Shown here piece by piece: positions 1 to 59,521 of a DNA stretch of 59,521 nucleotides. The notes below the pieces were generated by a model. That model did no database searches and was not told where the DNA came from. It was given only the letters and a program-made list of their open reading frames with translations. Each line of letters begins with the position of its first letter. Positions within the stretch are counted from its first letter, which is position 1. The position numbers and the translations under genes were made by a program. This DNA comes from an uncultured Lachnospiraceae bacterium. Lineage in GTDB: Bacteria > Bacillota > Clostridia > Christensenellales > UBA1242. The DNA lies in the NCBI GenBank assembly GCA_964457935.1, contig CAYWFC010000002.1, positions 1 to 59,521 of the forward strand. The letters run 5' to 3'.

Positions 1-962
1 CTAGCATAGGCGGTAGATTTTTCGCTATGGATAGAGAAAATAACCTCGACCGCACTCAGCAGGGCTTCGACGCGATGTTTTCTACAGGCGACACCATAGA
101 TGACCCTATCCAATATCTGAAAGACAATTACGCCAAAGGGGTGTATGACGAGTATATCCCACCTGTGCATGTGTTCACATTAGACAAACACCAGCCTAGC
201 GCTGATGATATATTCATATTCTACAATACGCGCGAGGACAGGATGCGCCAGCTGGCGAAAGTGACCCAAGACACATTTGTCGGCGCTACCATTTTGTCTA
301 TGACGAAATACGGCGACTTTGAGCATATCACACCGATATTTTCTGACCAAATAGTGCAGAACACTCTGTCAGAATATGTCTCCAAACTCGGTCTGCGCCA
401 GTTGAAGATATCTGAGACGACCAAATACGCTCACGTGACCTACTTTATGAACGGTCAGCGCGAAGAACCATGGCAGGGCGAGGACAGAGTGCACATCCCG
501 ACTATCAAGACGGCTGACTTCGCACAGTACCCGGCTATGCGCGCCCGCGAGATCACTGCCCAGACGCTCAAAGCGCTCAAGTCAGACGCCTACGACCTGA
601 TAATACTGAATTTCTCTAATCCGGATATGATAGGCCATACTGCGAATTATCCTGCCACTGTCAAGGCACTGGAAATACTGGATAAATGCGTGAAAAAGAT
701 AGTCAGCACCGCATTCAAAAAAGGATACTTTGCGTGCATCACTGCCGACCATGGCAACGCAGAAGAACTCCGCACCCCCGACGGCAATCCGCAAACTGCA
801 CATACACTAAACCCTGTGATGTTCAGCATTTTGGATAAAAATAATTGTAACCTAATTATGCGAAACAACGGCTCACTGCGTGATGTCGCACCTACATTGC
901 TGGCACTCATGGATGTGCCCAAAAACGAAGATTTTACCGGCACACCACTGTTTTATAAGTAA
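1..962 (+). CDS. gpmI: 2,3-bisphosphoglycerate-independent phosphoglycerate mutase, C-terminal ~320 aa (5' end outside window)
   Basis: The frame is open from base 3 (SIGGRFFAMDRENNLDR), so the ORF-track Met at 27 is internal. NFSNPDMIGHT and ITADHGNAE motifs are typical of iPGM. Stop is TAA at 960-962. Confidence 0.85.
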   Translation, partial: SIGGRFFAMDRENNLDRTQQGFDAMFSTGDTIDDPIQYLKDNYAKGVYDEYIPPVHVFTLDKHQPSADDIFIFYNTREDRMRQLAKVTQDTFVGATILSMTKYGDFEHITPIFSDQIVQNTLSEYVSKLGLRQLKISETTKYAHVTYFMNGQREEPWQGEDRVHIPTIKTADFAQYPAMRAREITAQTLKALKSDAYDLIILNFSNPDMIGHTANYPATVKALEILDKCVKKIVSTAFKKGYFACITADHGNAEELRTPDGNPQTAHTLNPVMFSILDKNNCNLIMRNNGSLRDVAPTLLALMDVPKNEDFTGTPLFYK

Positions 963-1078
963 AAAATTAAAAAAAACATCAAAAAATTGATATTTTTATG
1001 CCATTTCGCGACGTTTTTGTATGTTTTGGTATATTTTGTGAAAAAATCAGGCATTATGATATGCCTGATTTTTTGTAT

Positions 1079-1321
1079 TTAGTCAATATCTAACTCATCT
1101 TTGTTAAATTTAGCATCAGCAAAAAATTCTTCTATCGACATCCCAAATCCGTCAGCGATTTTTGCCACAGTGGATAATTGTATATCTTTGTTTCTCTCGT
1201 CTATGATATTCTTGAGCGTCTGCTCTGGCATCGCGACTTTTTTGCACAATGCATATCTAGTCATATTATTTTTGATGAGTAAATCGGTAATTCTCATCGC
1301 TACCGCTCGTTGTAGTTTCAT
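1079..1321 (-). CDS. XRE-family helix-turn-helix transcriptional regulator (80 aa)
   Basis: Small HTH layout (MRITDLLIKNNMTRYALCKKVAMPEQTLKNI ... IADGFGMSIEEFF). It has the same length and similar ends (DELDID vs DELNLD) as the XRE at 53076-53318. Confidence 0.75.
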   Translation of the reverse strand: MKLQRAVAMRITDLLIKNNMTRYALCKKVAMPEQTLKNIIDERNKDIQLSTVAKIADGFGMSIEEFFADAKFNKDELDID

Positions 1322-1516
1322 GGTATTTCTCCTATATTTCTCTTATTTAGAGTTTACCCCTAAAAAATTCAGAAAATACTCAATCATAGAGTGGTATATC
1401 AAAAACCAATGTATGCTGAATGAAATAAGTACGTGATTGTATGGCTTTTGAAAAAATTTGTCCTAAATGGGACTGGGCGTATTGACATCGGCGCGAAAAT
1501 GTGCTATTATATGTGT

Positions 1517-1735
1517 ATGTTCAAAGAAATGTGGTATGGCATCATTAATTTCGTCAAAGGCTGGTCAAATCTGCTGTATATCGGCATTTGCGCTTTTTTC
1601 GTGCTGGCTATTTTGTTTAGTCTAAAGGCTTTTCTGAAAGAGAACAAAAAATACGATAAGTTCAAAGCATCCAAACTGTGGCTGGTCATTATATTCTTCG
1701 CCATATTGATTTTGATAATATTTGTGAGAAATTAG
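1517..1735 (+). CDS. small membrane protein (hypothetical), probably leaderless
   Basis: Same frame as ORF 1433..1735, but a consensus promoter TTGACA(1482-1487)-17 nt-TATTAT(1505-1510) lies inside the long form. The first usable in-frame ATG is 1517, 7 nt after the -10. The product has two hydrophobic helices. Confidence 0.4.
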   Translation: MFKEMWYGIINFVKGWSNLLYIGICAFFVLAILFSLKAFLKENKKYDKFKASKLWLVIIFFAILILIIFVRN

Positions 1736-1796
1736 GTATTTTGCTTGATATAATTTCGTGAATGTGTTAGACTATGTCAGTTTTATTGGAGGATTT

Positions 1797-2108
1797 ATGT
1801 TAGACTTTATTTTAGCATCTGACGGTACTGTTAGCGATTGGGTAGCCAAGACTTTCCCTATCGTGCGTACTGTGATCATATGTTTGCTGGCGGTATTCGC
1901 TATCGCCCTGATAGTTTTGGTGTTTATGCAGATCAATGGTGGCGACGACACGACCAACGCCATCACTGGCAATAAAGATAGCTATTATGCGCAGAATAAG
2001 TCTGAGTCTCGCGAGGGTAGGATCACCAAATGGATCTACATCTGCGTGGGCGTTATCGCATTGCTGTGCATATTGTATTTCTTGTCATTCATACCATACA
2101 AAGGCTAA
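1797..2108 (+). CDS. secG: putative preprotein translocase subunit SecG-like membrane protein
   Basis: ATG 1797 is preceded by GGAGGA (1788-1793). The topology is two TM helices flanking a G/N/T-rich loop (VFMQINGGDDTTNAITG ... GRITKWIYICVGVIALL), resembling SecG. An extended -10 TGATATAAT lies at 1746-1754. Confidence 0.45.
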   Translation: MLDFILASDGTVSDWVAKTFPIVRTVIICLLAVFAIALIVLVFMQINGGDDTTNAITGNKDSYYAQNKSESREGRITKWIYICVGVIALLCILYFLSFIPYKG

Positions 2109-2135
2109 ACCATTCATACCATACAAAGGTTAAAT
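2086..2135 (+). repeat. 25-bp tandem duplication of the secG-like 3' end including the stop codon
   Basis: CATTCATACCATACAAAGGCTAAAC (2086-2110) and CATTCATACCATACAAAGGTTAAAT (2111-2135). Confidence 0.9.
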
Positions 2136-2136
2136 C

Positions 2137-2166
2137 AAAAATCACACTTAGGTGTGATTTTTTTGT
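2137..2166 (+). terminator. rho-independent terminator after the secG-like gene
   Basis: AAAAATCACAC-TTAG-GTGTGATTTTT followed by a T run. Confidence 0.8.
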
Positions 2167-2175
2167 ACTCGCAAT

Positions 2176-2305
2176 GTCTACTAAATATATATTTTTGTCA
2201 TTATAATATCTACTAAATATATATTTTTGTCATTATAATATCTACTAAATATGTATTTTCGATGTTATCTACTGTGAATTTTCGACATTATCTACTAATG
2301 GTGTG
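2176..2305 (+). repeat. five direct copies of an (A/G)TCTACT(A/G) word with shrinking period (32, 32, 27, 23 bp)
   Basis: Copies start at 2176, 2208, 2240, 2267 and 2290. The first two units (ATCTACTAAATATATATTTTTGTCATTATAAT) are nearly identical. Confidence 0.85.
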
Positions 2306-2407
2306 ATTTTTTTTATTAAGATACAAGGAAATGACAGTTTTTCTAGAATAAAATATAAGATACCGACACTGTGTCGATATTTTTTTTAATTATTTTCAAA
2401 AACCCTA

Positions 2408-2437
2408 TTGACAAAATCGCTTGGGGGGGGGTATAAT
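2408..2437 (+). promoter_or_regulatory. sigma-70-type promoter of the ANK-like gene with a G9 tract in the spacer
   Basis: TTGACA (2408-2413), 18-nt spacer containing G9 (2423-2431), TATAAT (2432-2437). Confidence 0.7.
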
Positions 2438-2464
2438 CAGGATGCATAAGAAAGGAGAAAGATT

Positions 2465-3667
2465 ATGTCATTATTAGATAAAATAAGAGAAAAACGAATT
2501 ATGGATATTTACAGCAAAGTGTGTAAACTGATTGCACGCAGAAACGATGAAGATAAAATATGTAGATATATCGACAAATATCCAGACATCATGTATGCCT
2601 ACGATGGTGCTCTAGGCAGATTGGCTGTCAAAAATGAATTGGAAGAAGTCGTATTAAGAATCCTAGATGACAAAAAATCTAGTCTTATTCAAGATGAAGA
2701 TGGCATGAATTTAGGTATGTATGCCGCTGAATACGAACTGGAAAGAGTCACTATAAAAGCCTTGGAAAACAGAGAAGCTAGTCTACAACAAGATAAGGAT
2801 GGTATGAATATCGGTATGCATGCCACTAAATGTAAATTACGAGAAGCCACTATGAAGGCACTAGATAACAAGGAAGCCAGCCTACAACAAGATAAAATGG
2901 GTATGAATATCGGTATGCATGCCGCTGGTATATGTGGCTTTCAAGAAATTGTTCTAAAGGCACTAGATAACGAAGAAGCCAGCTTACAACAGGATAAATA
3001 CGGTATGAATATGGGTATGCATGCTGCTGATAATGGATTAGGAAAGGCTACGATGAAAGCATTGGACAACAGAGAAGCCAGCCTGCAACAAGACGATGAC
3101 GGCAAGAACATAGGTATGATCGCCGCTTCTATGAGACTACGAACAGCTGCAATGAAGGCGTTAGACAACAGGGAAGCTAGCCTACAACAGGACGAGGACG
3201 GCGAAAATATAGGTATGCATGCTGCTGATCACAAGCTAGAACTAGTCACTATGAAAGCATTAGATAATAAAGAGGCTAGTCTACAACGAGATAAATATGG
3301 TATGAATATGGGTATGCATGCCGCTGAATATCAATTGGAAAGAGCCACTGTCAAAGCACTAGATAATAAGGAAGCCAGCCTACAACAAGATAAGAACGGC
3401 AAGAATATAGGTATGCATGCTGCTGATAACAAGCTAGAAATAGCTACCACAAAGGCGTTAGACAACAAAGAAGCTAGCCTACAGCGAGATAAAAATAACA
3501 TGAATATAGGTGCTCACGCTATGAAAAATAAACTATTGTGGGCTACTGCAAATGTATTGAATCTGGACAAATTAGCCAACAAACATTCAAGCACGACAGA
3601 CGAGACCACGAGTGAAGAGACTAATGAGACAGTTAGTTTATTAGATAAACTTGGTATATCCTTTTAG
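2465..3667 (+). CDS. ankyrin-like 33-residue repeat protein (9 tandem repeats), no signal peptide
   Basis: RBS AAAGGAGA precedes the start. Nine repeats fit KALDNxEASLQQDxxGMNIGMHAAxxxLxxATM (33-34 aa), matching the ANK spacing (D-G-x-x-x-x-x-H-x-A-A ... L-x-x-x-x-A-x-x-x-Q-D). Confidence 0.6.
   Translation: MSLLDKIREKRIMDIYSKVCKLIARRNDEDKICRYIDKYPDIMYAYDGALGRLAVKNELEEVVLRILDDKKSSLIQDEDGMNLGMYAAEYELERVTIKALENREASLQQDKDGMNIGMHATKCKLREATMKALDNKEASLQQDKMGMNIGMHAAGICGFQEIVLKALDNEEASLQQDKYGMNMGMHAADNGLGKATMKALDNREASLQQDDDGKNIGMIAASMRLRTAAMKALDNREASLQQDEDGENIGMHAADHKLELVTMKALDNKEASLQRDKYGMNMGMHAAEYQLERATVKALDNKEASLQQDKNGKNIGMHAADNKLEIATTKALDNKEASLQRDKNNMNIGAHAMKNKLLWATANVLNLDKLANKHSSTTDETTSEETNETVSLLDKLGISF
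2657..3554 (+). repeat. nine 99-102-bp coding tandem repeats (ANK-like units)
   Basis: Recurrent GAAGC(C/T)AG(C/T)CTACAACA(A/G)GA...GGTATGCATGC blocks, e.g. at 2774 and 2873. Confidence 0.85.
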
Positions 3668-3676
3668 AAAGTATAG

Positions 3677-3705
3677 AATACCGACACTATGTCGGTATTT
3701 TTGTT
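3677..3705 (+). terminator. rho-independent terminator after the ANK-like gene
   Basis: AATACCGACA-CTA-TGTCGGTATT plus T run. A near-identical hairpin lies at 2360-2388 upstream of the gene. Confidence 0.8.
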
Positions 3706-3886
3706 TGGTACGATGTCGAATGGATGAAAATATTAGTTTGAGAGAATAATATGTTAGTTTGAATGAAACAACACTAGTTTGAGATGACGAATAATAGTGC
3801 TCTATGTAGAGTGATATTTTTGTTTGTGGACAAATTGGTGCAAAAATATTGCATTTTTGTTCCACATATGATATACTACATATAGT

Positions 3887-3976
3887 ATGAAGATATTGCG
3901 GAAACTAAAGTACTTATTACTATTCGTGCTGATCATAGTGGGCTTGTCAGTCTACTACGCCTGCACAGGGAAGTAG
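3887..3976 (+). CDS. 29-aa hydrophobic peptide (MKILRKLKYLLLFVLIIVGLSVYYACTGK), leaderless candidate
   Basis: Below the ORF-track size cutoff. A near-consensus promoter TTGCAT(3849-3854)-17 nt-TATACT(3872-3877) ends 9 nt before the ATG. There is no SD. The product is a single TM helix. Confidence 0.3.
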   Translation: MKILRKLKYLLLFVLIIVGLSVYYACTGK

Positions 3977-4013
3977 TAGCAGTGTCCATACATCATCGTA
4001 ATATTTAGAGCAT

Positions 4014-4101
4014 GGAGAGGTGTCAGAGTGGTCTAATGTGCTCGCTTGGAAAGCGGGTGTACCCAAAAGTACCGCAGGTTCGAATCCTGTCCTCTCTGCC
4101 A
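4014..4101 (+). tRNA. tRNA-Ser (anticodon GGA), class II with long variable arm, CCA encoded
   Basis: Acceptor GGAGAGG/CCTCTCT (G1-U72 wobble). Anticodon stem CTCGC/GCGGG with loop TTGGAAA. Variable arm GTAC..GTAC. T arm GCAGG-TTCGAAT-CCTGT. 3' end is GCCA. One U-U mismatch in the D stem. Confidence 0.85.
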
Positions 4102-4145
4102 AACAAAATAAATCCAAGCGTCAGCGAGGATTTTTTTTGTTTGTA

Positions 4146-4232
4146 TTTTTCACTTTTCACTTTTCATTTTTCATTTTTCACTTTTCATTTTTCACTTTTC
4201 ATTTTTCATTTTCATTTTTTATTTCACTTTTC
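4146..4232 (+). repeat. heptanucleotide microsatellite (TTTTCAC/TTTTCAT), ~12 units
   Basis: Read directly. Lies between the tRNA-Ser and the ABC operon promoter. Confidence 0.9.
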
Positions 4233-4298
4233 TTTAATTTTTGGATTTATTTTGAAATAAGAAACAAAAAAGAAAAAAGAAAAATCATTGACGTTTTA

Positions 4299-4327
4299 TT
4301 GAGAATATTTATTATTTATGCTATAAT
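4299..4327 (+). promoter_or_regulatory. promoter of the ABC transporter operon
   Basis: TTGAGA (4299-4304)-17 nt-TATAAT (4322-4327). Confidence 0.55.
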
Positions 4328-4349
4328 ATCTGATATTGAAGGCATATTT

Positions 4350-5261
4350 ATGGAAAATATCATAGAGATTAGAGATTTGCACAAGAGTTTTGGAGACATT
4401 CACGCGGTGAACGGGCTGAATATCAGTGTCAAGAAGGGGCAACTATATGCATTTCTGGGGCTGAATGGCGCGGGCAAAAGCACGACTATATCCATTATGT
4501 GTGGGCATTTGGCGAAAGACAGTGGGCAGATATTCATCGACGGGCTGGACTTGGACGAACATTTGGACGAAGTGAAGTCCGAACTAGGGGTAGTGTTCCA
4601 GTTTAGTGCTCTAGACAAAGTGCTGACTGTGCGAGATAATCTACAGTCTAGGGCGAGTTTGTATGGCTTGACCAAGGCGCAGTTTGACGAGCGCTTGGAT
4701 GAATTAGACAAACTGCTAAATGTCAAGCCCTTACTCAAAAGGACATTCGGCAAACTATCAGGCGGGGAGAAGAGGAGAGTAGATTTCGCTAGGGCGCTAC
4801 TAAACAAGCCAAAAATCCTCATACTCGACGAGCCGACGACAGGGCTGGACCCGCATACGCGCAAAATGGTGTGGGATGTGATAAACAAACTACGCCATGA
4901 CAGCCAAATAACGGTATTTTTGACCACGCACTACATGGAGGAGACTACAGACGCCGATTATGTGGTGATATTGGATAGCGGGCGGATAGTAGCGGAAGGC
5001 ACGCCTATCGACCTAAAGGACAAATACACTGGCGACTTCGTCGTGCTGTACGACGTGGCAAAATCTGATGTGGAGAGACTAAATCTGCCGTACCAAGAGA
5101 TAGTGGGCGGATACAAAATATCTATCGAAAATACCAAAGTCGCGACAGACCTTATCCGAGCGCACGAAGATTTGTTTGACAATTTCGAAGTAATAAAAGG
5201 CAATATGGACGACGTATTCCTTGCCTGCACAGGCAAAGATTTGAAGGGTGATAACGTATGA
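4350..5261 (+). CDS. ABC transporter ATP-binding protein (ABC-2/DrrA-like)
   Basis: Walker A GLNGAGKST, signature LSGGEKRR, Walker B ILILDEPT. The ORF-track start 4020 overlaps the tRNA, so I use ATG 4350, downstream of promoter TTGAGA(4299)-17-TATAAT(4322). Confidence 0.9.
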   Translation: MENIIEIRDLHKSFGDIHAVNGLNISVKKGQLYAFLGLNGAGKSTTISIMCGHLAKDSGQIFIDGLDLDEHLDEVKSELGVVFQFSALDKVLTVRDNLQSRASLYGLTKAQFDERLDELDKLLNVKPLLKRTFGKLSGGEKRRVDFARALLNKPKILILDEPTTGLDPHTRKMVWDVINKLRHDSQITVFLTTHYMEETTDADYVVILDSGRIVAEGTPIDLKDKYTGDFVVLYDVAKSDVERLNLPYQEIVGGYKISIENTKVATDLIRAHEDLFDNFEVIKGNMDDVFLACTGKDLKGDNV

Positions 5262-6160
5262 CACTATGGGCATTAATCAAGCGTAACACGAAAATGTATT
5301 TCAAAGACAAGAGCGTGTTCTTTTCGTCACTCATTACTCCGCTGATATTGCTGTTTTTGTTCGTGACATTTCTGAAAAACGTATACACAGACAGCATCAT
5401 ATCTCAGATGCCGTCCGATGTGAATATATCCGCGTCTCTACTCAATGGCTTCGCGGGGAGTTGGTTCGTCTCGTCTATACTGGCGACTAGTTGCGTGACG
5501 ATAGCGTTTTGCGCCAATATGATAATGGTGCAGGACAAGGTGACAGGGAGTTATAGGGATTTGACTATCACTCCTGTCAGGAGGTCTACGCTCAATCTTA
5601 GTTATTATCTGTCCACTGCGTTCGTCACAGCCATAGTGTGCTACGTCGCATTCGCAGTCGGGCTGATATATCTGTCGGTCGTCGGATTTTATATGTCATT
5701 TGGCGACATAATACTGTGCGTAGTCGACATCGCACTGCTGGTGCTGTTTGGTACGGCGCTCTCGAGCATAGTGTGTGTATTCTTGAATAGCCAAGGCGCT
5801 ATCAGTGCTGTCGCTACTCTAGTTAGTTCTATGTACGGATTTGTCTGTGGTGCATATATGCCACTGTCGCAGTTTAGCGCTGGGCTAAGGAATGTACTTA
5901 TGCTCTTGCCGGGTACTTATGGCACAGGACTGATGCGACATCATATGATGAGTGGTGTCTTGCGAGCATTGCGCGCGCAAGGCTTGCCTGCCGATGTGGT
6001 ATCTAATCTCAGTCAATCATTCGATGCTACGCTGACATTCTTCGGTCACAGTGTCGATGTCTGGATGATGTATCTGGTGCTAGGAGTATGTGTGATTGCT
6101 CTGATGTCGGCGTTCGTCCTGATAGGAAAAATTAGGAATAAAAAAAACAAAAACCAATAA
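5258..6160 (+). CDS. ABC-2 type transporter permease
   Basis: ATGA overlap with the ATPase stop. About 6 hydrophobic helices. Typical partner of the upstream ATPase. Confidence 0.8.
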   Translation: MTLWALIKRNTKMYFKDKSVFFSSLITPLILLFLFVTFLKNVYTDSIISQMPSDVNISASLLNGFAGSWFVSSILATSCVTIAFCANMIMVQDKVTGSYRDLTITPVRRSTLNLSYYLSTAFVTAIVCYVAFAVGLIYLSVVGFYMSFGDIILCVVDIALLVLFGTALSSIVCVFLNSQGAISAVATLVSSMYGFVCGAYMPLSQFSAGLRNVLMLLPGTYGTGLMRHHMMSGVLRALRAQGLPADVVSNLSQSFDATLTFFGHSVDVWMMYLVLGVCVIALMSAFVLIGKIRNKKNKNQ

Positions 6161-6214
6161 TAAAAAATAAAATTAAAAACTAATAATAAAAAGTCAAAAA
6201 TTAATAAAATCGCA

Positions 6215-6252
6215 AAAAAACGCAGAAAAATATGAAAAAATCTGCGTTTTTT
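6215..6252. terminator. bidirectional terminator between convergent ABC permease and DUF11 genes
   Basis: AAAAAACGCAGA-14 nt loop-TCTGCGTTTTTT. Confidence 0.65.
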
Positions 6253-6260
6253 ATTTATTA

Positions 6261-7025
6261 TTAATCAATTTGTACTTTGAATGACACTGTGACGCTGGCA
6301 CGCGGAGATAGGTCTGGCAGAGCGAAACCGTCTGCTGGGTGGTAGTCGGATTTTTCTATCCCATCTACTGTTACGCTGTTTGGTACGAAAGTCGTGCCAT
6401 GCGGGATAGGGTCAGTGAATATTATGTCGGTATTGGTGGCAGTGCCAGTATTGGATATCTGCACTGTGTATGTCAAAATGTCACCAGACTTGACAGCATT
6501 TTTGTCAGCAGATTTTAGCATAGTGATACCGCTCTCCAATGCTGGCATGGCCACGCTATTTGACGCTACAGAATACTGCACGCCGTCTATAGTAGTGGTC
6601 AGTGTAGTGCTATTGTACACTTCATCGACGGCTAGATATCTGTCTATCACTATGTCATATGACATAGTCATCTCACCGCCTTGCGCACCTATGGTAATGG
6701 GTGGGTCAAAGCCAGCGACAGGATCGTATTCGGCATAATTCACAGAGCCGATTTTCACAGAACCAGCCACGAACGACGCACCTGTGCTGAGCGTGTCAGT
6801 GATATTAAAGTCATCAATGTCTTGGTCAGTATTGTTCGTGATGATAGTGGTCACTGTGATGATGTCATTTGCTATGGCGTAGTCTTTGTTCGCCGATTTG
6901 ACCAAAACAATGTCAGTATCGACATTGGTGGTGCGCTGGACATTGCTGTCAGTAGTCAGAGATATCTTTTGCCCCGACTGCGATGTGACGCTGGATGCCA
7001 GTGATGCTTGGTTAATGATAGGCAT
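6261..7025 (-). CDS. DUF11 (conserved repeat domain) protein, two repeats, no signal peptide
   Basis: Two copies of the pattern GDxxTYTxxxxNTG...xxxFTDxxPxGxxFVxxSV (GDILTYTVQISNTGTATNTDIIFTDPIPHGTTFVPNSVTV). Adjacent to a collagen-like gene. Confidence 0.65.
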   Translation of the reverse strand: MPIINQASLASSVTSQSGQKISLTTDSNVQRTTNVDTDIVLVKSANKDYAIANDIITVTTIITNNTDQDIDDFNITDTLSTGASFVAGSVKIGSVNYAEYDPVAGFDPPITIGAQGGEMTMSYDIVIDRYLAVDEVYNSTTLTTTIDGVQYSVASNSVAMPALESGITMLKSADKNAVKSGDILTYTVQISNTGTATNTDIIFTDPIPHGTTFVPNSVTVDGIEKSDYHPADGFALPDLSPRASVTVSFKVQID

Positions 7026-7184
7026 ATATACCCCCTTGGATAATTAATAAAAATGGCTAAAAAATATTTTAATTTTAATAAATTAATTAATTATTTTTTA
7101 TTTTTATCGAAAATATCAATAAAAAACGATAAAAACGGTATTTTTTATTAATTTTTTAGTATTTTTATGATTATTTTTTATATT

Positions 7185-8069
<885 letters not shown>

Positions 8070-8170
8070 AACATGTCTCCTTCACTAAGTCATACTATGT
8101 CAGGAGCGCAATATTGGTGCATCATAAAAATGGCTAAAATTTAATAAATTATTTATTTTTTTATTCTTTA

Positions 8171-8677
8171 TCAAATCAGTCGACACATCAGGCACGCCAC
8201 CACCGCTCCCACCAGATTGCACAGCAGGGCGATAGGTATAGTGAGCAGAGTTTTCTTCACCTTGGTGCTGGCGAAATATATGCTGGATACATAGAAAATA
8301 GTATCACTGCTACCCATGATGACGCTGGCACACTTGCCCACATATGTGTCCACGCCGTATTTGGCGAAAATATCTCGCAGTAGCACATACGCTGCATTGC
8401 CACTAAACGGACGAATGATGATGAGTTCGGTGACTTCTTTCGGTATGCCTAGCACGCCCAGCGCAGGAGACAGCACAGTGCACAGCATACTGCTCAGCCC
8501 GCTCGCGCGGAATAATTCTATGGCGATAAACATAGCTAGCAAGTACGGGAAAATGCTAGCAATCAGTGGTAGCGCGCCCTTAGCACCCTTGACGAAACTG
8601 CCGTAGGCGTCTTTTTTCTTTATGACGGCATACACGAATACGAATATTATGAGGGAGGGGAATAGTATATCAGCCAT
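8171..8677 (-). CDS. spmB: spore maturation protein B (nucleoside-recognition/Gate domain membrane protein)
   Basis: MADILFPSLIIFVF... polytopic protein. Start ATG 8677 overlaps the spmA stop (8670-8672). The ORF-track extension to 8791 would overlap spmA. Confidence 0.75.
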   Translation of the reverse strand: MADILFPSLIIFVFVYAVIKKKDAYGSFVKGAKGALPLIASIFPYLLAMFIAIELFRASGLSSMLCTVLSPALGVLGIPKEVTELIIIRPFSGNAAYVLLRDIFAKYGVDTYVGKCASVIMGSSDTIFYVSSIYFASTKVKKTLLTIPIALLCNLVGAVVACLMCRLI

Positions 8678-9245
8678 GGCGCACCTTTTTGCGACGGTCG
8701 CGGTAGCAAACCTTGACCAAGAATATCCCCAGTGCAGTCGGCACGAATGTCGCCACCAGCGTAGGCCACAATATGACTGACGGGCTGACACTGCCAGCGA
8801 TAGCGCGCATACCTATGACGGTGGTGGGGAGCAACTGCACTCCAGTGGAATTAATGACCACCAGCATTATCATTGCCTTGGTCGCTGTGCCAGTCTTGTC
8901 ATCCATGCCTTGCATAGCCTTGATGCCGAACGGTGTGGCTGCACTGCCTAGCCCGAGTATGTTCGATGACACGTTGAGACAGATATTTTTCTTCGTCTCC
9001 TCGTCTGTGTGCCCGAATACCCACGTGATAGGCTTGGACAATGCTTGGCTCAGCTTTCGGCTCAGCTCGGTGTCGTCCAGTATCTGCAATATCCCCAGCC
9101 ACACAGCATATATGCCCAAAAACTCTATGCACATCTCTATGCTTTGCTCGCTGGCGCCCATCATCAGCATCACAGTCTGCGCCGGGCTGGTGATGAGCAA
9201 CATCACTATGCTGGCTGTGATCATAAATATCCATATCCTACTCAT
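8670..9245 (-). CDS. spmA: spore maturation protein A
   Basis: MSRIWIFMITASIVMLL..., VSSNILGLGSAATPFGIKAM motif of SpmA/nucleoside-recognition proteins. Paired with spmB. Confidence 0.75.
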   Translation of the reverse strand: MSRIWIFMITASIVMLLITSPAQTVMLMMGASEQSIEMCIEFLGIYAVWLGILQILDDTELSRKLSQALSKPITWVFGHTDEETKKNICLNVSSNILGLGSAATPFGIKAMQGMDDKTGTATKAMIMLVVINSTGVQLLPTTVIGMRAIAGSVSPSVILWPTLVATFVPTALGIFLVKVCYRDRRKKVRHG

Positions 9246-9326
9246 ACATCAATGTATGCGGACAAGCGGTGTTCTATGTCGGTAGGATGCTTGACTTTTT
9301 AGAAAATTTGATATAACATCATATAT

Positions 9327-10079
9327 ATGATAGATACACATTGCCACCTAAATGACGCGAAATACACTGATACGCGCGCTGTGATAGCAGACTGCACGCG
9401 AGACGGAGTCACAGCATTTGTTTGCGTGGGGTATGACGCACGCGCCAATGCGGACGCTGTGGCACTGGCGCACCAGTACGAATGCGTGTATTGCGCTGTG
9501 GGCTATCACCCTGACAATGCTGGCGACTACGACCCTGCCACACTCGAGCGGTACTTGGACGACGATAGAGTAGTGGCTCTGGGCGAGATAGGACTTGATT
9601 ATTATTGGCACGATGATAATAAAGATATCCAAAAATCAGTCTTCGCTGACCAGATAGAAATGGCGAAACGCCACCATTTGCCTATAGTGGTGCACTGCCG
9701 AGACGCGTACGGCGACTGCCTGGATGTACTGCGAGCGCACGCACCTTACCCTGACGGCGGGATATTGCATTGCTTCAGCGGTAGCGACCAGTGGGCGAGA
9801 GAAATAGTGAATTTGGGGCTAAAAATCTCATTTTCTGGCACTATTTGCTTCAAAAATGCGAAAAATTTGACAAAAGTGGCACAAAATATAGATATTTCAG
9901 ATATTTTGATGGAGACGGACAGCCCATATCTCAGCCCTATCAGAGGCACGACGAATTATCCTAAAAATGTGCGTATGGTGGCAGAGAAAATCGCTGAAAT
10001 CAAGTCACTCGACATTGATGACGTCGTAGCGACTCTGGATGATAATGCTAGAAAAGTGTACAAAAAAATAAGTCGCTAA
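9327..10079 (+). CDS. TatD-family metal-dependent hydrolase/DNase
   Basis: N-terminal IDTHCHL, GEIGLDYYW, VVHCRDA, ETDSPYL motifs. Confidence 0.9.
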   Translation: MIDTHCHLNDAKYTDTRAVIADCTRDGVTAFVCVGYDARANADAVALAHQYECVYCAVGYHPDNAGDYDPATLERYLDDDRVVALGEIGLDYYWHDDNKDIQKSVFADQIEMAKRHHLPIVVHCRDAYGDCLDVLRAHAPYPDGGILHCFSGSDQWAREIVNLGLKISFSGTICFKNAKNLTKVAQNIDISDILMETDSPYLSPIRGTTNYPKNVRMVAEKIAEIKSLDIDDVVATLDDNARKVYKKISR

Positions 10080-10094
10080 AATAGCGACTTTTGT
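10070..10094 (+). terminator. terminator overlapping the tatD stop
   Basis: AAGTCGCT-AAAAT-AGCGACTT followed by TTGTC. Confidence 0.6.
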
Positions 10095-10262
10095 CTTATG
10101 TATCTAGAGAATTTATCTTATGTGCATTGATACTTATCTTATGTATGTAACAGAATTTATCTTTCGTACTTTGATACTTATCTTATGTATGTAACAGAAT
10201 TTATCTTTTGTACATTGATATTTATCTTATGTATTGTGATTAATTTATCTTTTGTATGACAT
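10083..10262 (+). repeat. 44-bp tandem repeat, ~4 copies (two alternating 22-bp TTATCTT-containing half units)
   Basis: TTGATAC/TTGATAT phase markers at 10127, 10171 and 10215. TGATACTTATCTTATGTATGTAACAGAATTTATCTT occurs twice exactly. Confidence 0.9.
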
Positions 10263-11121
10263 ATTTATAGCACAAAAGTGCAAAAAAATCAATAAATTTC
10301 GACAAAAAAGTGAGTGGAAAAAATTGGAACACACAAATCATAATTTCAAGAAAAGTTTAGGTCAAAATTTCATTTTTGACAAAAATTTGCTCCGCGCCAT
10401 AGTCTCGGACGCGGACATTGACGACACAGACACAGTGCTGGAGATAGGCGCAGGCGAAGGTACGCTAACTGCTGAGATAGCGTCGCGCTGTGACAGGCTG
10501 TATTCATTCGAGGTGGACCGCGAACTCGAGCCTTATCTCACTGCGGTGAGCGCAGATCACCCCAATCTAACAATAATGTGGCAAGATTTTATGACAGTAG
10601 ATGATGCGTGGTTTGATGACTTTGACCATATCAAAGTCGTCGCCAATCTGCCATACTACATCACCACACCTATAGTATTCAAACTACTCAAACACAGAGA
10701 CAAGATATCATCTATCACAGTAATGGTGCAGAAAGAAGTGGGCGAGCGCTTCGCCAGCCCGCCAGACACGAAAGACTACGGCATCACATCGGTGTGCTTG
10801 CAGAGCATAGCGTCAGTGCGCCTCGTCCGCGTGGTAAAAAAGTCAAACTTCACTCCACCGCCAAAAGTGGACTCCTGCATAGTGAAGATAGACATACGTG
10901 ACGACAGGACCGATTTTGATTTTGATAGTTTTAGCGAATTTATCAAGCAATGCTTCGCCATGCGACGCAAGACTCTCGTCAACAATCTCACCGCACACAG
11001 CGAGTATGACAAATCTCACGTGCTGTCAGTTTTGAGCGAGATGGCACTAGACCCTGCTGTCCGCCCTGAGCATATCACAGTGGATGAATATATAAAAATA
11101 TTTAATTTATTGAAAAAATAA
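10252..11121 (+). CDS. rsmA: 16S rRNA (adenine1518/1519-N6)-dimethyltransferase
   Basis: KKSLGQNFIFD, VLEIGAGEGTLT (SAM motif), VANLPYYITTPI. The TTG start at 10252 lies inside a tandem repeat, so the true start may be the in-frame TTG at 10324. Confidence 0.85.
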   Translation: MYDIFIAQKCKKINKFRQKSEWKKLEHTNHNFKKSLGQNFIFDKNLLRAIVSDADIDDTDTVLEIGAGEGTLTAEIASRCDRLYSFEVDRELEPYLTAVSADHPNLTIMWQDFMTVDDAWFDDFDHIKVVANLPYYITTPIVFKLLKHRDKISSITVMVQKEVGERFASPPDTKDYGITSVCLQSIASVRLVRVVKKSNFTPPPKVDSCIVKIDIRDDRTDFDFDSFSEFIKQCFAMRRKTLVNNLTAHSEYDKSHVLSVLSEMALDPAVRPEHITVDEYIKIFNLLKK

Positions 11122-11164
11122 ATAAAAAATCAAAAAAAATATAAAAAATAGCGTCAAAAATGCG

Positions 11165-11204
11165 AAATACTGAGAAAAAATGCCATTTTCTCAGTATTTT
11201 TATT
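11165..11204 (+). terminator. terminator after rsmA
   Basis: AAATACTGAGAAAA-7 nt-TTTTCTCAGTATTT plus T run. Confidence 0.8.
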
Positions 11205-11384
11205 TATTTTCACACTAATTAATCAATATTTTTTCGGTATAATATATTTAATATTAATTAATATTTTTTTGAATAATTTTCTAATTATTATTCGCGATTA
11301 AGTTGACAATGATTGGTCGAAATATATATAATTATTTATATTTAGCAAATACTATTTTTACGCAGGAGAAATATTAGGAGAGTT

Positions 11385-14300
11385 ATGTTTAGACGAATAC
11401 TAAAAATTGCAAGCATAGTAATGCTGTCAGGCATCGGCGTGATCGGGGCGACTGCTGGTGTGCTGGCTATCAAGGGCGAATTTTCTAACAAGAAGTACAA
11501 GCCCAATGCACTCACTTTCGAGAGCACCGAGATGTATGTGGACAATAGCATGGATGACCTGTCATTCAAGGTTTTTGCCGACTCGACGAAAGTCAATGTC
11601 ACAGATATCACATTGCACATATTGGAGGGCGAAGAACTCATAGAGATTACTTCGGATGAGACCAATATTGATGAGGAGATTACTTTCAGGCTAAAAGAAT
11701 TGAGCGATATCTCTGCATCTTCGTCTAAAGGCAAAGTAGTCATCGAAGCCCGCAACTCTGACAATACTGTCTCTACATATCCTGACAACTTGACCATATA
11801 CGTGGACAGACTGACAGAGGCAGTGTCTATCCAGGACACCAATGACACTAATAATAACCGATTCTACCCAGTGACCGAGCCTGACGGCAGTGTGACGTAT
11901 TACAATGGCAAGATAGGCGAGACCAAGACTATCACTATCAATGTAGGCGATGAGTATCAGCTGACACCATTGTTCTATCCTGCATATAGCAATCATCCTA
12001 TCTCAGAGAAGGACCCTAAGATAGTAGAGTATTATATGAAGGATGAAGAAGAACTAAACGGCACTCTATACACAGACAACAATGGCGTATCCTACGTGCG
12101 TGGCGAACATGCTGGCGACTTCGTCATCAAAGTGGCTACATATGCTTCGTATAGCATCCAAGACGAACTCGAGGCTTCCCGCCCAGCCGAAGAACTAGAA
12201 GTCGAGCGTGACTATCGTCTGAATAGCATGGTAGTGAGCGAGATTAGATTCATAGTGAAGAATATCGACGTGGATAGCATAGTTATGGACGGCTCTGCAC
12301 CAGAATTCAAACTCGGCGAGACGACTAAGGTAGTGCTAAACGACGCCACGCCGAACGCTGGTGTATACAATCTAGGCATCCAACTCTACAAAAACGGCAC
12401 CCCAGTAGAGCAAAAACTAAACGAAATAAGATTCGTAAATGAAGTGCCAAACACTTCTGGCTCGTACTTGACTTTCGTGAATGGCGACGGCAAAATAGTG
12501 AATAACTATTTCGATATCAATTATTCCGGCTCGGGCAACAAGCGTACATTCGAGATCACTCCACTCAGATATGTAGCCAATCTGTCACTAAAATTGACAG
12601 TCATCAATGAGAATAACAATAAATTCGAAAAGACTATTAGCAATATCGGTATAGATTATACTTATGTCGATGCTAAGATAAACAAAGACATCATCATCCC
12701 TATAGGCGAGAGTGGCGTGGGCAATGTCGCGCTAGCAGACTATCTCACTGTGGAGAATGCCAACAATACTTACAGCAAGGTATTGTATTTCGTAGTCGTA
12801 CCGAGCGGTCAAGATAATTATGCAGAGGAAATCCCATTCGACGTCATTCCACGTGTACGTCACAATGGTGACTATCTCATAGGATTTAAGGACGGCAACA
12901 ATGTAGTGCTAGACCAATTACGTTGCAAGACTGGCTCTATATCTACCACTCAGATATATGCCGTAGTAGTGCGCTCTAGCCTAGACGGCGCGAAGATATA
13001 TGATAAAAATGGCGAACCTATAGAAATATCTAATTACATAGACGACCCTGACAATACTACAGGCACGACTGGCACATCCATTATCAACCTAGCATACTCT
13101 GGTGCAGAGGCTGTGGGCAGTGTGGTGTCTAGCAATCACATCAGACACAAAGTCACCCCAGTGTATACTATAGGCGATATCGCCATTTATCTCGAGGGCG
13201 TGACAGAAGACGGCGTGGAGCCAGAGAATACTGACCCTATAGACCCAGTGGACCCAATAGACCCAAACCCAGTGGACCCTGATGTAGACCCTACACCAAT
13301 AGATCCTGTCAATCTAGCAGAGCCTGACCCAGACGACCCTGATAATACAGAGCCTGACAAATATGAATTACACACCACTCCATGGAAACTGCGTGAGCAG
13401 TACAGCGTTGGCGAGGGTAGACCAGAGTCTCCTACACTGGTCATCCGCGACCAAGGCACTATCAATGCTCTAGCATATGCATTGCAGAATGCCAAAGCCA
13501 ATAACTTTAATTACACCTTGAGTGCACGTGCTTACAATGGCAATACCATGATAGGCTCACTCGGCTCAAATGAGATAACTTTTGGCGAATTAAAGCCATA
13601 TACCACAAGTGGCGAGTGGGCTGGCGGAGACATCAAGGATATCGACTGCTACAAATGTACTCTGGATATCAAGAATTATCCTACTCTGACAGGCTTCACT
13701 GATGATACTGTCATTAGATTCTTCTTGAATTATTCATACAATGACTATACATCCAAAGCAGAAGAAAGCGAGACTATCAATATATTGAGCGGAGCAGTGA
13801 CTGGCATCAGCGTGGCAGACGACGACAATGCTATCACTGACATCAAAGTAGAGGCAACTTGGGATAGTGAGAGTAAGACTGCATCTTACAAGATGTACAT
13901 AAATAATGACACTACTGGTAAAGATATAGACATCAATATTGACTTCTTAGCAGAGTACATACATTTCACGCCTGAATACGCTATCAATCAGTCATATACA
14001 TATAGTAGCGACGGCACTTACTTCGAAGTGAGATCTAATGGTACTGACTTCGTGCTAGTATTCAAGAAATCTGGCACTGGCGCATTGACTATCACTTCAG
14101 TCGATAATATCAATAAATTCGCTACTATAAATGTCAATGTAGAGGTGCCAAAGAACGAAATAAAAGGCGACAAAATTGGCACTGCTGGTAATCCTGAGAT
14201 AGTGTATGCTAGTAGCCAAGGTCTGCTTGCATTAGTTCAACCTTTATTGACAGGTGCAGGCATTGAGTTTAGTATAGAGTCTGTGGATGTGAACGGCACA

Positions 14301-17300
14301 TCAATGGCTGATTACACTGGTATAGTGACACTTGATAATAATGGTACGCTGAGTAAAGATAATAAGTATCTAAATGACAGCGTCACAGTGAAGGTAAAAG
14401 CATCATCTATATTCGCTGAAGATAAATATCTCTACATCACTCTCTCGAGCCCTGTCAGTGTAATAGAAAACAGTGATAATAAGACTAATGTAGCATATCA
14501 AGGTACGACCTTCGCTATAGCACAGTTTTTAGACAAAGAGATCACTCCTACTGCGGAAAATAGCACACTGATAATCAGACAAAATGCCCAAAATGTAATA
14601 TTGACATATAAATTAAATGACCAAGACTTTACTGATGATATAGGTAGCACAGAGAATACAATATTAATAGATACCAGTGGTATGGATACTGGCTCGTATA
14701 TATTCAAGATATATTTAGACGGCATATGTTTGAAAGAATATGAATTCCAGATCAAATCTAATGTGGAACTAATCACTAAATATACTGAAAACAACCGTTA
14801 TGTAATGAAGCCGGATGATAGTAAAGATGTTTCAGAATTAGTACAGATAAAGGCATACGATATAGAAGAAAAATATTATGTTTCGTACGATGAGCCAGAC
14901 CAAGAAGTAAAGATTATTAATATAGAACATGGCGGATATCTGACAGTGACTGACAATACTATCACTGCTGGCTGGATAGAGAGTAACACGCAAGACACAT
15001 ATGTATACTTTAATGGCGACGAAAGTCTGAAATTATATATCCGCATAGAGAACGATATGTCTGCTGGTCTGAATGTTAGCGAAGGTACTGCTGCTACTGC
15101 TATAGATATGAGTGGCAAACTCGTCGTTGATGGTGAAGGCTGGAATATATCTAATATCACTGCTGATGACACCAATGTGAAATATATCGATGGTAAATTG
15201 ATATATAACGCATTCGTATCAGTAAACACGACTGTCACTCTGAATGTCACCATAGTGAATGACGGCAAGAAGTGGACGTTTGACCACACATTCACATTTA
15301 CACCACTATTGCCTACTATATCTACTGATGCAGTGGTAAAAGCTGGTAAATCATATAAAATCACTGACTTTATATCTTACAAACTGACATATGATTATGT
15401 AGAAAACTCTGAGATAAAGAGCGGTACTAGAGATGTAACTATCACTATAGGGTCACCGAAAGTCGAACAATTAGAAAGTTTTGACCATATATTTAGTACT
15501 TTGGCTACAAAAGACATCATTAGCGTGAATGTCAACGACCAATCTTCATTCACGATAGGTACTAATGTGGGCAACGGCGCTGAGATCACTCTGACTGTGA
15601 AAGTGGAGTATGAGAACATTAGTTACTTTATAAATGATTTTGCCATTGTGGCAAAGCTTACTGAGGAATTGATAGTCACTTATCCTACTATCACAGACGG
15701 CGCAGAGAATGTCAAAGCAGGCGATAGCATCAATATGTTCGCTATAGACGACCGTTTCGGCTCTAGTTATCAGCGCGTGATACATGGGTCCACCGCTAAA
15801 GTACAGTATCTGGATAGTACATATGAGACATTAGGATACCAAGGCGTGAGCGAACTAGTGCACATTGACGGCGGTGTAGTGACATTCGACAGCGCATTTA
15901 TGAATATGGGCAGTGGCACAGTGACATTGGTCATCACTACCAGCACTGGCAGGAGCGCTAAGTACGTAGTCAATGTCATGGCTGTCAGCGACAAGGAATA
16001 TTCGTTCGAAGGTAAAGACGATGGACAGATAGTGAAAGATAGTGCGACTTTAGACCTAACCGAGTATCTCACTATCAAAGATCAGTATGGCATAGCTATC
16101 ACTGAATATACAGTGGTGGCAGTAGACGGCGCTGAGTATATCAATACCAACAAGATAAATGACGGCGTATTGACTGGTAAAGAAATTACATTCCAGACTG
16201 TATATAGCACTCATATCATCAAATTCGCTATATATATCAATATCAATAACAACATAGTATTCGTAGGCAACTATAGCATTACCTTAGTGCCTGATGTGAC
16301 AGTGACTGTGGATGAAACAGTAGAAGATGAACTAAAAGCAGTTAAAGACCCTATATCTTATGAGTACAAACTGAAACTTATCACAGATGAAGACGCTGAT
16401 TTTGCTGACTTACTCACAGTGACATATGGTGATGAGTCTATCGAAATCAATAACATAACCTGTGATGATAGTGATGACCGTATGGCTATCGATGGTAATA
16501 CTGTCACATTCAGGCCAGTGGCTAGTGAGACTACATATCATCTGCATCTGTATTACATATTGAGTGAAGAAATAGAAAAATATTTCGTCATCGACGTGAC
16601 TGTCACTGTAACCCCAGGTGAGTATTTCAAGTCTGATGTTAAGTCTAATATCAATCCAGATGCCGGCCCAATAAACATGGGTATTGGTAGTGAATGCGAT
16701 AAAGACTTCATCTTGGAAAAAGTATTGGCTGATGACTTCAAGAATACGCTCCTTGATGAATACGGTAAATTAAAAACGAAAGAAATATCTATCTATGACA
16801 AGAGCGGGAACGTGGTAGATGGAAGTTACTTTAGTGCTGTGAATGCGACTACTTATATAGAGTATACTTTCGAGACATCATTTGGTGCTAGACAGACATT
16901 CACATTCGTGGTATATCCTAACATTAGTGATAAGATGGATTATACACAAAGTAAAGGCGAAACATCTGTTAATGCTGTAGAGGCTACGATAACAACTGGT
17001 GATAACACTAATGGGTCTACTATTAAATTGAGTGACTATGTAAATATAAAGTATAGAAATGAAAATAACTATCAAATTCAAGGCATGGCCCTCAATGTCA
17101 CTGTCGCAGACAATGCTTATAAAGGGTATTTGCTAGGCTATGATGCGAGCACCTGTACTATAAAATTCGCGCACAGTGCGATGAGAAAGACATTCTGTCT
17201 CAACATACAAGTGCCATTTGTACAAGTGCCATTTGGCGATAATACGTATTTCGCTGAGATATACAAGCTATGGGTCACTATACCTGCGACTTATGGTATG

Positions 17301-20174
17301 GATGCGCAGTACTTGGTAGACGGCGCTACATGCGAATATGTGGCTGTAAAGACTAGTAGGAAATTAGATGATTTTTATAACAGCATTCGCGACGAATCGC
17401 TGAGTGGGCTGGAGGCATTGCACGATACTCGCTTGGAGACTACTGAAGGTAGCAGTCTGACGCTGGCAGAGATATTTGTTCAAACTGGTATCAATGCTAT
17501 ACAGATAGAGACGAGTGAGAATATCTTGTACAATACTGACACCCAGACATTCACATATATGGCTATGTCGGATAATGAATATATTAGATTTTACAACGAG
17601 ACTGGTCTAAATGTGGTATATAATATCAAAATCAAGAGCTCAGTAGTCAACTACCTGAACCAAAACTACAACAACACCGCTACTGGTCCTAATAACGCTA
17701 AGTACGAGAAAGTAGTGTACGCCGACGGCAAGATCAATGGCACAGTGCTATCCACTACTGACGTCAAGGCGTGGGCTAAGTGGTACAGAGACGCTGACTA
17801 TAGCGGTAGTGTGAAATTGTATTGGGAGACTAATGTAGACGGCACTAAGACTTATACCGAAATATATAAGGCGAATAGCGAAACTACTGAGATAAAATTC
17901 GAGAATCTAGATATTAGTGGATACGGTGCTGAAAATTTCGGTATTTACAATATCCACGTATTGACTGATGCTGGGTATGTAGGGGTGATTAGCATCATCC
18001 TAGTGCCTGACGATCTAGGCTACACCATAGGCTACACATCTCTAGGCAAGACTAACGAAGAGATATATGGCAATATAGACGGACTGGATATATATGGTAA
18101 TGATTTCGTCAACAAACAGCCAAGAATAACTATCAAGGGCACAAGTGAATACACCACTACTCTCAGCGTGTACACAGTGAATAATCAAGATATGAACTCC
18201 GATATGCAATCGAGATATATCAATATCGCTGGCACGAAGTTTGACCTCAAGACTGTCAGCCAAGACACTGTCATAGTACTCAATGTGGCTATCAGTGTGA
18301 AGGGCATAGAAGTATTGAAATTTAGATATAATATCCTAGTCAAAAATCATCTAGTGATAGATATGCCATATGCTACTAACAAGACATTGGATGTATTCTT
18401 GAATGACTACGATAAGAATGAGATAAATTTCTCTAACAATGGCGACGAAAACTACGCTCAAGTGACTCTGCTGAAATACAGCAATGATATCACTTCTGAC
18501 ACTGGCTATACGTCCGAATACATCTCTAGTGCTAGCCTAGTATACACATTGCGTAACAATGCGAAAGGAGCATCAGTCACTGACGGCATTTTGGCGATAG
18601 ATGAGACAGAGGATTGGGCAGACTACGTGGACGCTACATTGAACCTAACACTGCGTGTGGCTACTCCGTCTGGCGAGTATTATCAGGAATACACCCTGAT
18701 CGTGCATCCTAGTGTCACTATAGTGAAGAATAATTGGTCAGATACTGGTACATACAACGGCGTGGTGGTGCATCGTGGTACTAGCCCTGCTGACGGTGGC
18801 AGTGAGTATGAGATATTCGGCTTTAACGGTGATAGTCCTAATGGTAGCACACCATACAAAGCGTATACTATGACGACTGAGATGAATAAGGATGAGAAAA
18901 CTTATACCAACTACTATTTAGATGGCAGTAGTGGGGTTAAACCGCTAACTGGTACAGCAAAGGTAAAATATCAGATAGTAGATACCGATGCTGCGCTAGA
19001 TAAGCTAAAAGATGAAGAATGGAGCGAAGGAAAAAATATCGCTCTACAGCAGAAAAACTTGCAAGGGGAAGTTACTTATTCTGGACTAAAAGTCACACTA
19101 CCTTATGTGGCTACTGATAGAAATCAAATCGTGGTATACCGCATCACTATAGGTGATATCACATTTGACCACTATGTGCTGGTATCCAATAGGAATATAT
19201 TCATCATCAATCAAAAGGAATTCGTCATTAAGGCAAAAGACACCAGTTTTAGTAAATTTATATTTGGTACAGACGGTAACAGCCTGCTGACTGTAGGTAG
19301 TAGTACTTTAACGGATAATAAGTATACCGCAAAACTCACTGGTGTATGCAATGACGGTAAAGAAGATACTAGTGATAGTATAATTAAAATAAACAATAAT
19401 ACAATTACACTAAATAAACCATTCACTAATGAACTCAGATTCTCTTTGAAGGTAGAGATAGGTGAAACTGTAAAAGATGCTATAGAGGTCGGAACATTTG
19501 GAGAATTTAGAATAGTGCCAGAGAGTACAGAAATGGTCACTCTCAAAGAGTATTCGTTGGTGCGTGACTTCGGCTATAGCGCTAGTGAACTAGGCGCGAC
19601 TGATATCAAGATAGCATATGCAGGAACGTCACCAACTGGTAGTAGCAAAACTATAACACTGAATGATGTAGGGATAAAGTACGAGTCTTCGTATACAAAT
19701 AAGAAATCCTATAAAACAATAAATAGAGGAAATGTTGAAGATACGTTATACTCTTATACATATACAGAGACTAATACAAATAAATTATATAATTTATCTA
19801 AAACGGTATATGTCTTGGATTATAAGGTAAATGCATTCATCGTGCCACAGCAGAATGATATCAACCTAGACACTATATACATCAATTTGTCTGATTATAC
19901 GGTGTCATCAGACGAAAACTACAAAGTAAAATTACATAATTACATCAAGATAGCATACTGGGATGATAGTAAAGATGATAAAATAGATGTTATTGACGGT
20001 GGTGATTTTACATTCAATAAGAATTCTAGTAACGTGACGATGAATAGTAATGAATTATCTATACCAGCAAGTATAACTGAACAAATTAGTTTCGAGATAA
20101 AAGTTACTTATGGTGATTTAACCAAAACTGTCACTGTATATGTCAATCCACCTGAGTCATCTACTGATGAATAA
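11385..20174 (+). CDS. giant (2929 aa) membrane-anchored surface protein, function unknown
   Basis: RBS AGGAG 11376-11380. N-terminal signal-anchor ILKIASIVMLSGIGVIGATAGVLAI. T/N/D/Y/I-rich beta-type composition throughout. DP(I/V)DP linker encoded at ~13215-13360. No LPXTG seen. Confidence 0.8.
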   Translation: MFRRILKIASIVMLSGIGVIGATAGVLAIKGEFSNKKYKPNALTFESTEMYVDNSMDDLSFKVFADSTKVNVTDITLHILEGEELIEITSDETNIDEEITFRLKELSDISASSSKGKVVIEARNSDNTVSTYPDNLTIYVDRLTEAVSIQDTNDTNNNRFYPVTEPDGSVTYYNGKIGETKTITINVGDEYQLTPLFYPAYSNHPISEKDPKIVEYYMKDEEELNGTLYTDNNGVSYVRGEHAGDFVIKVATYASYSIQDELEASRPAEELEVERDYRLNSMVVSEIRFIVKNIDVDSIVMDGSAPEFKLGETTKVVLNDATPNAGVYNLGIQLYKNGTPVEQKLNEIRFVNEVPNTSGSYLTFVNGDGKIVNNYFDINYSGSGNKRTFEITPLRYVANLSLKLTVINENNNKFEKTISNIGIDYTYVDAKINKDIIIPIGESGVGNVALADYLTVENANNTYSKVLYFVVVPSGQDNYAEEIPFDVIPRVRHNGDYLIGFKDGNNVVLDQLRCKTGSISTTQIYAVVVRSSLDGAKIYDKNGEPIEISNYIDDPDNTTGTTGTSIINLAYSGAEAVGSVVSSNHIRHKVTPVYTIGDIAIYLEGVTEDGVEPENTDPIDPVDPIDPNPVDPDVDPTPIDPVNLAEPDPDDPDNTEPDKYELHTTPWKLREQYSVGEGRPESPTLVIRDQGTINALAYALQNAKANNFNYTLSARAYNGNTMIGSLGSNEITFGELKPYTTSGEWAGGDIKDIDCYKCTLDIKNYPTLTGFTDDTVIRFFLNYSYNDYTSKAEESETINILSGAVTGISVADDDNAITDIKVEATWDSESKTASYKMYINNDTTGKDIDINIDFLAEYIHFTPEYAINQSYTYSSDGTYFEVRSNGTDFVLVFKKSGTGALTITSVDNINKFATINVNVEVPKNEIKGDKIGTAGNPEIVYASSQGLLALVQPLLTGAGIEFSIESVDVNGTSMADYTGIVTLDNNGTLSKDNKYLNDSVTVKVKASSIFAEDKYLYITLSSPVSVIENSDNKTNVAYQGTTFAIAQFLDKEITPTAENSTLIIRQNAQNVILTYKLNDQDFTDDIGSTENTILIDTSGMDTGSYIFKIYLDGICLKEYEFQIKSNVELITKYTENNRYVMKPDDSKDVSELVQIKAYDIEEKYYVSYDEPDQEVKIINIEHGGYLTVTDNTITAGWIESNTQDTYVYFNGDESLKLYIRIENDMSAGLNVSEGTAATAIDMSGKLVVDGEGWNISNITADDTNVKYIDGKLIYNAFVSVNTTVTLNVTIVNDGKKWTFDHTFTFTPLLPTISTDAVVKAGKSYKITDFISYKLTYDYVENSEIKSGTRDVTITIGSPKVEQLESFDHIFSTLATKDIISVNVNDQSSFTIGTNVGNGAEITLTVKVEYENISYFINDFAIVAKLTEELIVTYPTITDGAENVKAGDSINMFAIDDRFGSSYQRVIHGSTAKVQYLDSTYETLGYQGVSELVHIDGGVVTFDSAFMNMGSGTVTLVITTSTGRSAKYVVNVMAVSDKEYSFEGKDDGQIVKDSATLDLTEYLTIKDQYGIAITEYTVVAVDGAEYINTNKINDGVLTGKEITFQTVYSTHIIKFAIYININNNIVFVGNYSITLVPDVTVTVDETVEDELKAVKDPISYEYKLKLITDEDADFADLLTVTYGDESIEINNITCDDSDDRMAIDGNTVTFRPVASETTYHLHLYYILSEEIEKYFVIDVTVTVTPGEYFKSDVKSNINPDAGPINMGIGSECDKDFILEKVLADDFKNTLLDEYGKLKTKEISIYDKSGNVVDGSYFSAVNATTYIEYTFETSFGARQTFTFVVYPNISDKMDYTQSKGETSVNAVEATITTGDNTNGSTIKLSDYVNIKYRNENNYQIQGMALNVTVADNAYKGYLLGYDASTCTIKFAHSAMRKTFCLNIQVPFVQVPFGDNTYFAEIYKLWVTIPATYGMDAQYLVDGATCEYVAVKTSRKLDDFYNSIRDESLSGLEALHDTRLETTEGSSLTLAEIFVQTGINAIQIETSENILYNTDTQTFTYMAMSDNEYIRFYNETGLNVVYNIKIKSSVVNYLNQNYNNTATGPNNAKYEKVVYADGKINGTVLSTTDVKAWAKWYRDADYSGSVKLYWETNVDGTKTYTEIYKANSETTEIKFENLDISGYGAENFGIYNIHVLTDAGYVGVISIILVPDDLGYTIGYTSLGKTNEEIYGNIDGLDIYGNDFVNKQPRITIKGTSEYTTTLSVYTVNNQDMNSDMQSRYINIAGTKFDLKTVSQDTVIVLNVAISVKGIEVLKFRYNILVKNHLVIDMPYATNKTLDVFLNDYDKNEINFSNNGDENYAQVTLLKYSNDITSDTGYTSEYISSASLVYTLRNNAKGASVTDGILAIDETEDWADYVDATLNLTLRVATPSGEYYQEYTLIVHPSVTIVKNNWSDTGTYNGVVVHRGTSPADGGSEYEIFGFNGDSPNGSTPYKAYTMTTEMNKDEKTYTNYYLDGSSGVKPLTGTAKVKYQIVDTDAALDKLKDEEWSEGKNIALQQKNLQGEVTYSGLKVTLPYVATDRNQIVVYRITIGDITFDHYVLVSNRNIFIINQKEFVIKAKDTSFSKFIFGTDGNSLLTVGSSTLTDNKYTAKLTGVCNDGKEDTSDSIIKINNNTITLNKPFTNELRFSLKVEIGETVKDAIEVGTFGEFRIVPESTEMVTLKEYSLVRDFGYSASELGATDIKIAYAGTSPTGSSKTITLNDVGIKYESSYTNKKSYKTINRGNVEDTLYSYTYTETNTNKLYNLSKTVYVLDYKVNAFIVPQQNDINLDTIYINLSDYTVSSDENYKVKLHNYIKIAYWDDSKDDKIDVIDGGDFTFNKNSSNVTMNSNELSIPASITEQISFEIKVTYGDLTKTVTVYVNPPESSTDE

Positions 20175-20287
20175 TATGACAAACTATAGTTAGTGAATAA
20201 TATTATTGCTAGTAAATAATATTACAAACTAGAGTAGTGAATATTATAGCGTATGATGTCAAGAACTAGAGATAGTGAATGATGTAA

Positions 20288-20321
20288 CCAAAAATTGCGC
20301 ACATTAGTGCGCAATTTTTGG
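20288..20321 (+). terminator. terminator-like perfect hairpin after the giant gene
   Basis: CCAAAAATTGCGCAC-ATTA-GTGCGCAATTTTTGG (15-bp stem). Confidence 0.75.
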
Positions 20322-20510
20322 TAGGTAGGGGGTAGGCGACAAATGGTGAAATTTTGGCTAATAGGGTACAGTTGACAGATGAGCAGGCTTTAATGGAGTA
20401 TAGGTGGTAGATGAGTGGGCTTTAATGGAGTGCAGGTGGTGGATGAGTATGTTTTGGCTAATAGGAGCAAGTGGCAGGCGAGCTTTTGGCTAATGGTGGG
20501 TGGATTAAGT
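20322..20510 (+). repeat. C-depleted G/T/A-rich tract with internal repeats
   Basis: GGCTTTAATGGAGT(A/G)(T/C)AGGTGGT(A/G)GATGAGT x2 and TTTTGGCTAAT(A/G)G x3. Almost no C on the plus strand. Confidence 0.8.
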
Positions 20511-20601
20511 GTCGGAATGTGATATTTTTGGAAGAAATTTCATAAAAGGTATTGAAAAATTTTTATAATGTGATATAATACTCCTATATTTAGGAGGGAT
20601 T

Positions 20602-22824
20602 ATGGCTGAAGAAAAGACACTAAGCGTAGAAGAAAAGAGAAAGATATTGAAGACTATATACATTCCCGGGGAGCACACTGCCAGCGACATCGACTTCGAC
20701 AAAATGCCTGCTCAGAAGATAGAGAGCATATACGACTCTATCATTGACGGCTGTCTACCTACCATGAAGTATGTATCCACTGTGATGGGGGTCACTGGTA
20801 TCACGTCGACTAATTTCTTTGATGTGAATTTCGAGACGGGCGCTAATGCCAAGTATCAGGCGAATTTCCCTGATGCCAAGATGCTGGCGCGTTCTATCAG
20901 GTCTACAGTGCTAGAGGACAAAGAGAGCGAATATGCCAAGATCGTGCAGAGAAATCACGACACATTATTCACTCAGCACGACCATGTGAACTGGAAAGAC
21001 TATCTATACGTCTATATGGCAGAGAAGATATTCCTGCGCACGCAGGGGGTCATAGACTCCATAGACTTCGGCGAAGTGCTGAATGACCAAGACATCATCC
21101 CTGCTGTAGTGCAGAGGAACAGTGTGCTATACTCTGACGGCAAACTCACCAACGACGCGCCTGCTCAGTCCCTAGCGCAATACAGAGACGCTAGTCACGA
21201 CTACGAGGACATGGGGGATTATGTCAGGAATATATGCACCGCGTACGGCAAAGACCCGCTAAACAAGAACAAATCTGACATTTACACGCTGGCTACAGTA
21301 TATGACGAGATATTAGGTGAAGAACTGGCTGGTGTCAATATCAGCGACTTAGAAAAGAATAGCATCAAGTGGCTCGCCAACGCATTCGCACTGCAGGCAA
21401 TCAGCAGTGAAAAGGCGATAGTGTATCAGGCGAAAGACATATTCGCCAAGCACGTCATCGAGCTGGAGAAGAGCAATCCTGTACAGCACCCTAACAGTCT
21501 GGCAGTGAGCAGCAAAAATGACAAACTTTACAGCAAAAACAACAAAAAATACTATCAGACTATGCAAGACATCTACTCCACAGCCTACAGACTGGCGACC
21601 AAAGTGCTAAAAGCCACATATGGGCTAGAGGCAGACGCATCTGACTGGACTTTGGCTAGCAGGGTAGCAGACAGACTGGGATGTCAGATAGAGATTACGC
21701 CAAATACAGCATTTTTGGATATCATCAACGCCGTATATGACGTAGAGAAGCATTATGTCAATATTGCCAAGATATTGAATGCCAAGCAAGCAGATGCATC
21801 ACCAGAAGAAGTGCTCGAACCTGTAGAGCCTGAGATAGTGCCAGGCGAGACTGCAGAGGATGAGCCAGAGCCATTCGTAGTGATAGATGACCCTATCGAA
21901 GACCCTATCGAGGGCGAAATCGAGGAAGTAAAGCCTACTGAGCCTGAGCCAGAGCCTATAGAGCCAGAGCCTGAGAAGGTAGTGCCTATCGAAGACAAGC
22001 CAAAACAGTCTAAACCAAAGAAACCCAAGACCTTTACTCAAAAAGCTACGGAGAGAAACACAATGTCAAAACAGAAAACAAACGCAAAGTCAGCCAGTGA
22101 AAAAGACCAACTAATATTAAATATATTGGAAGGGTATTTCAACAAACTGAGCGACTGCTACGAGAAGGTCAATGACCAGTATATAAAGTTTAACAATGGT
22201 GCTTGCGCAGACGAAAACAGTATGTTATCGCTATACAGGTGGCTAAACACTGATGTAGACATGGTGTTAGACACAATGGGAGCGGTAAGCAAAGTCTATG
22301 TCTCTGATCACAAACCTCTCGAGGTGGCTATTGCTCGAGGCGAAGTGTGCGAATACATCGACGGCAGTGCAGTGAGCAAGAACAAGCAGATCAATGATAT
22401 AGTGAAATATATTAATTCGTATATCAATCAAATCAAATCAAAGAGAGACACTATACGCAGAGTACTCGACTCCAACCAGAAGATGCGCGACATCGAGACA
22501 GATATGATAGTAGATGCACATTCTGAGTCAGCGCACAAGGTGGCTATGGCTCAAGCCAACAGTCAGATAGCGCAAAACCAAGGCAAAGCATCTCGTATCA
22601 ACGTCAATACTAGAGCGAAATCTCTAGACGACGAGAGAGACGACAAGATGTACGCTATGCTGAAAGATTTCCAGAGAAAAGAGCGCGAAGCAGACTTCAA
22701 GAGCGCTATGGCGAAGATAGAGAGCGCCAATGCTAGCAAGCGCGAGTACATCAGCGAGTATGATAGCAACGAACTTTTCAAAGAATTGATCAAGAAAATC
22801 GAAAATAAGGACAATACTTTATAG
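20602..22824 (+). CDS. hypothetical 740-aa protein with central Pro/Glu-rich linker and coiled-coil-like C-terminus
   Basis: RBS TAGGAGGG precedes the start. No TM segment. Linker EPVEPEIVPGETAEDEPEPF...TEPEPEPIEPEPEK is encoded at ~21810-22010. No recognisable catalytic motif. Confidence 0.7.
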   Translation: MAEEKTLSVEEKRKILKTIYIPGEHTASDIDFDKMPAQKIESIYDSIIDGCLPTMKYVSTVMGVTGITSTNFFDVNFETGANAKYQANFPDAKMLARSIRSTVLEDKESEYAKIVQRNHDTLFTQHDHVNWKDYLYVYMAEKIFLRTQGVIDSIDFGEVLNDQDIIPAVVQRNSVLYSDGKLTNDAPAQSLAQYRDASHDYEDMGDYVRNICTAYGKDPLNKNKSDIYTLATVYDEILGEELAGVNISDLEKNSIKWLANAFALQAISSEKAIVYQAKDIFAKHVIELEKSNPVQHPNSLAVSSKNDKLYSKNNKKYYQTMQDIYSTAYRLATKVLKATYGLEADASDWTLASRVADRLGCQIEITPNTAFLDIINAVYDVEKHYVNIAKILNAKQADASPEEVLEPVEPEIVPGETAEDEPEPFVVIDDPIEDPIEGEIEEVKPTEPEPEPIEPEPEKVVPIEDKPKQSKPKKPKTFTQKATERNTMSKQKTNAKSASEKDQLILNILEGYFNKLSDCYEKVNDQYIKFNNGACADENSMLSLYRWLNTDVDMVLDTMGAVSKVYVSDHKPLEVAIARGEVCEYIDGSAVSKNKQINDIVKYINSYINQIKSKRDTIRRVLDSNQKMRDIETDMIVDAHSESAHKVAMAQANSQIAQNQGKASRINVNTRAKSLDDERDDKMYAMLKDFQRKEREADFKSAMAKIESANASKREYISEYDSNELFKELIKKIENKDNTL

Positions 22825-22838
22825 GATAGGAGGAGATT

Positions 22839-23075
22839 ATGGCAAAGTTGAGCGAACAAGATTTTGAGAACAAATGCATCGAGGTAATGGAGAGCATCAT
22901 CACTGTGAACAAAGAAATGTCCAGACTAGACGCTGTCAATCTGGCTAAAAAGATGCTAGCCAAGGCTGAAGAAAACGGCAACGAAGAAGTCATCAAAGTG
23001 TTTGAAAAAGTCGTAGAAGAGTTTGAAGACGCGACTGACGACGAATACAATACTCTCAAAAAGCAATTATTGTAG
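22839..23075 (+). CDS. small acidic hypothetical protein (78 aa)
   Basis: RBS TAGGAGGAG precedes the start, 14 nt after the upstream stop. Helical, E/K-rich. Confidence 0.55.
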   Translation: MAKLSEQDFENKCIEVMESIITVNKEMSRLDAVNLAKKMLAKAEENGNEEVIKVFEKVVEEFEDATDDEYNTLKKQLL

Positions 23076-23193
23076 TTTTCATTATACATTTTTAGCCAAA
23101 AGTCGGTGCATATGCTGTGTGTGCCGGCTTTTTTGGTGTAATTTCCTTGCAAAATGTTTGGTATTGTGCTAATATATTTTTGGAGAAAAATTT

Positions 23194-24870
23194 ATGAATA
23201 CTCAACAAGCTATAGCAGATTTGCTGTTTCCTAATGTGACTATCACTGTGGAAGAATTATTGAACAAATACCCCAAGAGAGATTTGCCAGCAGGCGCAGA
23301 GGTGACTCGCTTCGCCCCTAGCCCTACAGGACTAGTGCACATCGGCGGTGTGTATCAGTGTATGATCAATTCATTCTTTGCGCACCAGTCTGGCGGTGTG
23401 TTTTATTTGCGTTGCGAAGACACTGACAAGAAGCGCGAAGTGGCTGGCGCGTGTGATCTGATATATCCTACCTTAGTCAAACTAGGCATCGCCATAGACG
23501 AAGGCTTCGTCAGCACAGAGAGCGAGATAGGCGCATACGGACCATACCTGCAGAGCAGAAGGACAGAATACTACCAAGCATTCGCCAAAGAACTGGTGAA
23601 GCGCGGTCTAGCATACCCATGCTTCTGCGACGAAGAGGATGACAAGGCTGACTACCGCAGTGAGCAAAAGAAACTCGGTGTGCCTACAGGATACTACGGC
23701 AGATGGGCAAAATGTCGCAATTTGACATATGACCAGATCAAAGCCAACATTGACGCTGGCAAGCCATTCAAGATCAGAGTGAGGTCTGACGGCGACGGCG
23801 TGAGGAGGATAACATTCCATGACGAATTGCGCGGGGATGTGTCTTTCCTAGACAATCACATAGACTATGTCATACTGAAGAGTGACGGCACAGCGCTGTA
23901 TCATTTGGCGCACCTAGTGGACGACACTCTGATGCACACTACCACAGTCATTCGTGACGAGTCGTGGCTACCTAGCGCACCGTTGCATTTGCAGTTATTC
24001 AGATACATGGGCTTGACAGCGCCAAAGTATCTGCACACAGCGCAGGTCATGACTATAGACAAGAATACTGGCGCCACTCGCAAGATCAGCAAGCGCTATG
24101 ACAGCTGGGCAGACAGCCGTTGGTTCTTAGAGAACGGATACCCTATCGATGCAGTGCAAGAATATCTACTAAACCTCATCAATTCTAACTTTGAGCTGTG
24201 GAGAAAGGATAACCCTAATGCCAAACTGAGCGAATTTCATCTGTCGATAGACAAGATGAGCAGGAGTGGTGGGATATTCGACCTAGACAAACTAAATAAT
24301 ATATCCAAAGACGTCATCTCGCGTATGACAAAGGACGAATTATTCGCATTGTCGTATGAATACGCTAAGAGTTATGACCCAGACTTGCTCGCCATGATAG
24401 AGCAGTCGCACGAGTACTACACTGACATCTTGAATATCGAGCGTGAGCAAGACCACCCTAGAAAAGACTTCACTACATACAGAGACATCGTACCACAGAT
24501 AGCATATATGTACAGAGACTATTTCGAGCGCGATGTGGTGGATTATGAGTTCCAGCTAGTCACTGACAAGGCGCAGATTTTGGACATCGTGCGTCTGTAT
24601 ATAGACAAATATTACGACGTCGCAGACGACAAACAGACTTGGTTTGACAAGGTCAAGGCTATGTGTACCGAACTGGGCTTCGCTAGCGATATGAAGTCAT
24701 ACAAGGCTAATCCTACCGCCTACAAGGGCAATATCGCCGATGTCAGCACTGTGCTGAGAGTGGTATTTACCACCAAGAGCAAGACACCTGACCTGTATCA
24801 GATACTGCGCCTGATGGGCAAGGACGAGATGAACTACAGGGTGGATGCTTTCACTAGAAAATACAATTAA
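23194..24870 (+). CDS. gltX: glutamate--tRNA ligase (long form, 558 aa)
   Basis: RFAPSPTGLVHIGG (HIGH region) and KISKRY (KMSKS-type). Class I GluRS N-terminus. Confidence 0.85.
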   Translation: MNTQQAIADLLFPNVTITVEELLNKYPKRDLPAGAEVTRFAPSPTGLVHIGGVYQCMINSFFAHQSGGVFYLRCEDTDKKREVAGACDLIYPTLVKLGIAIDEGFVSTESEIGAYGPYLQSRRTEYYQAFAKELVKRGLAYPCFCDEEDDKADYRSEQKKLGVPTGYYGRWAKCRNLTYDQIKANIDAGKPFKIRVRSDGDGVRRITFHDELRGDVSFLDNHIDYVILKSDGTALYHLAHLVDDTLMHTTTVIRDESWLPSAPLHLQLFRYMGLTAPKYLHTAQVMTIDKNTGATRKISKRYDSWADSRWFLENGYPIDAVQEYLLNLINSNFELWRKDNPNAKLSEFHLSIDKMSRSGGIFDLDKLNNISKDVISRMTKDELFALSYEYAKSYDPDLLAMIEQSHEYYTDILNIEREQDHPRKDFTTYRDIVPQIAYMYRDYFERDVVDYEFQLVTDKAQILDIVRLYIDKYYDVADDKQTWFDKVKAMCTELGFASDMKSYKANPTAYKGNIADVSTVLRVVFTTKSKTPDLYQILRLMGKDEMNYRVDAFTRKYN

Positions 24871-24888
24871 TACGAAAAGGGGACAAAT

Positions 24889-25323
24889 ATGGGAATGTTT
24901 GATTGGCTGATGAGAGGCTTCGGTTTCGACAATCAAAACAAAAAATCGGGCAAAAAACAAAATGCAGGCGACCAAAAGTATGCTAACTTTAATCTGCACG
25001 AGAAGATAGGCAATGACAGCGTCACTTTCGCTGGAGGTAATGCTGTGGACAGCCTAAACATCAATATGGACAGGAATATCATACTGCATGAGCCGAAGAC
25101 TCACAGAGATGTGCAGTTGGTCGTCGACCATATCAGGCAAAATCAAGCCACTCTCGTCAATCTGAGTGGCATAGGCGACCAAGATGTAGGCAGGATATTG
25201 GACTTTTTGAGCGGGGCGATATATGCGCTCAATGGCAGTATTTGTCGCATACACGACGACCAATTTTTGATCACGCCTGACGGGAGCAAGATTTTGCGCC
25301 CAGAGAACAAAGACAAACAATGA
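24889..25323 (+). CDS. sepF: cell division protein SepF
   Basis: C-terminal DUF552 pattern (LHEPKTHRDVQLVVDHIRQNQATLVNL ... ILDFLSGAIYALNGSICRI). Confidence 0.8.
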   Translation: MGMFDWLMRGFGFDNQNKKSGKKQNAGDQKYANFNLHEKIGNDSVTFAGGNAVDSLNINMDRNIILHEPKTHRDVQLVVDHIRQNQATLVNLSGIGDQDVGRILDFLSGAIYALNGSICRIHDDQFLITPDGSKILRPENKDKQ

Positions 25324-25787
25324 AGAAAAAGTATATATTTTTGAGCGTGATGATAGTTATTTTGTTAGCGATTGATTTGCTAACAAAATATTTTTTGACC
25401 GATGTATATGACCTGACTATCATACCCGGTGTGGTGTCGTTTGACTATGTCACCAATACTGGCGCGAGTTTTAGCATTTTTAGCGGTCACACCGCGTGGC
25501 TGGCTGTGTTTAGCGCGGTCATGGTGGTGGCTATAGTGGTGGTGGACGTGCTGTATCGCTCGCGTCATCCGCTCTATGTGGTGTCTATCGGGCTGGTGAT
25601 GGCTGGCGCAGTCGGCAATCTCATCGATAGGCTGGCTTTTGGCTATGTGAGAGACTTTATCCGACTGGATTTCGTCAATTTCGCCATTTTTAACTTCGCT
25701 GACTGCTGTCTCACTGTGGGGTGCGTGTGCTTGGCTGTGTATATTCTGTTTTTTAGTAAGATTAAGGGTAATAATGACACAAAATAA
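25320..25787 (+). CDS. lspA: lipoprotein signal peptidase (signal peptidase II)
   Basis: NTGASFSIF, GNLIDRLAFGYVRDFI, FNFADCCLTVG motifs. ATGA overlap with sepF. Confidence 0.9.
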   Translation: MKKKYIFLSVMIVILLAIDLLTKYFLTDVYDLTIIPGVVSFDYVTNTGASFSIFSGHTAWLAVFSAVMVVAIVVVDVLYRSRHPLYVVSIGLVMAGAVGNLIDRLAFGYVRDFIRLDFVNFAIFNFADCCLTVGCVCLAVYILFFSKIKGNNDTK

Positions 25788-26688
25788 GTTATTTGTTTTT
25801 AATGATACTGTATCTAAACGATTGGATGTTTTTTTGTGTGAAAATCTAGAGAACATCACTCGCGCATACATCAAGACGCTCAATACTGACGGTCACATCA
25901 CTGTCAACGGTCAGTCTGTCAAGGCGGGCTACGCGCTGAAATCTGGCGACCAGATTAGCGTGGCACTGCCAGACATACAGCCACTAGAGGCTAAGGCTGA
26001 GGACATAGATTTGGACATTTTGTACCAAGACGATGACTTAGTGGTACTAAACAAACCGCAAGGTATAGTGGTGCATCCTTGCCAGACCACTAAATCTGGG
26101 ACTTTGGTCAATGCACTGCTTTATCACATAGACAATCTCAGTGGCATAAACGGAGTGCTGAGGCCGGGTATAGTGCACAGGCTGGACAAGGATACGTCAG
26201 GTCTGCTCGTCGTGGCAAAAAACGACCATTCGCACAAAGAACTCTCTAGACAACTGCAAGACAAGACTATGCACAGAGAGTATTTGGCGCTGGTCAATGG
26301 CGTGGTCAGGAGCGACTTTGCAGTCGAAGGGTATATGACGCGCCACCCGCGCAATAGGCAACTTATGACTGTCACGCCTACCCAGACTGTGCCTAGCGCG
26401 CGATACAGCAAGACATACTTTGAAGTGGTGCAGAATTTCGACAAATACACTTTGCTCAAGTGCATACTGACCACAGGACGCACGCACCAAATCCGCGCCC
26501 ACCTAAAGAGCAAGAATATCACCATAGTAGGCGACCGCCAGTACGGTAGCACAGATAAATTCAAACTAAATGGGCAATTATTGCACGCATATTCGCTTAC
26601 TTTTGTGCATCCTAGCACGCACGAGGAGATGACTTTTACGTGCGACGTGCCAAGTTTCTTTAGAGACGTGCTAGAAAAAATAAAATAA
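25774..26688 (+). CDS. rluD: RluA-family 23S rRNA pseudouridine synthase (RluD-like)
   Basis: N-terminal S4-like region, HRLDKDTSGLLVVAKN, GRTHQIRAHL. Confidence 0.9.
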   Translation: MTQNKLFVFNDTVSKRLDVFLCENLENITRAYIKTLNTDGHITVNGQSVKAGYALKSGDQISVALPDIQPLEAKAEDIDLDILYQDDDLVVLNKPQGIVVHPCQTTKSGTLVNALLYHIDNLSGINGVLRPGIVHRLDKDTSGLLVVAKNDHSHKELSRQLQDKTMHREYLALVNGVVRSDFAVEGYMTRHPRNRQLMTVTPTQTVPSARYSKTYFEVVQNFDKYTLLKCILTTGRTHQIRAHLKSKNITIVGDRQYGSTDKFKLNGQLLHAYSLTFVHPSTHEEMTFTCDVPSFFRDVLEKIK

Positions 26689-26759
26689 AATCTATATTTT
26701 TGGCAGAAAATATTGCATATTAGATTTATATTTGATATAATATAACTTGGAGGGAACAA

Positions 26760-27020
26760 ATGGCTAATAACTTTAAATTTGAGAAATTTCTAAACTTCCT
26801 CGCTTATGTAGCTATCATCTTCGTAGCAGTGGCATTGCTATTGGGCAAAGTTATCAATAGTTTGACCGCACTGAGAGATATCGCTGAGATTATGGCATAT
26901 TTCATCACCGCTATATCGGCATTCTACTATGCTAGGAGCAAGCGCAATCCTTGGATCATTGTGGCTTATATCGTAGCAGTAGTCATCATCATAGTGATAC
27001 TGGTACTACGCTTGGCATAA
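26760..27020 (+). CDS. small membrane protein (86 aa)
   Basis: RBS GGAGGGA 26749-26755. Two or three TM helices. Confidence 0.55.
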   Translation: MANNFKFEKFLNFLAYVAIIFVAVALLLGKVINSLTALRDIAEIMAYFITAISAFYYARSKRNPWIIVAYIVAVVIIIVILVLRLA

Positions 27021-27391
27021 TGAAGAGAAAGTTTAATCGCAGGCTCACCATTTGCTTGGTGAGTTTGTTTGTATCTATAGTAATGTTGTGTCTGCAGTCA
27101 GTGAGCAAAATATTCACCAATGTGGGATTGTCAATGCTCGGGGTTGCTATATTTTTTGGGTCATTATTGTACTACGACCACATGCGTGGCTTGCACCAGC
27201 AGTACGACCAAGAAATGCGCGACATTATGCGCCAGTCCGACGAAGAAGGACTGTCTATGCAACGAAAAGACATCAAGCGCGTGCACAAACACAGACGCAG
27301 ATATTTCGCAGGGCACAGATTCACTTTCGTGTGTTTCGCTGTGTGCGGAGTGCTGATATTTGTGCTGCCTATTTTGATGTTCTTTATCTAA
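27020..27391 (+). CDS. membrane protein (123 aa)
   Basis: ATG 27020 overlaps the upstream TAA (TAATG). MKRKFNRRLTICLVSLFVSIVMLCL... with three TM helices. The ORF-track start 26951 would overlap the upstream gene. Confidence 0.5.
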   Translation: MKRKFNRRLTICLVSLFVSIVMLCLQSVSKIFTNVGLSMLGVAIFFGSLLYYDHMRGLHQQYDQEMRDIMRQSDEEGLSMQRKDIKRVHKHRRRYFAGHRFTFVCFAVCGVLIFVLPILMFFI

Positions 27392-27449
27392 AATATTTGC
27401 TATATCGCACTGGATGTGGTATAATATACTTTACGTTTAAGGAGAGATT

Positions 27450-28763
27450 ATGAATTACACAATTACAAAAAATGACAACGGCCAGCACGTAGCTGAGATC
27501 AAGATCGACGCCAAAGAATGGGACACATATTTGGAGTCAGCGTACCTTCGCACTAAAGAAAAATTCACTGTGCAGGGCTTCCGCAAAGGCAAAGCACCTA
27601 GAAATGTGATAGAGAAAATGTACGGCGAGCATATTTTCATGCAGGACGCCCTAGACGACGTGTACTACAAGGCTTACACTCAGATATTGAGCGAGAATGC
27701 AGATATCAAGCCTATCTCGTCACCTAGCCTAGACATCAAGTCCTTTGACAAAGACGCTCTAGAGTTATTGCTGACTATCCCATGTATGCCTAAGTTTGAA
27801 TTGGCTCAATACAAGGGCAATACGTACCACAAACATATCCACACTGTAGGCGAGGACGAAGTGGCTGAGGCAGTGAATAGAGAACTGATGCGCGCATCCA
27901 AACTGGAAGAAAAAGACGGCGCAGTAGCAATGGATGACTTCGTGAACCTAGACTTTGAGGGATACATCGACGGCGAAGCATTCGAGGGTGGCAGTGCGAA
28001 AGACTATCAGCTGAAGATAGGCTCTCATAGTTTCATCGATACATTCGAGGACCAGCTCGTAGGGCTGAAAGTCGGCGACACCAAAGACGTCAATGTCACA
28101 TTCCCAGCAGACTACCACGAGCCAAAATTCTCTGGCAAGCCAGCAGTATTTAAGGTAAAAATCAACAAAATCCGCGCTCGCGTAATGCCTGAATTAAACG
28201 ACGAATTCGTCAAAGACATATCCGAATACGACACTGTAGCAGACTTTAAGGCTGGGCTAAAGAAAGACCTCGAAGAGAGAAATGCTAACCAAGCCAAGGC
28301 ACATCTAGAGAATGAGATTTTGGACGACATCGTGGATAGGACTGACATCGACCTACCAGAAGCATTGCTCGAAAACGAGAAAGACAGGATGATGCATGGC
28401 TTCGAGCAACAACTCGCTCAGCAGGGCATCGCTCTCGATGATTACGCCCAATACATCGGCAAGACTGTCGATGAGATCAAGGCAGAGCAGAGCGAATACG
28501 CAGTCAAATCTCTAAAATCTAGACTAGTGCTAGAGAAATTAATCACAGAAGAGAAAATCGACATTTTGGACGGTCAGTATGAGGAGAAAGTCAAAGAGAT
28601 CGCTGACTCTCAGCATATGGCTGTGGCAGACTTTGAGAAAGAAATCTCAGAGGACCTGAAGAATAGAATACTAAACAATATCTTGATGGACAACATTGTG
28701 AAATTCTTGATAGACAACAATACTATCGAAGAAGAAGTGTGCGACGAACATCATTCTCACTAA
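27450..28763 (+). CDS. tig: trigger factor
   Basis: RBS AAGGAGAG. N-terminal GFRKGKAPRNVIEKMYG signature, central FKBP-like PPIase segment, acidic C-terminus. Confidence 0.9.
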   Translation: MNYTITKNDNGQHVAEIKIDAKEWDTYLESAYLRTKEKFTVQGFRKGKAPRNVIEKMYGEHIFMQDALDDVYYKAYTQILSENADIKPISSPSLDIKSFDKDALELLLTIPCMPKFELAQYKGNTYHKHIHTVGEDEVAEAVNRELMRASKLEEKDGAVAMDDFVNLDFEGYIDGEAFEGGSAKDYQLKIGSHSFIDTFEDQLVGLKVGDTKDVNVTFPADYHEPKFSGKPAVFKVKINKIRARVMPELNDEFVKDISEYDTVADFKAGLKKDLEERNANQAKAHLENEILDDIVDRTDIDLPEALLENEKDRMMHGFEQQLAQQGIALDDYAQYIGKTVDEIKAEQSEYAVKSLKSRLVLEKLITEEKIDILDGQYEEKVKEIADSQHMAVADFEKEISEDLKNRILNNILMDNIVKFLIDNNTIEEEVCDEHHSH

Positions 28764-28848
28764 TTATCGCTAAAATACTGCAAAATTAGTGTCTGGATGC
28801 AGGTACAGATTATACACTTTTGGATAGTATAATAATAAGGAGTGATTT

Positions 28849-29430
28849 ATGATGATACCAATGGTAGTAGACCAAGTAGGTAATTTTGAAAGAAGTTATG
28901 ATATATATTCCAGACTGCTCGAGGACAGGATTATATTCTTGACAGGCGAGATAAACGACGCTGTGGCTAATTCTGTCGTGGCGCAGTTGATATATCTAGA
29001 GGGCAAAAACCCTGACAAAGACATATTTTTGTACATCAATAGCCCCGGTGGCTCTGTGAGCGCCGGTATGGCTATATACGACACTATGCAATACGTCAAA
29101 TGTGACGTGTCGACCATTTGTATAGGGCTGGCGGCATCTATGGCGGCATTATTGCTGTCCAGCGGTGCCAAAGGCAAGCGCATAGTGCTACCTCATGGCG
29201 AAGTGATGATACACCAGCCTCTCGGTGGCGCGCAAGGTCAAGCCAGCGACATAGAGATACAGGCAAAGCATATCCAGAGCATCAAAGCGACTCTGAATAA
29301 GATTTTGGCTGACAATACCGGCAAAGACATCCACACTATCGAAGTCGATACCGATAGAGACAATTATATGACTGCAGAGCAGGCTCTGGAGTACGGTCTG
29401 GTGGATAAAATTTTCACAAAAAGACAATAA
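28849..29430 (+). CDS. clpP: ATP-dependent Clp protease proteolytic subunit
   Basis: [19 protein letters not shown] (active Ser), MIHQPLGG (His), typical 193 aa. Confidence 0.95.
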
Positions 29431-29470
29431 TACTTTGCATACAATAAAATACGATTTATAGAGGTGTTTT

Positions 29471-30724
29471 TTGAAAGAGATAGATACAGTTTGCTCGTTC
29501 TGTGGAAAAACGGTGATGCAGATATCTCAGATAGTATCCAATCCAGACGGTGATTGTTTTATTTGTCGCGATTGCGTCGAGATGTGCAAGTCTCTCATGG
29601 AGATGGAGAAAGACGACACCAAGGCTAACGGTGAATACGCTGTAGATTTGATGCGCCCGCAAGAGATAAAAGAGAAATTGGACCAATTCATCATAGGACA
29701 GGACGAGGCTAAACGCGTGCTGGCTGTCAGTGTGTACAATCATTATAGACGCATCAATTACAATGCGACCAATCACACCGATGACGACGTGGAACTAGAA
29801 AAAAGCAATGTGCTACTCATAGGCCCTACTGGCAGTGGTAAGACATTGCTCGCCAAGACACTGGCAAAAACTCTCAAAGTGCCATTCGCTAGTTGCGATG
29901 CTACTACTTTGACTGAGGCTGGATATGTGGGCGATGATGTAGAAAATGTATTGCTAAAACTCATCCAAAATGCTAATTTTGATGTCAAAAAAGCAGAAAA
30001 AGGCATCATTTATATAGACGAAATAGACAAAATCGCTAGAAAGAGCGAGAATATGTCTATCACTCGCGATGTCTCTGGCGAAGGTGTGCAACAAGCCTTG
30101 CTAAAGATTTTGGAAGGCACTATCGCGTCTGTACCACCACAGGGTGGCAGGAAACATCCACAACAAGAAAACATCCAGATAGACACTACTAATATATTGT
30201 TTATCTTGGGTGGGGCGTTCGTAGGCTTGGAGAAAATAGTCGCTCAGCGTAATGGCGGAGTGAAGTTGGGCTTCGGCGCCGATATGAAAGACAATAGTCA
30301 AAAGGTAAACAACGAACGCATAAAAGATATCCAGCCATATGACTTGATTAAATATGGTATGATACCAGAGTTCGTCGGTCGTGTGCCTATAGTGGTGAGC
30401 CTAGACGGGCTGAGCCAAAATGCGCTGGAAAAAATATTGATAGAGCCAAAAAATGCTATCGTCAAACAGTATAAGAAAATGTTCAAAATCGACGGCATAG
30501 ATTTGGAATTTAGCAATAGTGCTATCCAAGCAGTAGCGCAAAAGGCGCTCGAACTCAGGACGGGTGCTAGAGGACTGAGGACAGTGCTGGAGGACAAAAT
30601 GATAGACGTGATGTATAACTATCACTTCGATGATTCGATAGAGAAGATAGTGGTAGATGATAATTTCATCACTGGCAAGTCCGCCCCTACTGTGTACAAA
30701 AAGACAAAATCTGAAACAGCATAA
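29471..30724 (+). CDS. clpX: ATP-dependent Clp protease ATP-binding subunit ClpX
   Basis: TTG start. Zn ribbon CSFCGK...CFICRDC, Walker A GPTGSGKT, Walker [10 protein letters not shown]. Confidence 0.95.
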
Positions 30725-30789
30725 ACTAGTGAAATTATCGTGCTTATTTGCACGATAATTTTATATAAAAAATATTGAGTCAAAATGTG

Positions 30790-30960
30790 GATTAAATAAA
30801 TCAAAAAATCAAAAATAAAAAATAAATAAAAATAAAAATAAAATAATAAATACCAATAAAATCAAATAAAATAATAAAAATCAAATAAAATATAAAAAAT
30901 AATATAAAAATTAATAAAAAATCAAAGAAATTAATAAAAAATACTATATTTTTATCTAAA
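30790..30960. repeat. A-rich low-complexity spacer built from AAAAT/AATAAAA words
   Basis: Read directly. Similar tracts lie at 6160-6215, 7030-7184, 35464-35560, 36240-36360 (AGCAAAAAG x6) and 47300-47420. Confidence 0.8.
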
Positions 30961-30982
30961 ATTAATAAAAAAGTGAAGAAAT

Positions 30983-31846
30983 ATGAAAATAGAGAAATTT
31001 TTCCTAACTAATTATTTTAAGAACAAGAAATCAAAGCCTACAGTCAGAGTGGGTTTGTGTTTGGGCGGTGGTGGCGCTAGAGGAATAGCGCATCTCGGCG
31101 CGCTAAAAGCTTTTGAAGAATACGGCATAGATTTTGACTTTGTAGTGGGATGCAGTGCGGGAGCATTGGTAGGAGCATTTTATTGTGCTGGGATGAATTA
31201 TCAGCAGATTTATGATATAGCCAAGACTATCAAAACGAAAGATATCCGTTCGGGAAGGCTAGGCATATTTCCGTCAAAAAATGACGGACTGATAGAACTA
31301 ATCAAAAACAACATCCCTTATGAGAATATAGAAGACTTGCCAAAGAAATTTTGCGCCGTAGCGGTAGACCTAGTCACTGCGACAGAGAAGCATTTTGACC
31401 ATGGCAAACTCGCTGAATTGACAGCATCGAGTTGCTGTGTACCTGCGGTATTCGAGCCTGTGAGATTTGACAACATGGTGCTGGTAGACGGTGGAGTGAT
31501 GAACAATCTGCCTGCCGATGTGCCGAAAAAATTTGGCTGTGATTACGTCATCAGTGTGGATGTGAATTCCACTCGTGGAGGCAATATCACCTCGGGCAAG
31601 ATGATAGACAGTATAGTGACTTCGTTCAAGATAATGATGAAGAACAACAGCGCATCAGGTTATCTAAATAGCGACATTTTGATCAAGCCTGACACCAAAA
31701 GATTTAAGTCTACCAAGCCGGATGGCTTCGACGAAATGGTGGAGGAAGGCTATCTCGCCACTGTAAAAGCCATGCCACAGATAATGGAATTGATGAATGG
31801 CGAAGTGGAGAAAAAATCAGTAATAACGAACTTCTTTGATAATTGA
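30983..31846 (+). CDS. patatin-like phospholipase
   Basis: GGGGARG oxyanion motif, GCSAG nucleophile elbow, DGG catalytic Asp motif. Confidence 0.85.
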   Translation: MKIEKFFLTNYFKNKKSKPTVRVGLCLGGGGARGIAHLGALKAFEEYGIDFDFVVGCSAGALVGAFYCAGMNYQQIYDIAKTIKTKDIRSGRLGIFPSKNDGLIELIKNNIPYENIEDLPKKFCAVAVDLVTATEKHFDHGKLAELTASSCCVPAVFEPVRFDNMVLVDGGVMNNLPADVPKKFGCDYVISVDVNSTRGGNITSGKMIDSIVTSFKIMMKNNSASGYLNSDILIKPDTKRFKSTKPDGFDEMVEEGYLATVKAMPQIMELMNGEVEKKSVITNFFDN

Positions 31847-33015
31847 TAATGCACGCAAAAGATAAAAATAACGAAAATAATACCCCAAATGACGAAAAAT
31901 TAGCCAAAAATCTAGCAAAATATGATAAAAATATCAAAACTCGAAAAATAATCGCTAGTGTGTTTTTCTTGAGCGTTATATTGGCGTTCGTGGTATCTAT
32001 GTTTTATAGTCCGCAGATATCGTCAATGCTGTCGCGCGCATTCTCGTCTGCCAACGCGGTCGATTTGGCTGGCAAGATGTCAGTGCATTATGTGGATGTC
32101 GGGCAGGCGCTCGGCATAATAGTGAAGTTTGACAACGGTCAAGTGGCGGTGGTAGACACTGGGTCGGCGAGTACTGCGACTGACTTTTGTAATTACATAA
32201 AGAACAAAATATTTGCACACAAGCGCGAATATGTCATCGACTATCTCATACTCACTCACAGCGACGCAGACCACGCCGGTGGTGCGGTGAAGATATTAGA
32301 TAATTTCGTAGTGAAAAATATTTACAGACCGAATATCTATGCAGAGTTTGAGAGACACTCCGGCATGGTAGATACGTCACTTACTTGGTATGAAGTTATC
32401 AGGGCTATAAATGCAGAGTGCGCCAAAGGGGCAAATTTATTTTACAATGCTAGCGGTATAAATATACGAGCAGGTGGCTCGGTCATGACATTCCTGAGCC
32501 CGACGAGAGATGAATACACCGACTACAATGAATATAGCCCTATCATCAAACTGAGATACGCTGGGTTTAGCCATTTGCTGACTGGCGATGCGACTGCTGA
32601 CAACGAAGAGGAAGTATTGCAGACCAGCCCGATAAGTCTAGTGAGTGATGTGCTGTGCGTCGCGCATCATGGCAGTCAGACTTCTAGTACTCCAGAATTT
32701 ATTAACGCAGTACAGCCAAAATATGCAGTGATCAGTGTGGGCAATAATTCATATGGGCATCCAGACGAAAGTACTCTGGGCAATCTATATGTTTGCGGTG
32801 TGAAGCCAAGCAATTTATATAGAACTGACGAGGATGGTGACGTAGTGTTTGTCACTGACAGCGACGGCACGAGCATCTACACAGGTGGCATAGTCGTACC
32901 TGTACGAATAAACTGGAATCTGGTGGCGGTGACTGTGATACTGTGGTGTACCGCCTCGGGAGCTATAGTTTGGATAAGATTGGACAAAAAATTTAATGAA
33001 AATCAAAAAACATAA
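31843..33015 (+). CDS. MBL-fold metallo-hydrolase, ComEC C-terminal-domain-like, membrane-anchored
   Basis: LILTHSDADHAGG (HxHxDH), VAHHGS. TM helices at both ends. Start is TTG 31843 or ATG 31849. Confidence 0.75.
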   Translation: MIMHAKDKNNENNTPNDEKLAKNLAKYDKNIKTRKIIASVFFLSVILAFVVSMFYSPQISSMLSRAFSSANAVDLAGKMSVHYVDVGQALGIIVKFDNGQVAVVDTGSASTATDFCNYIKNKIFAHKREYVIDYLILTHSDADHAGGAVKILDNFVVKNIYRPNIYAEFERHSGMVDTSLTWYEVIRAINAECAKGANLFYNASGINIRAGGSVMTFLSPTRDEYTDYNEYSPIIKLRYAGFSHLLTGDATADNEEEVLQTSPISLVSDVLCVAHHGSQTSSTPEFINAVQPKYAVISVGNNSYGHPDESTLGNLYVCGVKPSNLYRTDEDGDVVFVTDSDGTSIYTGGIVVPVRINWNLVAVTVILWCTASGAIVWIRLDKKFNENQKT

Positions 33016-33080
33016 TGTTTTTAGTTGTTTTTATCAGCCAAATCTGATATATTAAAAAATAATGTAGTGGGGTCCGAATT

Positions 33081-33491
33081 TTGAACAAAAAAATATTAAT
33101 TGTAAGTGAAAGTAAATGTTTGAGCGATGTGCTAAAGGACTTCGCTAAAGCCAAGGGGCTTCCGTATGTGGATGCGGAGCAAGTGATCAGGCGAGTGCTA
33201 CTCGGCACTCACAATCTGAACAAACTGCATGCCATAGAGAGCAGTGTGCTGGATGCTATATTTAGCCAAGGCGAGTGCGTGTTGTTCGTGGCGGTAGATA
33301 CTTTTGTCGCTGAGGAAAACGAAGAGAGATTTCGAGATTGCGTCAAGGTGTACGTCAAACTGGGCGATGCCAATGATTTGACTGAGAATGTCGCGGTCGA
33401 GATAGATAACTATATGCGCGGTGCGACTGACTATACCATTTGCGTAAGGCAAAAAAGCCAACTTTTAGACAAATTGTTTGACATAATTTGA
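33081..33491 (+). CDS. hypothetical protein, shikimate-kinase-like fold lacking a Walker A motif
   Basis: TTG start. KILIVSESKCLSDVLKDFAKAKGLPYVDAEQVI aligns by eye to the AroK N-terminus, but GxxGxGKS is replaced by SESKCLS. Confidence 0.35.
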   Translation: MNKKILIVSESKCLSDVLKDFAKAKGLPYVDAEQVIRRVLLGTHNLNKLHAIESSVLDAIFSQGECVLFVAVDTFVAEENEERFRDCVKVYVKLGDANDLTENVAVEIDNYMRGATDYTICVRQKSQLLDKLFDII

Positions 33492-33516
33492 GATTTTTTA
33501 CATTATATATTAGTAG

Positions 33517-35463
33517 GTGAATATGAATATAGACGAAAAAAGCGTAAAACAAATCAAGGCCGTAGCATTGGATATGATACAAACTGCACGCTCGGGACAT
33601 CCCGGGATAGTGTTTAGCAGTGCAGAGATACTCTACACGCTGTACACTAGGCACCTAAAGGCGATTGCGCTAGATAGTCATTGGCGCGATAGGGATAGAT
33701 TCGTGATGAGCGCGGGGCATGGCTCGGCGCTATTGTATAGCATATTGCATTGTATGGGGTACGACATATCGCTCGAGCAACTGCAGAAATTCAGAACGCT
33801 AGGTAGCGACACGCCCGGTCATCCTGAGATAACCACTGACGGCGTGGACTGCGCCACTGGACCGCTCGGTCAAGGGCTGGCGAATGCGGTCGGTATGGCT
33901 ATAGCGGAGAGTTTTTTGGCTGAGAAATTCAATCGCGACGTAGCACTGTGTGATCATTATACATATTGCTTGGTGGGCGACGGATGTCTAATGGAAGGCG
34001 TGGCGCTAGAGGCGATTAGTTTGGCAGGGCTGTATCGTCTGAACAAACTGATAGTGCTGTACGACAAAAATGACGTGACTCTCGACGGCACTTTGGCTCA
34101 GACGAATACTGAGGACGTGGTGGCGAAATTCAAGGCTTGCCATTTCGACGTGATAGAGACTGACGGTCATGACATAGATGCCATTGACCGCGCGATAGCG
34201 AGAGCGAAACAGACTGACCAGCCGTCTGTCGTGATATGTCATACTATCATTGGACGCGAGAGCGTATTGCAAAATTCTCACACTGTGCATGGCAAACCAC
34301 TCGGCTGGGAAGAAATATCTAGGCTGAAAAATCTGTGGGGCATAGCAGACGAAAAGTTTAATTTTGACAGCGATGTGAAAAAACATTTCGCTCACTTACA
34401 AAAAGAAAAAACTAAAATTTATAATAAAAATATCAAAAATATCGAAAAATATAGCAAAAAATACCCTGATTTATATGAAAAATACGAAAATTTCTATAAA
34501 AAATGTGAAATTTCGGATATTCATATAGATAATGCGGATTTGGCGACGAGAGAGAGTAGTTTTGAAATACTATCCGCTATTAGTGCCAAATATGAGAATA
34601 TTTTGGTCGCCAGTGCCGATGTGGCTAGTAGCACAAAAGCGTATATCAAAGACAACGCGCTGTACAGTGCAGACAATAGATTAGGACAAAATCTCTACAT
34701 GGGTGTGCGCGAACATGGTATGGGTGCCATATGCAATGGTATCGCTCTGCATGGTGGACTGCGTGTGGCGTGCTCGTGTTATCTGACATTTAGTGACTAT
34801 ATGCGTGCCAGCATCAGAATGAGTGCCATGATGAATCTGCCTGTGGTGTATTTATTTACGCACGACAGTTTGTGCGCTGGGCAAGACGGACCTACGCACC
34901 AGCCGATAGAGCAGGTGGACAGCCTGAGGTTGATACCTAATCTGACAGTGTTTAGACCATGCGACTGCCTAGAGACACTGGCTGGGTGGAGTGTGGCGCT
35001 CGAGCGAGACAATCCTACTGCGTTGATATTGTCTAGGCAAACTTTGTCAGCTCAAAATTCGCTAGTCGGCGGAGCGCGCTGTGGCGCATATGTCATTAGC
35101 ACTGAGAGCGACGACAGCGTGGCTACTGTGATCGCTAGTGGTAGCGAGGTGGACTTATTGGCGCAGGCTCAAAAAGAATTAGCACATCAAGGTATATACG
35201 TCGATGTGGTGAGTATGCCATGCGTAGAGTTGTTTGAAGAACAAACTGCCGAGTATCAGCAGAAAGTGCTAAAAAATAACATCATCATAGGGGTAGAAGC
35301 GAGCACCGCTATGGGACTACTAAAGTATGTGGACAGCTATGACCACCTGTACAGAGTGAGTGGCTTCGGACGTAGTGGCGACGGCAATGATGTAATGAGC
35401 GAATATGGCTTCAATGTAAAAAATATAGTAAAATTCATAAAAAATAGCATAAAAAATAAATAA
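33517..35463 (+). CDS. tkt: transketolase
   Basis: RSGHPG, GDGCLMEGV (ThDP motif), HDSLCAGQDGPTHQPIE. 648 aa. Confidence 0.95.
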   Translation: MNMNIDEKSVKQIKAVALDMIQTARSGHPGIVFSSAEILYTLYTRHLKAIALDSHWRDRDRFVMSAGHGSALLYSILHCMGYDISLEQLQKFRTLGSDTPGHPEITTDGVDCATGPLGQGLANAVGMAIAESFLAEKFNRDVALCDHYTYCLVGDGCLMEGVALEAISLAGLYRLNKLIVLYDKNDVTLDGTLAQTNTEDVVAKFKACHFDVIETDGHDIDAIDRAIARAKQTDQPSVVICHTIIGRESVLQNSHTVHGKPLGWEEISRLKNLWGIADEKFNFDSDVKKHFAHLQKEKTKIYNKNIKNIEKYSKKYPDLYEKYENFYKKCEISDIHIDNADLATRESSFEILSAISAKYENILVASADVASSTKAYIKDNALYSADNRLGQNLYMGVREHGMGAICNGIALHGGLRVACSCYLTFSDYMRASIRMSAMMNLPVVYLFTHDSLCAGQDGPTHQPIEQVDSLRLIPNLTVFRPCDCLETLAGWSVALERDNPTALILSRQTLSAQNSLVGGARCGAYVISTESDDSVATVIASGSEVDLLAQAQKELAHQGIYVDVVSMPCVELFEEQTAEYQQKVLKNNIIIGVEASTAMGLLKYVDSYDHLYRVSGFGRSGDGNDVMSEYGFNVKNIVKFIKNSIKNK

Positions 35464-35707
35464 ATTATCGCAATTATTGATAAAAAATAAAATAAAAAAT
35501 AAAAATCATTAAATTTATTAATAAAAAAATATAAATATTAAAAAAATAATCATTATATCCTAATGATTATTTTTTATAGCAAACAAATAAAAAGGACTGT
35601 CGAAATGTAGATACAATGTCTATTGGCAGTCCTTTTTGTAAGAAACTTTTGTTCTTACAGTATTATATTGTGTCATAATCAAATAATTATACATAAATTT
35701 TTTAATT

Positions 35708-36160
35708 TTATAAAGTATTGGTATTTTTTGATGCTAGGTAGTTGGCGAGGTCGTCTTCGTAGCCCATATCTTTCCACACGCGGGAAGAGTATTTGCGCCA
35801 AATGTCAGTATACATCTCACTAGTCATCTCACGTTTTTCTTTGATGACGAAATTGTAATCATTGATGAGGATAGTGTTCTCGCAGTAGGCGCGGATAGAG
35901 TCTAGGTCGCTAGCGGTAGTGCCTTCTTCGTAGCCATTCATAGAGTCGACGACATGAGCGAGGGCAGTGAATTCTTTGTAGTCATAGCAGTTTACTTTGT
36001 TGACGATATTCTCATACACTTTTGGCTCGAATACTTTGATCTCGTGGTAGCCTTTTTTAGAAGTATTGATGTCGATGATTTTGAATGGGTCGAGATTGTT
36101 TCTCTTGCAGATATAGTCAAGAGTATTTTGGTCCATATATTTCCAGTATTTTAATTCCAT
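35708..36160 (-). CDS. hypothetical protein (150 aa)
   Basis: Clean ORF with RBS GGAGGAA upstream (36165-36175 on the minus strand). No motif recognised. Confidence 0.55.
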   Translation of the reverse strand: MELKYWKYMDQNTLDYICKRNNLDPFKIIDINTSKKGYHEIKVFEPKVYENIVNKVNCYDYKEFTALAHVVDSMNGYEEGTTASDLDSIRAYCENTILINDYNFVIKEKREMTSEMYTDIWRKYSSRVWKDMGYEDDLANYLASKNTNTL

Positions 36161-36500
36161 ATATTATTCCTCCGTAATATTGATATGGTCATTGTATCAC
36201 AACGGTAGGCAAATGTCAATACCCAAATTTATATTTTTTATAGAGGTATTAATACAAAAAAAGAGACATTAGCAAAAAGTGGCAAAAGAAAAACAGCAAA
36301 AAGAGAAATCAGCAAAAAGATACTGGCAAAAAAGAAAAACTAAAAAAGTAATTAGCAAAAAAAAGGAATAGTCGATTGACTATTCCGTCTGTAAAGAAGT
36401 TAATCTTTACATATTATATATTGTGTCAAAAGCGGATAAATATACACAAAAATGTGAAAATAATCTCAAAAAATCAAAAATTTTATGAAAAATGATGAAA

Positions 36501-39500
36501 TTAATCGCGCTTTTCATCTTTTTTATTATGCAATGACAGATTGCGCATAGTGGCATCCAGCTGTGACAGAGATATCAGTTCTGGGTGTGATTTGGCTGTA
36601 ATCTTGAAGCGATTTTCGCTCAAGACGAAGTCCTCGAAACTCTTAGTAGGAGTGGCGCTATCTATCTGCAGTGGCTCATCCAATGATGGGTCATATCTAA
36701 ACAAAGTATTGTATCCGCACTGCACGCTATCTTTGGCATGCGTCTGGCTCAGGCGCATATCGTAGCCATGATTGATGCAAGGGGAGTATGCCACTATGAT
36801 GCTGACGCCGTCGTATCGCTCTGCCTCGGTGAAAGCCTTGACTGCTTGGTCAGGATTGGCGCCCAGCACTACTTGCGCCACGTATACATTTCGGTACGTC
36901 ATGGCGAGTGACAGAAGGTCTTTTTTCTTATTCGCCTTGCCACTGACATTAAACTTCGCGCTAGCCCCTCTAGGAGTGGACTTGCTGGTCTGACCGCCCG
37001 TATTGCTATACACCTCGGTGTCCAGCACTAGGATATTGATATTCTCACCGCTAGCCAGCACATGGTCTAGCCCGCCGTAGCCTATGTCGAACGCCCATCC
37101 GTCACCGCCTACTATCCACACAGTAGGTGATATGATGTGAGATAGGTTTTCGGACAAGTAGCGCTCGTCGTCCGTCTGGGCTTTGGCGTCTAGTATGGCG
37201 CGCAAATGTAGATAAATCTGTCTATTTTGTTCGTGATTTTCTGTATCGGCGAGGAAACTATCTATCATAGGCTGTATGCTAGCGTCAAATGACATAGTCT
37301 GCAGTCTAGCGATGAAGTTGGCGCGGAGTGCTTTCTTGGTCATAGCGATGCCATAGCCGAATTCGGCATTGTCCTCAAACAAACTATTCGCCCACGCTAC
37401 GCCGAAGCCGTCCTCGTCCTTGGTATAAGGGCAAGTAGGGTATGTGCCACCATATATACTGCTACAGCCAGTGGCATTGGCTATCATGAGCCTATCGCCG
37501 TACAACTGCGACAAAAGCTTCAGATAAGGCGTCTCGCCACAGCCTGCGCACGCCCCGCTAAACTCGAAATATGGCTGTCTAAACTGCATAGATACAGTGT
37601 TCGTGACATTAGGACGGTAGTCGTGGTGCAAGGTGTTGCTGTAGTCGTAATTTGCGCGCTCTGTCTCGCCAATCTCGTCGAATGGGCACATTTGCAGTGC
37701 TTTTGTCTTGGCAGGGCATACTTCGCTACACACGCCACATCCAGTGCAGTCCATAGGACTAATCTGCAGTCTGTATTGATAGTCGGACAAATGATGTTTT
37801 TTGCTAGCGAACTGGGCAGGGGTGTCGCCATCTGGGTGGAAGAGCACCGGTCTGATAGCAGAGTGCGGGCAGACAATGGCGCAACGTCCGCATTGTATGC
37901 AATGCTCTGGTAGCCATTGTGGCAACTGGTCTGCTATGCCACGCTTCTCGTATTTGGTGGTGCCGACTGGCATATGGCCGTCAGGTGTGAATGCGCTAGT
38001 AGGCAATTCGCCACCTGCTAGGTGTGCGATAGGATTGATGATTTTGCCCACATACTCGTCAGCGCTGGCTGGATATCTACGGTCAGATGTCTGTGTGAAC
38101 GCGTCTGTGTCTATGCGACGAATGGAGTCACGCACGTCGTCGAGCGCTGTGATGTTTGACTGCACCACGCTGTCACCCTTGGATGCGAACATTTTGGTGA
38201 TATTGGTTACCATATGGCTGTAGGCGAAGTCGTAATCTACTACGCCTGACACGCAGAACATGGCTAACTGCATTACGTTGTTTATTTTGTTTTTTAGCCC
38301 ATGTGCGCGCGCAATACCGCTGGCGTCTATAGCGTAGACTGACAGGTGTTTGGCATTTATAGCATTTTTCACGAAATTAGGCAAGTGAGCGTCCAATTCG
38401 TCCGCATCGAAGTGCGTATTGACCAGCAGTATGCCATTTGGCTTGATATTGCGCAAAAGGTCGTATTTCAGCAGGAAATTGAAGTGATTGCACTGCAATA
38501 AGTCCACACTGCGGTCCACATAAGGGCAGTCAATAGGCTGGCTGTCGTAGCGCAGGTGAGATATAGTGAGCGAGCCAGATTTCTTGCTATCGTACTCAAA
38601 GTACCCTTGGGTGTAATGGTCTGGCACTTCGCCCAAAATCTTGATAGTACTCTTGCTCGCCGAGACACTGCCGTCGTTGCCCAGTCCGTACACACGCGCC
38701 GAAAAGTCAAAGTCGTGTGTGTATTCTTCGCGCACTGGCAGTGAGGTGTCGCACAGGTCGTCGTCTATGCCTACAGTGAAGAAGCGCTTTTGGTCATGGG
38801 ACATATTGTCAAACACTGCGCGTGCCATATCGGGGGTAAATTCTTTGCCACCCAAGCCGTAGCAACCGCTGTACAGGTCGGCGTCTATGTGGTTTTTCGC
38901 TAGAGTAGTGGCTACGTATCCAAACAATGTGTCTGTGCCATTGGTGTCGAGATTTCGCTCTATGACTGTGATGCGTCGAGCGGTGCGTGGTAGTTTGGCT
39001 AAGAAAGTCTGCTCATCGAATGGCTTCAGCACGCGAATCTGCAGTATGCCGTCTGCGCCGACTACGCGCTTCAGACTATCCACTGCTGTGCCCATACATA
39101 CCACTACATTCTCGGCGTCGGGCGAACCGTAGTACTCCACTGTGTCGTAATGCCTGCCTGTGAGGGTGGCGACTGTGGCGAATGCGTCCTTTATGTCGGC
39201 GAGAGTGCGCTGGTAGTAGCCTAGGCTGGCGACGCGATTTTGAAAGAAAACATCTGCGTTTTGGTTAGTCCCTTTGGCGTAAGGAGTGGCAGGCGACATT
39301 TGGCGTGATTTGTACGACTGTATGGCGTCAAAATCCACCACTTCTGCCAGGTCAGCCAATTCTGTCTGCTCTATGGTGTTTAGCTCGTGCGAAGTCCTAA
39401 ATCCGTCAAAGAAGCATATGAACGGAGTGCTGTTTCGGTACGAAGCGAGATGACACGCTATGGCTAGGTCATTGACCTCTTGCACGCTGGCACAGTTGAC

Positions 39501-39914
39501 TATATTGAAGCCAGTCTTTAGGCATGCGTAAATGTCTGAATAGTCACAAAAAATATTCAGCGCGTGAGTAGCCACAGTACGCGCGGACACATATATGACG
39601 CAAGGCAATAATTCGCCCGCTATCTTGTACATATTGGGTAGCATGAGCAGTAGCCCTTGGCTAGACGTAAACGTGGTCGCCGTAGCACCGCTACACAGCG
39701 CCCCATGCAATGCCCCTGCCACTCCAGCCTCAGACTGCATCTGGTGCACTCTCAGCGGAGTACCGAAGATATTTAGCCTGCCGGCAGACGAATACTCGTC
39801 GCACAGCTCAGCCATAGTGGATGACGGCGTGATAGGGTAGATAAACGCCATTTCGTTGAACATGTAGGCAATGTTGGCAGCAGCCGTATTGCCGTCTATA
39901 CATACTTTTCTCAT
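36501..39914 (-). CDS. nifJ: pyruvate:ferredoxin (flavodoxin) oxidoreductase
   Basis: 1137 aa. Two ferredoxin motifs CIQCGRCAIVCP and CTGCGVCSEVCP. ThDP region GGDGWAFDIGYGG. Confidence 0.95.
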   Translation of the reverse strand: MRKVCIDGNTAAANIAYMFNEMAFIYPITPSSTMAELCDEYSSAGRLNIFGTPLRVHQMQSEAGVAGALHGALCSGATATTFTSSQGLLLMLPNMYKIAGELLPCVIYVSARTVATHALNIFCDYSDIYACLKTGFNIVNCASVQEVNDLAIACHLASYRNSTPFICFFDGFRTSHELNTIEQTELADLAEVVDFDAIQSYKSRQMSPATPYAKGTNQNADVFFQNRVASLGYYQRTLADIKDAFATVATLTGRHYDTVEYYGSPDAENVVVCMGTAVDSLKRVVGADGILQIRVLKPFDEQTFLAKLPRTARRITVIERNLDTNGTDTLFGYVATTLAKNHIDADLYSGCYGLGGKEFTPDMARAVFDNMSHDQKRFFTVGIDDDLCDTSLPVREEYTHDFDFSARVYGLGNDGSVSASKSTIKILGEVPDHYTQGYFEYDSKKSGSLTISHLRYDSQPIDCPYVDRSVDLLQCNHFNFLLKYDLLRNIKPNGILLVNTHFDADELDAHLPNFVKNAINAKHLSVYAIDASGIARAHGLKNKINNVMQLAMFCVSGVVDYDFAYSHMVTNITKMFASKGDSVVQSNITALDDVRDSIRRIDTDAFTQTSDRRYPASADEYVGKIINPIAHLAGGELPTSAFTPDGHMPVGTTKYEKRGIADQLPQWLPEHCIQCGRCAIVCPHSAIRPVLFHPDGDTPAQFASKKHHLSDYQYRLQISPMDCTGCGVCSEVCPAKTKALQMCPFDEIGETERANYDYSNTLHHDYRPNVTNTVSMQFRQPYFEFSGACAGCGETPYLKLLSQLYGDRLMIANATGCSSIYGGTYPTCPYTKDEDGFGVAWANSLFEDNAEFGYGIAMTKKALRANFIARLQTMSFDASIQPMIDSFLADTENHEQNRQIYLHLRAILDAKAQTDDERYLSENLSHIISPTVWIVGGDGWAFDIGYGGLDHVLASGENINILVLDTEVYSNTGGQTSKSTPRGASAKFNVSGKANKKKDLLSLAMTYRNVYVAQVVLGANPDQAVKAFTEAERYDGVSIIVAYSPCINHGYDMRLSQTHAKDSVQCGYNTLFRYDPSLDEPLQIDSATPTKSFEDFVLSENRFKITAKSHPELISLSQLDATMRNLSLHNKKDEKRD

Positions 39915-40021
39915 GATATATCCTTTTATATGTATATTTTAGTACTTTTGATGATTTGTAGTCAAATGTTTGCGTTATTTTTGTGATTTATTGTATAATA
40001 TTTCTCGTAGAAGGATAGATT

Positions 40022-40753
40022 ATGAGATATGTGATGAGAGTGTCCTATGTGGGCACAGCATACAATGGCTTTCAGATACAGCCACAAGGCGACACCATAG
40101 CAGGGGAATTAAATCGAAGCCTGAGCGTAATACTGCGCTGTGACGTCAGCGTGACGGCTAGCGGACGCACTGACGCCGGTGTGCACGCTCTGGGTCAAGT
40201 GGTGCATTTCGACGCGCCAGAGTGCGATAGCGCTAGACTAGTCCGTAGTATGAATGGGCTTTTGCCAGCGGACATACGAGTGCTGTCGTGCGAGCAGTGC
40301 GACATACACGCACGCTATGACGCTAAGCGCAAAACTTATAAATATATGTTTTATCTCGCCGATGAGGAACTGCCTATGTGTCGCGACCGCATGCTACGCG
40401 TAGACCGCGCGGTAAATGTAGATGCGATGAGTGAGTGCTGTCAGATGCTGGTGGGGACGCACGATTTTCGCAATTTCTGCGCCAGCGGTAGCCAAGCCAC
40501 TACGTTCGATAGGACTATATATGAATGTCGCATTGACCACGTGAGGAGAGAGAGTTTTGGAGACTTTTATGCGCTCAGCGTGACGGGAGACGGATTCTTG
40601 TACAAAATGGTGCGAAACATCATGGGGCTACTGCTCGCAGTCGGGCAGGGCAAGGTGGATATGGCGCTATTTGCTGAGCGCGCATTCGGCGACGCCAAGG
40701 TCACCACGCCTGCACCTGCGCATGGACTGTATCTGTATGACGTGGAATATTAA
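40022..40753 (+). CDS. truA: tRNA pseudouridine(38-40) synthase
   Basis: GRTDAGVHALGQVVHF catalytic Asp motif. GDGFLYKMVRNIMG. Confidence 0.9.
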   Translation: MRYVMRVSYVGTAYNGFQIQPQGDTIAGELNRSLSVILRCDVSVTASGRTDAGVHALGQVVHFDAPECDSARLVRSMNGLLPADIRVLSCEQCDIHARYDAKRKTYKYMFYLADEELPMCRDRMLRVDRAVNVDAMSECCQMLVGTHDFRNFCASGSQATTFDRTIYECRIDHVRRESFGDFYALSVTGDGFLYKMVRNIMGLLLAVGQGKVDMALFAERAFGDAKVTTPAPAHGLYLYDVEY

Positions 40754-40780
40754 AATTTTGTATAAATTTGGCTAAAACAC

Positions 40781-40935
40781 TTGACAGTAGGACGGAAATA
40801 AGGTATTATATCAGACGATTGATGTAAATATCTTGCTTTACTATCCACACAGCCCAAAGCAAGTGTTTAATATAATCCATATGTTCGGAGTTTTCTGGCG
40901 GAGACTCGCGACAGACATTTGATAAGGAGAGAATT
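40781..40935 (+). promoter_or_regulatory. rplM-rpsI promoter plus ~120-nt structured leader (possible L13 autoregulatory leader)
   Basis: TTGACA (40781-40786)-17 nt-TATTAT (40804-40809). The leader contains hairpin CTTGCTTT...AAAGCAAG (40832-40863). L13 leaders are known in Firmicutes, but identity was not verified. Confidence 0.35.
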
Positions 40936-41376
40936 ATGAAAACATACATGGCTAAACCCGCTACTGTAGAGAAGAAATGGTATGTCATCGACGGCGCTAA
41001 TCAGCCTCTAGGCAGAGTCGCTAGCGAAGTAGCACACATTTTGCGTGGCAAGCACAAGACTACATTTACCCCTAACGTAGACTGCGGAGACAATGTTATT
41101 GTTATAAATAGCGACAAATTGGTGTTGACTGGCAATAAGTTGACACAAAAATACTTCAAGAGATACAGCGGATACACTGCTGGCTTGAAGGAAATACAGT
41201 ACAAGAAAATGATGGAAGAACAATCTGACGTAGCACTACTTCGTGCAGTGAAGGGTATGCTACCAAAGAATAGCCTAGGTAGACAGATGGCTACACATTG
41301 CCTGATCTACAAGGGCGCTGAGCATCCACATGACGCTCAAAAGCCAGAAGTTTGGACTATCAAAGGAGATAAGTAA
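40936..41376 (+). CDS. rplM: 50S ribosomal protein L13
   Basis: [40 protein letters not shown]. Confidence 0.95.
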
Positions 41377-41879
41377 TGGAAGAAGTAGAAGTAAAGAAGA
41401 CTAGAGCCCCTAGAGCGAAGAAAGTAGCCGAAGAGACAGTAGTAGAAGAAAAGGTGGCTAAGAAGCCTACAGCGAAGAAAGCTAAAGGCAAAGCATCTGA
41501 GTACCTAGGCACTGGCAAGAGAAAATGCAGTGTGGCTAGAGTGCGCCTCACTGTCGGCACTGGCAAATTCGTCGTAAACGGCAAGAATGTAGAAGATTAT
41601 TTCAAACTACCTACATTGGTCATCGTGGCTAAACAGCCATTGGTATTGACTGGCCTAGAGAATCAAGTAGACATCAGTGTCAACGTATATGGCGGTGGCT
41701 TCACTGGTCAGGCAGGCGCTGTGAGACATGGCGTGACTCGCGCATTGATGGAGTACAATGAGAACCTACGCGCTGAACTGAAGAAAGCAGGCTTCGTCAC
41801 TCGTGACAGTCGTGTCAAAGAGAGAAAGAAGTATGGCTTGAAGAAAGCTAGAAAAGCACCACAATTCAGTAAGAGATAA
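41376..41879 (+). CDS. rpsI: 30S ribosomal protein S9 with ~37-aa Lys/Glu-rich N-terminal extension
   Basis: [14 protein letters not shown] core and C-terminal [23 protein letters not shown] overlap with rplM. Confidence 0.9.
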
Positions 41880-41945
41880 TATGACAAAACTGACTGTAGA
41901 GATACAGCCAGTTTTTTTGTTTGAAATCGGATTTTTGGTGATACA

Positions 41946-42290
41946 CTACACCAGCCCCAGACTAATGGCTATGGCGCGGTCGATTTTCTGCATAGTTATG
42001 TAGTCTAGGGTACATATCTTCTCACGCAGGCGTTGCTTGTCTAGCGTGCGTATCTGCTCTAGCAGTATGACGCTGTCTTTGGGCAGGGGATAGCGCGACT
42101 TCGCCAACTCTATGTGAGTGGGGAGTTTGGCTTTGGTCAGTTGGCTGGTGATAGCGGACACTATGACGGTGGGAGAGTATTTATTGCCGACGTCGTTTTG
42201 GACTATCAGCACTGGCCGAATACCGCCCTGCTCGCTACCTACGACAGGACTCAGGTCTGCATAATATATTTCGCCTCGTGTGATCGTCAA
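41946..42290 (-). CDS. mazF: type II toxin MazF/EndoA (PemK family mRNA interferase)
   Basis: [58 protein letters not shown] closely resembles B. subtilis EndoA. TTG start with an AGGAG RBS inside the upstream gene end. Confidence 0.9.
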
Positions 42291-42292
42291 TG

Positions 42293-42493
42293 CTACTCCT
42301 CGTCTGATAAAAATCTCTCATACTCCGCTAGGTCTGCATCCCACGACATTTGGTCGTCCAGTGATGACAGCACCGCTCGGTATTCATTATCAGTATATGT
42401 GGACTGGTCGAATTTTGGCATAGCGTACCGCGGGGTGGTGCGGAATGTGTGCCTAGAGTATGCTCGCGCCAGTCTGTCTATACTATATGTCAT
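42293..42493 (-). CDS. putative cognate antitoxin (66 aa, acidic C-terminus, no obvious RHH/AbrB motif)
   Basis: Ends 2 nt before the mazF start. C-terminus [21 protein letters not shown]. Assigned by position only. Confidence 0.5.
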
Positions 42494-42688
42494 AATATTC
42501 TCCTTGTGAGATAAATGTTATACCGATATTTTGTGTGATATTGTGTGAATTATTCGAATAATAATGGAGAATATTGTCGAAAAGTATTTTTTCGCACATT
42601 TTGCATTAATATTTGTCCAAATATTTGACTTAATTTGACATATGAATTATTATTAGTGCATAAAAGGAATACTCTAGGGAGCGAAAAT

Positions 42689-43114
42689 ATGAAATCTTTA
42701 GTATTAAAATATCTCTCTATTACACTATGTATAGCATCTATCATAGTTCTTTTTTTGGATCAGTACGTATCAATATATGGTGCGTATAGGGCCACGTTCA
42801 CATTATGGGATATTGATTATTCTTATGGTCTAGTAGCGATGATATTGGCTGTCACGACTGAGGTAGTAGTAGTATTTATGTCTATCATTGAGTTTTTTGA
42901 CATAACGACAGACGGCAAAGGTCTGAACAAAGTGTATGCAGCGATGCACTACATAGCTATCTTGGGTATATTACTGTCTGTCGCTACACTGGTGTGGCAG
43001 ATAGCAGTGGCCACGCAATACGGCTTGCATTTGAAGCTTTACGCTATCATAATGTTCTTGTGCTCGCTATCGAGTGCGATCTGTACACTCATAGATGCCA
43101 AACTGAGAAAATAA
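42689..43114 (+). CDS. 4-TM membrane protein, paralog A
   Basis: ATG 42689 after GGGAG. MKSLVLKYLSITLCIASIIVLFLDQY... Paralogous to 43218-43646. Confidence 0.6.
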   Translation: MKSLVLKYLSITLCIASIIVLFLDQYVSIYGAYRATFTLWDIDYSYGLVAMILAVTTEVVVVFMSIIEFFDITTDGKGLNKVYAAMHYIAILGILLSVATLVWQIAVATQYGLHLKLYAIIMFLCSLSSAICTLIDAKLRK

Positions 43115-43217
43115 TACGGATATCAAATTTCATCAATTTTTATTAAATATTTGACTTAATTGTTCATATACATTATTATATACTTATCCGTTGAGGAAAT
43201 ATTATAAGGAGGGAAAC

Positions 43218-43646
43218 ATGAAGAAAGTATTGAAGTTTAGTTCTGTGGTATTAGCTGTGGCATCTATCGTAATGATCTTCTTAGATCAGTATTGCGTTAA
43301 AGGTCTAGTTAAAACTTACTACCACAAGCTAGGTTATGAGCCTTATTTGGAATATACTAGCTGGGCTAAATTAGCACAGATCTTCGCTATCATCACTGCA
43401 GTAGCAGTAGGCATTTTGGCAGTATTGGCACTTTTGGAAGCTTTGGATGTCAAAGGCTTGAAGAGCGTATACAAAGTGCTTCATTACATAGCTATCGTAG
43501 TAGCATTGTTGGCTATCGCTACATTTGTATTCCAGTTGATCATGAAGTCAAAAGTTGAATGCTCACTAGCTGCTCCAGCTATCATTATGTTCGTATGTTC
43601 ATTGTTGAGCGCTGGTAGTGTAGTTTTGAGTAAATATACTAAATAA
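43218..43646 (+). CDS. 4-TM membrane protein, paralog B
   Basis: ATG 43218 after AAGGAGGG. MKKVLKFSSVVLAVASIVMIFLDQY... Shares the LDQY, HYIAI and AIIMFxCSL blocks with paralog A. Confidence 0.65.
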   Translation: MKKVLKFSSVVLAVASIVMIFLDQYCVKGLVKTYYHKLGYEPYLEYTSWAKLAQIFAIITAVAVGILAVLALLEALDVKGLKSVYKVLHYIAIVVALLAIATFVFQLIMKSKVECSLAAPAIIMFVCSLLSAGSVVLSKYTK

Positions 43647-43658
43647 GATAGCAGTGTT

Positions 43659-43690
43659 AAAAAACTCTCTAGAGGGGTAGAGAGTTTTTT
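43659..43690. terminator. bidirectional terminator between membrane paralog B and the FAD oxidoreductase
   Basis: AAAAAACTCTCT-AGAGGGGT-AGAGAGTTTTTT. Confidence 0.75.
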
Positions 43691-43780
43691 GTCATTCATT
43701 ATTAGGAGCGAAGATGTCAGTGTAGAGATAGAGAGTTTTTTGTTATTCACGATTAGGTGTGAAGATGTCAGTGTATTCGT
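43679..43780. repeat. 51-bp tandem duplication covering a terminator arm and the 3' end of the FAD oxidoreductase gene
   Basis: AGAGAGTTTTTTGTCATTCATTATTAGGAGCGAAGATGTCAGTGTA (from 43679) vs AGAGAGTTTTTTGTTATTCACGATTAGGTGTGAAGATGTCAGTGTA (from 43730). Confidence 0.85.
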
Positions 43781-44921
43781 CGGGCTGGCCGTCGAGCAAG
43801 TGCTGTAGAGTGTGCACACCGCGCATGGCGTTGATGATGCCATTCGCGCCACAGCTGATGAAGTAGTACATGCCGTCGTCGTGGCGTCCTATGATGCCCA
43901 TATTGTTATCTGTCGTGCCGAATGCACCGCAAAATTTGTATTCTGTCACTATATCAGTGTCGGGGAAAAGGGCCTGCAGTTGGTGTAGCAGTTTGTCGTA
44001 CTGTTTGTCAGTCTTTTTGGCGTCTATGGTGTCTGTCATAGGCGTGTCTTCGCCACCGAATATGATGCGTCCGTCGGGGAGAGTGCGCATGTAGTGGTAC
44101 GGGTCGAGGCAGTCTTGGAGCAAGGTGCGCCTGTACCACATGAGTTCGGGCAAGGGCTGTGTCACTATGCTGTACGAGATATACCGCGTGCACAGGTCTG
44201 TGTCTATGTGCTCGAAGTCAAATCCTGTGGCTAGCACCACATTTCGGCACTTGATGACATTGCCGTAGCGCGTGGTGCAAGAGTAGCCGTCGCCTGTTCG
44301 AGATATATTGGATATCTCAGTATTCTCGTATATGTGCGACTGATTGGCAGAGCATTGTATTAATTGTCGAGTGAATAGGTATGGGTCCACCTCTGCGCCA
44401 CCACGCTCGCAGTACAGCCCGCACGCGATGTCGAAGTAAAAAGGATTGTTCGACGCGTCGATATATTCGCATTGGAATCCATGCTGTGTGCGAAAAGTGT
44501 ACTCGTCGCGGATGTCAGAGGCGTATTTGTCGTCTTGGGAGTAAATAAGGGTAGGACGACGGCAGAAATAGCAGTGATTGCCATGAGTATTCACGAAGCG
44601 CTCTATCTCGTCTATAGCGTGCAGTCCCAAGCGATAGCACGCCACTATGTCGCGCTCTGACATAACAGACGAGAGCGCGCTAGCAAAGTCGTCCAGCTGG
44701 TACTCCAGCAGGGCAGTGGCGCAACTGGTGCACCCATACCCAATGCGCGACCGCTCCACCAGCACTACATCGCGGGTCTGGGATAGATAATAATTGGCTA
44801 TCGCGCCATTGATACCGCCACCTATGATGAGAGTGTCACACAAGATATCTTGGCATAGATAAGGATATGCCATACTACTGCCATCGCGGATAAAATAAGG
44901 TTTGCCTTTAACGTATTCCAT
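43743..44921 (-). CDS. FAD-dependent oxidoreductase (DAO family)
   Basis: Dinucleotide-binding motif TLIIGGGINGAIANYYL...VVLVER. Start is uncertain (ATG 44921 or 44873). The ORF-track extension to 45002 runs into intergenic repeats. Confidence 0.75.
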   Translation of the reverse strand: MEYVKGKPYFIRDGSSMAYPYLCQDILCDTLIIGGGINGAIANYYLSQTRDVVLVERSRIGYGCTSCATALLEYQLDDFASALSSVMSERDIVACYRLGLHAIDEIERFVNTHGNHCYFCRRPTLIYSQDDKYASDIRDEYTFRTQHGFQCEYIDASNNPFYFDIACGLYCERGGAEVDPYLFTRQLIQCSANQSHIYENTEISNISRTGDGYSCTTRYGNVIKCRNVVLATGFDFEHIDTDLCTRYISYSIVTQPLPELMWYRRTLLQDCLDPYHYMRTLPDGRIIFGGEDTPMTDTIDAKKTDKQYDKLLHQLQALFPDTDIVTEYKFCGAFGTTDNNMGIIGRHDDGMYYFISCGANGIINAMRGVHTLQHLLDGQPDEYTDIFTPNRE

Positions 44922-44940
44922 ACATATATTATGACCATAT

Positions 44941-45150
44941 ATGTGGGAAATATATACGCTAGAAATGTGAATATATATCAGATAAATGATAATCTGCATC
45001 AAATATGTGAATATATATCAGATAAGTGAAAATGGATGCACCAGATATGCGGGAAATGTATACACCAAATAAGTGAAGCTATATTAGATGTGTAAAAATG
45101 TATACACCAAATAAGTGAATATATATTAGATATATGGAAAATGTATACAA
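44941..45150. repeat. degenerate ~40-43-bp tandem repeats upstream of the FAD oxidoreductase gene
   Basis: ATGTGAATATATATCAGATAA(A/G)TGA x2, then AAATGTATACACCAAATAAGTGAA...ATATTAGAT x2 plus a partial copy. Confidence 0.8.
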
Positions 45151-45179
45151 AAAAAGAGTGATGTTTATCACTCTTTTTT
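45149..45179. terminator. terminator downstream of the lipoprotein gene 45258-46007 (minus strand)
   Basis: AAAAAGAGTGAT-GTTT-ATCACTCTTTTT. Confidence 0.75.
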
Positions 45180-45257
45180 GATTAGATGTCTGCTTCTACA
45201 TAGTGTTAATATTAACCCCATATATACTCTTTTTAGATCTTGATTAGATATCTGCTC

Positions 45258-46007
45258 CTACATAGCGCTTGGATCAATGTAGTCAGAGAAGTCAGGGAAA
45301 CTGATAGTGCCATCGTATTTAGCCAATGTCAAAGTCATCTCGCCTTCTTCGTTAGTTACATTGTACTTGATACCAGACAATATGTCATTTTCGAATACGA
45401 AGTAATAGTCATTGATCTCATCAGCAGAGATGGTCTCAGACAATTTGTAGTATTTGGTGTAATTGTCCTCATAGAAGCTAACTGCTACTTGACCGTCGGC
45501 GTTGTTGAGTATATCATAGATGTCTTCTAAGTCAAAGTTGAATTCGCCAGTGTAACTATCAAAACTATCTAGGCTAGACAATGCCATTTTCATTTTAACA
45601 TTCATGCTTTGCGCTTTTGTATTCATGTACACATAGCCGTCTGTGATGTACATATTAATGTATTCACCTCCTGTAGAGATTTTTACAGCGAGTTTTGATG
45701 CGGTGTAGTCCTCATCATTGAATTGACAAATGGCATTCATAGTTGCTTTTGATTTCTTACCATCATCATCAGTGCTCACCACTACCATAGTGAATCTGTA
45801 ACTCTGCATATCTGCAGTAGTAGTCTCGGCTCCGAGGTAATCAACGAAAGTATTATTATCTTCTAGTGCGACATAGTTACTCTCTTTGCCAGTGTTTAGT
45901 GTAGCCTTGGTACTCAGCTGGTCTTTGTCGCTACAGCCATTGAATAGCATAGCGCATGGTAGCATGACTAACAATAGCATAAATGTGATAAGATTTCTCT
46001 TTTTCAT
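45258..46007 (-). CDS. lipoprotein (hypothetical)
   Basis: ATG 46007 with AGGAGAAAAT RBS. Signal peptide plus lipobox MKKRNLITFMLLLVMLPCAMLFNGC. Confidence 0.7.
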   Translation of the reverse strand: MKKRNLITFMLLLVMLPCAMLFNGCSDKDQLSTKATLNTGKESNYVALEDNNTFVDYLGAETTTADMQSYRFTMVVVSTDDDGKKSKATMNAICQFNDEDYTASKLAVKISTGGEYINMYITDGYVYMNTKAQSMNVKMKMALSSLDSFDSYTGEFNFDLEDIYDILNNADGQVAVSFYEDNYTKYYKLSETISADEINDYYFVFENDILSGIKYNVTNEEGEMTLTLAKYDGTISFPDFSDYIDPSAM

Positions 46008-46151
46008 AATATTTTCTCCTTTATTTGATATGAATATGATAGCACATCTGGTGACTAAATGCAAGTATTTTTTGATATATTCCGAAATGAATGATTTTCA
46101 CACAAAAGGGTGCCAATCTATATAATAATGGTAGAGACACAGGAGTATGAT

Positions 46152-47198
46152 ATGAAGTGCAAATGTAATAAACTTAGACAGCCTAGACCTTATGAGAAGG
46201 TGAAATACGGTCCCATGGGAGCAAGGGGTGCTACCGGTCTGACTGGTCCGACTGGCGCGACAGGCGCTACTGGCGCAACGGGTGCGACGGGACCTACAGG
46301 CGCTACTGGTGTCACTGGTCCTACTGGAGAGGAGATAGCCATAGAGCGTGTGACTACCATAGAGCCGGGTCAGCCAGCGGATGTGAAGTCTAGGAGAGAG
46401 AATAATACTAATTATCTAGAGTTTTTTATACCACGAGGGGCGGACGGACTGTCTGAGAAGATAGTGATAGGCAATATCACCACAGTGGAGTCAAATGAAC
46501 AAGCCACTGTGACGGACAGGTATGACAATGCCACCCACACCATGGACTTTGCTCTGCCTAGGGGAGAGAAAGGCGACAAGGGCGACACGGGACCGAGAGG
46601 ATTCCCCGGGGAGATAGGTATCAGCGAAGTGATCACTATAGACGGCACTGAGACGGTGGAGCCGGATGAGCCAGCCGAGGTGCAAGACGACTTCGATAGG
46701 AATATACATCACTTGACATTTTATATACCGAAAGGGGTAAAAGGAGATAAAGGCGAACGAGGCGAAAAGGGTGAACAAGGCGATGACGGACCACCGGGGC
46801 TGACACCTGACTTTAACGCCACGATATACAATCCTAACGACCAGATGCTAGTCAATCAGACTGCGCTCACTATGGGCGAAGTGGAACTAAATAATGGCTT
46901 CAAGATACAAGACAGTAGTCTGATAGTGCCTACTACAGGGACATTCTTGGTGTCGTTCTCGGTGAATTATTCTGACACAGCGACCAATGGCGACTATGTC
47001 GGCATAGCAGTCAATGATGTGCTGGTGACTTCGTCCAAAAGACCTGTGTGCCAAAATGGCAACTCGAGCGCTACATTCGCGACCTTGCTGAATAAAGATG
47101 ATAAAGTCAATCTGGTAGCTAATGTGTCACAAAACAAAACTCTAAAGTCTGACACAGCCCCTAGCGCCATGCTGTCAGTAATGATGATAGCGTACTAA
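46152..47198 (+). CDS. collagen-like protein with three interleaved beta modules and C1q/BclA-like C-terminal domain
   Basis: ATG 46152 after [42 protein letters not shown], then three modules ending ...F(F/A/Y)(I/L)P(R/K)G followed by G-x-y runs ([41 protein letters not shown]). Confidence 0.75.
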
Positions 47199-47558
47199 AT
47201 GATGACAACATACCGAATGGTAATGATAGTATTCAAAAGTGACCATAGCATATTAATAAACTGAAGGTAGTGACAACATACTAAATATTGATGATAGCAA
47301 AAATATGTGAATAATTAATAAAAAATAAAAATAAAATAATCCTAAAAAAATAAAAAATAATCTCCCAAAAATAGAGAAAAAAAATAAAAAATAATCTCCC
47401 AAAAATAGAGAAAAAATAAAAAATGCAGAAAAAGTAGTAAAAATACGCAAAATTTACTACTTTTTTCATATATTTTTCACATTTTTGAGTATTTTTTATT
47501 TTTCTAAGAATTTTGCTGTGATTTTTTGGCATTTATTTAGTGGCGGTGAGGGAGATAT

Positions 47559-47666
47559 ATTTTGAGACATTGGTAGATTTTTAGACGTTTGCAAATTTTT
47601 AGACATTGGTGCATTTTGAGACGTTAGCAGATTTTGAGGCACTGGTACATTTTGAGACATGGGTAG
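47559..47666 (+). repeat. six 18-bp tandem repeats (ATTTTGAGACATTGGTAG consensus) ~40 bp upstream of the poly-G promoter
   Basis: Units start at 47559, 47577, 47595, 47613, 47631 and 47649. Confidence 0.9.
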
Positions 47667-47705
47667 ACTGAATATAAAAAAATTCGACAAAATGCTCTTT
47701 TTCGC

Positions 47706-47733
47706 TTGACAAGCGGGGGGGGGGTGCTAATCT
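47706..47733 (+). promoter_or_regulatory. promoter of the GT80-like lipoprotein operon with a G10 tract in the spacer
   Basis: TTGACA (47706-47711), spacer containing G10 (47715-47724), extended -10 TGcTAATCT (47725-47733), giving a 16-nt spacer. Confidence 0.6.
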
Positions 47734-47785
47734 ATTAATGACAGTTAGCGGGCTGTCGAATTTCATTTTGACAAAGGAGAAAGTA

Positions 47786-49195
47786 ATGAAAAAGAAAATC
47801 TTGAGTCTAGTACTCATATGTATGTTCTGCTTTCCGTGCATTTTGTTCGCTGGGTGCGGGAAAGGTAAGGGCAAAGGTGGCACTATCAATATCATTATGA
47901 CGAGCGCTACTATTCCGCCTATGGTCTCTATGCTGGACACTATCGGTGATGGCAATGAGACTTATATGTGGGTAGGTCGTCAGAATACTATTTATAGCGT
48001 GGACAATCTAAAAGACGCGTATGGAGATAATTGTTTCTACGAGTCATGGTCCACAGCATCCAATATACCTAGCAATGTAATCAACGCTATGAGCCAAAAG
48101 GTGGCTAATGCTTGGTATAATGATAATAATACAAAATTCAATATTTATGTGACTGACTACGGCATCTTGGCTGGTCTGTATCTAGTGAAGTCTATAGGTG
48201 TAGATGCGTCTCACTACAACATCCACATGGTAGAGGACGGCAGTGGTGCTTATGGACAATTCTATGATACCTTGGGATTGGGCGCTGACGGTGCTAAGGC
48301 TGGATTTGATGCCAAAGTAGCTGAACTAAATGCTGTCATCGCTACTATGGAGAATGGTACTTTTAATAGTGCGCAGGATTTCAGCAACTATGACTACGTA
48401 TATGCTGCTGCTACTCTAGAGAATGTAGATTATTATCTGCAGTATCCTGAGATGCTGACATCAGAAGATGCGCAGCTGCAGGCTATGATAACTAATAATA
48501 CTATCAAACTGGTCAAGAAACATCAGACTCAGATGTATCAGAGTTTGTCTAGTGAGAACAAAGCGAAATTCAAAAGCATCATATTGAACCCAGCATTGGA
48601 TACTGCTATGACACCTGCTACCGGCAAGTCTGGCGTACTAATGATCACTGGTACATCGTTTACTGGCGAAGGTAATGACTTGACTGCTAGCACATTCACT
48701 AATGGTGAAGGTTGCAGATTCGAGCAATATGTGAACTACTTAGTAGACAAATACGGCGACGATTATACTATAGTATACAAAGGTCATCCATCTTGGGGAC
48801 TACTCGACAATGAAGTAACTTCTTCTAGATGGTACGACGAGAGCAGATTGGGTGGACTGAGTTTAGAGCAAGGACAGGCAGCCGCTGCTAGGAGAAAAAC
48901 ATTCTTGGAGAGCAAAGGTGTGACTATATTGCCTGCACAGACTCCTGCTGAGGCATTCATCTGGGCATACAGCGACGTATTGGCGCTATGCGGATATGAC
49001 AGCTCGCTATATTTCAATGCTCCACAAGGCAAAGTATTGTGCATATTGGCTGACGAAGAGATAGGCAGTAATGACCCTTATGCGACTGAATTGGGTAGCC
49101 TAAATCAGATGCTATTCAAAGAGGGCGGTCAGCTATACAATGCTGATATGTATTTCTTAGACTTGGACTACATCAGTGCTAACCCTGTGGTGTAA
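47786..49195 (+). CDS. lipoprotein homologous to GT80 (PmST1 / Photobacterium-type) sialyltransferases
   Basis: ATG 47786 after AAAGGAGA. Lipobox ILFAGC. Aligns by eye to P. multocida PmST1 blocks: HMVEDGSGAYG (D/E-D/E-G motif), LMITGTSFTGEGN (cf FIFTGTTTWEGN), YTIVYKGHPSWG (HP motif, cf YKIYFKGHPRGG), ILPAQTPAEAF (cf IPANISFEVL), CGYDSSLYFNAP (cf GGVASSLYFSLP). Confidence 0.7.
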   Translation: MKKKILSLVLICMFCFPCILFAGCGKGKGKGGTINIIMTSATIPPMVSMLDTIGDGNETYMWVGRQNTIYSVDNLKDAYGDNCFYESWSTASNIPSNVINAMSQKVANAWYNDNNTKFNIYVTDYGILAGLYLVKSIGVDASHYNIHMVEDGSGAYGQFYDTLGLGADGAKAGFDAKVAELNAVIATMENGTFNSAQDFSNYDYVYAAATLENVDYYLQYPEMLTSEDAQLQAMITNNTIKLVKKHQTQMYQSLSSENKAKFKSIILNPALDTAMTPATGKSGVLMITGTSFTGEGNDLTASTFTNGEGCRFEQYVNYLVDKYGDDYTIVYKGHPSWGLLDNEVTSSRWYDESRLGGLSLEQGQAAAARRKTFLESKGVTILPAQTPAEAFIWAYSDVLALCGYDSSLYFNAPQGKVLCILADEEIGSNDPYATELGSLNQMLFKEGGQLYNADMYFLDLDYISANPVV

Positions 49196-49213
49196 TAGGA
49201 CGGTAGACTGATT

Positions 49214-50437
49214 ATGGGCAAGATTTTGAAGGCTTATAAGAAAGGAGAATGGATATGTCTAGTATCCATTCTTCTTCAGATAATAGGCATAATGATTATC
49301 AATGTGAAGCATGTGCAGAGTGGTATGGGAGTATTTAGCTATCGTGTGATCAATCTCATATCCATATATGTGCTATTGGGCTACATCGCTATAGAGGTGG
49401 GGCTCAAGGTGTATAACTTGGTCACTGGCATCAAGGCGGAGGGCGCAGGCTATGCTAAAAGTAATTGGGTGAAGATTGCTGTGGAGTTTGGCTTGATTTT
49501 GGCTGTAGTGGTGTGCGCTATCATAGGTGTGCTAAAGTACGGCAGTGCCAGAAAAAACTACAATCTCGACTACAATACGACTAATTTTTATTTCGCTATG
49601 GCGTTCTTTGGCGTGATGTTATACATTTTGGCGAAGAATGTGAAGCAAGGCTTCTGGGCTAACAGCATGTATGCAGTGGCTATCATACCTATCGTATTTT
49701 TGGTCATGGCGGGAGTACAGTTGAGCGACTATATGGCGTCTATGGCGTTTAACGCGTATGCGCTTTTGGCGTATTTGGCGATGTTTGCAGGTATTTTGAT
49801 TTTCGTATTCGGCAAGTACGCTAATTTCGCGTCGGCTGGGTTGTATCTCATCGGGAGTGTGCTGATGATAGCGTGTGGCATACTGGGTGGAAAATACAAC
49901 TTCCTGAATGTAGATATGTTTTATTGGGCAAAACTGGCTGAGATCATCAGTGTGGCGCTAATTTTGTTCTTTGCGTGTACTATGTTTGCTACGCAATTTT
50001 ATAGGGTGACGAAGGATAATCACAAACGCATATTGCCGTCGCTGGTGTTGTTCGGCGTGGCAGTGGTGCTGGCAGTGGTCACCGCGCTCGTGCTGGTGAA
50101 GGTGGATGCGCGCACTCCGGCGCAAATGCACAGGCTGGACAAATGCTACATAATGCTACTCATCTGCTCGTGCATTAATTTGGTGGCAGTGCATTTTAGA
50201 GATGGGTTTAGACTGGAGAATATCGTGATGTCGGCTTCTCTTTTGGTGGCGGTCGTGGTGTTTACCATACTGCTACTCATCAAGAGCAAAGTGGCAAGTT
50301 TCTCTGTGTTTTATAAATTTTCTATCATATCGACATCTGTAATGTTAGGCTTCGTCGTGCTGTCGGGCGTGGAATGGCTGATAAGAACGCGCCATGCTAG
50401 GACAGTAATAGCCACTGATGATACTTCTGCCATGTAG
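49214..50437 (+). CDS. polytopic membrane protein (407 aa, ~11-12 TM), function unknown
   Basis: Starts 18 nt after the GT80-like gene, probably in the same operon. Hydrophobic throughout. Confidence 0.65.
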   Translation: MGKILKAYKKGEWICLVSILLQIIGIMIINVKHVQSGMGVFSYRVINLISIYVLLGYIAIEVGLKVYNLVTGIKAEGAGYAKSNWVKIAVEFGLILAVVVCAIIGVLKYGSARKNYNLDYNTTNFYFAMAFFGVMLYILAKNVKQGFWANSMYAVAIIPIVFLVMAGVQLSDYMASMAFNAYALLAYLAMFAGILIFVFGKYANFASAGLYLIGSVLMIACGILGGKYNFLNVDMFYWAKLAEIISVALILFFACTMFATQFYRVTKDNHKRILPSLVLFGVAVVLAVVTALVLVKVDARTPAQMHRLDKCYIMLLICSCINLVAVHFRDGFRLENIVMSASLLVAVVVFTILLLIKSKVASFSVFYKFSIISTSVMLGFVVLSGVEWLIRTRHARTVIATDDTSAM

Positions 50438-50482
50438 ATGGATAGAGATAAGAGATGACATTTTGATATGTGAGAGTATATA

Positions 50483-50520
50483 AAAAACTATTTGTGTTTA
50501 GTTAAACACAAATAGTTTTT
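50483..50520. terminator. bidirectional terminator at the core/island junction
   Basis: AAAAACTATTTGTGTTTA-GT-TAAACACAAATAGTTTTT, between convergent genes 49214-50437 (+) and 50539-51198 (-). Confidence 0.8.
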
Positions 50521-50538
50521 TGGTATAGAAAAATAATA

Positions 50539-51198
50539 TTACTTATCTGTCCAATATTTGCGGACTTTTTCGAAATGCGTAATACGCTTTTCGATTTTAC
50601 TTATCTCTTTTGGGTAGAAAAAATTCAGTTTTTCACATAGTTTTAACATCCATTCTTTACGAGATTGATTGCTATCTATGTTAATTATTCGAGAATTAGT
50701 GATTTGGATTTGACCCCAACCTAATGCGCCGATAGAGAGACAATCCCATTTCAGATGTTCGATAGGGATTAGACGCACCGCATCGAATGACATTTTATTA
50801 TCTATTACTTTATATTCTGCTAGTAGTATTACAAAATAATTCTTATCATTTTTATAGAATTTGGACAATTTTTCTACAGAAGTCAAATTTGGCATGTTAA
50901 ACTTAGTGTCACGATTGTGGGTTTTAATATCGATGGCGAAATAATTGTCATCATTATCCATAAAAGATATATCTTCAAGCGCTCTGCGACCGAAATTGGC
51001 ATCGAAGTTTTTGGCCAATCCGGAAGGGAAACAAGTATGTATTTTTTCTTCTAGAATATTTTGCGTAATATCTCCGACTGCACGCGGATGAGTGAAAATG
51101 CGTTCATTTTCGAAATCGGGAATAGAATTTAATAAATTTAGTATATTATTTTCAATAATTTTTTGTATATTTTCTTCAAATATTTTGGGTTTATTCAC
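50539..51198 (-). CDS. Type II restriction endonuclease candidate (PD-(D/E)xK-like), specificity unknown
   Basis: Immediately downstream of the methyltransferase. GTG 51198 is preceded by AGGAG plus 7 nt and overlaps the MTase stop by 8 nt. Candidate catalytic LEDISF...FAIDIKTH (D-x13-D-x-K). The ORF-track long form to 51357 would overlap the MTase by 167 nt. Confidence 0.55.
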   Translation of the reverse strand: MNKPKIFEENIQKIIENNILNLLNSIPDFENERIFTHPRAVGDITQNILEEKIHTCFPSGLAKNFDANFGRRALEDISFMDNDDNYFAIDIKTHNRDTKFNMPNLTSVEKLSKFYKNDKNYFVILLAEYKVIDNKMSFDAVRLIPIEHLKWDCLSIGALGWGQIQITNSRIINIDSNQSRKEWMLKLCEKLNFFYPKEISKIEKRITHFEKVRKYWTDK

Positions 51199-52135
51199 CT
51201 TTTTTCTCCTTTTTCTGCTCGGATAAGGAATTTCTCTCCCAAAAAACGCCATTTGTATAACCTTGTATTGTTTTGTCATAATCGGCTCGTTCCAATCTAT
51301 ATTCTGCCCATGCGCAATACAGAGGATTTTGCTCAATGCCAATGTAATGACGACCAAGTTTTTTGGCTACGACAGATGTGGTGCCCGAGCCAAGGAATGG
51401 GTCTAAGATTACGTCACCTGCATTGCTACTGGCTAATATTATTTTGGCTAGTAATTTTTCTGGCTTTTGGGTAGGGTGTGCGGTGTTTTCAGGCATGGAC
51501 CAGTACGGTATAGAGATGTCATCCCAAAAGTTAGATGGATAAGTATTGCGATAGTTGCCATTATCAGTCTCTTCCCAATCTTTTGGTTTGCCATCGATTT
51601 TGTATGGTGCAATGACTTTGCGTCGACATTTTACGCTATCTACATTGAAAGTGTAGTTTTTTGATACAGTCGCAAACCAAATATCCTCCATGGCGTTTTT
51701 CCAATTTGTCAAAGCACCGCGACCTTTTTCTCTCTGCCATGTGATGCGATTGACTACATTGAAATATTGATTTAGAACACTGCCTATCAGCAAACTAGAC
51801 TGCCAATCGCAACAGACATATATAGATGCAGTGGGCTTTAGTAACGGAATGACTTTTTTTATCCAATTTTCGGTGTATTTAACATAATCTGTTTCGTTTA
51901 ATTTTGAAAATTTCATTCCATGAAAGTTTTTGTCTAGGTTGTAGCAAGGGTCAGCAATAATTAAGTCGACACTCTTGGCAGGCAAATAATTTAACACTTG
52001 CATAGAATCACCGAGTATTGTTTTATCCAACAACGGCTCAATGGGACTCGCAGTGTCTAATGTAATACATTTGTCAGCATATTTTTTTCCTTCTTTGAGA
52101 GAAAAATCAATAGTTTTGTTTTTAGGGGACTTCAT
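51191..52135 (-). CDS. beta-class DNA methyltransferase (N6-adenine or N4-cytosine)
   Basis: Motif IV-like IIADPCYNL near the N-terminus, HPTQKPEKLL, and motif I DPFLGSGTT near the C-terminus. This order is the beta-class permutation. Confidence 0.85.
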   Translation of the reverse strand: MKSPKNKTIDFSLKEGKKYADKCITLDTASPIEPLLDKTILGDSMQVLNYLPAKSVDLIIADPCYNLDKNFHGMKFSKLNETDYVKYTENWIKKVIPLLKPTASIYVCCDWQSSLLIGSVLNQYFNVVNRITWQREKGRGALTNWKNAMEDIWFATVSKNYTFNVDSVKCRRKVIAPYKIDGKPKDWEETDNGNYRNTYPSNFWDDISIPYWSMPENTAHPTQKPEKLLAKIILASSNAGDVILDPFLGSGTTSVVAKKLGRHYIGIEQNPLYCAWAEYRLERADYDKTIQGYTNGVFWERNSLSEQKKEKKGE

Positions 52136-52269
52136 ATGTTTAACCTCGTGCTTTTATTTTTATGATTATAACATATTTATGGATTTTTTTCAACTGGTAT
52201 TTGACTTTTGAGAAGATTTATATACTTTATGCTGACGGTGGTGTTTTGCATATGCTGTGATTATATTTG

Positions 52270-52653
52270 TTATAAATTACGCATTTCTTCAAAAAGATTA
52301 TGTTGAAACGAAGACATTATATAATAATCTTCTATTAAAGAGTTGTCTTGGCTGATACCCAATGCCACAAGAATATAAGGATATACAGTGTATGACATAT
52401 ATTGGTCAATACTACCCAAACTAGATGGAATGCATTTACAATTTTTATTCAAAACATCTGTATCGTTTATCAGGTAATATTTGATATTTTTAATATCATC
52501 ATCAATACAATTTTCCATTAGTTCTGAATTTAATAAATCAGAGTCAGATTCTTGCCCTGTCAATAACAAAGCAAATTTTTTCCTGTCAATCTCTTTTGCT
52601 TTGTATTTTGTCAGCAAAACACTTATAAATTTATTCGCATCAATTTTATCCAT
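52270..52653 (-). CDS. hypothetical protein (127 aa)
   Basis: AT-rich island ORF. RBS GGAG (from TAGGAGTTTC) a few nt upstream of ATG 52653. No motif recognised. Confidence 0.5.
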   Translation of the reverse strand: MDKIDANKFISVLLTKYKAKEIDRKKFALLLTGQESDSDLLNSELMENCIDDDIKNIKYYLINDTDVLNKNCKCIPSSLGSIDQYMSYTVYPYILVALGISQDNSLIEDYYIMSSFQHNLFEEMRNL

Positions 52654-52662
52654 ATGAAACTC

Positions 52663-52923
52663 CTACGCGACAGGACAACAATAAAATGCAAGGGCATTTG
52701 TAATGATTGTTTCAAACTTTATTGAAATCGCACTAGAACCATAATTTATACCTATATCTTCAGTCTCTGCCGTCATTTCAACGACTGAATCTTTTGAAAT
52801 ACTAAAAATACCATCAGCCGTGGATGACACAGTGGTTAAAAAATAAATGTTAAATCCAAGACTTGCCATACTAACAATTATTGTAAATGAAAATAAAATA
52901 GTGAGAATAAGTATCTTTTTCAT
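52663..52923 (-). CDS. small signal-anchored protein (86 aa), leaderless candidate
   Basis: MKKILILTILFSFTIIVSMASLGF. On the minus strand TTGACA(52962-52957)-16 nt-TATAAT(52940-52935) ends 11 nt before the ATG. No SD. Confidence 0.45.
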   Translation of the reverse strand: MKKILILTILFSFTIIVSMASLGFNIYFLTTVSSTADGIFSISKDSVVEMTAETEDIGINYGSSAISIKFETIITNALAFYCCPVA

Positions 52924-53075
52924 GATTAGTTTTAATTATAACACAAAATTTTAGGATGTCAACATAAAAATAAAAAATATCTCCAATATTCTATTTGAAA
53001 TACGTTTACTTAATTTTTGTATAAAAATCACTCCTTAATAAAATTTTGCCAATTTATCGTAGGAGTGCTGTTAAT

Positions 53076-53318
53076 TTAATCTAAATTTAACTCATCACTT
53101 TCAAAAATAGGGTTATCAAAAAATTCGGAAACAGTTATTCCCAATGTTCTAATGATAATAATCAAAGTTTTTACATTACAACTTTCTCTTCTTGCATTCA
53201 TAATATCCATCATAGTTGCGTGTGAAATTCCAGAGTTTATTTCTAATCTATATTGAGTAATATTTTTTTCTTTTAATAATTCTCGTATTCTCATTGATAT
53301 TGCTTTGCTTACTTTCAT
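53076..53318 (-). CDS. XRE-family HTH regulator (80 aa), divergent from the nucleotide cassette
   Basis: MRIRELLKEKNITQYRLEINSGISHATMMDI...IRTLGITVSEFF. RBS GGGAG. Paralog of 1079-1321. Confidence 0.8.
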   Translation of the reverse strand: MKVSKAISMRIRELLKEKNITQYRLEINSGISHATMMDIMNARRESCNVKTLIIIIRTLGITVSEFFDNPIFESDELNLD

Positions 53319-53363
53319 AACAATTCTCCCAATAAGTATATTTTAGCATACTGTCGGTTTTGC

Positions 53364-53437
53364 AATAAGTATGCAAATGCGACAATTTTCTTGATTTTAT
53401 TATTTTCTTTTGATATAATAAGTATGCAAAAACGACA
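53364..53437 (+). promoter_or_regulatory. promoter of the SLOG gene flanked and overlapped by two 21-nt direct-repeat operators
   Basis: AATAAGTATGCAAATGCGACA (53364-53384) and AATAAGTATGCAAAAACGACA (53417-53437). TTGATT (53391-53396)-17 nt-TATAAT (53414-53419). A degenerate third half-site AATAAGTATA lies at 53331-53340. Confidence 0.65.
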
Positions 53438-53452
53438 TAAGGGATATTTGAT

Positions 53453-54007
53453 ATGATTTTTAGAAAGAAAATACAAGAATTGAAAATAGATTGTGAAACG
53501 GGGTTTGAAATATTGAAAAATACAACTCTTTGTTTTACTGGTCATCGCATTCAGAAACTTCCTTGGGGAGAAAATGAAGAAGATGAGAGATGTGTTGGGA
53601 TGAAAAAGAAATTGAAAGCAAAGATTATTGAAGCAATTAAAAAAGGCTACATTTATTTCATTTCAGGTATGGCACTAGGTTTTGATATAATCTCTGCCGA
53701 AATGATATTAGAGTTAAAAAAGGAATATCCACATATTAAACTAATTGGTGCTATTCCGTGTAAAGACCAATATAAAGTTTGGAAATCATATCAAATTAAA
53801 CGATATAAGAATGTTTTGTCTAAATGTGATAGCGTTCGGTGCTTGTATGACACTTATAACGACAAGTGTATGCTTGAACGAAACGACTATATGTTAAATA
53901 ATTCATCACTTGTGATTGCATTATACGATGGTAAGGGTGGTGGAACTGGCTATACAATTAAAAAAGCAAAAGAGAAAAGTCTGAAAGTTGAAATAATTAA
54001 ACCTTAG
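53453..54007 (+). CDS. SLOG-superfamily protein of the YpsA/DUF1273 type
   Basis: CFTGHR..., ISGMALGFDIISAE, IPCKDQYKVW, ERNDYMLNNSSLVIALYDGKGGGTGYTI match the DUF1273 pattern (GHR / G-x-A-x-G-x-D / RN..M / GGT). Confidence 0.7.
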   Translation: MIFRKKIQELKIDCETGFEILKNTTLCFTGHRIQKLPWGENEEDERCVGMKKKLKAKIIEAIKKGYIYFISGMALGFDIISAEMILELKKEYPHIKLIGAIPCKDQYKVWKSYQIKRYKNVLSKCDSVRCLYDTYNDKCMLERNDYMLNNSSLVIALYDGKGGGTGYTIKKAKEKSLKVEIIKP

Positions 54008-54093
54008 ACTAGGATAAATAAATTTCAAAAATTTGTTTGTGCATTTATTTGAGATATACATAAGGCTATTTGATATAAGGCTGTCCCCATATA

Positions 54094-54122
54094 TTGATGT
54101 TTTGATCATTTTGTGTTATAAT
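54094..54122 (+). promoter_or_regulatory. internal promoter ahead of the Gmk-like gene
   Basis: TTGATG (54094-54099)-17 nt-TATAAT (54117-54122) with TGT immediately upstream of the -10. Confidence 0.55.
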
Positions 54123-54154
54123 ATGTAAAATCGATGATTTAAAGGAGATATAAT

Positions 54155-54763
54155 ATGAATATTCCAATTATTATTTCTGGACCAAGTGGCGTGGGAAAGG
54201 ATACTTTAGTAAAATCAATAACAAGTACTTATCCTGAAATAAAGGAAGCAGTTGGTTATACAACAAGAAAACCAAGAGAGAACGAGGTAGATGGCGTTGA
54301 CCTAAACTTTGTGTCCAAAGATTATTTTCGATACTTGATTGACCATGACATGTTGATAGAATACGCGATTTTTAATAATGAATTTTATGGTATGCCAAAG
54401 ACAGAATTGACTAAATTAAAAGATCAAAAAATGATATACAATATTGGGGTGTCTGGTGCAAGGACAATTAAAGAGTTAATCCCCGAGTCAATTGCTATTT
54501 TGTTGATTCCCCCATCTTATGATGAATTGGTATATCGTTTGGGAAATAGGGGGAAAGAAAGATTAAAAAACATGGCATCAGATTTAAAAGAGGCATCAAG
54601 CTTTTTCGACTATTGTTTAGTGTCGAAAATGGACAAGGTTGGTGAACTTGTTGAAAATTTTAAAGATATTTTATGTGGACATGGTGAAGAATATAGGATT
54701 GAAAATTATTTTAATCAAATTAAAGATATAACACATATCGATGAAAATGAACGTGTGATGTAA
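54155..54763 (+). CDS. guanylate kinase-family P-loop kinase (accessory copy, atypical P-loop GKDT)
   Basis: IIISGPSGVGKDTL, GYTTRKPRENEVDGVDLNFVS, EYAIFNNEFYGMPK, LLIPPSYDELVYRLGNRG align with Gmk blocks. RBS AAAGGAGA. Own promoter at 54094-54122. Confidence 0.75.
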   Translation: MNIPIIISGPSGVGKDTLVKSITSTYPEIKEAVGYTTRKPRENEVDGVDLNFVSKDYFRYLIDHDMLIEYAIFNNEFYGMPKTELTKLKDQKMIYNIGVSGARTIKELIPESIAILLIPPSYDELVYRLGNRGKERLKNMASDLKEASSFFDYCLVSKMDKVGELVENFKDILCGHGEEYRIENYFNQIKDITHIDENERVM

Positions 54764-54788
54764 AATAAAAATATTTAGCGAGGAAAAG

Positions 54789-55727
54789 ATGAGATTGATT
54801 AAAGTTGATTTTAAAGATGTGAATTTGATTCAATCTATTAACAATTTTTTAAATTTAATATCTAGCGTTGATGTTAAGCAAACACCGGAATGGTTTATAG
54901 CTAGAGAAGAATGTGGATTTGCTATTTGCTTTGCAGAAGATAAAGGAATTATTGGCTATTGCAATGTGTTTATTAATGAGAATGAGGCTTATTTGCCGAG
55001 AGGTCCGGTCACAGTCGCTAATATGTTTGATGTGTGTTTAGATTCTTTATGTGATTATATAAAAAGTTTAGGATATTCTAAAATGCGATTAAATCCTAAA
55101 ATACAAGAAAAGTTAAAAACTGATAGAAATATTAATTGTTGTGATAAAAACGATTTTAGTAAGTTGAGAGAATCGTATAGAGAAGCTATTGTAGAATTAA
55201 AAAACAAATCGGAAAATGATTTGTTGTATGAGTTTAGCAGTTCTACAAGATATCATATTAGAAAAGCTTTAAACAATAATTTGATTATCAATCTAAGTGA
55301 AATTTGTGATTTAGATGATTTTTATTCAATTTATGAAGAAACTGCAATACGTCATAATTTTATACCACATAATAAACAATATTTTGAAAATCTGATAAAG
55401 GCTTTTAAAGAGAAAATATATTTTTGTAAAATAAGTTATAACAACGAAGTTGTTGCAATGAGTTTGAATATTTTACAAGGTGATACTGTTCATTACTTGT
55501 ATGGTGCGAGTTCATCTCAAAACAACAAACTTTATGCAGCGTACTTAATGCATTGGGTAATGATTAAGTATGCACTCAACAATGGTTTTAAATTTTATAA
55601 TTTTGGGGGTGTTTTTGCGAAAGATAATGAGGTTGATAGCAAGGATTACGGTTTATTACGATTTAAATCGGGATTTTGCAAAGGTGGCTTTATTGAATAT
55701 GAGCCTGATATGATTATTTTACTATAG
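54789..55727 (+). CDS. FemAB/FemX-family aminoacyl-tRNA-dependent aminoacyltransferase-like protein (312 aa, no coiled-coil insert)
   Basis: TRYHIRKALNNNLIIN...DDFYSIYEETAIRHNFIPHNKQYFENL and HYLYGASSSQNNKLYAAYLMHWVMIKYALNNGFKFYNFGGV...YGLLRFKSGF match FemAB-family (PF02388-type) blocks as I remember them. Confidence 0.65.
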   Translation: MRLIKVDFKDVNLIQSINNFLNLISSVDVKQTPEWFIAREECGFAICFAEDKGIIGYCNVFINENEAYLPRGPVTVANMFDVCLDSLCDYIKSLGYSKMRLNPKIQEKLKTDRNINCCDKNDFSKLRESYREAIVELKNKSENDLLYEFSSSTRYHIRKALNNNLIINLSEICDLDDFYSIYEETAIRHNFIPHNKQYFENLIKAFKEKIYFCKISYNNEVVAMSLNILQGDTVHYLYGASSSQNNKLYAAYLMHWVMIKYALNNGFKFYNFGGVFAKDNEVDSKDYGLLRFKSGFCKGGFIEYEPDMIILL

Positions 55728-55736
55728 GAGAAAGTT

Positions 55737-56279
55737 ATGAAAAATATATGTTTGTTAAATGAAAGATTAAAATCAAAAAATGGAGTTGTAAAATTTACAT
55801 ATGATAAATATTGGGATGCTATTAATGCTATATGCGAGGATATAAAGGAGAAAATAAAAACCGGAGAATATAAAGATATAGCATTGGTCGGTATGGCTAG
55901 GGGAGCATTGCCGATGTTGGTGTCTGTTTCTCATGAAATTGGCGTAAGGAAAGTGTCAATGATACAACTGCAGATGAGCAATTCCGATAACCCACATGAT
56001 TATGGAAAAGTGAAACTAATAAATAAATTTATTGATAAAGATGTTAAAAAATGTATTCTTCTTGAAGATATTATATACAAAGGACAAACTACTGGAGAGG
56101 CTATTAAAATACTAAAAGCTGAGGGGATTAAGGTGGAAAGCATATATTCGTTAATAGTGGATGAAGGATATGGCAAAATAGACAACAAACCAATAGATGT
56201 TGATATAAATTATGCATATTCGCTGAAAGCAGATGAGTGGGTAAACTTTTTGTGGGAAAAAGATTTAAGAAAGGAGTAG
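55737..56279 (+). CDS. type I phosphoribosyltransferase, Gpt (xanthine-guanine PRT)-like
   Basis: IALVGMARGALPMLVSVSHEIGVRKVSMIQLQ (cf Gpt [30 protein letters not shown]). PRPP loop KCILLEDIIYKGQTT. C-terminal DEWVNFLWEKD (cf Gpt TWIEQPWD). Confidence 0.65.
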   Translation: MKNICLLNERLKSKNGVVKFTYDKYWDAINAICEDIKEKIKTGEYKDIALVGMARGALPMLVSVSHEIGVRKVSMIQLQMSNSDNPHDYGKVKLINKFIDKDVKKCILLEDIIYKGQTTGEAIKILKAEGIKVESIYSLIVDEGYGKIDNKPIDVDINYAYSLKADEWVNFLWEKDLRKE

Positions 56280-56281
56280 AA

Positions 56282-57112
56282 ATGAAACAAAGTGGTTATA
56301 ATTTGTTATTTGAATTAACACAAAGATGTAATTTAAATTGTGAATATTGTTTCTATAGAGATTATGGACGTAGTCCATCGGAATTAAACTTTGGTCAATT
56401 TCAAGGAATTATTGACAAATATGAAAACATAAAAAATATTTATTTTACTGGTGGTGAATGCACTCTAGCTACTGATTTTGTTAGTATAATACGATTGGCA
56501 AAGATGCGTGCTAATGTTGCGATTTTTACTAATGGGTTAACAATTACAAATGATGAGTTTTATAATGATATAGATGAATATATCGATAACTATATTGTTA
56601 CATTTGATAATTTTAGCAGTGATTATAAATGTAGGTTGAATACAGATTCAACTATGGAAACGATTAAAAAAATCGCAAAGAACTCCCCAAATAAGTTGAT
56701 TGTTAAGATTTGTATCAATAAATACAATCTATCAAATTTAGAATTAACGATACAAGAATTAATTGCACTGGGAGTAAAAAAGATTTCAATTAATTTTGTG
56801 CATAACATTCAATCGAATAACATAAATTTTGAGTTGAGTAAAAATGAGTTGGAAGAAGTTTTTCACACTTTGGATAAGTATAAAAGTCATCTCTTTATTA
56901 ACTTTTATGATATGATAAAAAATTTTTATCTTAATGGAGATCGTTCTGTGGAAAGATATTGTCGTGCTGGGAAGTCCTTTTATTATTATGATTGCCAAGC
57001 GAACAAGAAGGATTGCCCCGCAGAATATTGTGAAGATAGGAACTGTTTAACAAAAGAATGTATTAGTATATTTGAAATGTTTGAGGAGAATGATGATGAA
57101 TATAGTGTTTGA
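56282..57112 (+). CDS. radical SAM enzyme with C-terminal Cys-rich twitch/SPASM-like extension
   Basis: ATG 56282 after AAGGAG. CNLNCEYC (CX3CX2C), FTGGECTL (GGE SAM motif). Tail CRAGKSFYYYDCQANKKDCPAEYCEDRNCLTKEC begins with the C-x-A-G signature of SPASM/twitch domains. Confidence 0.8.
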   Translation: MKQSGYNLLFELTQRCNLNCEYCFYRDYGRSPSELNFGQFQGIIDKYENIKNIYFTGGECTLATDFVSIIRLAKMRANVAIFTNGLTITNDEFYNDIDEYIDNYIVTFDNFSSDYKCRLNTDSTMETIKKIAKNSPNKLIVKICINKYNLSNLELTIQELIALGVKKISINFVHNIQSNNINFELSKNELEEVFHTLDKYKSHLFINFYDMIKNFYLNGDRSVERYCRAGKSFYYYDCQANKKDCPAEYCEDRNCLTKECISIFEMFEENDDEYSV

Positions 57113-57737
57113 AGGGATAAATGGTGCCGGTAAAACCACTATTATTAAAAAATTAGTGGAAATAATGAAAGATGCTGGTTTAAATGTTTATCAAATAGAT
57201 GAAATTAATGAGATGTCTCCCTTAAGTTCAGTATTATCAGAAATGTATAAGACCGATACATTTTTAAGAATGAAAAAAAGTTTTAACACAGTAATTACTG
57301 AATCCTTAATTCTTGCTGCAGATTATCATTTTTTACAAGAAGCCACAAAAAATTTACAAGGTTACAAAATATTCGATAGAGATATAATTACTCAAATTGT
57401 TTATCAAAAGTATTTTTTGGCTTCACTTTATGGAGATAATAATAGTTTTTTTGAGAATTGGGAAAAGTGCATAAAATTCAATATGAAAAAAATAGACTTG
57501 ATTGTGTATATTGATGTGCCAGATGAAGTTGGCTTGGAAAGAACGATACAAAGAGATGGTGCAACCTTTTATGAATCAGATATAAAAATTATGAGGGAAT
57601 TGCATAAATTGCAAAAACAATACGCCATAAAGTTTTGTGAAGAAAATTCTATTCCACTTATATTAATTGATGGAACAAAAAGAATAGATAAAAATGCGGA
57701 TTTCTTATATTCAAAAATAAAGGGAATAGAGTGTTAA
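57096..57737 (+). CDS. thymidylate kinase-family (dTMP/CMPK2-like) nucleotide kinase
   Basis: NIVFEGINGAGKTT P-loop, LILAADYHF, IFDRDIITQIVYQ (DR motif), DLIVYIDVPDEVGLERT lid region. GAGGAG RBS 57083-57088. Overlaps the radical SAM stop by 17 nt (start could be 57090, 57093 or 57096). Confidence 0.75.
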   Translation: MNIVFEGINGAGKTTIIKKLVEIMKDAGLNVYQIDEINEMSPLSSVLSEMYKTDTFLRMKKSFNTVITESLILAADYHFLQEATKNLQGYKIFDRDIITQIVYQKYFLASLYGDNNSFFENWEKCIKFNMKKIDLIVYIDVPDEVGLERTIQRDGATFYESDIKIMRELHKLQKQYAIKFCEENSIPLILIDGTKRIDKNADFLYSKIKGIEC

Positions 57738-57740
57738 ACT

Positions 57741-58212
57741 ATGATTTATATTGATTTTGATGGTGTGTTTGTTGACACATGGCCGTTGATATGTAGTATT
57801 ACAAAGAAGTTAATAATAGTGATCTAATAGAAGAGGAAAAACTGAAAAATTCATTTGCAGAACTTGATTGGGAGTTTGTATTGAATAACAGTTATCAGAA
57901 TAAACAAAACATTCAAATTTTGCAAAACTTAAGCGACGATGTTATTTCTAGTAAGATAAAAATATTAACAAAAGTAAATTCAAAAGAAGAAAAAAACAAA
58001 AGGAATTATTTCTAAAGAACAATAATATAAAAATAAAAATGTTCGCTGAGACTTTTGAGAGATTTAGGGCAGATGCAGTCGATCCTATGAATAACATTTT
58101 AATAGATGATGAAATAAAGAATTTAGATGAGTGGGAAAAGAAGGGCGGAAAGCCTATTTTATATAATAAAAATGATAATAATCGCGACTCTGCTGGGGGT
58201 GTAATATTTTAA
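57741..58212 (+). pseudogene. HAD-superfamily phosphatase (NT5C-like 5'(3')-deoxyribonucleotidase type) interrupted by two frameshifts
   Basis: Frame 1: MIYIDFDGVFVDTW (DxDG motif I), stop at 57825. Reading continues in another frame (YKEVNNSDLIEEEKLKNSFAELDW...ILTKVNSKEEK). After an A7 run (57990-57996) it continues in a third frame (...NNILIDDEIKNLDEWEKKGGKPILY, motif IV), stop at 58210-58212. Confidence 0.6.
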
Positions 58213-58262
58213 GTATAAAACAATACCAAGCTTGTCTGATAAAATTTTAAGGTAAAAAACTT

Positions 58263-58291
58263 TTGACATAAAATAGTTCTTGTGTTATACT
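58263..58291 (+). promoter_or_regulatory. promoter ahead of the Ham1-Nudix genes
   Basis: TTGACA (58263-58268)-17 nt-TATACT (58286-58291), TGT upstream of the -10. Confidence 0.6.
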
Positions 58292-58310
58292 AAACTTAGT
58301 GGAGGAGAGT

Positions 58311-58871
58311 ATGAAAGATTTAATTTATGTGACAGGAAACAAATATAAGATTTTTACTGCGAGGAAATTTTTAGAACCATATGGTATTAATGTGATAGGT
58401 AAAAAGATTTATTGTCCAGAAATACAAGAGGATTCAATTGAAGAGGTCGCTAAGTTTTCCGCTGAATATGCCAGCAAAGCATTGGGGTGTGCTGTTTTAA
58501 AAAATGATATGGGTTTAGTTATTCCAGCATTAAATGGATTTCCTTCTGCCTATACTCATTATGTTGAAGATACTCTTGGTGAGGATGGTATTTTAAAATT
58601 GATGGAAGGGGAAAAGAATAGAGAGGCTTATTTTTTGGAATGTTTGGCTTATGCCGAACCGGGCAAAGAAACAAAGATCTTTATTTCTAAAACAGAAGGT
58701 ACACTTGATTTTGAAAAAAGCGGAGATTATGGATGGAGTTGGGATAGAATTTTTATTCCTAAAGGACAAACTTCTACTATGGCAAATTTTAATGACGATG
58801 AGAGAGCTTCGTTTTGGTCTGAGGATGGGTACATTGATTTAAAAAATTTTATTATGCATGAAGATAAATGA
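58311..58871 (+). CDS. Ham1/RdgB (ITPase)-family non-canonical NTP pyrophosphatase-like protein
   Basis: ATG 58311 after GGAGGAG. IYVTGNKYK, PEIQEDSIEE, NDMGLVIPALNGFPSAY, REAYFLECLAY, WSWDRIFIP align with RdgB/Ham1 blocks (TGN.gK, EiqE, DDsGL.v.aLnG.PG, R.A.f, GYDPIF). Confidence 0.7.
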   Translation: MKDLIYVTGNKYKIFTARKFLEPYGINVIGKKIYCPEIQEDSIEEVAKFSAEYASKALGCAVLKNDMGLVIPALNGFPSAYTHYVEDTLGEDGILKLMEGEKNREAYFLECLAYAEPGKETKIFISKTEGTLDFEKSGDYGWSWDRIFIPKGQTSTMANFNDDERASFWSEDGYIDLKNFIMHEDK

Positions 58872-58890
58872 AATAATGAGGTGGGAAAGA

Positions 58891-59439
58891 ATGTTTAATT
58901 TGGTTAACGAGTTAAAAACTTATAAGGCTTTTGATAAAGAAGAAGAGTGTGATAGGCTGAAAACGCTTGAATTCCTGTCACAACAAACGAATTGTTTTTC
59001 TAGATCTAATTTACTGGGACATGTAAATGCTGGTGGACTTGTAGTAGATGGCTATGGAAATATCCTATTGAATCATCATAAAGTTTTAGATATGTGGTTT
59101 CAATTTGGTGGACATAGTGATGGGAATGAGAATTCTCTTGAGGTCGCCAAAAGAGAAATCGAAGAAGAGTCTGGTATTAAAGACATTAATTTGCTGACGA
59201 ATGGCATTTTTGATGTTAGTGTTAATTTGATTGATAATAATGAAAAAAAACACGAACCAGAGCATTATCACTATGATATTAATTTTTTGTTTAAAATATC
59301 AAGGAAGAATTTCATTGTATCTTCAGAATCTAAGGAATTAAAGTGGGTATCAATCGATGAAGCTTTAAAATTAATTAATTCCGATGATAAAAGCATGAGA
59401 AGGATGATTGAAAAATATAAAAAGATGTTAAATCTCTAA
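58891..59439 (+). CDS. Nudix hydrolase
   Basis: Complete Nudix box GGHSDGNENSLEVAKREIEEESGI (GX5EX7REUXEEXGU). ATG 58891 after GAGGTGGG. Confidence 0.85.
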   Translation: MFNLVNELKTYKAFDKEEECDRLKTLEFLSQQTNCFSRSNLLGHVNAGGLVVDGYGNILLNHHKVLDMWFQFGGHSDGNENSLEVAKREIEEESGIKDINLLTNGIFDVSVNLIDNNEKKHEPEHYHYDINFLFKISRKNFIVSSESKELKWVSIDEALKLINSDDKSMRRMIEKYKKMLNL

Positions 59440-59470
59440 TGAATTAACCATATTCTTAATAGAGGTAAAA

Positions 59471-59521
59471 ATGGAAACATTGAAAGCAGGGTGTTTTTTA
59501 GTAAACACAGAAACAAAAAGT
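59471..59521 (+). CDS. 5' end of a further gene (METLKAGCFLVNTETKS...), possibly a second Nudix-type protein
   Basis: ATG 59471 after AGAGGTAAAA. Open to the window end. The N-terminus resembles the first beta strand of Nudix proteins, but 17 aa is too short to call. Confidence 0.3.
   Translation, partial: METLKAGCFLVNTETKS

Follow-up and report, generated by a model that had tools for sequence, protein, structure and literature searches.

The 59,521-nucleotide stretch of DNA analysed here (the window) contains, at positions 47786-49195, a gene whose product had been described in an earlier note as a surface lipoprotein homologous to the GT80 sialyltransferases. This raises the question of whether the relationship is real and, if it is, of how such a protein would operate, as nucleotide-sugar-dependent GT-B enzymes are expected in the cytoplasm or in a closed compartment supplied by a transporter. 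The puzzle concerns an entire family, being exported and either lipid-anchored, S-layer-anchored or borne on dockerin modules, which retains the catalytic and CMP-holding residues of GT80: from which extracellular donor could it draw?

The reading frame was taken to start at the ATG at 47786, and a longer version starting at 47738 was discarded because it is not preceded by a ribosome-binding site and the homologs begin at MKK. The features of the locus are collected in the Table. The N-terminus of the protein, MKKK-ILSLVLICMFCFPCI-LFAG-C24 followed by GKGKGKGG, has the n-region, h-region and lipobox of a bacterial lipoprotein, with a hydrophobic stretch of 17 residues. Hydropathy peaks over residues 5-23, and at least 90% of 18 close homologs share Cys24. 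The lipobox suggested beforehand is therefore well founded, and the presence of the N-terminal lipoprotein signal indicates that the protein is exported, in support of the extracytoplasmic location that had been proposed. Of the processing machinery, the window also encodes LspA, identified with TIGR00077 at 104.5 bits (cut-off 73.95); no Lgt was seen there.

Table. Features of the locus, in window coordinates
Feature	Position	Strand	Basis
LspA gene	25320-25787		TIGR00077
Promoter-like element TTGACA-AGC-G10-TGC-TAATCT	47706-47733	+	sequence read
10-G homopolymer within the promoter spacer	47715-47724		
Ribosome-binding site AAGGAG	47774-47779	+	6 nt 5' of the ATG, sequence read
ORF of 469 aa, ATG to stop	47786-49195	+	translation
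Predicted lipoprotein signal peptide, residues 1-24 (MKKK, hydrophobic core, lipobox L-F-A-G-C24)	47786-47857	+	translation, hydropathy
Flexible Gly/Lys-rich tether GKGKGKG following the lipidated Cys	47858-47878	+	model pLDDT <50, residues 20-30
N-terminal Rossmann-like (acceptor-side) GT-B domain	47879-48622	+	secondary structure of model
Motif E150-D151-G152-S153	48233-48244		
C-terminal nucleotide-binding GT-B domain	48623-49195	+	HMMER alignments to PmST1
Motif K332-G-H334-P335	48779-48790		
Residue E389	48950-48952		
Residues S406-S407	49001-49006		
Polytopic membrane protein, 407 aa, 12 predicted TM helices	49214-50437	+	hydropathy, positive-inside analysis

The relationship to GT80 does not emerge from pairwise scores. 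Indeed, the Pfam profile PM0188 gives only 17.3 bits against the protein alone, below its gathering cut-off of 25, and a phmmer search of the single protein against the PDB yields non-significant E-values of 0.6-1.1. A profile built from 18 homologs matches the GT80 entry 4r9v (E 6e-4), and with a profile built from 75 family representatives the PDB matches are GT80 entries only, with E-values between 3e-22 and 6e-11 and spanning the whole GT-B domain. The AlphaFold model of the protein (pLDDT 85.7, pTM 0.84) has a two-domain GT-B fold, and in the structural comparison that the earlier note had asked for, a Foldseek search with this model, GT80 enzymes occupy all of the first 23 places (E-values from 5e-14 to 3e-8; TM on target 0.61-0.69). 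It is thus the two profiles and the Foldseek search, and not the pairwise scores, that establish homology, and the comparison of profiles and of a predicted structure confirms the protein as a true but distant relative of GT80. A match to the NCBIfam model DcrB, scoring 16 bits where 221 is required, was set aside as spurious, and the protein had no other NCBIfam match.

We have then compared the individual motifs. The N-terminal domain contains GRQNT (R65, T68), VTDYG (D124) and the E150-D151-G152-S153 segment, and the C-terminal domain contains ITGTS..GE (G289, T290, E295) and K332-G-H334-P335, as well as E389 and the S406-S407 pair. The five motif pairings named beforehand are all reproduced by HMMER, whose pairs with PmST1 include LMITGTSFTGEGN/FIFTGTTTWEGN, YKGHP/FKGHP, ILPAQTPAEA/IPANISFEVL and GYDSSLYF/GVASSLYF; EDGSGAY aligns with YDDGSSEY of the Photobacterium enzyme, D151 being the second Asp of YDDGS. 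In PmST1 numbering, D151 corresponds to D141, E295 to E271 and K332/H334/P335 to K309/H311/P312, and the counterparts at the CMP site are E338 for E389 and S355/S356 for S406/S407. The D/E-D/E-G and HP motifs of GT80 have been defined, the SS pair being assigned to the phosphate and a conserved Glu to the ribose of CMP, which it binds at O2 and O3 (PMC7540698).

These positions are well kept within the family. D151 is invariant in the 18 close homologs and present in 68 of the 75 family representatives, and G152 is found in all 75, the first acidic position of the motif being mostly S or T across the wider family. Similarly, K332 is kept in 73/75, H334 and P335 in 74/75 each, E389 in 65/75 (a further 7 having Asp), S406 in 63/75 and S407 in 61/75 (a further 12 having Thr). 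The alignments to GT80 thus show intact Asp, His and HP residues, which the earlier note had singled out for checking, and more broadly that the predicted catalytic base D151, acid H334, ribose-binding E389 and phosphate-binding S406/S407 are all conserved. Their persistence over 75 divergent representatives speaks for an enzyme in which the binding of a nucleotide phosphate has been retained.

A distinct situation is found for W270 and R313 of PmST1, which are linked to the acceptor and to sialidase activity, R313 being the one tied to the latter. They align to G294 and S336, and both positions are variable across the family, which suggests that substrate handling differs from that of the characterised GT80 enzymes. 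Considered together with the sub-threshold PM0188 score, the loss of these two residues speaks for a sister family rather than for a demonstrated member of GT80. Of the original claim of a GT80 homolog, the homology therefore stands, on the profiles and the Foldseek matches, and a sister family is preferred to membership in GT80.

The comparison with GT80 as defined in CAZy and in Pfam PF11477 (PmST1/PM0188 and the Photobacterium alpha-2,3 and alpha-2,6 sialyltransferases) evidences both common and divergent traits. The GT-B fold is shared, this group providing the best structural and profile matches, and the D/E-D-G-S, K-G-H-P and SS motifs and the ribose Glu are present in both. On the other hand, identity amounts to 15-17% in structural alignments, the protein exceeds the GT80 enzymes in length by around 80 residues and has about 25-40 residues inserted after the HP motif, and R65, T68, D124 and Y156 are invariants specific to its family. 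Moreover, the host is a Clostridia-type Firmicute instead of a member of the Pasteurellaceae or Vibrionaceae, and the gene is paired with that of a protein with 12 transmembrane (TM) helices, with no neu genes nearby. Characterised GT80 enzymes also bear N-terminal signal or lipobox sequences, which are removed for crystallography, so that the problem of donor access may not be unique to the protein studied here. The next-best Foldseek match after GT80 is a GT38 polysialyltransferase (Pfam PF07388; PDB 5wcn), with which the GT-B fold and the D/E-D/E-G and HP motifs are common, but the match is much weaker (E 8e-6, TM 0.40-0.47). The GT38 enzymes are cytoplasmic capsule polymerases from capsule gene clusters.

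The protein is not a lone oddity: as judged from predicted N-termini and modules, it is part of a large, unnamed, Firmicute-wide family which is secreted or surface-anchored throughout. This family comprises 472 cluster representatives at 50% identity, and among the 75 members analysed a signal-like N-terminus is present in 66 and a lipobox-like motif in 39. SLH, dockerin, Flg_new or cadherin-like modules are present in some members, and the wider family also contains dockerin, PL4 fn3_3, CarboxypepD_reg and Big_3, as is usual for secreted carbohydrate-active enzymes. PM0188 matches 13/75 wider-family members at E ≤1e-3 (best 1.5e-10) and only 4/18 close homologs at E ≤1, and 9/75 members match the Pfam model A-2_8-polyST. 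Neither Pfam nor NCBIfam nor any source record that was checked gives the family a functional name, and no description of it was found in searches of the literature on GT80, PM0188 or lipoboxes in Gram-positive bacteria. The wider family includes a relative from a named isolate, the SLH-anchored protein WP_044356537.1 of Paenibacillus sp. E194, which casts doubt on a strict specificity for sialic acid across the entire family.

The gene neighbourhoods do not point to a pathway. Among the ORFs scanned, the reported lack of neuA and neuB in the window is borne out, and neither neu nor nan genes were found in the window or at any neighbourhood examined; likewise, genes for CMP-sugar synthesis or activation and for sialic-acid uptake or catabolism were found at no locus examined. 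The surroundings of close and distant relatives are housekeeping or heterogeneous, including ribosomal and ECF genes, enolase, GH13, GH77, TagF-like genes and PLD, and the notion of a dedicated sialic-acid locus was consequently dropped. A link to the BclA-like collagen protein encoded upstream was also abandoned, given that this gene is absent from the other loci. As for the spore-former reading, the only features in its favour are collagen/BclA-like proteins and a weak match to a Gate domain, and for a putative decoration of the spore surface there is only the neighbouring BclA-like gene, which is not conserved at other loci.

This genomic context bears on the idea of a degradative enzyme built on the GT80 scaffold, with the activity of a sialidase, of some other ulosonic-acid glycosidase or of a CMP-sugar hydrolase, that would free sugars for nutrition from glycans of the host or the diet. 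The modules of secreted carbohydrate-active enzymes in the wider family would fit such a role, but R313, which is sialidase-linked in PmST1, is lost, and in a direct hydrolase there would be nothing to preserve the ribose Glu and the phosphate-binding SS motif. In addition, the close subfamily is found amid housekeeping genes and not in glycan-utilisation loci, and the sialic-acid uptake and catabolism genes that a nutritional use would call for are those missing from every locus examined. Thus, even though sialidase and CMP-Neu5Ac hydrolase are among the side activities of GT80 enzymes (PMC7540698; PDB entry names), we regard a degradative function as rather improbable.

A recurrent neighbour is the polytopic membrane protein encoded 18 nt downstream, whose co-transcription, as proposed earlier, is very probable: in 15 of the 16 informative close loci, the neighbourhoods of which differ, the gene is immediately followed by one for a polytopic protein of 348-418 aa. 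Both its termini are predicted to be inside, and its loops are all short, with no additional domains. This partner evolves fast (15-31% identity), the alignments retaining only R44, Y109 and N124 as conserved residues, all in the first two outside loops, and it is absent from the loci of distant family relatives. Pfam detects no GT-C, Wzx or Wzy signature in it, word-indexed searches matched only the protein itself and one other, and its AlphaFold model is poor (pLDDT 49.7), a Foldseek search with this model returning nothing at E ≤1e-3. The partners of the P0018-P0020 lineage were not accepted as the same family, since hmmsearch was not significant and hhalign gave a probability of 12%. Given that the distant members have no partner and that the partners of two sub-lineages are not demonstrably homologous, any role for this protein is a guess.

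The pairing of a lipoprotein gene with a polytopic one is typical of binding-protein-dependent systems, and in this respect the protein could be a non-catalytic ligand-binding lipoprotein, its two-lobed fold reporting to, or feeding, the 12-TM partner as receptor or transporter. The partner does resemble 7TMR-DISM_7TM weakly, in 3 of 8 members, the one in the window scoring 24 bits over residues 210-381 only; this is below the cut-off of 29, and as the partner has neither an extracellular DISMED nor a cytoplasmic output domain, its assignment as a 7TMR-DISM receptor was rejected. Considering as well that the catalytic Asp and the K-x-H-P motif, near-invariant over 75 divergent members, amount to an enzyme signature, and that many relatives, as fusions to SLH or dockerin modules, occur without a membrane partner, a mere binding function seems to us very unlikely.

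The partner could alternatively assist a classical Leloir transferase active on the outer side of the membrane, which would cap a surface glycan using a CMP-sugar either exported and passed on by the 12-TM protein, in a Golgi-like arrangement, or scavenged from the host or from lysed cells. The full set of donor-binding and catalytic residues is conserved, and the polytopic protein is tightly co-conserved within the close subfamily, both in line with this scheme. However, distant relatives are extracytoplasmic too and do without the partner, whose fast evolution, with three conserved residues confined to outside loops, is unlike that of a specific transporter, and the genes for CMP-sugar synthesis are those found at no locus examined. 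A proposed precedent is Neisseria Lst (GT52), which is not known to carry a lipobox, belongs to a different CAZy family and is not among the top 50 structural matches. What it has in common with the present case is the concept of a sialyltransferase without an endogenous supply of CMP-Neu5Ac, and gonococci are reported to make use of CMP-Neu5Ac from the host (PMC4668040). Nevertheless, the surface location of Lst, the best-known precedent for a sialyltransferase at the surface, is disputed, the enzyme having since been placed in the cytoplasm (PMC8092323), and we have therefore not retained it as a precedent for localisation. Overall, an extracellular Leloir transferase appears unlikely, if conceivable.

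A further scheme maintains the fold and changes the donor, which would be membrane-bound and monophosphate-linked, such as a polyprenyl-phosphate sugar delivered via or beside the 12-TM partner, or else the enzyme would carry out a phosphodiester-linked transfer on teichoic-acid-like polymers. In fact, CMP-sugars and polyprenyl-phosphate sugars are both diesters of a sugar 1-monophosphate, and lipid-linked donors are the usual extracellular currency. The partner is polytopic with outward-facing conserved residues, one distant relative (L022) adjoins two TagF-type genes, and a role in envelope maintenance would be compatible with the housekeeping context. Against this, the family-wide conservation of the ribose Glu indicates a nucleotide and not a lipid, the partner is devoid of the GT-C, Wzx and Wzy signatures that Pfam can detect, and we know of no GT-B enzyme that uses polyprenyl-phosphate donors. 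Altogether, we hold a lipid-linked donor to be improbable.

The explanation that we propose, tentatively and at somewhat less than even chances, is that the protein is a predicted-active, CMP-binding ulosonic-acid transferase or trans-glycosidase, located at the outer face of the membrane and representing a sister family of GT80. Such an enzyme would bind CMP, or a CMP-linked 2-keto-3-deoxy (ulosonic) sugar, for example sialic acid, and would move the ulosonic sugar between glycans at the cell surface. In GT80 enzymes, trans-sialidase activity is a reversible transfer that proceeds via transient CMP-Neu5Ac (PMC7540698). Here, bound CMP would take the sugar from an existing glycoside, with transient formation of the CMP-sugar, which would then give it to a new acceptor, resulting in trans-glycosylation, or to water. 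As no nucleotide sugars would be expected extracellularly and the loci examined contain no sugar-activation genes, this reverse-transfer mode would be the most economical, even if it would require CMP to be retained as an extracellular cofactor, for which we know of no example. If correct, the outcome would possibly be the same as that of the GH33 trans-sialidases (of the Trypanosoma cruzi type and the intramolecular ones of gut Firmicutes), namely that sialic acid is passed from one glycan to another outside the cell with no need of nucleotide sugars. The GH33 enzymes have a beta-propeller fold and a covalent Tyr intermediate, unrelated to GT-B, and no GH33 similarity to the protein was found in sequence or structure. 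The 12-TM partner would probably position the enzyme or present a membrane-bound acceptor.

Expression of the enzyme may itself be variable. The promoter-like element upstream of the gene has its 10-G homopolymer within a 16-nt spacer, and its -10 hexamer is weak and was missed by a consensus scan. The window contains two occurrences of the pattern TTGAC-N5-10-G7 (0 expected), and the same layout of TTGACA, poly-G and -10 is also found 5' of the homologous genes at L006, L008, L009, L010 and L011. A further poly-G tract of the window lies at 2423-2431. From its sequence, the poly-G tract may turn expression on and off, i.e. confer phase variation.

GT80 enzymes are the workhorses of chemoenzymatic sialoside synthesis, and a divergent sister family could yield catalysts with new specificities. 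In a wider perspective, and as a speculation that we consider rather unlikely as a whole, the family could constitute an unrecognised class of extracellular glycan-remodelling enzymes of Gram-positive bacteria, acting with no supply of nucleotide sugars, which would shuttle sialic-acid-like sugars from glycans of the host or the environment to the bacterium's own surface with bound CMP as cofactor or, in the lipoprotein subfamily, would rely on a Golgi-like hand-over by the 12-TM protein, being phase-variable through the promoter poly-G tract. For gut Clostridia, this could represent a new route by which the cell surface gains sialic-acid-like sugars or has them rearranged, with a possible bearing on immune evasion and mucin foraging.

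Taken by itself, the sequence of the GT80-like protein is not convincing for homology to GT80 sialyltransferases, as it scores 17.3 bits against the Pfam family PM0188 (cut-off 25) and yields E values of 0.6–1.1 when compared with the PDB by phmmer. The homology is established by the agreement of two sequence profiles and a structural comparison. A profile of 18 close homologs matches a Photobacterium damselae GT80 structure (E 6e-4). For the AlphaFold model built from the same alignment (pLDDT 85.7, pTM 0.84), the 23 best Foldseek matches are all GT80 sialyltransferases (E 5e-14 to 3e-8, target TM ~0.68), followed by a GT38 polysialyltransferase (8e-6) and then by generic GT-B enzymes. A profile of 75 divergent representatives retrieves only GT80 entries from the PDB (E 3e-22 to 6e-11), the whole GT-B domain being covered; 13 of these representatives match PM0188 (best 1.5e-10) and nine the polysialyltransferase family. 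The five motif pairings with PmST1, the Pasteurella multocida enzyme, drawn by eye in the earlier note were all recovered by HMMER, four with PmST1 itself and the EDG motif with the YDDGS of Photobacterium. From the GT80 claim of that note the homology thus stands, on the profiles and Foldseek, but formal family membership is not established, the bit score falling short of the PM0188 cut-off, and we have classified these proteins as an extracytoplasmic sister family of GT80.

The N-terminus comprises MKKK, a 17-residue hydrophobic core, the lipobox L-F-A-G-C24 and a GKGKGKGG linker, which is disordered in the model. Translation from ATG 47786 is preceded by an AAGGAG ribosome-binding site 6 nt upstream; no such site accompanies the longer frame that opens at 47738, and MKK is the start in all homologs. 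Considering also the single hydropathy peak at residues 5–23, the conservation of Cys24 in at least 90% of the 18 homologs and the signal peptidase II encoded in the window, the lipoprotein assignment proposed earlier is sound; whatever the lipoprotein status, the catalytic part is on the outer side of the membrane.

Residue pairings with PmST1 were taken from the HMMER alignments: D151 with D141 (catalytic base in GT80), E295 with E271 (conserved in GT80), K332-G-H334-P335 with K309-G-H311-P312 (HP motif, catalytic acid), E389 with E338 (ribose O2/O3 binding) and S406/S407 with S355/S356 (phosphate contact). YDDGS, FKGHP and SS are the defining motifs of GT80, and the residues acting as base and acid, like the Glu that binds the ribose, have been described for this family (PMC7540698). 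All mapped positions are invariant or nearly so among the 18 close homologs. Across the 75 representatives, the catalytic Asp, His and HP residues to be expected from the earlier GT80 claim are retained (D151 in 68, H334 and P335 in 74 each), as are G152 (75), K332 (73), E389 (65, plus seven Asp), S406 (63) and S407 (61, plus 12 Thr), the exception being E295, kept in only 34. A non-catalytic binding protein is, beside this conservation, a very unlikely reading. PmST1 W270 and R313 are replaced by G294 and S336, while R65, T68, D124 and Y156 are invariant residues peculiar to the family; the overall pattern fits an active enzyme that would still bind the nucleotide phosphate and handle the sugar or acceptor differently. 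Use of a different, lipid-phosphate-linked donor appears rather improbable.

An exhaustive profile search gave 472 cluster representatives, from which the 75 above were drawn; 361 of the 472 had E ≤ 1e-10. A signal-like N-terminal segment is present in 66/75 representatives and a lipobox-like motif in 39/75, and most of those devoid of the segment resemble fragments. The additional domains are all of extracellular module types (SLH, n=5; Flg_new, n=4; cadherin-like, n=3; dockerin type I, n=1). Two secreted members, P0028 (1017 aa) and P0057 (1311 aa), each contain two complete GT80-like catalytic domains, with the K-x-H-P and GGY/GY-SS motifs each occurring twice, which suggests tandem enzymes with two specificities. 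The close homologs found in genome collections are from MAGs of uncultured Clostridia or Firmicutes, with one exception, labelled uncultured Staphylococcaceae. No model in Pfam (2025 copy) or NCBIfam (2026) covers the protein, and the source records checked give no functional name; the names used there are 'hypothetical protein' and 'S-layer homology domain-containing protein' (Paenibacillus sp. E194, WP_044356537.1; an Oscillospiraceae MAG). Literature searches returned no description of exported GT80-like proteins from Gram-positives.

Features of the window
Feature	Position	Strand	Remarks
Second poly-G element	2408-2437		layout identical to the promoter-like element; upstream of ankyrin-repeat gene 2465-3667
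DUF11/collagen-binding-type surface protein	6261-7025	-	
Second collagen-triple-helix-repeat protein	7185-8069	-	
2929-aa ORF	11385-20174	+	
740-aa ORF	20602-22824	+	follows the 2929-aa ORF
LspA	25320-25787		signal peptidase II
truA-rplM-rpsI	40022-41879		
Small membrane protein, 159 aa	42635-43114	+	
Small membrane protein, 151 aa	43191-43646	+	adjacent to the former
BclA-like collagen protein	46110-47198	+	collagen triple-helix repeats; weak BclA C-terminal/TNF-like match
A-rich tandem repeat	47344-47424		intergenic, 5' of GT80-like gene; 2.5 copies, 34-nt unit, 95% matches
Tandem repeat	47559-47667		intergenic, 5' of GT80-like gene; six 18-nt copies of ATTTTGAGACATTGGTAG, 71% matches
Promoter-like element of GT80-like gene	47706-47733		TTGACA-AGC-G10-TGC-TAATCT
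GT80-like gene	47786-49195	+	ATG to stop; 469 aa
Partner gene	49214-50437	+	starts 18 nt after the GT80-like stop codon; 407 aa; 12 predicted TM helices, both termini inside
N6/N4 DNA methylase (PF01555) and 272-aa ORF	50539-52135	-	methylase overlaps start of the 272-aa ORF
Low-GC region	52000-59521		YpsA/SLOG, guanylate kinase, FemAB-like, phosphoribosyltransferase, radical SAM, dNK/thymidylate-kinase-like, Ham1 and NUDIX proteins

Of the 16 close loci with sequence beyond the GT80-like gene, 15 have a polytopic protein of 348–418 aa directly 3' of it; L003 has only a 169-aa ORF there. The genes around the pair vary. This neighbour is missing beside distant family members. In this subfamily, then, the pairing is real, yet not demanded by the fold. 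The partner is fast-evolving (15–31% identity), its only conserved residues being R44, Y109 and N124, all in outside loops 1 and 2; partners of the P0018–P0020 lineage have no demonstrable homology to that of the window. Its resemblance to 7TMR-DISM_7TM is below threshold, and its predicted structure is of too low a quality for use. The two-gene module recurs near the conserved ribosomal/ECF supercluster, at differing sites: in one lineage (L002, L017, L018) it is inserted between rpoA-rplQ and ecfA-ecfA-ecfT-truA, and in the window truA-rplM-rpsI is found a few kb upstream of it.

A G tract in the −35/−10 spacer is a classic arrangement for slipped-strand phase variation. The same layout as upstream of the GT80-like gene precedes homologs (32–63% identical proteins) in five loci (L006, L008, L009, L010, L011); there a TTGACA/TTGACT box and a TATAAT-like box flank a run of G7–G9, which is interrupted in L008. 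The window's only other run of at least seven G, where none is expected by chance, is a G9 at 2423-2431. From its sequence, the tract is a candidate phase-variation switch with a position conserved across species. The two upstream repeat arrays may represent a minisatellite or serve as binding sites for a regulator.

The window is chromosomal, with anaerobic-Firmicute housekeeping genes (PFOR, trigger factor, ClpP/ClpX, truA-rplM-rpsI), and the relatives' neighbourhoods examined are housekeeping or heterogeneous. Nothing in the window hints at an exosporium or a spore surface except the collagen-repeat and DUF11-type proteins; these have no link with the GT80-like gene at other loci, where the BclA-like gene just upstream is not conserved. 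Directly downstream of the module, the methylase and the 272-aa ORF, which has no Pfam match, are likely a type II restriction-modification pair. This adjoins a region of nucleotide-metabolism-type proteins in which G+C drops from ~0.42 to 0.28–0.30 and which resembles an island gained by horizontal transfer, with a possible role in nucleotide modification or defence. The 2929-aa and 740-aa ORFs have no Pfam or NCBIfam match at the thresholds used, and the two small membrane proteins, paralogous and similar in sequence, no family match.

Our results show that the GT80-like protein is exported and tethered and has a GT80-like fold with an intact set of catalytic and CMP-binding residues. It would bind CMP or a CMP-ulosonic sugar and may, at the cell surface, transfer the ulosonic sugar. 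Outside the cell there is no dependable pool of nucleotide sugars. The window ORFs scanned include no neuA/B/C, nan or sialic-acid transport gene, which bears out the earlier remark on the lack of neuA/neuB-type genes, and neither do the relatives' neighbourhoods examined. For these reasons a reverse transfer is tentatively favoured, in which a sialoside and CMP would transiently give CMP-Neu5Ac, the sugar then being handed on to either a new acceptor or water, with CMP acting as a retained cofactor. A Leloir transferase, its donor coming from the partner or by scavenging, is an unlikely alternative, and a degradative glycosidase seems quite unlikely. PmST1 and the Photobacterium enzymes also have N-terminal signal or lipobox sequences, removed for expression, so that the question of donor access may apply to the whole of GT80. 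The reverse mode via transient CMP-Neu5Ac is documented for GT80 enzymes (PMC7540698). The surface exposure of Neisseria Lst, often cited as a precedent, is disputed (PMC8092323). GT80 homology is in itself ordinary; the genuine mechanistic puzzle is a large exported Leloir-type family whose CMP site is intact.

What the first reader, a model, noticed from the sequence alone, without database searches (positions are those of the whole stretch)
53076..59521. XRE-gated cassette of nine nucleotide-handling enzymes: candidate undescribed modified/aminoacylated-nucleotide system
Seen: a divergent XRE gene and a promoter bracketed by duplicated operators precede co-directional, tightly packed genes.
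- Spacing: FemAB-like to PRT 9 nt, PRT to radical SAM 2 nt, radical SAM and Tmk-like overlap by 17 nt, Tmk-like to HAD 3 nt, Ham1 to Nudix 19 nt.
- Gene order: YpsA/DUF1273 SLOG protein, guanylate-kinase-like kinase, FemAB/FemX-like aminoacyl-tRNA transferase, Gpt-like purine PRTase, CX3CX2C radical SAM with twitch/SPASM-like Cys tail, thymidylate-kinase-family kinase, HAD nucleotidase (frameshifted), Ham1/ITPase-like pyrophosphatase, Nudix hydrolase, then another gene running off the window.

Established: every one of these families acts on free nucleotides or nucleotide-linked substrates. None sits here in its usual housekeeping context.

Inference: together they read like an assembly line. 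Base goes to NMP (PRT), then to NDP/NTP (two kinases), then radical modification, then amino-acid addition (FemAB-like). Ham1, Nudix and HAD trim or detoxify the product, and the SLOG protein may release or sense a base.

Three non-exclusive hypotheses:
(a) Antiviral nucleotide-analogue synthesis, analogous to viperin plus CMPK2 or pVip plus kinase.
(b) An aminoacyl-nucleoside natural product, with puromycin-like logic (NTP modification, Nudix, phosphatase, aminoacylation).
(c) DNA or nucleotide-pool hypermodification, analogous to phage thymidine hypermodification (kinase plus amino-acid transferase plus radical SAM). The adjacent R-M system fits this.

I do not recall any described system with this gene set.
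Basis: partly seen in the sequence, partly recalled or inferred. Interest (0 to 1): 0.85.

Follow-up and report, generated by a model that had tools for sequence, protein, structure and literature searches.

The report
Rare operon building a modified nucleotide
A horizontally acquired, rarely seen bacterial operon couples a purine-type phosphoribosyltransferase, a new radical-SAM enzyme, nucleotide kinases, a tRNA-dependent amino-acid transferase and nucleotide hydrolases. It most likely makes an unknown modified nucleotide, possibly for phage defence.

Summary
All nine family assignments, the gene spacings, the decayed HAD gene and the duplicated operators check out, on a 28-30% GC island in a ~42% GC contig.

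GK-like, FemAB-like, PRT, rSAM and Tmk-like genes, plus Ham1, Nudix and HAD-like genes where the contig reaches them, recur in the nine other contigs (seven distinct loci) found through close rSAM homologues (50-90% identity). A more distant variant at 42% keeps five of the families.

The universal core is PRT + rSAM + Tmk-like kinase. PRT and rSAM are fused in some genomes. Sibling variants replace FemAB/Ham1/GK with a nucleotide-sugar aminotransferase, with or without a formyltransferase.

The rSAM belongs to a rare family of about 115 clusters, with four conserved C-terminal cysteines. It is not a viperin and not an Ophion homologue.

XRE and YpsA are not part of the conserved system. The cassette has its own conserved promoter.

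Best reading: a self-contained pathway running base to NMP, radical modification, NDP/NTP, then aminoacylation, with trimming hydrolases. Defence-island neighbours recur (R-M, Zorya II, a GmrSD-like enzyme). Four relatives carry a queuosine-precursor transporter, which hints at a 7-deazaguanine-type base. Product and role remain inferred. I found no published description.

The parts
54094..54122 (+). Promoter-like site of the synthesis block (TTGATG-17-TATAAT with an extended -10 TG)
   Evidence: Found by the consensus scan. It is conserved upstream of the GK-like gene in L001 and L054, which lack XRE and YpsA.
54155..54763 (+). Divergent guanylate-kinase-like NMP kinase
   Evidence: Pfam Guanylate_kin E 2e-27. 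TIGR03263 scores 134 bits, below the 160 cut-off. Against yeast GK (1GKY), R38, R41, E69 and Y78 are kept. S34G, Y50L/M/I, S80M, D98N and D100G hold across the family; the four fixed replacements are invariant columns, position 50 varies (L/M/I). Present in all 9 loci of the FemAB clade.
54789..55727 (+). FemAB/FemX-like aminoacyl-tRNA-dependent transferase, divergent and without a coiled-coil insert
   Evidence: Pfam FemAB 118.7 bits. The FemX equivalog scores only 80 bits against a cut-off of 500. Best solved relatives are FemX and FmhB. The RGP, TRYxIR, YLYGxS, FGG and FK(293) motifs are invariant in 10 orthologues.
55737..56279 (+). Type I purine-type phosphoribosyltransferase (HPRT/Gpt-like)
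   Evidence: Pfam Pribosyltran. A family profile hits solved HPRTs and purine PRTs best, at E 4e-6. Present in every variant, at 38-96% identity. Fused N-terminally to the rSAM in P0319, P0322 and P0324.
56282..57112 (+). Radical SAM enzyme of a rare family, with a C-terminal auxiliary-cluster cysteine motif
   Evidence: Has CX3CX2C. In a 115-member alignment C16, C20, C23, C245 and C260 are invariant, C255 is in 114/115 and C227 in 109/115. Only 17 clusters at 50% identity reach E<1e-30 among 1.84 billion representatives. The AlphaFold2 model has pLDDT 89. Foldseek neighbours are CteB, viperins, BlsE, anSME and MoaA at TM about 0.6-0.7.
57096..57737 (+). Thymidylate-kinase/dNK-like P-loop kinase
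   Evidence: Pfam Thymidylate_kin E 2e-12 and dNK E 2e-9. TIGR00041 scores 54 bits, below the 83 cut-off. Present in every variant.
57741..58255 (+). HAD-like phosphatase pseudogene (motif I DFDGV retained)
   Evidence: tblastn with the intact L001 orthologue gives pieces in three frames plus an in-frame stop. Intact orthologues occur in L001, L055, L056 and L058. The gene is split in L002. Pfam HAD_2 and NT5C hits are weak.
58263..58291 (+). Promoter-like site of the hydrolase block (TTGACA-17-TATACT with TG)
   Evidence: Consensus scan, 11 of 12 positions matched.
58311..58871 (+). Ham1/ITPase-like NTP pyrophosphatase
   Evidence: Pfam Ham1p_like E 3e-30. TIGR00042 scores 124 bits, below the 145 cut-off. 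Among the best-conserved components, with the PRT (Ham1 64-87% and PRT 56-94% between clades). Absent from the DegT variants.
58891..59439 (+). Nudix hydrolase (an alternative start lies at 58876)
   Evidence: Pfam NUDIX E 2e-9. A Nudix gene is present in L001, L002, L056-L058 and L202.
59471..59521 (+). Start of a further gene, probably a second Nudix, cut by the contig end
   Evidence: Sequence read directly. The homologous ORF in L001 (7951-8106) reads ...YSFPEGH..., which is Nudix-like. Only 17 codons lie in the window.
53076..53318 (-). XRE repressor-like gene (a neighbour, not part of the conserved system)
   Evidence: HTH_26 E 5e-8. No homologue in any related locus.
53364..53437 (+). 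Two 21-nt direct repeats (candidate operators) bracketing the ypsA promoter-like site at 53391-53419
   Evidence: The motif is absent from the GK and Ham1 promoter regions.
53453..54007 (+). YpsA/SLOG protein (a neighbour, not conserved with the system)
   Evidence: Pfam YpsA E 9.5e-27. Only its last ~70 nt survive in L001, where DNA homology to the window begins at 53938. It is absent elsewhere.

Best explanation
The block 54094-59521 is one copy of a rare, horizontally mobile operon. It encodes a self-contained pathway for an unusual purine-type nucleotide.

**Proposed steps**
1. The HPRT/Gpt-like PRT joins a free base to PRPP to give an NMP. In four relatives a queuosine-precursor (7-deazaguanine) transporter sits inside the operon, so the base may be an imported 7-deazaguanine-type purine.
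2. The radical SAM enzyme modifies this nucleotide. It is fused to the PRT in some genomes and carries an auxiliary Fe-S site. The modification is probably on the sugar. Sibling operons pair the same rSAM, PRT and kinase with a nucleotide-sugar aminotransferase, with or without a formyltransferase.
3. The divergent GK-like and Tmk-like kinases raise the product to the NDP/NTP level. A distant variant carries an NDK-like protein in place of the GK-like kinase.
4. The FemX-like enzyme transfers an amino acid from aminoacyl-tRNA onto the product.
5. The Ham1-like, Nudix and HAD-like hydrolases sit behind their own promoter-like site here. They either trim the product to its final phosphorylation state or keep it, or its unmodified by-products, from poisoning the host.

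**Likely role.** The most likely role is intracellular production of a toxic or antiviral nucleotide analogue, that is, phage defence.

**Shown**
- The family assignments.
- Conserved co-occurrence and gene order.
- The PRT-rSAM fusion.
- Altered GMP-pocket residues in the GK-like kinase.
- The conserved auxiliary cysteines.
- The defence-gene neighbours.

**Inferred**
- The order of steps.
- The substrate base.
- The radical chemistry.
- The aminoacyl acceptor.
- The biological role.
For: **Conserved synteny**
- Synteny holds in L001-L005 and L054-L058 (rSAM 50-90% identical to the window) and in the more distant L059/L060 at 42%.
- PRT, rSAM and Tmk-like genes are orthologous across all four variants.

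**Functional coupling**
- Rosetta-stone PRT-rSAM fusions of 447 aa exist.
- The cassette promoter is conserved in relatives that lack XRE and YpsA.

**Components are specialised, not housekeeping**
- All components score below the curated housekeeping cut-offs.
- The island is 28% GC in a 42% GC contig.
- The GK-like kinase keeps the phosphate and N1 contacts of yeast GK but replaces S34, Y50, S80 and D100 throughout the family.

**Substrate hints**
- A queuosine-precursor transporter lies inside the operon in L002 and L056-L058 and passes TIGR00697 (172-174 bits against a cut-off of 51).
- The PRT profile is closest to 6-oxopurine PRTs.
- The distant variant carries an NDK-like protein.
- DegT aminotransferase and formyltransferase siblings exist.

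**Defence context**
- Type II R-M lies upstream in the window.
- A complete Zorya II and a WYL protein lie directly upstream in L200, and a GmrSD/NsnA-like enzyme lies in L059.
- A PtuA/GajA-like ATPase and a protease lie in L002.

**Precedent**
- Ophion, a validated defence system made of rSAM + PRTase + phosphatase.
Against: - No product, substrate or phenotype is known.
- Five relatives use LysR-type regulators, which are typical of metabolite-responsive operons rather than defence.
- L004 is chromosomal near gidB-parAB, and L202 has no defence neighbours. The defence-context sample is small: 4 of about 6 informative contexts.
- The FemAB variant has no aminotransferase, so the amine (or hydroxyl) acceptor for aminoacylation is unexplained.
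- A synthesis pathway co-encoded with three enzymes that would degrade its NTP product is not self-evidently logical.
- The window copy lacks the transporter and has a dead HAD gene. It may be decaying.
- No PADLOC model other than weak pVip (55 bits) and VakA (37 bits) hits matches.
Confidence: 0.45

Rival explanations
1. The operon is a biosynthetic gene cluster for a secreted aminoacyl- or peptidyl-nucleoside antibiotic. This would follow puromycin, blasticidin or tubercidin logic: nucleotide scaffold, radical or oxidative sugar modification, acylation, then Nudix and phosphatase trimming to the nucleoside. The product would be used in interbacterial competition.
For: - PRT + Nudix (+ HAD) trimming matches the tubercidin pathway, where TubE is a CDG:PRPP PRT and TubG a Nudix hydrolase (PMC6112128).
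- Sibling variants carry a DegT-type aminotransferase and a formyltransferase.
- BlsE, the blasticidin S rSAM, is among the best structural matches at TMq 0.69.
- LysR regulators are common.
Against: - No exporter or self-resistance target gene is conserved in any locus. The only transporter belongs to an import family.
- The operons are tiny, 6-8 kb.
- They occur in low-GC anaerobe or metagenome lineages and often sit among defence genes.
- Kinases that push towards the NTP level are unnecessary for a nucleoside end-product.
Confidence: 0.2
2. The operon is a salvage and conversion pathway for a scavenged 7-deazaguanine or other non-canonical purine, for the cell's own use. The product might be a modified RNA or DNA precursor, or a cofactor-like nucleotide. 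A LysR regulator that senses the base would control it.
For: - A QPTR/YhhQ-family transporter lies inside four operons. This is the known preQ0/preQ1/queuine importer family (PMC11130926).
- LysR regulators are present.
- L004 has a chromosomal location.
- QueH lies near the L202 variant.
Against: - Known queuosine salvage inserts the free base with TGT and needs no PRT or kinases. No TGT, DpdA, QueK, Qng1 or QueL homologue occurs in any locus.
- The window copy has no transporter.
- The distribution is patchy and island-borne (28% GC in a 42% GC host).
- No preQ1 or other riboswitch was found.
Confidence: 0.15
3. The rSAM is a prokaryotic viperin and the cassette is a pVip-plus-kinase defence system with accessory genes. 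The product would be a ddhNTP chain terminator.
For: - PADLOC pVip models hit at E 2e-15 (55 bits), and the Tmk-like kinase hits VakA at E 1e-9.
- Viperins are among the top structural neighbours, at TM about 0.6.
Against: - The curated viperin model NF038283 scores 37.9 bits against a cut-off of 180. Unrelated rSAM models score higher, for example the tungsten-cofactor maturase at 80 bits.
- The family has four conserved C-terminal cysteines, implying an auxiliary cluster. I recall that viperins have none.
- The invariable partners PRT and FemAB or DegT are not viperin partners.
Confidence: 0.05
4. The cassette is an ordinary prophage or mobile-element nucleotide-metabolism or pool-sanitation module, or a DNA-hypermodification module. 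The rSAM and FemAB genes would be incidental.
For: - PHROG families exist for the GK, Tmk, Nudix and PRT components.
- The island is low-GC and sits next to an R-M system.
- L001 and L054 have small mobile-element-like genes upstream.
Against: - rSAM and FemAB lie in the middle of the operon with 2-17 nt junctions and are conserved with it.
- No phage structural or replication genes occur in any of the 12 loci.
- The PRT has no tblastn match in 50,697 phage or 72,556 plasmid records.
- Three family-specific motif scans of IMG/VR gave only chance hits.
- No DNA-acting enzyme (glycosylase, TGT/DpdA, DNA kinase or polymerase) is present.
Confidence: 0.05

Closest known systems
Ophion (OpnA rSAM + OpnB PHP phosphatase + OpnC PRTase), an anti-jumbo-phage system of Gammaproteobacteria (bioRxiv 10.1101/2025.09.30.679545)
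   Same: - It combines a non-viperin radical SAM enzyme with a phosphoribosyltransferase and a phosphohydrolase.
- It is proposed to make a transcription-blocking nucleotide.
- It is found in defence hotspots.
   Different: - There is no detectable orthology. OphA matches our rSAM profile only over the 84-column N-terminal cluster region. OphC is unrelated to our PRT, with hhalign probability 0.3%.
- According to the authors, Ophion's PRTase belongs to the retron/ShosT/PsyrT clade. Our PRT hits no PADLOC model and resembles HPRT/Gpt.
- Ophion has no kinases, FemAB, Ham1 or Nudix.
Prokaryotic viperins with associated NMP kinases (pVip + kinase; eukaryotic viperin + CMPK2)
   Same: - A radical SAM enzyme sits next to Tmk/CMK-like kinases that supply NTP substrate.
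- The PADLOC pVip and VakA models give weak hits.
- The core fold is similar.
   Different: - It fails the curated viperin HMM.
- It has a conserved auxiliary-cluster cysteine motif.
- It is obligatorily linked, and sometimes fused, to a PRT, and linked to an acyl- or amino-transfer enzyme.
7-Deazapurine nucleoside pathways (tubercidin TubE/TubG; toyocamycin ToyH/ToyI)
   Same: - A PRT builds the nucleotide from a 7-deazaguanine base and PRPP.
- Nudix and phosphatase enzymes then trim it (PMC6112128). The ToyH/ToyI details are from memory.
- A 7-deazaguanine importer family lies inside four related operons.
   Different: - None of the de novo preQ0 genes FolE, QueD, QueE or QueC is present.
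- No reductase or adenylosuccinate-type enzymes are present.
- The rSAM is not QueE. The PHROG QueE-like hit is only E 6e-4.
- Kinases and FemAB have no counterpart in these pathways.
Aminonucleoside and peptidyl-nucleoside logic (puromycin Pur10/Pur4/Pur7/Pur3/Pur6; blasticidin S BlsE/BlsH). Recalled from memory, not verified in the held library.
   Same: - The sequence is sugar oxidation or dehydration, then DegT-type transamination, then N-acylation with an amino acid, with Nudix and phosphatase trimming.
- The DegT/formyltransferase sibling variants (L200, L202) fit this pattern.
- BlsE is a top structural neighbour.
   Different: - The window's variant has no aminotransferase.
- Acylation would be aminoacyl-tRNA-dependent (FemX-like), not ATP-dependent.
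- The PRT and kinases are extra components.
FemX/FemABX cell-wall transferases and FemX-like natural-product transferases (PacB, VlmA; from memory)
   Same: - It is a member of Pfam FemAB.
- The conserved catalytic motifs include the FK lysine.
- Weissella FemX also uses a nucleotide-linked acceptor.
   Different: - It scores 80 bits against a 500-bit equivalog cut-off.
- The N-terminal acceptor-binding half is divergent.
- There is no cell-wall gene context.
- L004 carries a separate canonical FemX-like gene scoring 201 bits.

Membership tests
Prokaryotic viperin (pVip) | Scores above the curated viperin family model (NCBIfam NF038283, cut-off 180 bits) | tested here: not met
   It scores 37.9 bits. 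Other rSAM models score higher, up to 80 bits. PADLOC pVip models give only 54-55 bits.
Prokaryotic viperin (pVip) | A single [4Fe-4S] rSAM cluster with a C-terminal NTP-binding extension and no auxiliary cluster (from memory of viperin structures) | tested here: not met
   Four C-terminal cysteines are conserved in 109-115 of 115 family members.
Prokaryotic viperin (pVip) | Converts an NTP to a 3'-deoxy-3',4'-didehydro-NTP | not testable with these tools
   This needs an anaerobic enzyme assay.
Ophion | OpnA-type rSAM and OpnC-type PRTase orthologues plus a PHP phosphatase | tested here: not met
   OphA aligns only over the N-terminal 84 columns. OphC shows no relation. No PHP domain was found in any locus.
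FemAB family (PF02388) | Matches the Pfam model above the gathering score and keeps the conserved catalytic motifs | tested here: met
   It scores 118.7 bits against a cut-off of 24. The RGP, YLYGxS, FGG and FK motifs are invariant. Assignment of the lysine's catalytic role is from memory.
FemX cell-wall alanyltransferase (NF047883 equivalog) | Scores above the equivalog cut-off (500 bits) and sits in a peptidoglycan context | tested here: not met
   It scores 80 bits. No mur or cell-wall genes occur in any locus. L004 has a separate, better FemX-like gene at 201 bits.
Guanylate kinase (TIGR03263) | Above the equivalog cut-off and with an intact GMP-binding residue set (S34, R38, R41, Y50, E69, Y78, S80, D100 of yeast GK; residue roles from memory) | tested here: not met
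   It scores 134 bits against 160.45. S34G, Y50L/M/I, S80M and D100G hold across the family.
dTMP kinase (TIGR00041) | Above the equivalog cut-off (83.25 bits) | tested here: not met
   It scores 53.8 bits. Pfam Thymidylate_kin and dNK are both matched.
RdgB/HAM1 non-canonical purine NTP pyrophosphatase (TIGR00042) | Above the equivalog cut-off (145.35 bits) | tested here: not met
   It scores 124.5 bits. Pfam Ham1p_like is met at 105.8 bits. By eye the C-terminal SHR-type motif reads FWS; this reading is from memory of ITPase motifs.
SPASM/twitch RiPP maturase | A SPASM domain (PF13186; seven-cysteine motif) and a nearby precursor peptide | tested here: not met
   No PF13186 hit. Only four C-terminal cysteines are conserved. 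The operon junctions of 2-19 nt leave no room for a conserved small ORF. No dedicated precursor search was done.
Queuosine salvage / Dpd 7-deazaguanine DNA modification | A TGT/DpdA transglycosylase (plus QueK, Qng1, QueL or DpdB/C) | tested here: not met
   None occurs among the called genes of 12 loci. Only the QPTR transporter (TIGR00697, 172-174 bits) and one nearby QueH are present.
Phage thymidine hypermodification module | A phage genome context with a 5-hmdU DNA kinase, an amino-acid/pyrophosphorylase transferase and DNA-acting enzymes | tested here: not met
   No phage genes occur in the loci. The PRT has no match in phage records. IMG/VR motif scans gave only chance hits.
Puromycin-type aminonucleoside pathway | A 3'-oxidoreductase plus a DegT-type aminotransferase plus Nudix plus a phosphatase plus an aminoacyl ligase | tested here: inconclusive
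   The window has Nudix, a dead HAD gene and an aminoacyl transferase, but no aminotransferase. Sibling variants L200 and L202 do carry DegT-type aminotransferases.

The most novel reading that the evidence does not exclude
The operon makes a previously unknown class of metabolite: an aminoacylated, radical-SAM-modified (7-deaza)purine nucleotide. It would be built from a scavenged base by a PRT-rSAM pair and charged from aminoacyl-tRNA by a FemX-like enzyme. It would act as an intracellular antiviral or antimetabolite effector. The DegT/formyltransferase sibling operons would make amino- or formamido-sugar nucleotide analogues by the same core. Together they would define a new family of nucleotide-analogue immune or antibiotic systems in anaerobes.
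Probability: 0.25. Interest if true: 0.9.

Novelty: new variant of a known kind. Interest (0 to 1): 0.72.

Why it matters
If the inference holds, this is a third, independent lineage of radical-SAM nucleotide-analogue systems, after viperins and Ophion. It would be the first to recruit an aminoacyl-tRNA-dependent transferase.

That would add new antiviral or antibiotic nucleotide chemistry, such as chain terminators, aminoacyl-tRNA mimics or 7-deazapurine analogues. It would add a new radical SAM reaction on nucleotides. It would also link the exchange of queuosine precursors in anaerobic communities to conflict systems.

The modular core (PRT + rSAM + kinase) with swappable tailoring modules (FemAB/Ham1/GK, or DegT with or without a formyltransferase) is directly testable. 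A 6-kb operon can be expressed as a unit.

Tried and rejected
**Searches that found nothing useful**
- An exact-sequence look-up of the window's FemAB found nothing.
- Scans of genome contigs, metagenome contigs and viral contigs with rSAM alignments were swamped by generic CX3CX2C and GGE motifs. These scans therefore say nothing about taxonomic distribution.
- Three family-specific motif scans of IMG/VR gave only chance hits with no homologues.
- tblastn of the PRT against plasmid and phage records gave no match.
- Rfam searches found no riboswitch or other RNA element in the window cassette or in 12 related loci, only nearby tRNA genes of differing identity.
- Foldseek against PDB and viral structures placed the rSAM in the general SPASM/twitch/viperin neighbourhood without a specific assignment.
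- Cluster look-ups gave almost no organism names. The one exception is a Leptotrichiaceae MAG for a distant rSAM cluster.
- Literature searches for this gene combination found no description. The BlsE/BlsH paper is not in the held library.

**Ideas rejected**
- XRE gating of the whole cassette.
- YpsA as a system component.
- Viperin membership.
- Ophion orthology.
- RiPP maturase.
- Prophage module.
- Housekeeping salvage operon.

Full report
**1. Observation**

- Pfam confirms each family: XRE (HTH_26), YpsA/SLOG, Guanylate_kin, FemAB, Pribosyltran, Radical_SAM, Thymidylate_kin/dNK, Ham1p_like and NUDIX.
- A further gene starts at 59471 and runs off the end.
- The stated spacings are correct: 9 nt, 2 nt, a 17-nt overlap, 3 nt and 19 nt.
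- The HAD-like gene (57741-58255) is a pseudogene. Compared with the intact 171-aa orthologue in L001 it needs two frameshifts and has an in-frame stop.
- The duplicated operator is real. AGTATGCAAANNCGACA occurs exactly twice in 59.5 kb, at 53368-53384 and 53421-53437. The copies flank a TTGATT-17-TATAAT site.
- The region is a 26-34% GC island that begins at about 50450 with a type II R-M pair. The contig is otherwise about 43% GC.
- The window is an entire NCBI contig of 59,521 bp, so the cassette end is not available.

**2. Conservation**

A search with the rSAM found eight close homologues at 50-90% identity, all from metagenome assemblies. Every contig that carries one has the same operon.
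- The core order is GK-like, FemAB-like, PRT, rSAM, Tmk-like.
- Ham1-like, HAD-like and Nudix genes appear wherever the contig is long enough.
- A LysR regulator is usually present.
- In L002, L056, L057 and L058 a Vut_1 transporter sits inside the operon.

A member at 42% identity (L059/L060) keeps FemAB, rSAM, PRT, Ham1 and Tmk. It replaces the GK-like kinase with a 219-aa protein that resembles NDK. The Pfam NDK hit is only E 0.0055. The motifs KPSG...NYVHCPD were read by eye.

Still more distant members show two other arrangements.
- L200 has rSAM, Tmk, a DegT-type aminotransferase, PRT, a formyltransferase and a beta-CASP metallo-beta-lactamase.
- L202/L203 have rSAM, Nudix, PRT, Tmk and a DegT-type aminotransferase.
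- In both, PRT, Tmk and rSAM remain demonstrably orthologous at 37-44% identity.

The universal core is therefore PRT + rSAM + Tmk-like kinase. It carries two alternative tailoring modules: FemAB + Ham1 + GK/NDK-like, or DegT with or without a formyltransferase.

A profile search found three 447-aa proteins in which the PRT is fused to the N-terminus of the rSAM. This is the same order as the genes in the window. It is strong independent evidence that the two enzymes work together.

**3. What is not part of the system**

- L001 is 92.8% identical in DNA to the window from 53938 to the contig end. It keeps only the last ~70 nt of ypsA and has no XRE.
- No other relative has either gene.
- The promoter-like site upstream of the GK-like gene (54094-54122, extended -10) is conserved in L001 and L054.
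- The operator motif is absent from that site.
- A third promoter-like site precedes Ham1 (58263-58291).

'XRE-gated' is therefore not supported for the cassette. Read-through from ypsA cannot be excluded, because no terminator-like site was found.

**4. The components**

All components are divergent paralogues of their families and fall below the curated equivalog cut-offs.

| Component | Model | Score (bits) | Cut-off (bits) |
|---|---|---|---|
| GK-like | TIGR03263 | 134 | 160 |
| Tmk-like | TIGR00041 | 54 | 83 |
| Ham1-like | TIGR00042 | 124 | 145 |
| FemAB-like | NF047883 (FemX) | 80 | 500 |

*GK-like kinase.* Aligned to yeast guanylate kinase (1GKY), the family keeps R38, R41, E69 and Y78. 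It replaces S34 with G, Y50 with L/M/I, S80 with M, D98 with N and D100 with G; the S34G, S80M, D98N and D100G replacements are invariant columns of the family alignment. From memory of the GK-GMP structure, the replaced residues include contacts to guanine and phosphate. That implies a non-GMP substrate.

*PRT.* The PRT profile is closest to 6-oxopurine PRTs (HPRT at E 4e-6, and a Pyrococcus purine PRT). It ends in a W..F.WE motif.

*FemAB-like protein.* It keeps the conserved motifs, including the FK lysine. Its acceptor-binding N-terminal half is divergent. L004 encodes a separate, much more canonical FemX-like protein next door (201 bits).

*rSAM.*
- It belongs to a rare family. Only 17 clusters at 50% identity reach E<1e-30 among 1.84 billion representatives. 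About 115 clusters at 90% identity were found.
- In a 115-sequence alignment the CX3CX2C cysteines, C245 and C260 are invariant. C255 is in 114/115 and C227 in 109/115. This implies an auxiliary Fe-S site.
- A confident AlphaFold2 model (pLDDT 89) resembles CteB, viperins, BlsE, anSME, SuiB and MoaA at TM 0.6-0.7, without a specific match.
- It is not a viperin. NF038283 scores 38 bits against a cut-off of 180. Automated PADLOC-style annotation might nevertheless call it pVip at 55 bits.

*Transporters in the relatives.* They pass the curated 'queuosine precursor transporter' model at 172-174 bits against a cut-off of 51. That family imports preQ0, preQ1 and queuine (PMC11130926).

**5. Context**

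Known defence genes flank several copies.
- Window: a type II R-M pair.
- L200: a complete Zorya type II (ZorB2 E 4e-89, ZorA2, ZorE2) and a WYL protein immediately upstream.
- L059: a GmrSD/NsnA-like enzyme.
- L002: a PtuA/GajA-like ATPase and a trypsin-like protein.

Other contexts point away from defence or mobility.
- L004 is chromosomal near gidB-parAB, and L202 is not in a defence context.
- No phage genes, plasmid matches or IMG/VR matches were found.
- No riboswitch was found.

**6. Mechanism**

The best-supported reading is a self-contained route to an unusual purine-type nucleotide.
1. The PRT makes an NMP from a free base. The base is possibly an imported 7-deazaguanine-type purine.
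2. The rSAM, which is adjacent to or fused with the PRT, modifies it. The modification is probably on the sugar, given the nucleotide-sugar aminotransferase and formyltransferase partners in the sibling variants.
3. The GK-like or NDK-like kinase and the Tmk-like kinase phosphorylate the product.
4. The FemX-like enzyme adds an amino acid from aminoacyl-tRNA.
5. Ham1, Nudix and HAD trim the product or detoxify it.

What is shown is the coupling of the genes and their family-level chemistry. The order of steps, the substrate, the radical reaction, the acyl acceptor and the biological role are inferred.

An unresolved weakness is that the FemAB variant has no aminotransferase. The acceptor would then have to be an amine on the base, such as the aminomethyl group of preQ1, or a sugar hydroxyl.

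I estimate the probabilities as follows.

| Claim | Probability |
|---|---|
| The cassette is a dedicated nucleotide-modification pathway | ~0.75 |
| Role is phage defence | ~0.4 |
| Role is a secreted nucleoside antibiotic | ~0.2 |
| Role is salvage or conversion for the cell's own use | ~0.15 |

**7. Comparison with known systems**

- *Ophion.* The closest published analogue is the validated anti-jumbo-phage system Ophion (rSAM + PHP + PRTase). Using the sequences from its supplement, OphA shares only the N-terminal cluster region with our family. OphC is unrelated to our PRT. The resemblance is architectural, not orthologous.
- *Viperin plus kinase.* This is a second analogue, and the membership tests fail.
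- *Tubercidin and toyocamycin.* These pathways share the PRT-on-7-deazaguanine and Nudix/phosphatase logic (PMC6112128).
- *Puromycin and blasticidin.* This logic (from memory) fits the DegT siblings.
- No paper in the held library describes this gene set.

**8. Verdict**

The cassette is a new variant of the radical-SAM nucleotide-analogue kind of system. It has a distinctive, untested aminoacyl-tRNA-dependent step. I score interest at 0.72.

Noticed in passing
window 50539-52135 (- strand): A type II R-M pair opens the low-GC island. It consists of an N6_N4_Mtase methyltransferase (51191-52135) and an overlapping ~250-270-aa ORF with no Pfam hit, presumably the endonuclease. Two small unknown genes follow, at 52270-52653 and 52663-52923.
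   Followed up: partly
window 1-59521: The window is an entire NCBI contig of 59,521 bp; the exact PRT protein P0190 is recorded on a contig of that length. The host looks like an anaerobe: a PFOR gene lies at 36501-39914. It also carries a 2929-aa ORF (11385-20174) and a collagen-repeat protein (46110-47198).
   Followed up: partly
L004 13026-14099: A canonical FemX-like gene (NF047883, 201 bits) lies directly downstream of the system's Ham1 gene. The host therefore has its own cell-wall transferase, and the system's FemAB is a divergent paralogue.
   Followed up: partly
L200 120-3236 and 3794-4627: A complete Zorya type II (ZorB2, ZorA2, ZorE2) and a WYL-domain protein sit immediately upstream of the DegT-variant operon. 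That operon ends in a beta-CASP metallo-beta-lactamase (Cas14/aCPSF1-like), and an Hsp70/GrpE-like pair follows.
   Followed up: partly
L202 16088-16735 (- strand): A QueH (epoxyqueuosine reductase) gene lies about 3.4 kb from the DegT-variant operon. With the QPTR transporters inside four FemAB-variant operons, this is a second, weak pointer to 7-deazaguanine metabolism.
   Followed up: no
window 57741-58255; L002 1508-2028: The HAD-like phosphatase has decayed independently in two loci. It is frameshifted in the window and split into 61-aa and 112-aa ORFs in L002. This suggests it is dispensable or counter-selected.
   Followed up: partly
L001 7951-8106; window 59471-59521: The gene after the Nudix gene looks like a second Nudix (…YSFPEGH…). 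It appears truncated in L001, and its full form is unknown because both contigs end there.
   Followed up: no
L057 233-315; L004 3116-3334; L202 12756-12831: tRNA genes (Leu-CAA; Ser-TGA and Ser-GCT; Thr-GGT) lie near three loci. Their identities differ, so this more likely reflects island integration sites than a link to the FemAB step.
   Followed up: partly
P0332-P0402 (rSAM subfamily of ~282 aa): The most populous branch of the rSAM family has 45 clusters of 282 aa at 32-38% identity to the window, with a C-terminal KECANEWEMM motif.
   Followed up: no

What the first reader, a model, noticed from the sequence alone, without database searches (positions are those of the whole stretch)
56282..57737. 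Translationally coupled radical SAM / thymidylate-kinase-family pair: viperin-CMPK2-like logic with a different rSAM architecture
Seen: the rSAM stop (57110-57112) lies 17 nt inside the Tmk-like ORF, whose GAGGAG RBS is within the rSAM 3' end. The rSAM has CNLNCEYC and GGE motifs. It also has a C-terminal CRAGKSFYYYDCQANKKDCPAEYCEDRNCLTKEC segment.

Established: eukaryotic viperin is genomically paired with CMPK2, a thymidylate-kinase-family enzyme, and prokaryotic viperins are often next to nucleotide kinases. Viperins are not known to carry auxiliary-cluster Cys-rich tails. Twitch or auxiliary clusters do occur in small-molecule rSAMs such as MoaA (a GTP substrate) and BtrN.

Inference: this is a nucleotide-modifying rSAM fed by its own kinase, with chemistry that may differ from ddhNTP formation.
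Basis: partly seen in the sequence, partly recalled or inferred. Interest (0 to 1): 0.65.

Follow-up and report, generated by a model that had tools for sequence, protein, structure and literature searches.

The report
Nucleotide-tailoring operon with new radical SAM
The overlapping radical-SAM and kinase genes are real, but they are not a viperin pair: together with a phosphoribosyltransferase they form the core of a rare, mobile, undescribed operon that most likely turns a guanine-like base into a toxic modified nucleoside or nucleotide.

Summary
The rSAM gene (56282-57112) ends 17 nt inside the Tmk-like gene (start 57096), and GAGGAG lies at 57083-57088.

- The rSAM fails the viperin model (38.7 bits against a cutoff of 180). 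It belongs to a small unnamed family of about 100 clusters at 90% identity. It carries four near-invariant tail cysteines, enough for one auxiliary Fe-S cluster.
- In all 29 loci examined, covering seven operon layouts, this rSAM occurs with a Tmk-like kinase and also a purine-type phosphoribosyltransferase. In one lineage the transferase is fused to the rSAM.
- Variable partners are nucleotide-sugar aminotransferases, FemAB-type tRNA-dependent aminoacyl transferases, GNAT, a methyltransferase, NUDIX, Ham1 and HAD. They also include a queuosine-precursor importer or, in one layout, QueC/D/E plus FolE.
- In the window the pair sits in a 5.5-kb, 29%-GC cassette: GK-FemAB-PRTase-rSAM-kinase-HAD(frameshifted)-Ham1-NUDIX.

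Best reading (inferred): a base is converted to NMP and then to NDP/NTP. The rSAM then modifies the ribose, followed by amination or aminoacylation and dephosphorylation. This resembles the puromycin and 3'-amino-3'-deoxyguanosine pathways, with the rSAM taking the place of the NAD-dependent dehydrogenase. The product and its role (antibiotic or antiviral) are unresolved. I found no published description.

The parts
54094..54122 (+). Promoter-like site (TTGATG-17-TATAAT with an extended TG) upstream of the first cassette gene.
   Evidence: This is a consensus match only. The region is AT-rich and promoter-like sites are barely enriched (54 found against 42 +/- 6 expected). It lies inside the block that is 92.9% identical to L112.
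54155..54763 (+). Guanylate-kinase-like NMP kinase (202 aa).
   Evidence: Pfam Guanylate_kin, E = 2.2e-27. NCBIfam guanylate kinase scores 134 bits, below the cutoff of 160. Conserved in layouts A and B.
54789..55727 (+). FemAB-family transferase (312 aa). Members of this family use aminoacyl-tRNA as the donor.
   Evidence: Pfam FemAB, E = 3.7e-34. It is 44% identical to the L001 homologue and 31% to the L096 homologue. Present in layouts A, B, E and G.
55737..56279 (+). Type I purine-like phosphoribosyltransferase (180 aa), translationally coupled to the rSAM gene.
   Evidence: Pfam Pribosyltran, E = 6e-13. The best NCBIfam and PDB matches are HGPRT, XPRT and purine PRTases. It is fused N-terminally to the rSAM in P0009, P0010 and P0012. 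Present in all 29 loci.
56282..57112 (+). Radical SAM enzyme of an unnamed family (276 aa). It has CX3CX2C at C16/C20/C23, GGE at residues 57-59, and a C-terminal four-cysteine auxiliary-cluster motif (C227, C245, C255, C260).
57083..57088 (+). GAGGAG ribosome-binding site for the kinase gene, located inside the rSAM 3' end.
   Evidence: It lies 7 nt upstream of the ATG at 57096.
57096..57737 (+). Thymidylate-kinase-fold NMP kinase (213 aa). It overlaps the rSAM gene by 17 nt.
   Evidence: Pfam Thymidylate_kin scores 47.8 bits (cutoff 27) and dNK scores 37.9 bits. The NCBIfam dTMP kinase model scores 53.4 bits, below the cutoff of 83.25. The P-loop FEGxxGxGK, the DRD motif and the lid RTxxRD are conserved. 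Homologues lie on the same contigs as the rSAM homologues.
57741..58255 (+). HAD-like phosphatase gene (motif DFDGV), frameshifted in the window. It is either a pseudogene or an assembly error.
   Evidence: It is intact (171 aa) in L109 and L112. The window copy has 1-nt deletions near 57795 and in the A-run near 57990, and a 1-nt insertion in the G-run near 58196. Homologous to HAD-like genes in layouts B and C.
58263..58291 (+). Promoter-like site (TTGACA-17-TATACT) upstream of the Ham1 gene.
   Evidence: The sequence is conserved in L109 and L112. Consensus match only.
58299..58871 (+). Ham1/RdgB-family pyrophosphatase for non-canonical purine NTPs (190 aa).
   Evidence: Pfam Ham1p_like, E = 3.3e-30. 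NCBIfam XTP/dITP diphosphatase scores 158.7 bits. It is 80% identical to the L001 homologue.
58858..59439 (+). NUDIX hydrolase (193 aa), the last complete gene of the cassette.
   Evidence: Pfam NUDIX, E = 2.2e-9. Conserved in L109 and L112. NUDIX genes occur in five of the seven layouts.

Best explanation
The rSAM and the Tmk-like kinase, together with the upstream PRTase, form the invariant core of a small, horizontally mobile nucleotide-tailoring operon. The operon most likely makes a modified guanine-type nucleoside or nucleotide antimetabolite, probably built on a 7-deazaguanine base.

Proposed flow:
1. The PRTase joins a free base to PRPP to give an NMP. This is inferred from the family assignment and from the fusion to the rSAM.
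2. The Tmk-like kinase, and in this layout also the guanylate-kinase-like enzyme, raise the NMP to NDP/NTP. This is inferred.
3. The rSAM abstracts a ribose hydrogen and oxidises or dehydrates the sugar, most likely to a 3'-keto nucleotide. Its single auxiliary [4Fe-4S] cluster would act as the electron sink or substrate anchor. This is inferred from two things: nucleotide-sugar aminotransferases co-occur in four of the seven layouts, and BtrN/BtrS provides a precedent.
4. The sugar or the base is then decorated.
   - In other layouts this is done by a DegT-type aminotransferase, an N-methyltransferase-like protein or a GNAT.
   - In the window's layout it is done by a FemAB-type aminoacyl-tRNA-dependent transferase.
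5. Ham1, NUDIX and the HAD-like phosphatase strip the phosphates. This either releases the nucleoside or keeps the toxic triphosphate in check.

The logic parallels the puromycin and 3'-amino-3'-deoxyguanosine pathways (Pur10/Pur4/Pur7/Pur3). An oxygen-independent rSAM takes the place of the NAD-dependent dehydrogenase. A PRTase and kinase front end is added to bring in an unusual base.
For: Conserved linkage
- rSAM, PRTase and Tmk-like kinase occur together in 29 of 29 loci and in seven gene orders.
- A PRTase-rSAM fusion exists.
- Kinase homologues sit on the same contigs as rSAM homologues.

Accessory genes are all nucleotide-directed
- The aminotransferases best match PseC, WecE and DesI, which are nucleotide-sugar enzymes.
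- MutT/NudI-like NUDIX, Ham1 and HAD-like genes recur.
- In one layout CYTH and HD genes replace them.

Link to 7-deazaguanine
- Vut_1 genes in three layouts pass the NCBIfam 'queuosine precursor transporter' cutoff (141-180 bits against 51).
- Layout D instead carries QueC (which passes its cutoff) together with QueD-, QueE- and FolE-like genes.

The rSAM
- The AlphaFold model is confident (pLDDT 88.7).
- The tail has four near-invariant cysteines.

Variable tailoring enzymes around a fixed core are typical of a biosynthetic cluster
- They comprise FemAB, GNAT and a class I methyltransferase fold carrying a DFAWPW motif.

Published precedents
- adgA-E (MFS transporter plus Pur10, Pur4, Pur7 and Pur3 homologues) makes 3'-amino-3'-deoxyguanosine from GTP (PMC9239236).
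- TubE is a 7-carboxy-7-deazaguanine PRTase and TubG is a Nudix hydrolase in tubercidin biosynthesis (PMC6112128).

Mobility
- The cassette is 29% GC in a 42% GC chromosome.
- It is 92.9% identical to a copy at a different chromosomal site.
Against: - No enzyme activity or product is known for any member of the family. The rSAM reaction is inferred from context only.
- The window's layout, and layouts B and G, have no aminotransferase. If the rSAM makes a ketone, it is unclear where the amine for FemAB comes from. FemAB may instead acylate a base amine such as the aminomethyl group of preQ1, or a hydroxyl.
- The window's layout has neither the importer nor the Que genes, so the deazaguanine link is by extension from relatives.
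- No exporter is present in any layout, which is odd for a secreted antibiotic.
- No preQ1 or other riboswitch was found.
- WYL and HTH regulators, and restriction-modification neighbours in some loci, fit a defence role as well as they fit a biosynthetic one.
- By sequence and fold the rSAM is no closer to the known twitch dehydrogenase BtrN (E = 3e-5) than to peptide maturases or viperin.
Confidence: 0.45

Rival explanations
1. Viperin-like antiviral system. The operon makes a chain-terminating or otherwise toxic NTP analogue that acts inside the producing cell during phage infection. The kinases would deliver the triphosphate. NUDIX, Ham1 and HAD would act as the off-switch or as self-protection.
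For: - The rSAM gives weak matches to the PADLOC pVip models (54.8 bits) and the kinase to VakA (35.7 bits).
- Viperins are among the best fold matches (E = 8e-9, TM about 0.6).
- A WYL-domain regulator heads the commonest layout.
- Some loci lie next to a type I restriction-modification system with an AAA_21 gene or a DNA methyltransferase (window).
- The cassette is a mobile low-GC island.
- No exporter is present.
- 3'-amino-GTP is a known RNA chain terminator (PMC9239236).
Against: - The rSAM fails the curated viperin model (38.7 bits against 180).
- Operons of eight to ten genes with a base importer, an aminotransferase, FemAB and a methyltransferase are unlike known defence systems.
- Nothing beyond weak generic matches was found in PADLOC for the other genes.
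- The family was not found in viral collections. That result is neutral for this hypothesis.
Confidence: 0.2
2. A metabolic salvage or recycling route for queuosine-family bases. The imported base (queuine, preQ1 or preQ0) would be ribosylated and remodelled for the cell's own use, not made into a toxin.
For: - Bona fide queuosine-precursor transporters occur in three layouts.
- The loci come from metagenomes of uncultured bacteria. The few source names given are Bacilli, Tenericutes/Mycoplasmatota or simply 'bacterium'.
- A rSAM 'queuine lyase' is mentioned in the queuosine-salvage literature (titles and hits).
Against: - Known queuosine salvage needs no PRTase, NMP kinase, NTP pyrophosphatase, sugar aminotransferase or FemAB.
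- tRNA-guanine transglycosylase uses the free base.
- No TGT or QueA/G/H gene lies in any of the operons.
- The family is rare and patchy: about 20-25 clusters at 50% identity among 1.84 billion representatives. It sits on mobile islands, unlike a housekeeping salvage route.
Confidence: 0.1
3. Supply of a modified (deoxy)nucleotide for incorporation into the DNA or RNA of a mobile element. This would be a pre-replicative hypermodification with a 7-deazaguanine nucleotide.
For: - Layout D lies beside PolA, an SNF2 helicase and an HNH gene, and carries QueC/D/E and FolE.
- In the stretch examined it has no DpdA transglycosylase.
- It also carries an HD phosphohydrolase.
- A PRTase and kinase route is what a nucleotide-level pathway would require.
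Against: - All other layouts are chromosomal bacterial operons with NTP-destroying enzymes.
- No family member was found in IMG/VR or INPHARED.
- Only 16 kb of the 38-kb contig was seen, so a DpdA gene may lie elsewhere.
- The literature holds that all known 7-deazaguanine DNA modifications are post-replicative (PMC10516641).
- Aminotransferase and FemAB steps are hard to fit into a polymerase substrate.
Confidence: 0.07
4. The adjacency is coincidental. On this view the rSAM is a peptide (RiPP or sulfatase-type) maturase and the kinase is an ordinary dTMP kinase.
For: - The best single PDB sequence match is SkfB (E = 1.7e-9), and the best fold matches include CteB, SkfB and anSME.
- The nearest outgroup rSAMs (26-31% identity) lie in clusters with a SPASM rSAM and M16/M29 peptidases.
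Against: - The linkage holds in 29 of 29 loci despite gene-order shuffling.
- The rSAM is fused to a PRTase in one lineage.
- No precursor peptide, peptidase or RiPP transporter lies in any operon. The short ORF after NUDIX is a truncated NUDIX remnant.
- The kinase is below the dTMP-kinase cutoff.
- The tail has four conserved cysteines, not the seven-cysteine SPASM motif, and Pfam SPASM does not match.
Confidence: 0.03

Closest known systems
Prokaryotic viperins with associated nucleotide kinases (pVip/VakA), and eukaryotic viperin-CMPK2
   Same: - A rSAM with a partial TIM-barrel core sits next to a P-loop NMP kinase.
- A nucleotide substrate is likely.
- Fold similarity to viperin is TM about 0.6.
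   Different: - The rSAM fails the curated viperin model (38.7 bits against 180).
- It has a C-terminal four-cysteine auxiliary-cluster tail.
- It always co-occurs with a PRTase.
- It sits in 5-10-gene operons with aminotransferase, FemAB, NUDIX and HAD genes.
Aminonucleoside pathways: puromycin (Pur10/Pur4/Pur7/Pur3/Pur6/Pac) and Photorhabdus adgA-E, which makes 3'-amino-3'-deoxyguanosine (PMC9239236)
   Same: - The same enzyme classes recur: a sugar-type aminotransferase, a NUDIX pyrophosphatase and a monophosphatase.
- An N-acyl or aminoacyl transferase is present, and in one layout a GNAT.
- The substrate is a guanine-type nucleotide.
- The gene set is a low-GC mobile cluster.
   Different: - No Pur10/AdgB NAD-dependent oxidoreductase is present. 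A rSAM occupies that slot, which is an inference.
- A PRTase and one or two kinases are added at the front.
- Aminoacylation would be tRNA-dependent (FemAB) and not carried out by a Pur6-type synthetase.
- The window's layout lacks the aminotransferase.
BtrN with BtrS (butirosin pathway): a twitch rSAM dehydrogenase paired with a DegT-family aminotransferase (from my own knowledge; BtrN is PDB 4m7t)
   Same: - A small rSAM (250-280 aa) with one auxiliary [4Fe-4S] cluster.
- It works alongside a DegT/DnrJ/EryC1-type aminotransferase.
- It offers an oxygen-independent alternative to an NAD-dependent dehydrogenase.
   Different: - Similarity is only at the fold level (Foldseek E = 3e-5, TM 0.46-0.51).
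- The substrate here would be a nucleotide ribose, not an aminocyclitol.
- The spacing of the cysteine motif differs.
7-Deazapurine nucleoside antibiotic pathways: toyocamycin (ToyH) and tubercidin (TubE/TubG) (PMC6112128)
   Same: - A purine-type PRTase installs a 7-deazaguanine base onto PRPP.
- A Nudix or phosphatase step finishes the pathway.
- FolE, QueD, QueE (and QueC) supply the base in layout D.
   Different: - Those pathways are actinomycete pathways that convert the G-type nucleotide to an A-type one (GMP reductase, adenylosuccinate enzymes).
- They have no second rSAM, no Tmk-like kinase, no aminotransferase and no FemAB.
- Here the base is mostly imported (Vut_1).
MoaA (GTP 3',8-cyclase) and the uncharacterised 'tungsten cofactor oxidoreductase rSAM maturase' family (TIGR04317)
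   Same: - TIGR04317 is the best curated-family hit (80 bits). MoaA matches at E = 4e-11 and 7e-11 (profile against PDB).
- MoaA is a rSAM with an auxiliary cluster, and it abstracts the 3'-H of a guanine nucleotide.
   Different: - The scores are far below both cutoffs (380 and 284).
- There is no molybdenum-cofactor or tungsten-enzyme gene context.
- The tail has four conserved cysteines, whereas MoaA has a three-cysteine motif (the MoaA count is from my own knowledge).

Membership tests
Viperin (prokaryotic pVip / RSAD2) | Score above the curated family model cutoff (NCBIfam NF038283, 180 bits). | tested here: not met
   38.7 bits. The PADLOC pVip models score 54.8 and 53.8 bits, which is the level of generic rSAM similarity.
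   Four near-invariant C-terminal cysteines (C227, C245, C255, C260) are present in 58-64 of 64 family members.
Viperin (prokaryotic pVip / RSAD2) | Converts an NTP to a 3'-deoxy-3',4'-didehydro-NTP. | not testable with these tools
   This needs anaerobic enzymology.
Radical SAM superfamily | A CX3CX2C cluster motif, a GGE SAM-binding motif, and a score above the Pfam PF04055 gathering cutoff. | tested here: met
   C16, C20 and C23 are invariant in 64 of 64 sequences, as is GGE at residues 57-59. PF04055 scores 56.5 bits against a cutoff of 29.5.
SPASM/twitch subclass of radical SAM enzymes | A C-terminal cysteine-rich domain that binds auxiliary Fe-S cluster(s). Seven cysteines define SPASM. 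Fewer cysteines and one cluster define twitch. | tested here: inconclusive
   - Four conserved cysteines fit one cluster, which is twitch-like.
- Pfam SPASM (PF13186) does not match.
- Fold matches include CteB, SkfB, anSME, PqqE and BtrN at TM 0.46-0.69.
- Cluster binding has not been shown.
Thymidylate kinase family (PF02223) / bona fide dTMP kinase | The Pfam family cutoff, and separately the NCBIfam dTMP kinase equivalog cutoff (83.25 bits). | tested here: inconclusive
   PF02223 scores 47.8 bits against a cutoff of 27, so the family cutoff is met. TIGR00041 scores 53.4 bits, below 83.25, so the equivalog cutoff is not met. The protein has the Tmk fold but is probably not a dTMP kinase. 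The P-loop, the DRD motif and the lid arginines are conserved.
Puromycin/ADG-type aminonucleoside gene cluster | A Pur10/AdgB-type NAD-dependent nucleotide 3'-dehydrogenase. | tested here: not met
   No oxidoreductase gene of that kind lies in any of the seven layouts. The rSAM is proposed as a functional substitute.
Puromycin/ADG-type aminonucleoside gene cluster | A Pur4-type (DegT family) aminotransferase. | tested here: not met
   It is absent from the window cassette and from layouts B and G. It is present in layouts C, D, E and F, where PseC/WecE/DesI-like models score 124-163 bits.
Puromycin/ADG-type aminonucleoside gene cluster | A NUDIX NTP pyrophosphatase (Pur7) and a monophosphatase (Pur3). 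| tested here: met
   NUDIX lies at 58858-59439 and Ham1 at 58299-58871. The HAD-like gene at 57741-58255 is present but frameshifted in the window. It is intact in L109 and L112.
7-Deazapurine nucleoside pathway (Toy/Tub type) | A purine-type PRTase together with a source of 7-deazaguanine (FolE/QueD/QueE, with or without QueC, or import). | tested here: inconclusive
   The PRTase is present in the window. The window has no deazaguanine source. The importer occurs in layouts B and C and the Que genes in layout D. The base specificity of the PRTase has not been tested.

The most novel reading that the evidence does not exclude
The cassette makes an aminoacylated nucleotide or nucleoside on a 7-deazaguanine or guanine scaffold. 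The product would be a puromycin-like mimic of the aminoacyl-tRNA 3' end, or an aminoacyl-tRNA-synthetase inhibitor. Two reactions in it have not been described:
- a radical SAM enzyme that oxidises the ribose of a nucleotide, acting as an anaerobic counterpart of Pur10/AdgB;
- a FemAB-type enzyme that transfers an amino acid from tRNA onto a nucleotide.

A still bolder variant, with a probability of about 0.07, is also not excluded. In that variant the same core supplies 7-deazaguanine nucleotides for direct polymerase incorporation. [quoted passage not shown]
Probability: 0.2. Interest if true: 0.85.

Novelty: new variant of a known kind. Interest (0 to 1): 0.62.

Why it matters
If the model holds, this would be a new radical SAM reaction class acting on nucleotide sugars. 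It would also be a new family of nucleoside antimetabolites, or antiviral nucleotides, made by uncultured anaerobic bacteria known only from metagenomes.

It would link the traffic of queuosine precursors to chemical warfare or immunity. Bacteria are known to salvage these 7-deazaguanine bases from their surroundings.

It would show how anaerobes replace NAD-dependent sugar oxidation in aminonucleoside biosynthesis.

The compact 5.5-kb cassette can be tested directly by heterologous expression.

Even if the specific chemistry is wrong, the invariant triad of PRTase, rSAM and kinase defines an uncharacterised enzyme system with a clear experimental handle.

Tried and rejected
- **Viperin membership.** Rejected on the curated cutoff.
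- **Riboswitch clue to the ligand.** I found no preQ1 or other riboswitch. The searches covered the whole window and nine related loci at gathering thresholds, and 52-59.5 kb of the window at E <= 1. The only cis-regulatory RNA match was a T-box on an unrelated ValRS gene in L011.
- **Search for the family in phages and plasmids.**
  - INPHARED tblastn gave only hits of about 26% identity.
  - Two IMG/VR scans found no family member.
  - PLSDB gave only generic rSAMs at 22-25% identity.
- **GTDB genome scan.** The scan was wasted. I therefore have no organism-level census.
- **RiPP precursor search.** The only short conserved ORF after NUDIX is a truncated NUDIX remnant, followed by a terminator and a tRNA or tmRNA 3' end.
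- **Test of whether the unknown 298-aa protein of the commonest layout is a hidden FemAB.** hhalign gave probability 0.05. The structure prediction instead gave a class I methyltransferase fold.
- **SLOG/YpsA gene (53453-54007).** It is not part of the cassette. Homology with L112 starts at 53935, and L109 and L112 have no SLOG gene.
- **Literature.** Nine full-text searches found no description of this operon or of the rSAM family. The library does not cover subscription journals.


Full report
**1. The observation**

The + strand of window 54155-59439 carries a tight run of genes.
- The rSAM ORF starts at ATG 56282. That is 2 nt after the TAG of the upstream PRTase gene, whose 3' end contains AAGGAG.
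- The rSAM ORF ends at TGA 57110-57112.
- GAGGAG lies at 57083-57088, followed by in-frame ATGs at 57090, 57093 and 57096.
- All 23 aligned kinase homologues start with MNIVFEG.
- CNLNCEYC occupies residues 16-23, GGE occupies residues 57-59, and the cysteine-rich tail occupies residues 227-260.

Short overlaps are common inside operons, and this one is kept only in the close relatives L109 and L112. The overlap itself is therefore weak evidence. The conserved linkage described in section 3 is the strong evidence.

**2. What the two proteins are**

*The rSAM*
- It passes Pfam Radical_SAM (56.5 bits) and nothing else.
- Against NCBIfam, its best hit is the uncharacterised tungsten-cofactor rSAM maturase family (80 bits against a cutoff of 380). 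The prokaryotic viperin model scores 38.7 bits against a cutoff of 180.
- A family profile searched against PDB sequences gives SkfB 2.5e-14, CteB 1.8e-11, MoaA 7e-11 and viperins about 6e-8.
- A confident AlphaFold model (pLDDT 88.7) matches CteB, viperin, SkfB, anSME, PqqE, BtrN and MoaA about equally. TM scores are 0.46-0.69.
- The protein is therefore not a viperin and cannot be placed in any characterised family.
- Database searches recover about 100 unnamed clusters at 90% identity, with a sharp drop in score below them.
- Only about 20-25 clusters at 50% identity score above 150 bits among 1.84 billion representatives. The family is rare.
- In 64 aligned members, C16, C20, C23, C245 and C260 are invariant. 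C255 is present in 63 of 64 and C227 in 58 of 64, with the other six shifted by one or two residues. C238 (47 of 64) and C250 (2 of 64) are not conserved.
- That pattern fits one auxiliary cluster (twitch-like) and not a seven-cysteine SPASM domain.

*The kinase*
- It has the Tmk fold. PF02223 scores 47.8 bits, and the P-loop, the DRD motif and the lid arginines are conserved.
- It is below the dTMP-kinase equivalog cutoff (53.4 bits against 83.25).

**3. Genomic context**

I examined 28 related loci plus the window. They fall into seven layouts.

| Layout | Loci | Gene order |
|---|---|---|
| A | window, L109, L112 | GK-FemAB-PRTase-rSAM-kinase-HAD-Ham1-NUDIX |
| B | L001-L007 | NUDIX-LysR-HAD-Ham1-GK-(Vut_1)-FemAB-PRTase-rSAM-kinase-(Vut_1). 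PRTase and rSAM are fused into one 447-aa protein in P0009 |
| C | L008-L010, L102-L108 (commonest) | WYL regulator-298-aa protein-PRTase-NUDIX-rSAM-kinase-aminotransferase-Vut_1-HAD-NUDIX |
| D | L013, L014 | CYTH-rSAM-PRTase-kinase-aminotransferase-QueC-QueD-QueE-FolE-HD-NadE, beside PolA, SNF2 and HNH genes |
| E | L096, L097 | rSAM-NUDIX-PRTase-kinase-aminotransferase-FemAB |
| F | L098, L100, L101 | GNAT-rSAM-kinase-aminotransferase-PRTase |
| G | L011, L012 | FemAB-unknown-rSAM-PRTase-Ham1-kinase |

- The rSAM, the PRTase and the Tmk-like kinase are present in all 29 loci.
- Kinase homologues found independently lie on the same contigs as the rSAM homologues.
However, the unit is a triad, and the PRTase is the closest partner.

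**4. What the accessory genes say**
- The aminotransferases are of the nucleotide-sugar type. PseC, WecE and DesI models score 124-163 bits.
- The NUDIX proteins are MutT/NudI-like NTP pyrophosphatases.
- Ham1 is a pyrophosphatase for non-canonical purine NTPs.
- The 171-177-aa protein is HAD-like, with the DFDGV motif.
- The Vut_1 proteins pass the NCBIfam 'queuosine precursor transporter' cutoff in three layouts (141-180 bits against 51).
- Layout D replaces the importer with the de novo route. QueC passes its cutoff. The QueD-, QueE- and FolE-like genes score just below theirs or well below.
- The 298-aa protein of layout C has a class I methyltransferase fold and a DFAWPW motif. One homologue is annotated with the D12 N6-methyltransferase Pfam family.
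- The nearest outgroup rSAMs (26-31% identity) lie in RiPP-like clusters. The family itself has no peptide-related neighbour. The only short ORF after NUDIX is a truncated NUDIX remnant.

**5. The cassette in the window**
- Window 53935-59502 is 92.9% identical to L112. There the same eight genes lie between RNase R/HTH/HD_4-TGS genes and smpB.
- In L109 and L112 the cassette ends next to the 3' end of a tRNA or tmRNA gene.
- GC content is 29% against 42.5% for the rest of the window.
- The window is otherwise an ordinary bacterial chromosome, carrying iPGM, GluRS, PFOR and ABC-transporter genes.
- The SLOG/YpsA gene and the HTH gene upstream are not part of the shared block.
- The HAD-like gene is broken in the window by three single-base indels, two of them in homopolymer runs. 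This may be decay or it may be sequencing error.

**6. Mechanism**

Shown:
- The family assignments.
- The invariant triad.
- The PRTase-rSAM fusion.
- The conserved auxiliary cysteines.
- The link to deazaguanine supply in four of the seven layouts.

Inferred, step by step:
1. The PRTase makes an NMP from a guanine-type base, probably a 7-deazaguanine.
2. The kinase(s) raise it to NDP/NTP.
3. The rSAM abstracts a ribose hydrogen and yields a keto (or dehydrated) sugar.
4. Aminotransferase, FemAB, GNAT or methyltransferase enzymes decorate it.
5. NUDIX, Ham1 and HAD remove the phosphates.

Precedents:
- The Photorhabdus adg operon has an MFS transporter plus Pur10, Pur4, Pur7 and Pur3 homologues. 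It makes 3'-amino-3'-deoxyguanosine from GTP (PMC9239236).
- TubE and TubG are a CDG-PRTase and a Nudix hydrolase in tubercidin biosynthesis (PMC6112128).
- From my own knowledge, BtrN and BtrS pair a twitch rSAM dehydrogenase with a DegT-family aminotransferase.

The weakest point is that layouts A, B and G, including the window, have FemAB but no aminotransferase. The acceptor for the amino acid is therefore unknown. It could be the aminomethyl group of preQ1, a hydroxyl, or an amine made by a housekeeping enzyme.

**7. Role**

A fixed core with swappable tailoring enzymes looks like a diversifying biosynthetic cluster. That favours an antimetabolite.

Three things keep an intracellular antiviral role alive:
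- No exporter is present.
- WYL and HTH regulators head some layouts.
- Some loci have restriction-modification neighbours.

I rate the readings as follows.

| Reading | Confidence |
|---|---|
| Antimetabolite biosynthesis | 0.45 |
| Viperin-like defence | 0.20 |
| Queuosine-precursor salvage | 0.10 |
| Nucleotide supply for nucleic-acid hypermodification | 0.07 |
| Coincidental peptide maturase | 0.03 |

**8. Novelty**

Nine literature searches found no description. No database source names these proteins beyond 'hypothetical'. The current deazaguanine literature states that all known DNA modifications of this type are post-replicative (PMC10516641). A PRTase and kinase route to free 7-deazaguanine nucleotides outside actinomycete antibiotic pathways would therefore be new.

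I classify the finding as a new variant of a known kind: a nucleoside-analogue pathway built around an uncharacterised rSAM family. Interest is 0.62.

Noticed in passing
window 57741-58255: The HAD-like phosphatase gene of the cassette is frameshifted. It has 1-nt deletions near 57795 and in an A-run near 57990, and a 1-nt insertion in a G-run near 58196. The gene is intact (171 aa) in L109 and L112. The window copy is either a pseudogene or carries homopolymer sequencing errors.
   Followed up: yes
window 52200-59521; L112 6841-12406: The last 7 kb of the window is a low-GC island (29% against 42.5%). The 5.5-kb cassette from 53935 onward is 92.9% identical to a copy at a different chromosomal site. 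In L109 and L112 the cassette abuts the 3' end of a tRNA or tmRNA gene, which suggests an integrated mobile island.
   Followed up: partly
window 59470-59521; L109 7951-8106: A short ORF after the NUDIX gene (METLKA.CFLV...YSFPEGH) looks like the truncated N-terminus of a second NUDIX gene. In the relatives it is followed by a hairpin terminator.
   Followed up: partly
window 53076-54007: A SLOG/YpsA-family gene (53453-54007, +) is divergently paired with a small Xre-type HTH gene (53076-53318, -). They lie just upstream of the cassette but are not part of the block shared with L112 and L109. A DNA N6/N4 methyltransferase gene lies at 51191-52135 (-).
   Followed up: partly
window 11385-20174 and 20602-22824: A 2929-aa ORF and the following 740-aa ORF have no significant Pfam match even at E = 0.1 (the 740-aa ORF has only sub-threshold DUF hits). 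They are giant proteins of unknown nature in an otherwise ordinary chromosomal stretch.
   Followed up: no
window 46110-47198: An ORF with collagen triple-helix repeats and a weak match to the BclA C-terminal domain. It resembles an exosporium or surface-fibre protein.
   Followed up: no
window 4014-4101: tRNA-Ser(GGA) overlaps the mechanical GTG start of ORF 4020-5261, an ABC ATPase. The real start of that gene must lie further downstream.
   Followed up: no
L008 6189-7085 and homologues (P0298-P0417): A 298-aa protein that heads the commonest operon layout has no Pfam or PDB sequence match of its own (one homologue, P0386, carries PF02086). It folds as a class I SAM methyltransferase and carries a DFAWPW motif like the (D/N)PP(Y/F/W) motif of amino-methyltransferases. 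More than 200 clusters exist. The few source names given are Bacilli, Tenericutes/Mycoplasmatota or simply 'bacterium'.
   Followed up: partly
L110 2469-9329; L111 3994-11643: The nearest outgroup rSAMs sit in a conserved cluster with a SPASM rSAM, an EF-G paralogue, M29 and M16 peptidases and unknown proteins. It may be a RiPP system with a ribosome-protection-type immunity gene.
   Followed up: no
L112 4984-6399; L011 11618-12232: (p)ppGpp-related genes lie next to two versions of the operon: an HD_4-TGS hydrolase-type gene in L112 and a small RelA_SpoT synthetase in L011. This may be coincidence, or it may hint at guanine-nucleotide signalling.
   Followed up: no
BFVD hits to model m6c54fd43e620: The best viral fold match is a 571-aa Myoviridae protein annotated as 7-cyano-7-deazaguanine synthase, which may be a QueC-rSAM fusion. 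rSAMs of Campylobacter phages, including CP220, whose DNA is reported to carry 7-amido-7-deazaguanine (PMC10516641), also match at the fold level (15-17% identity).
   Followed up: no
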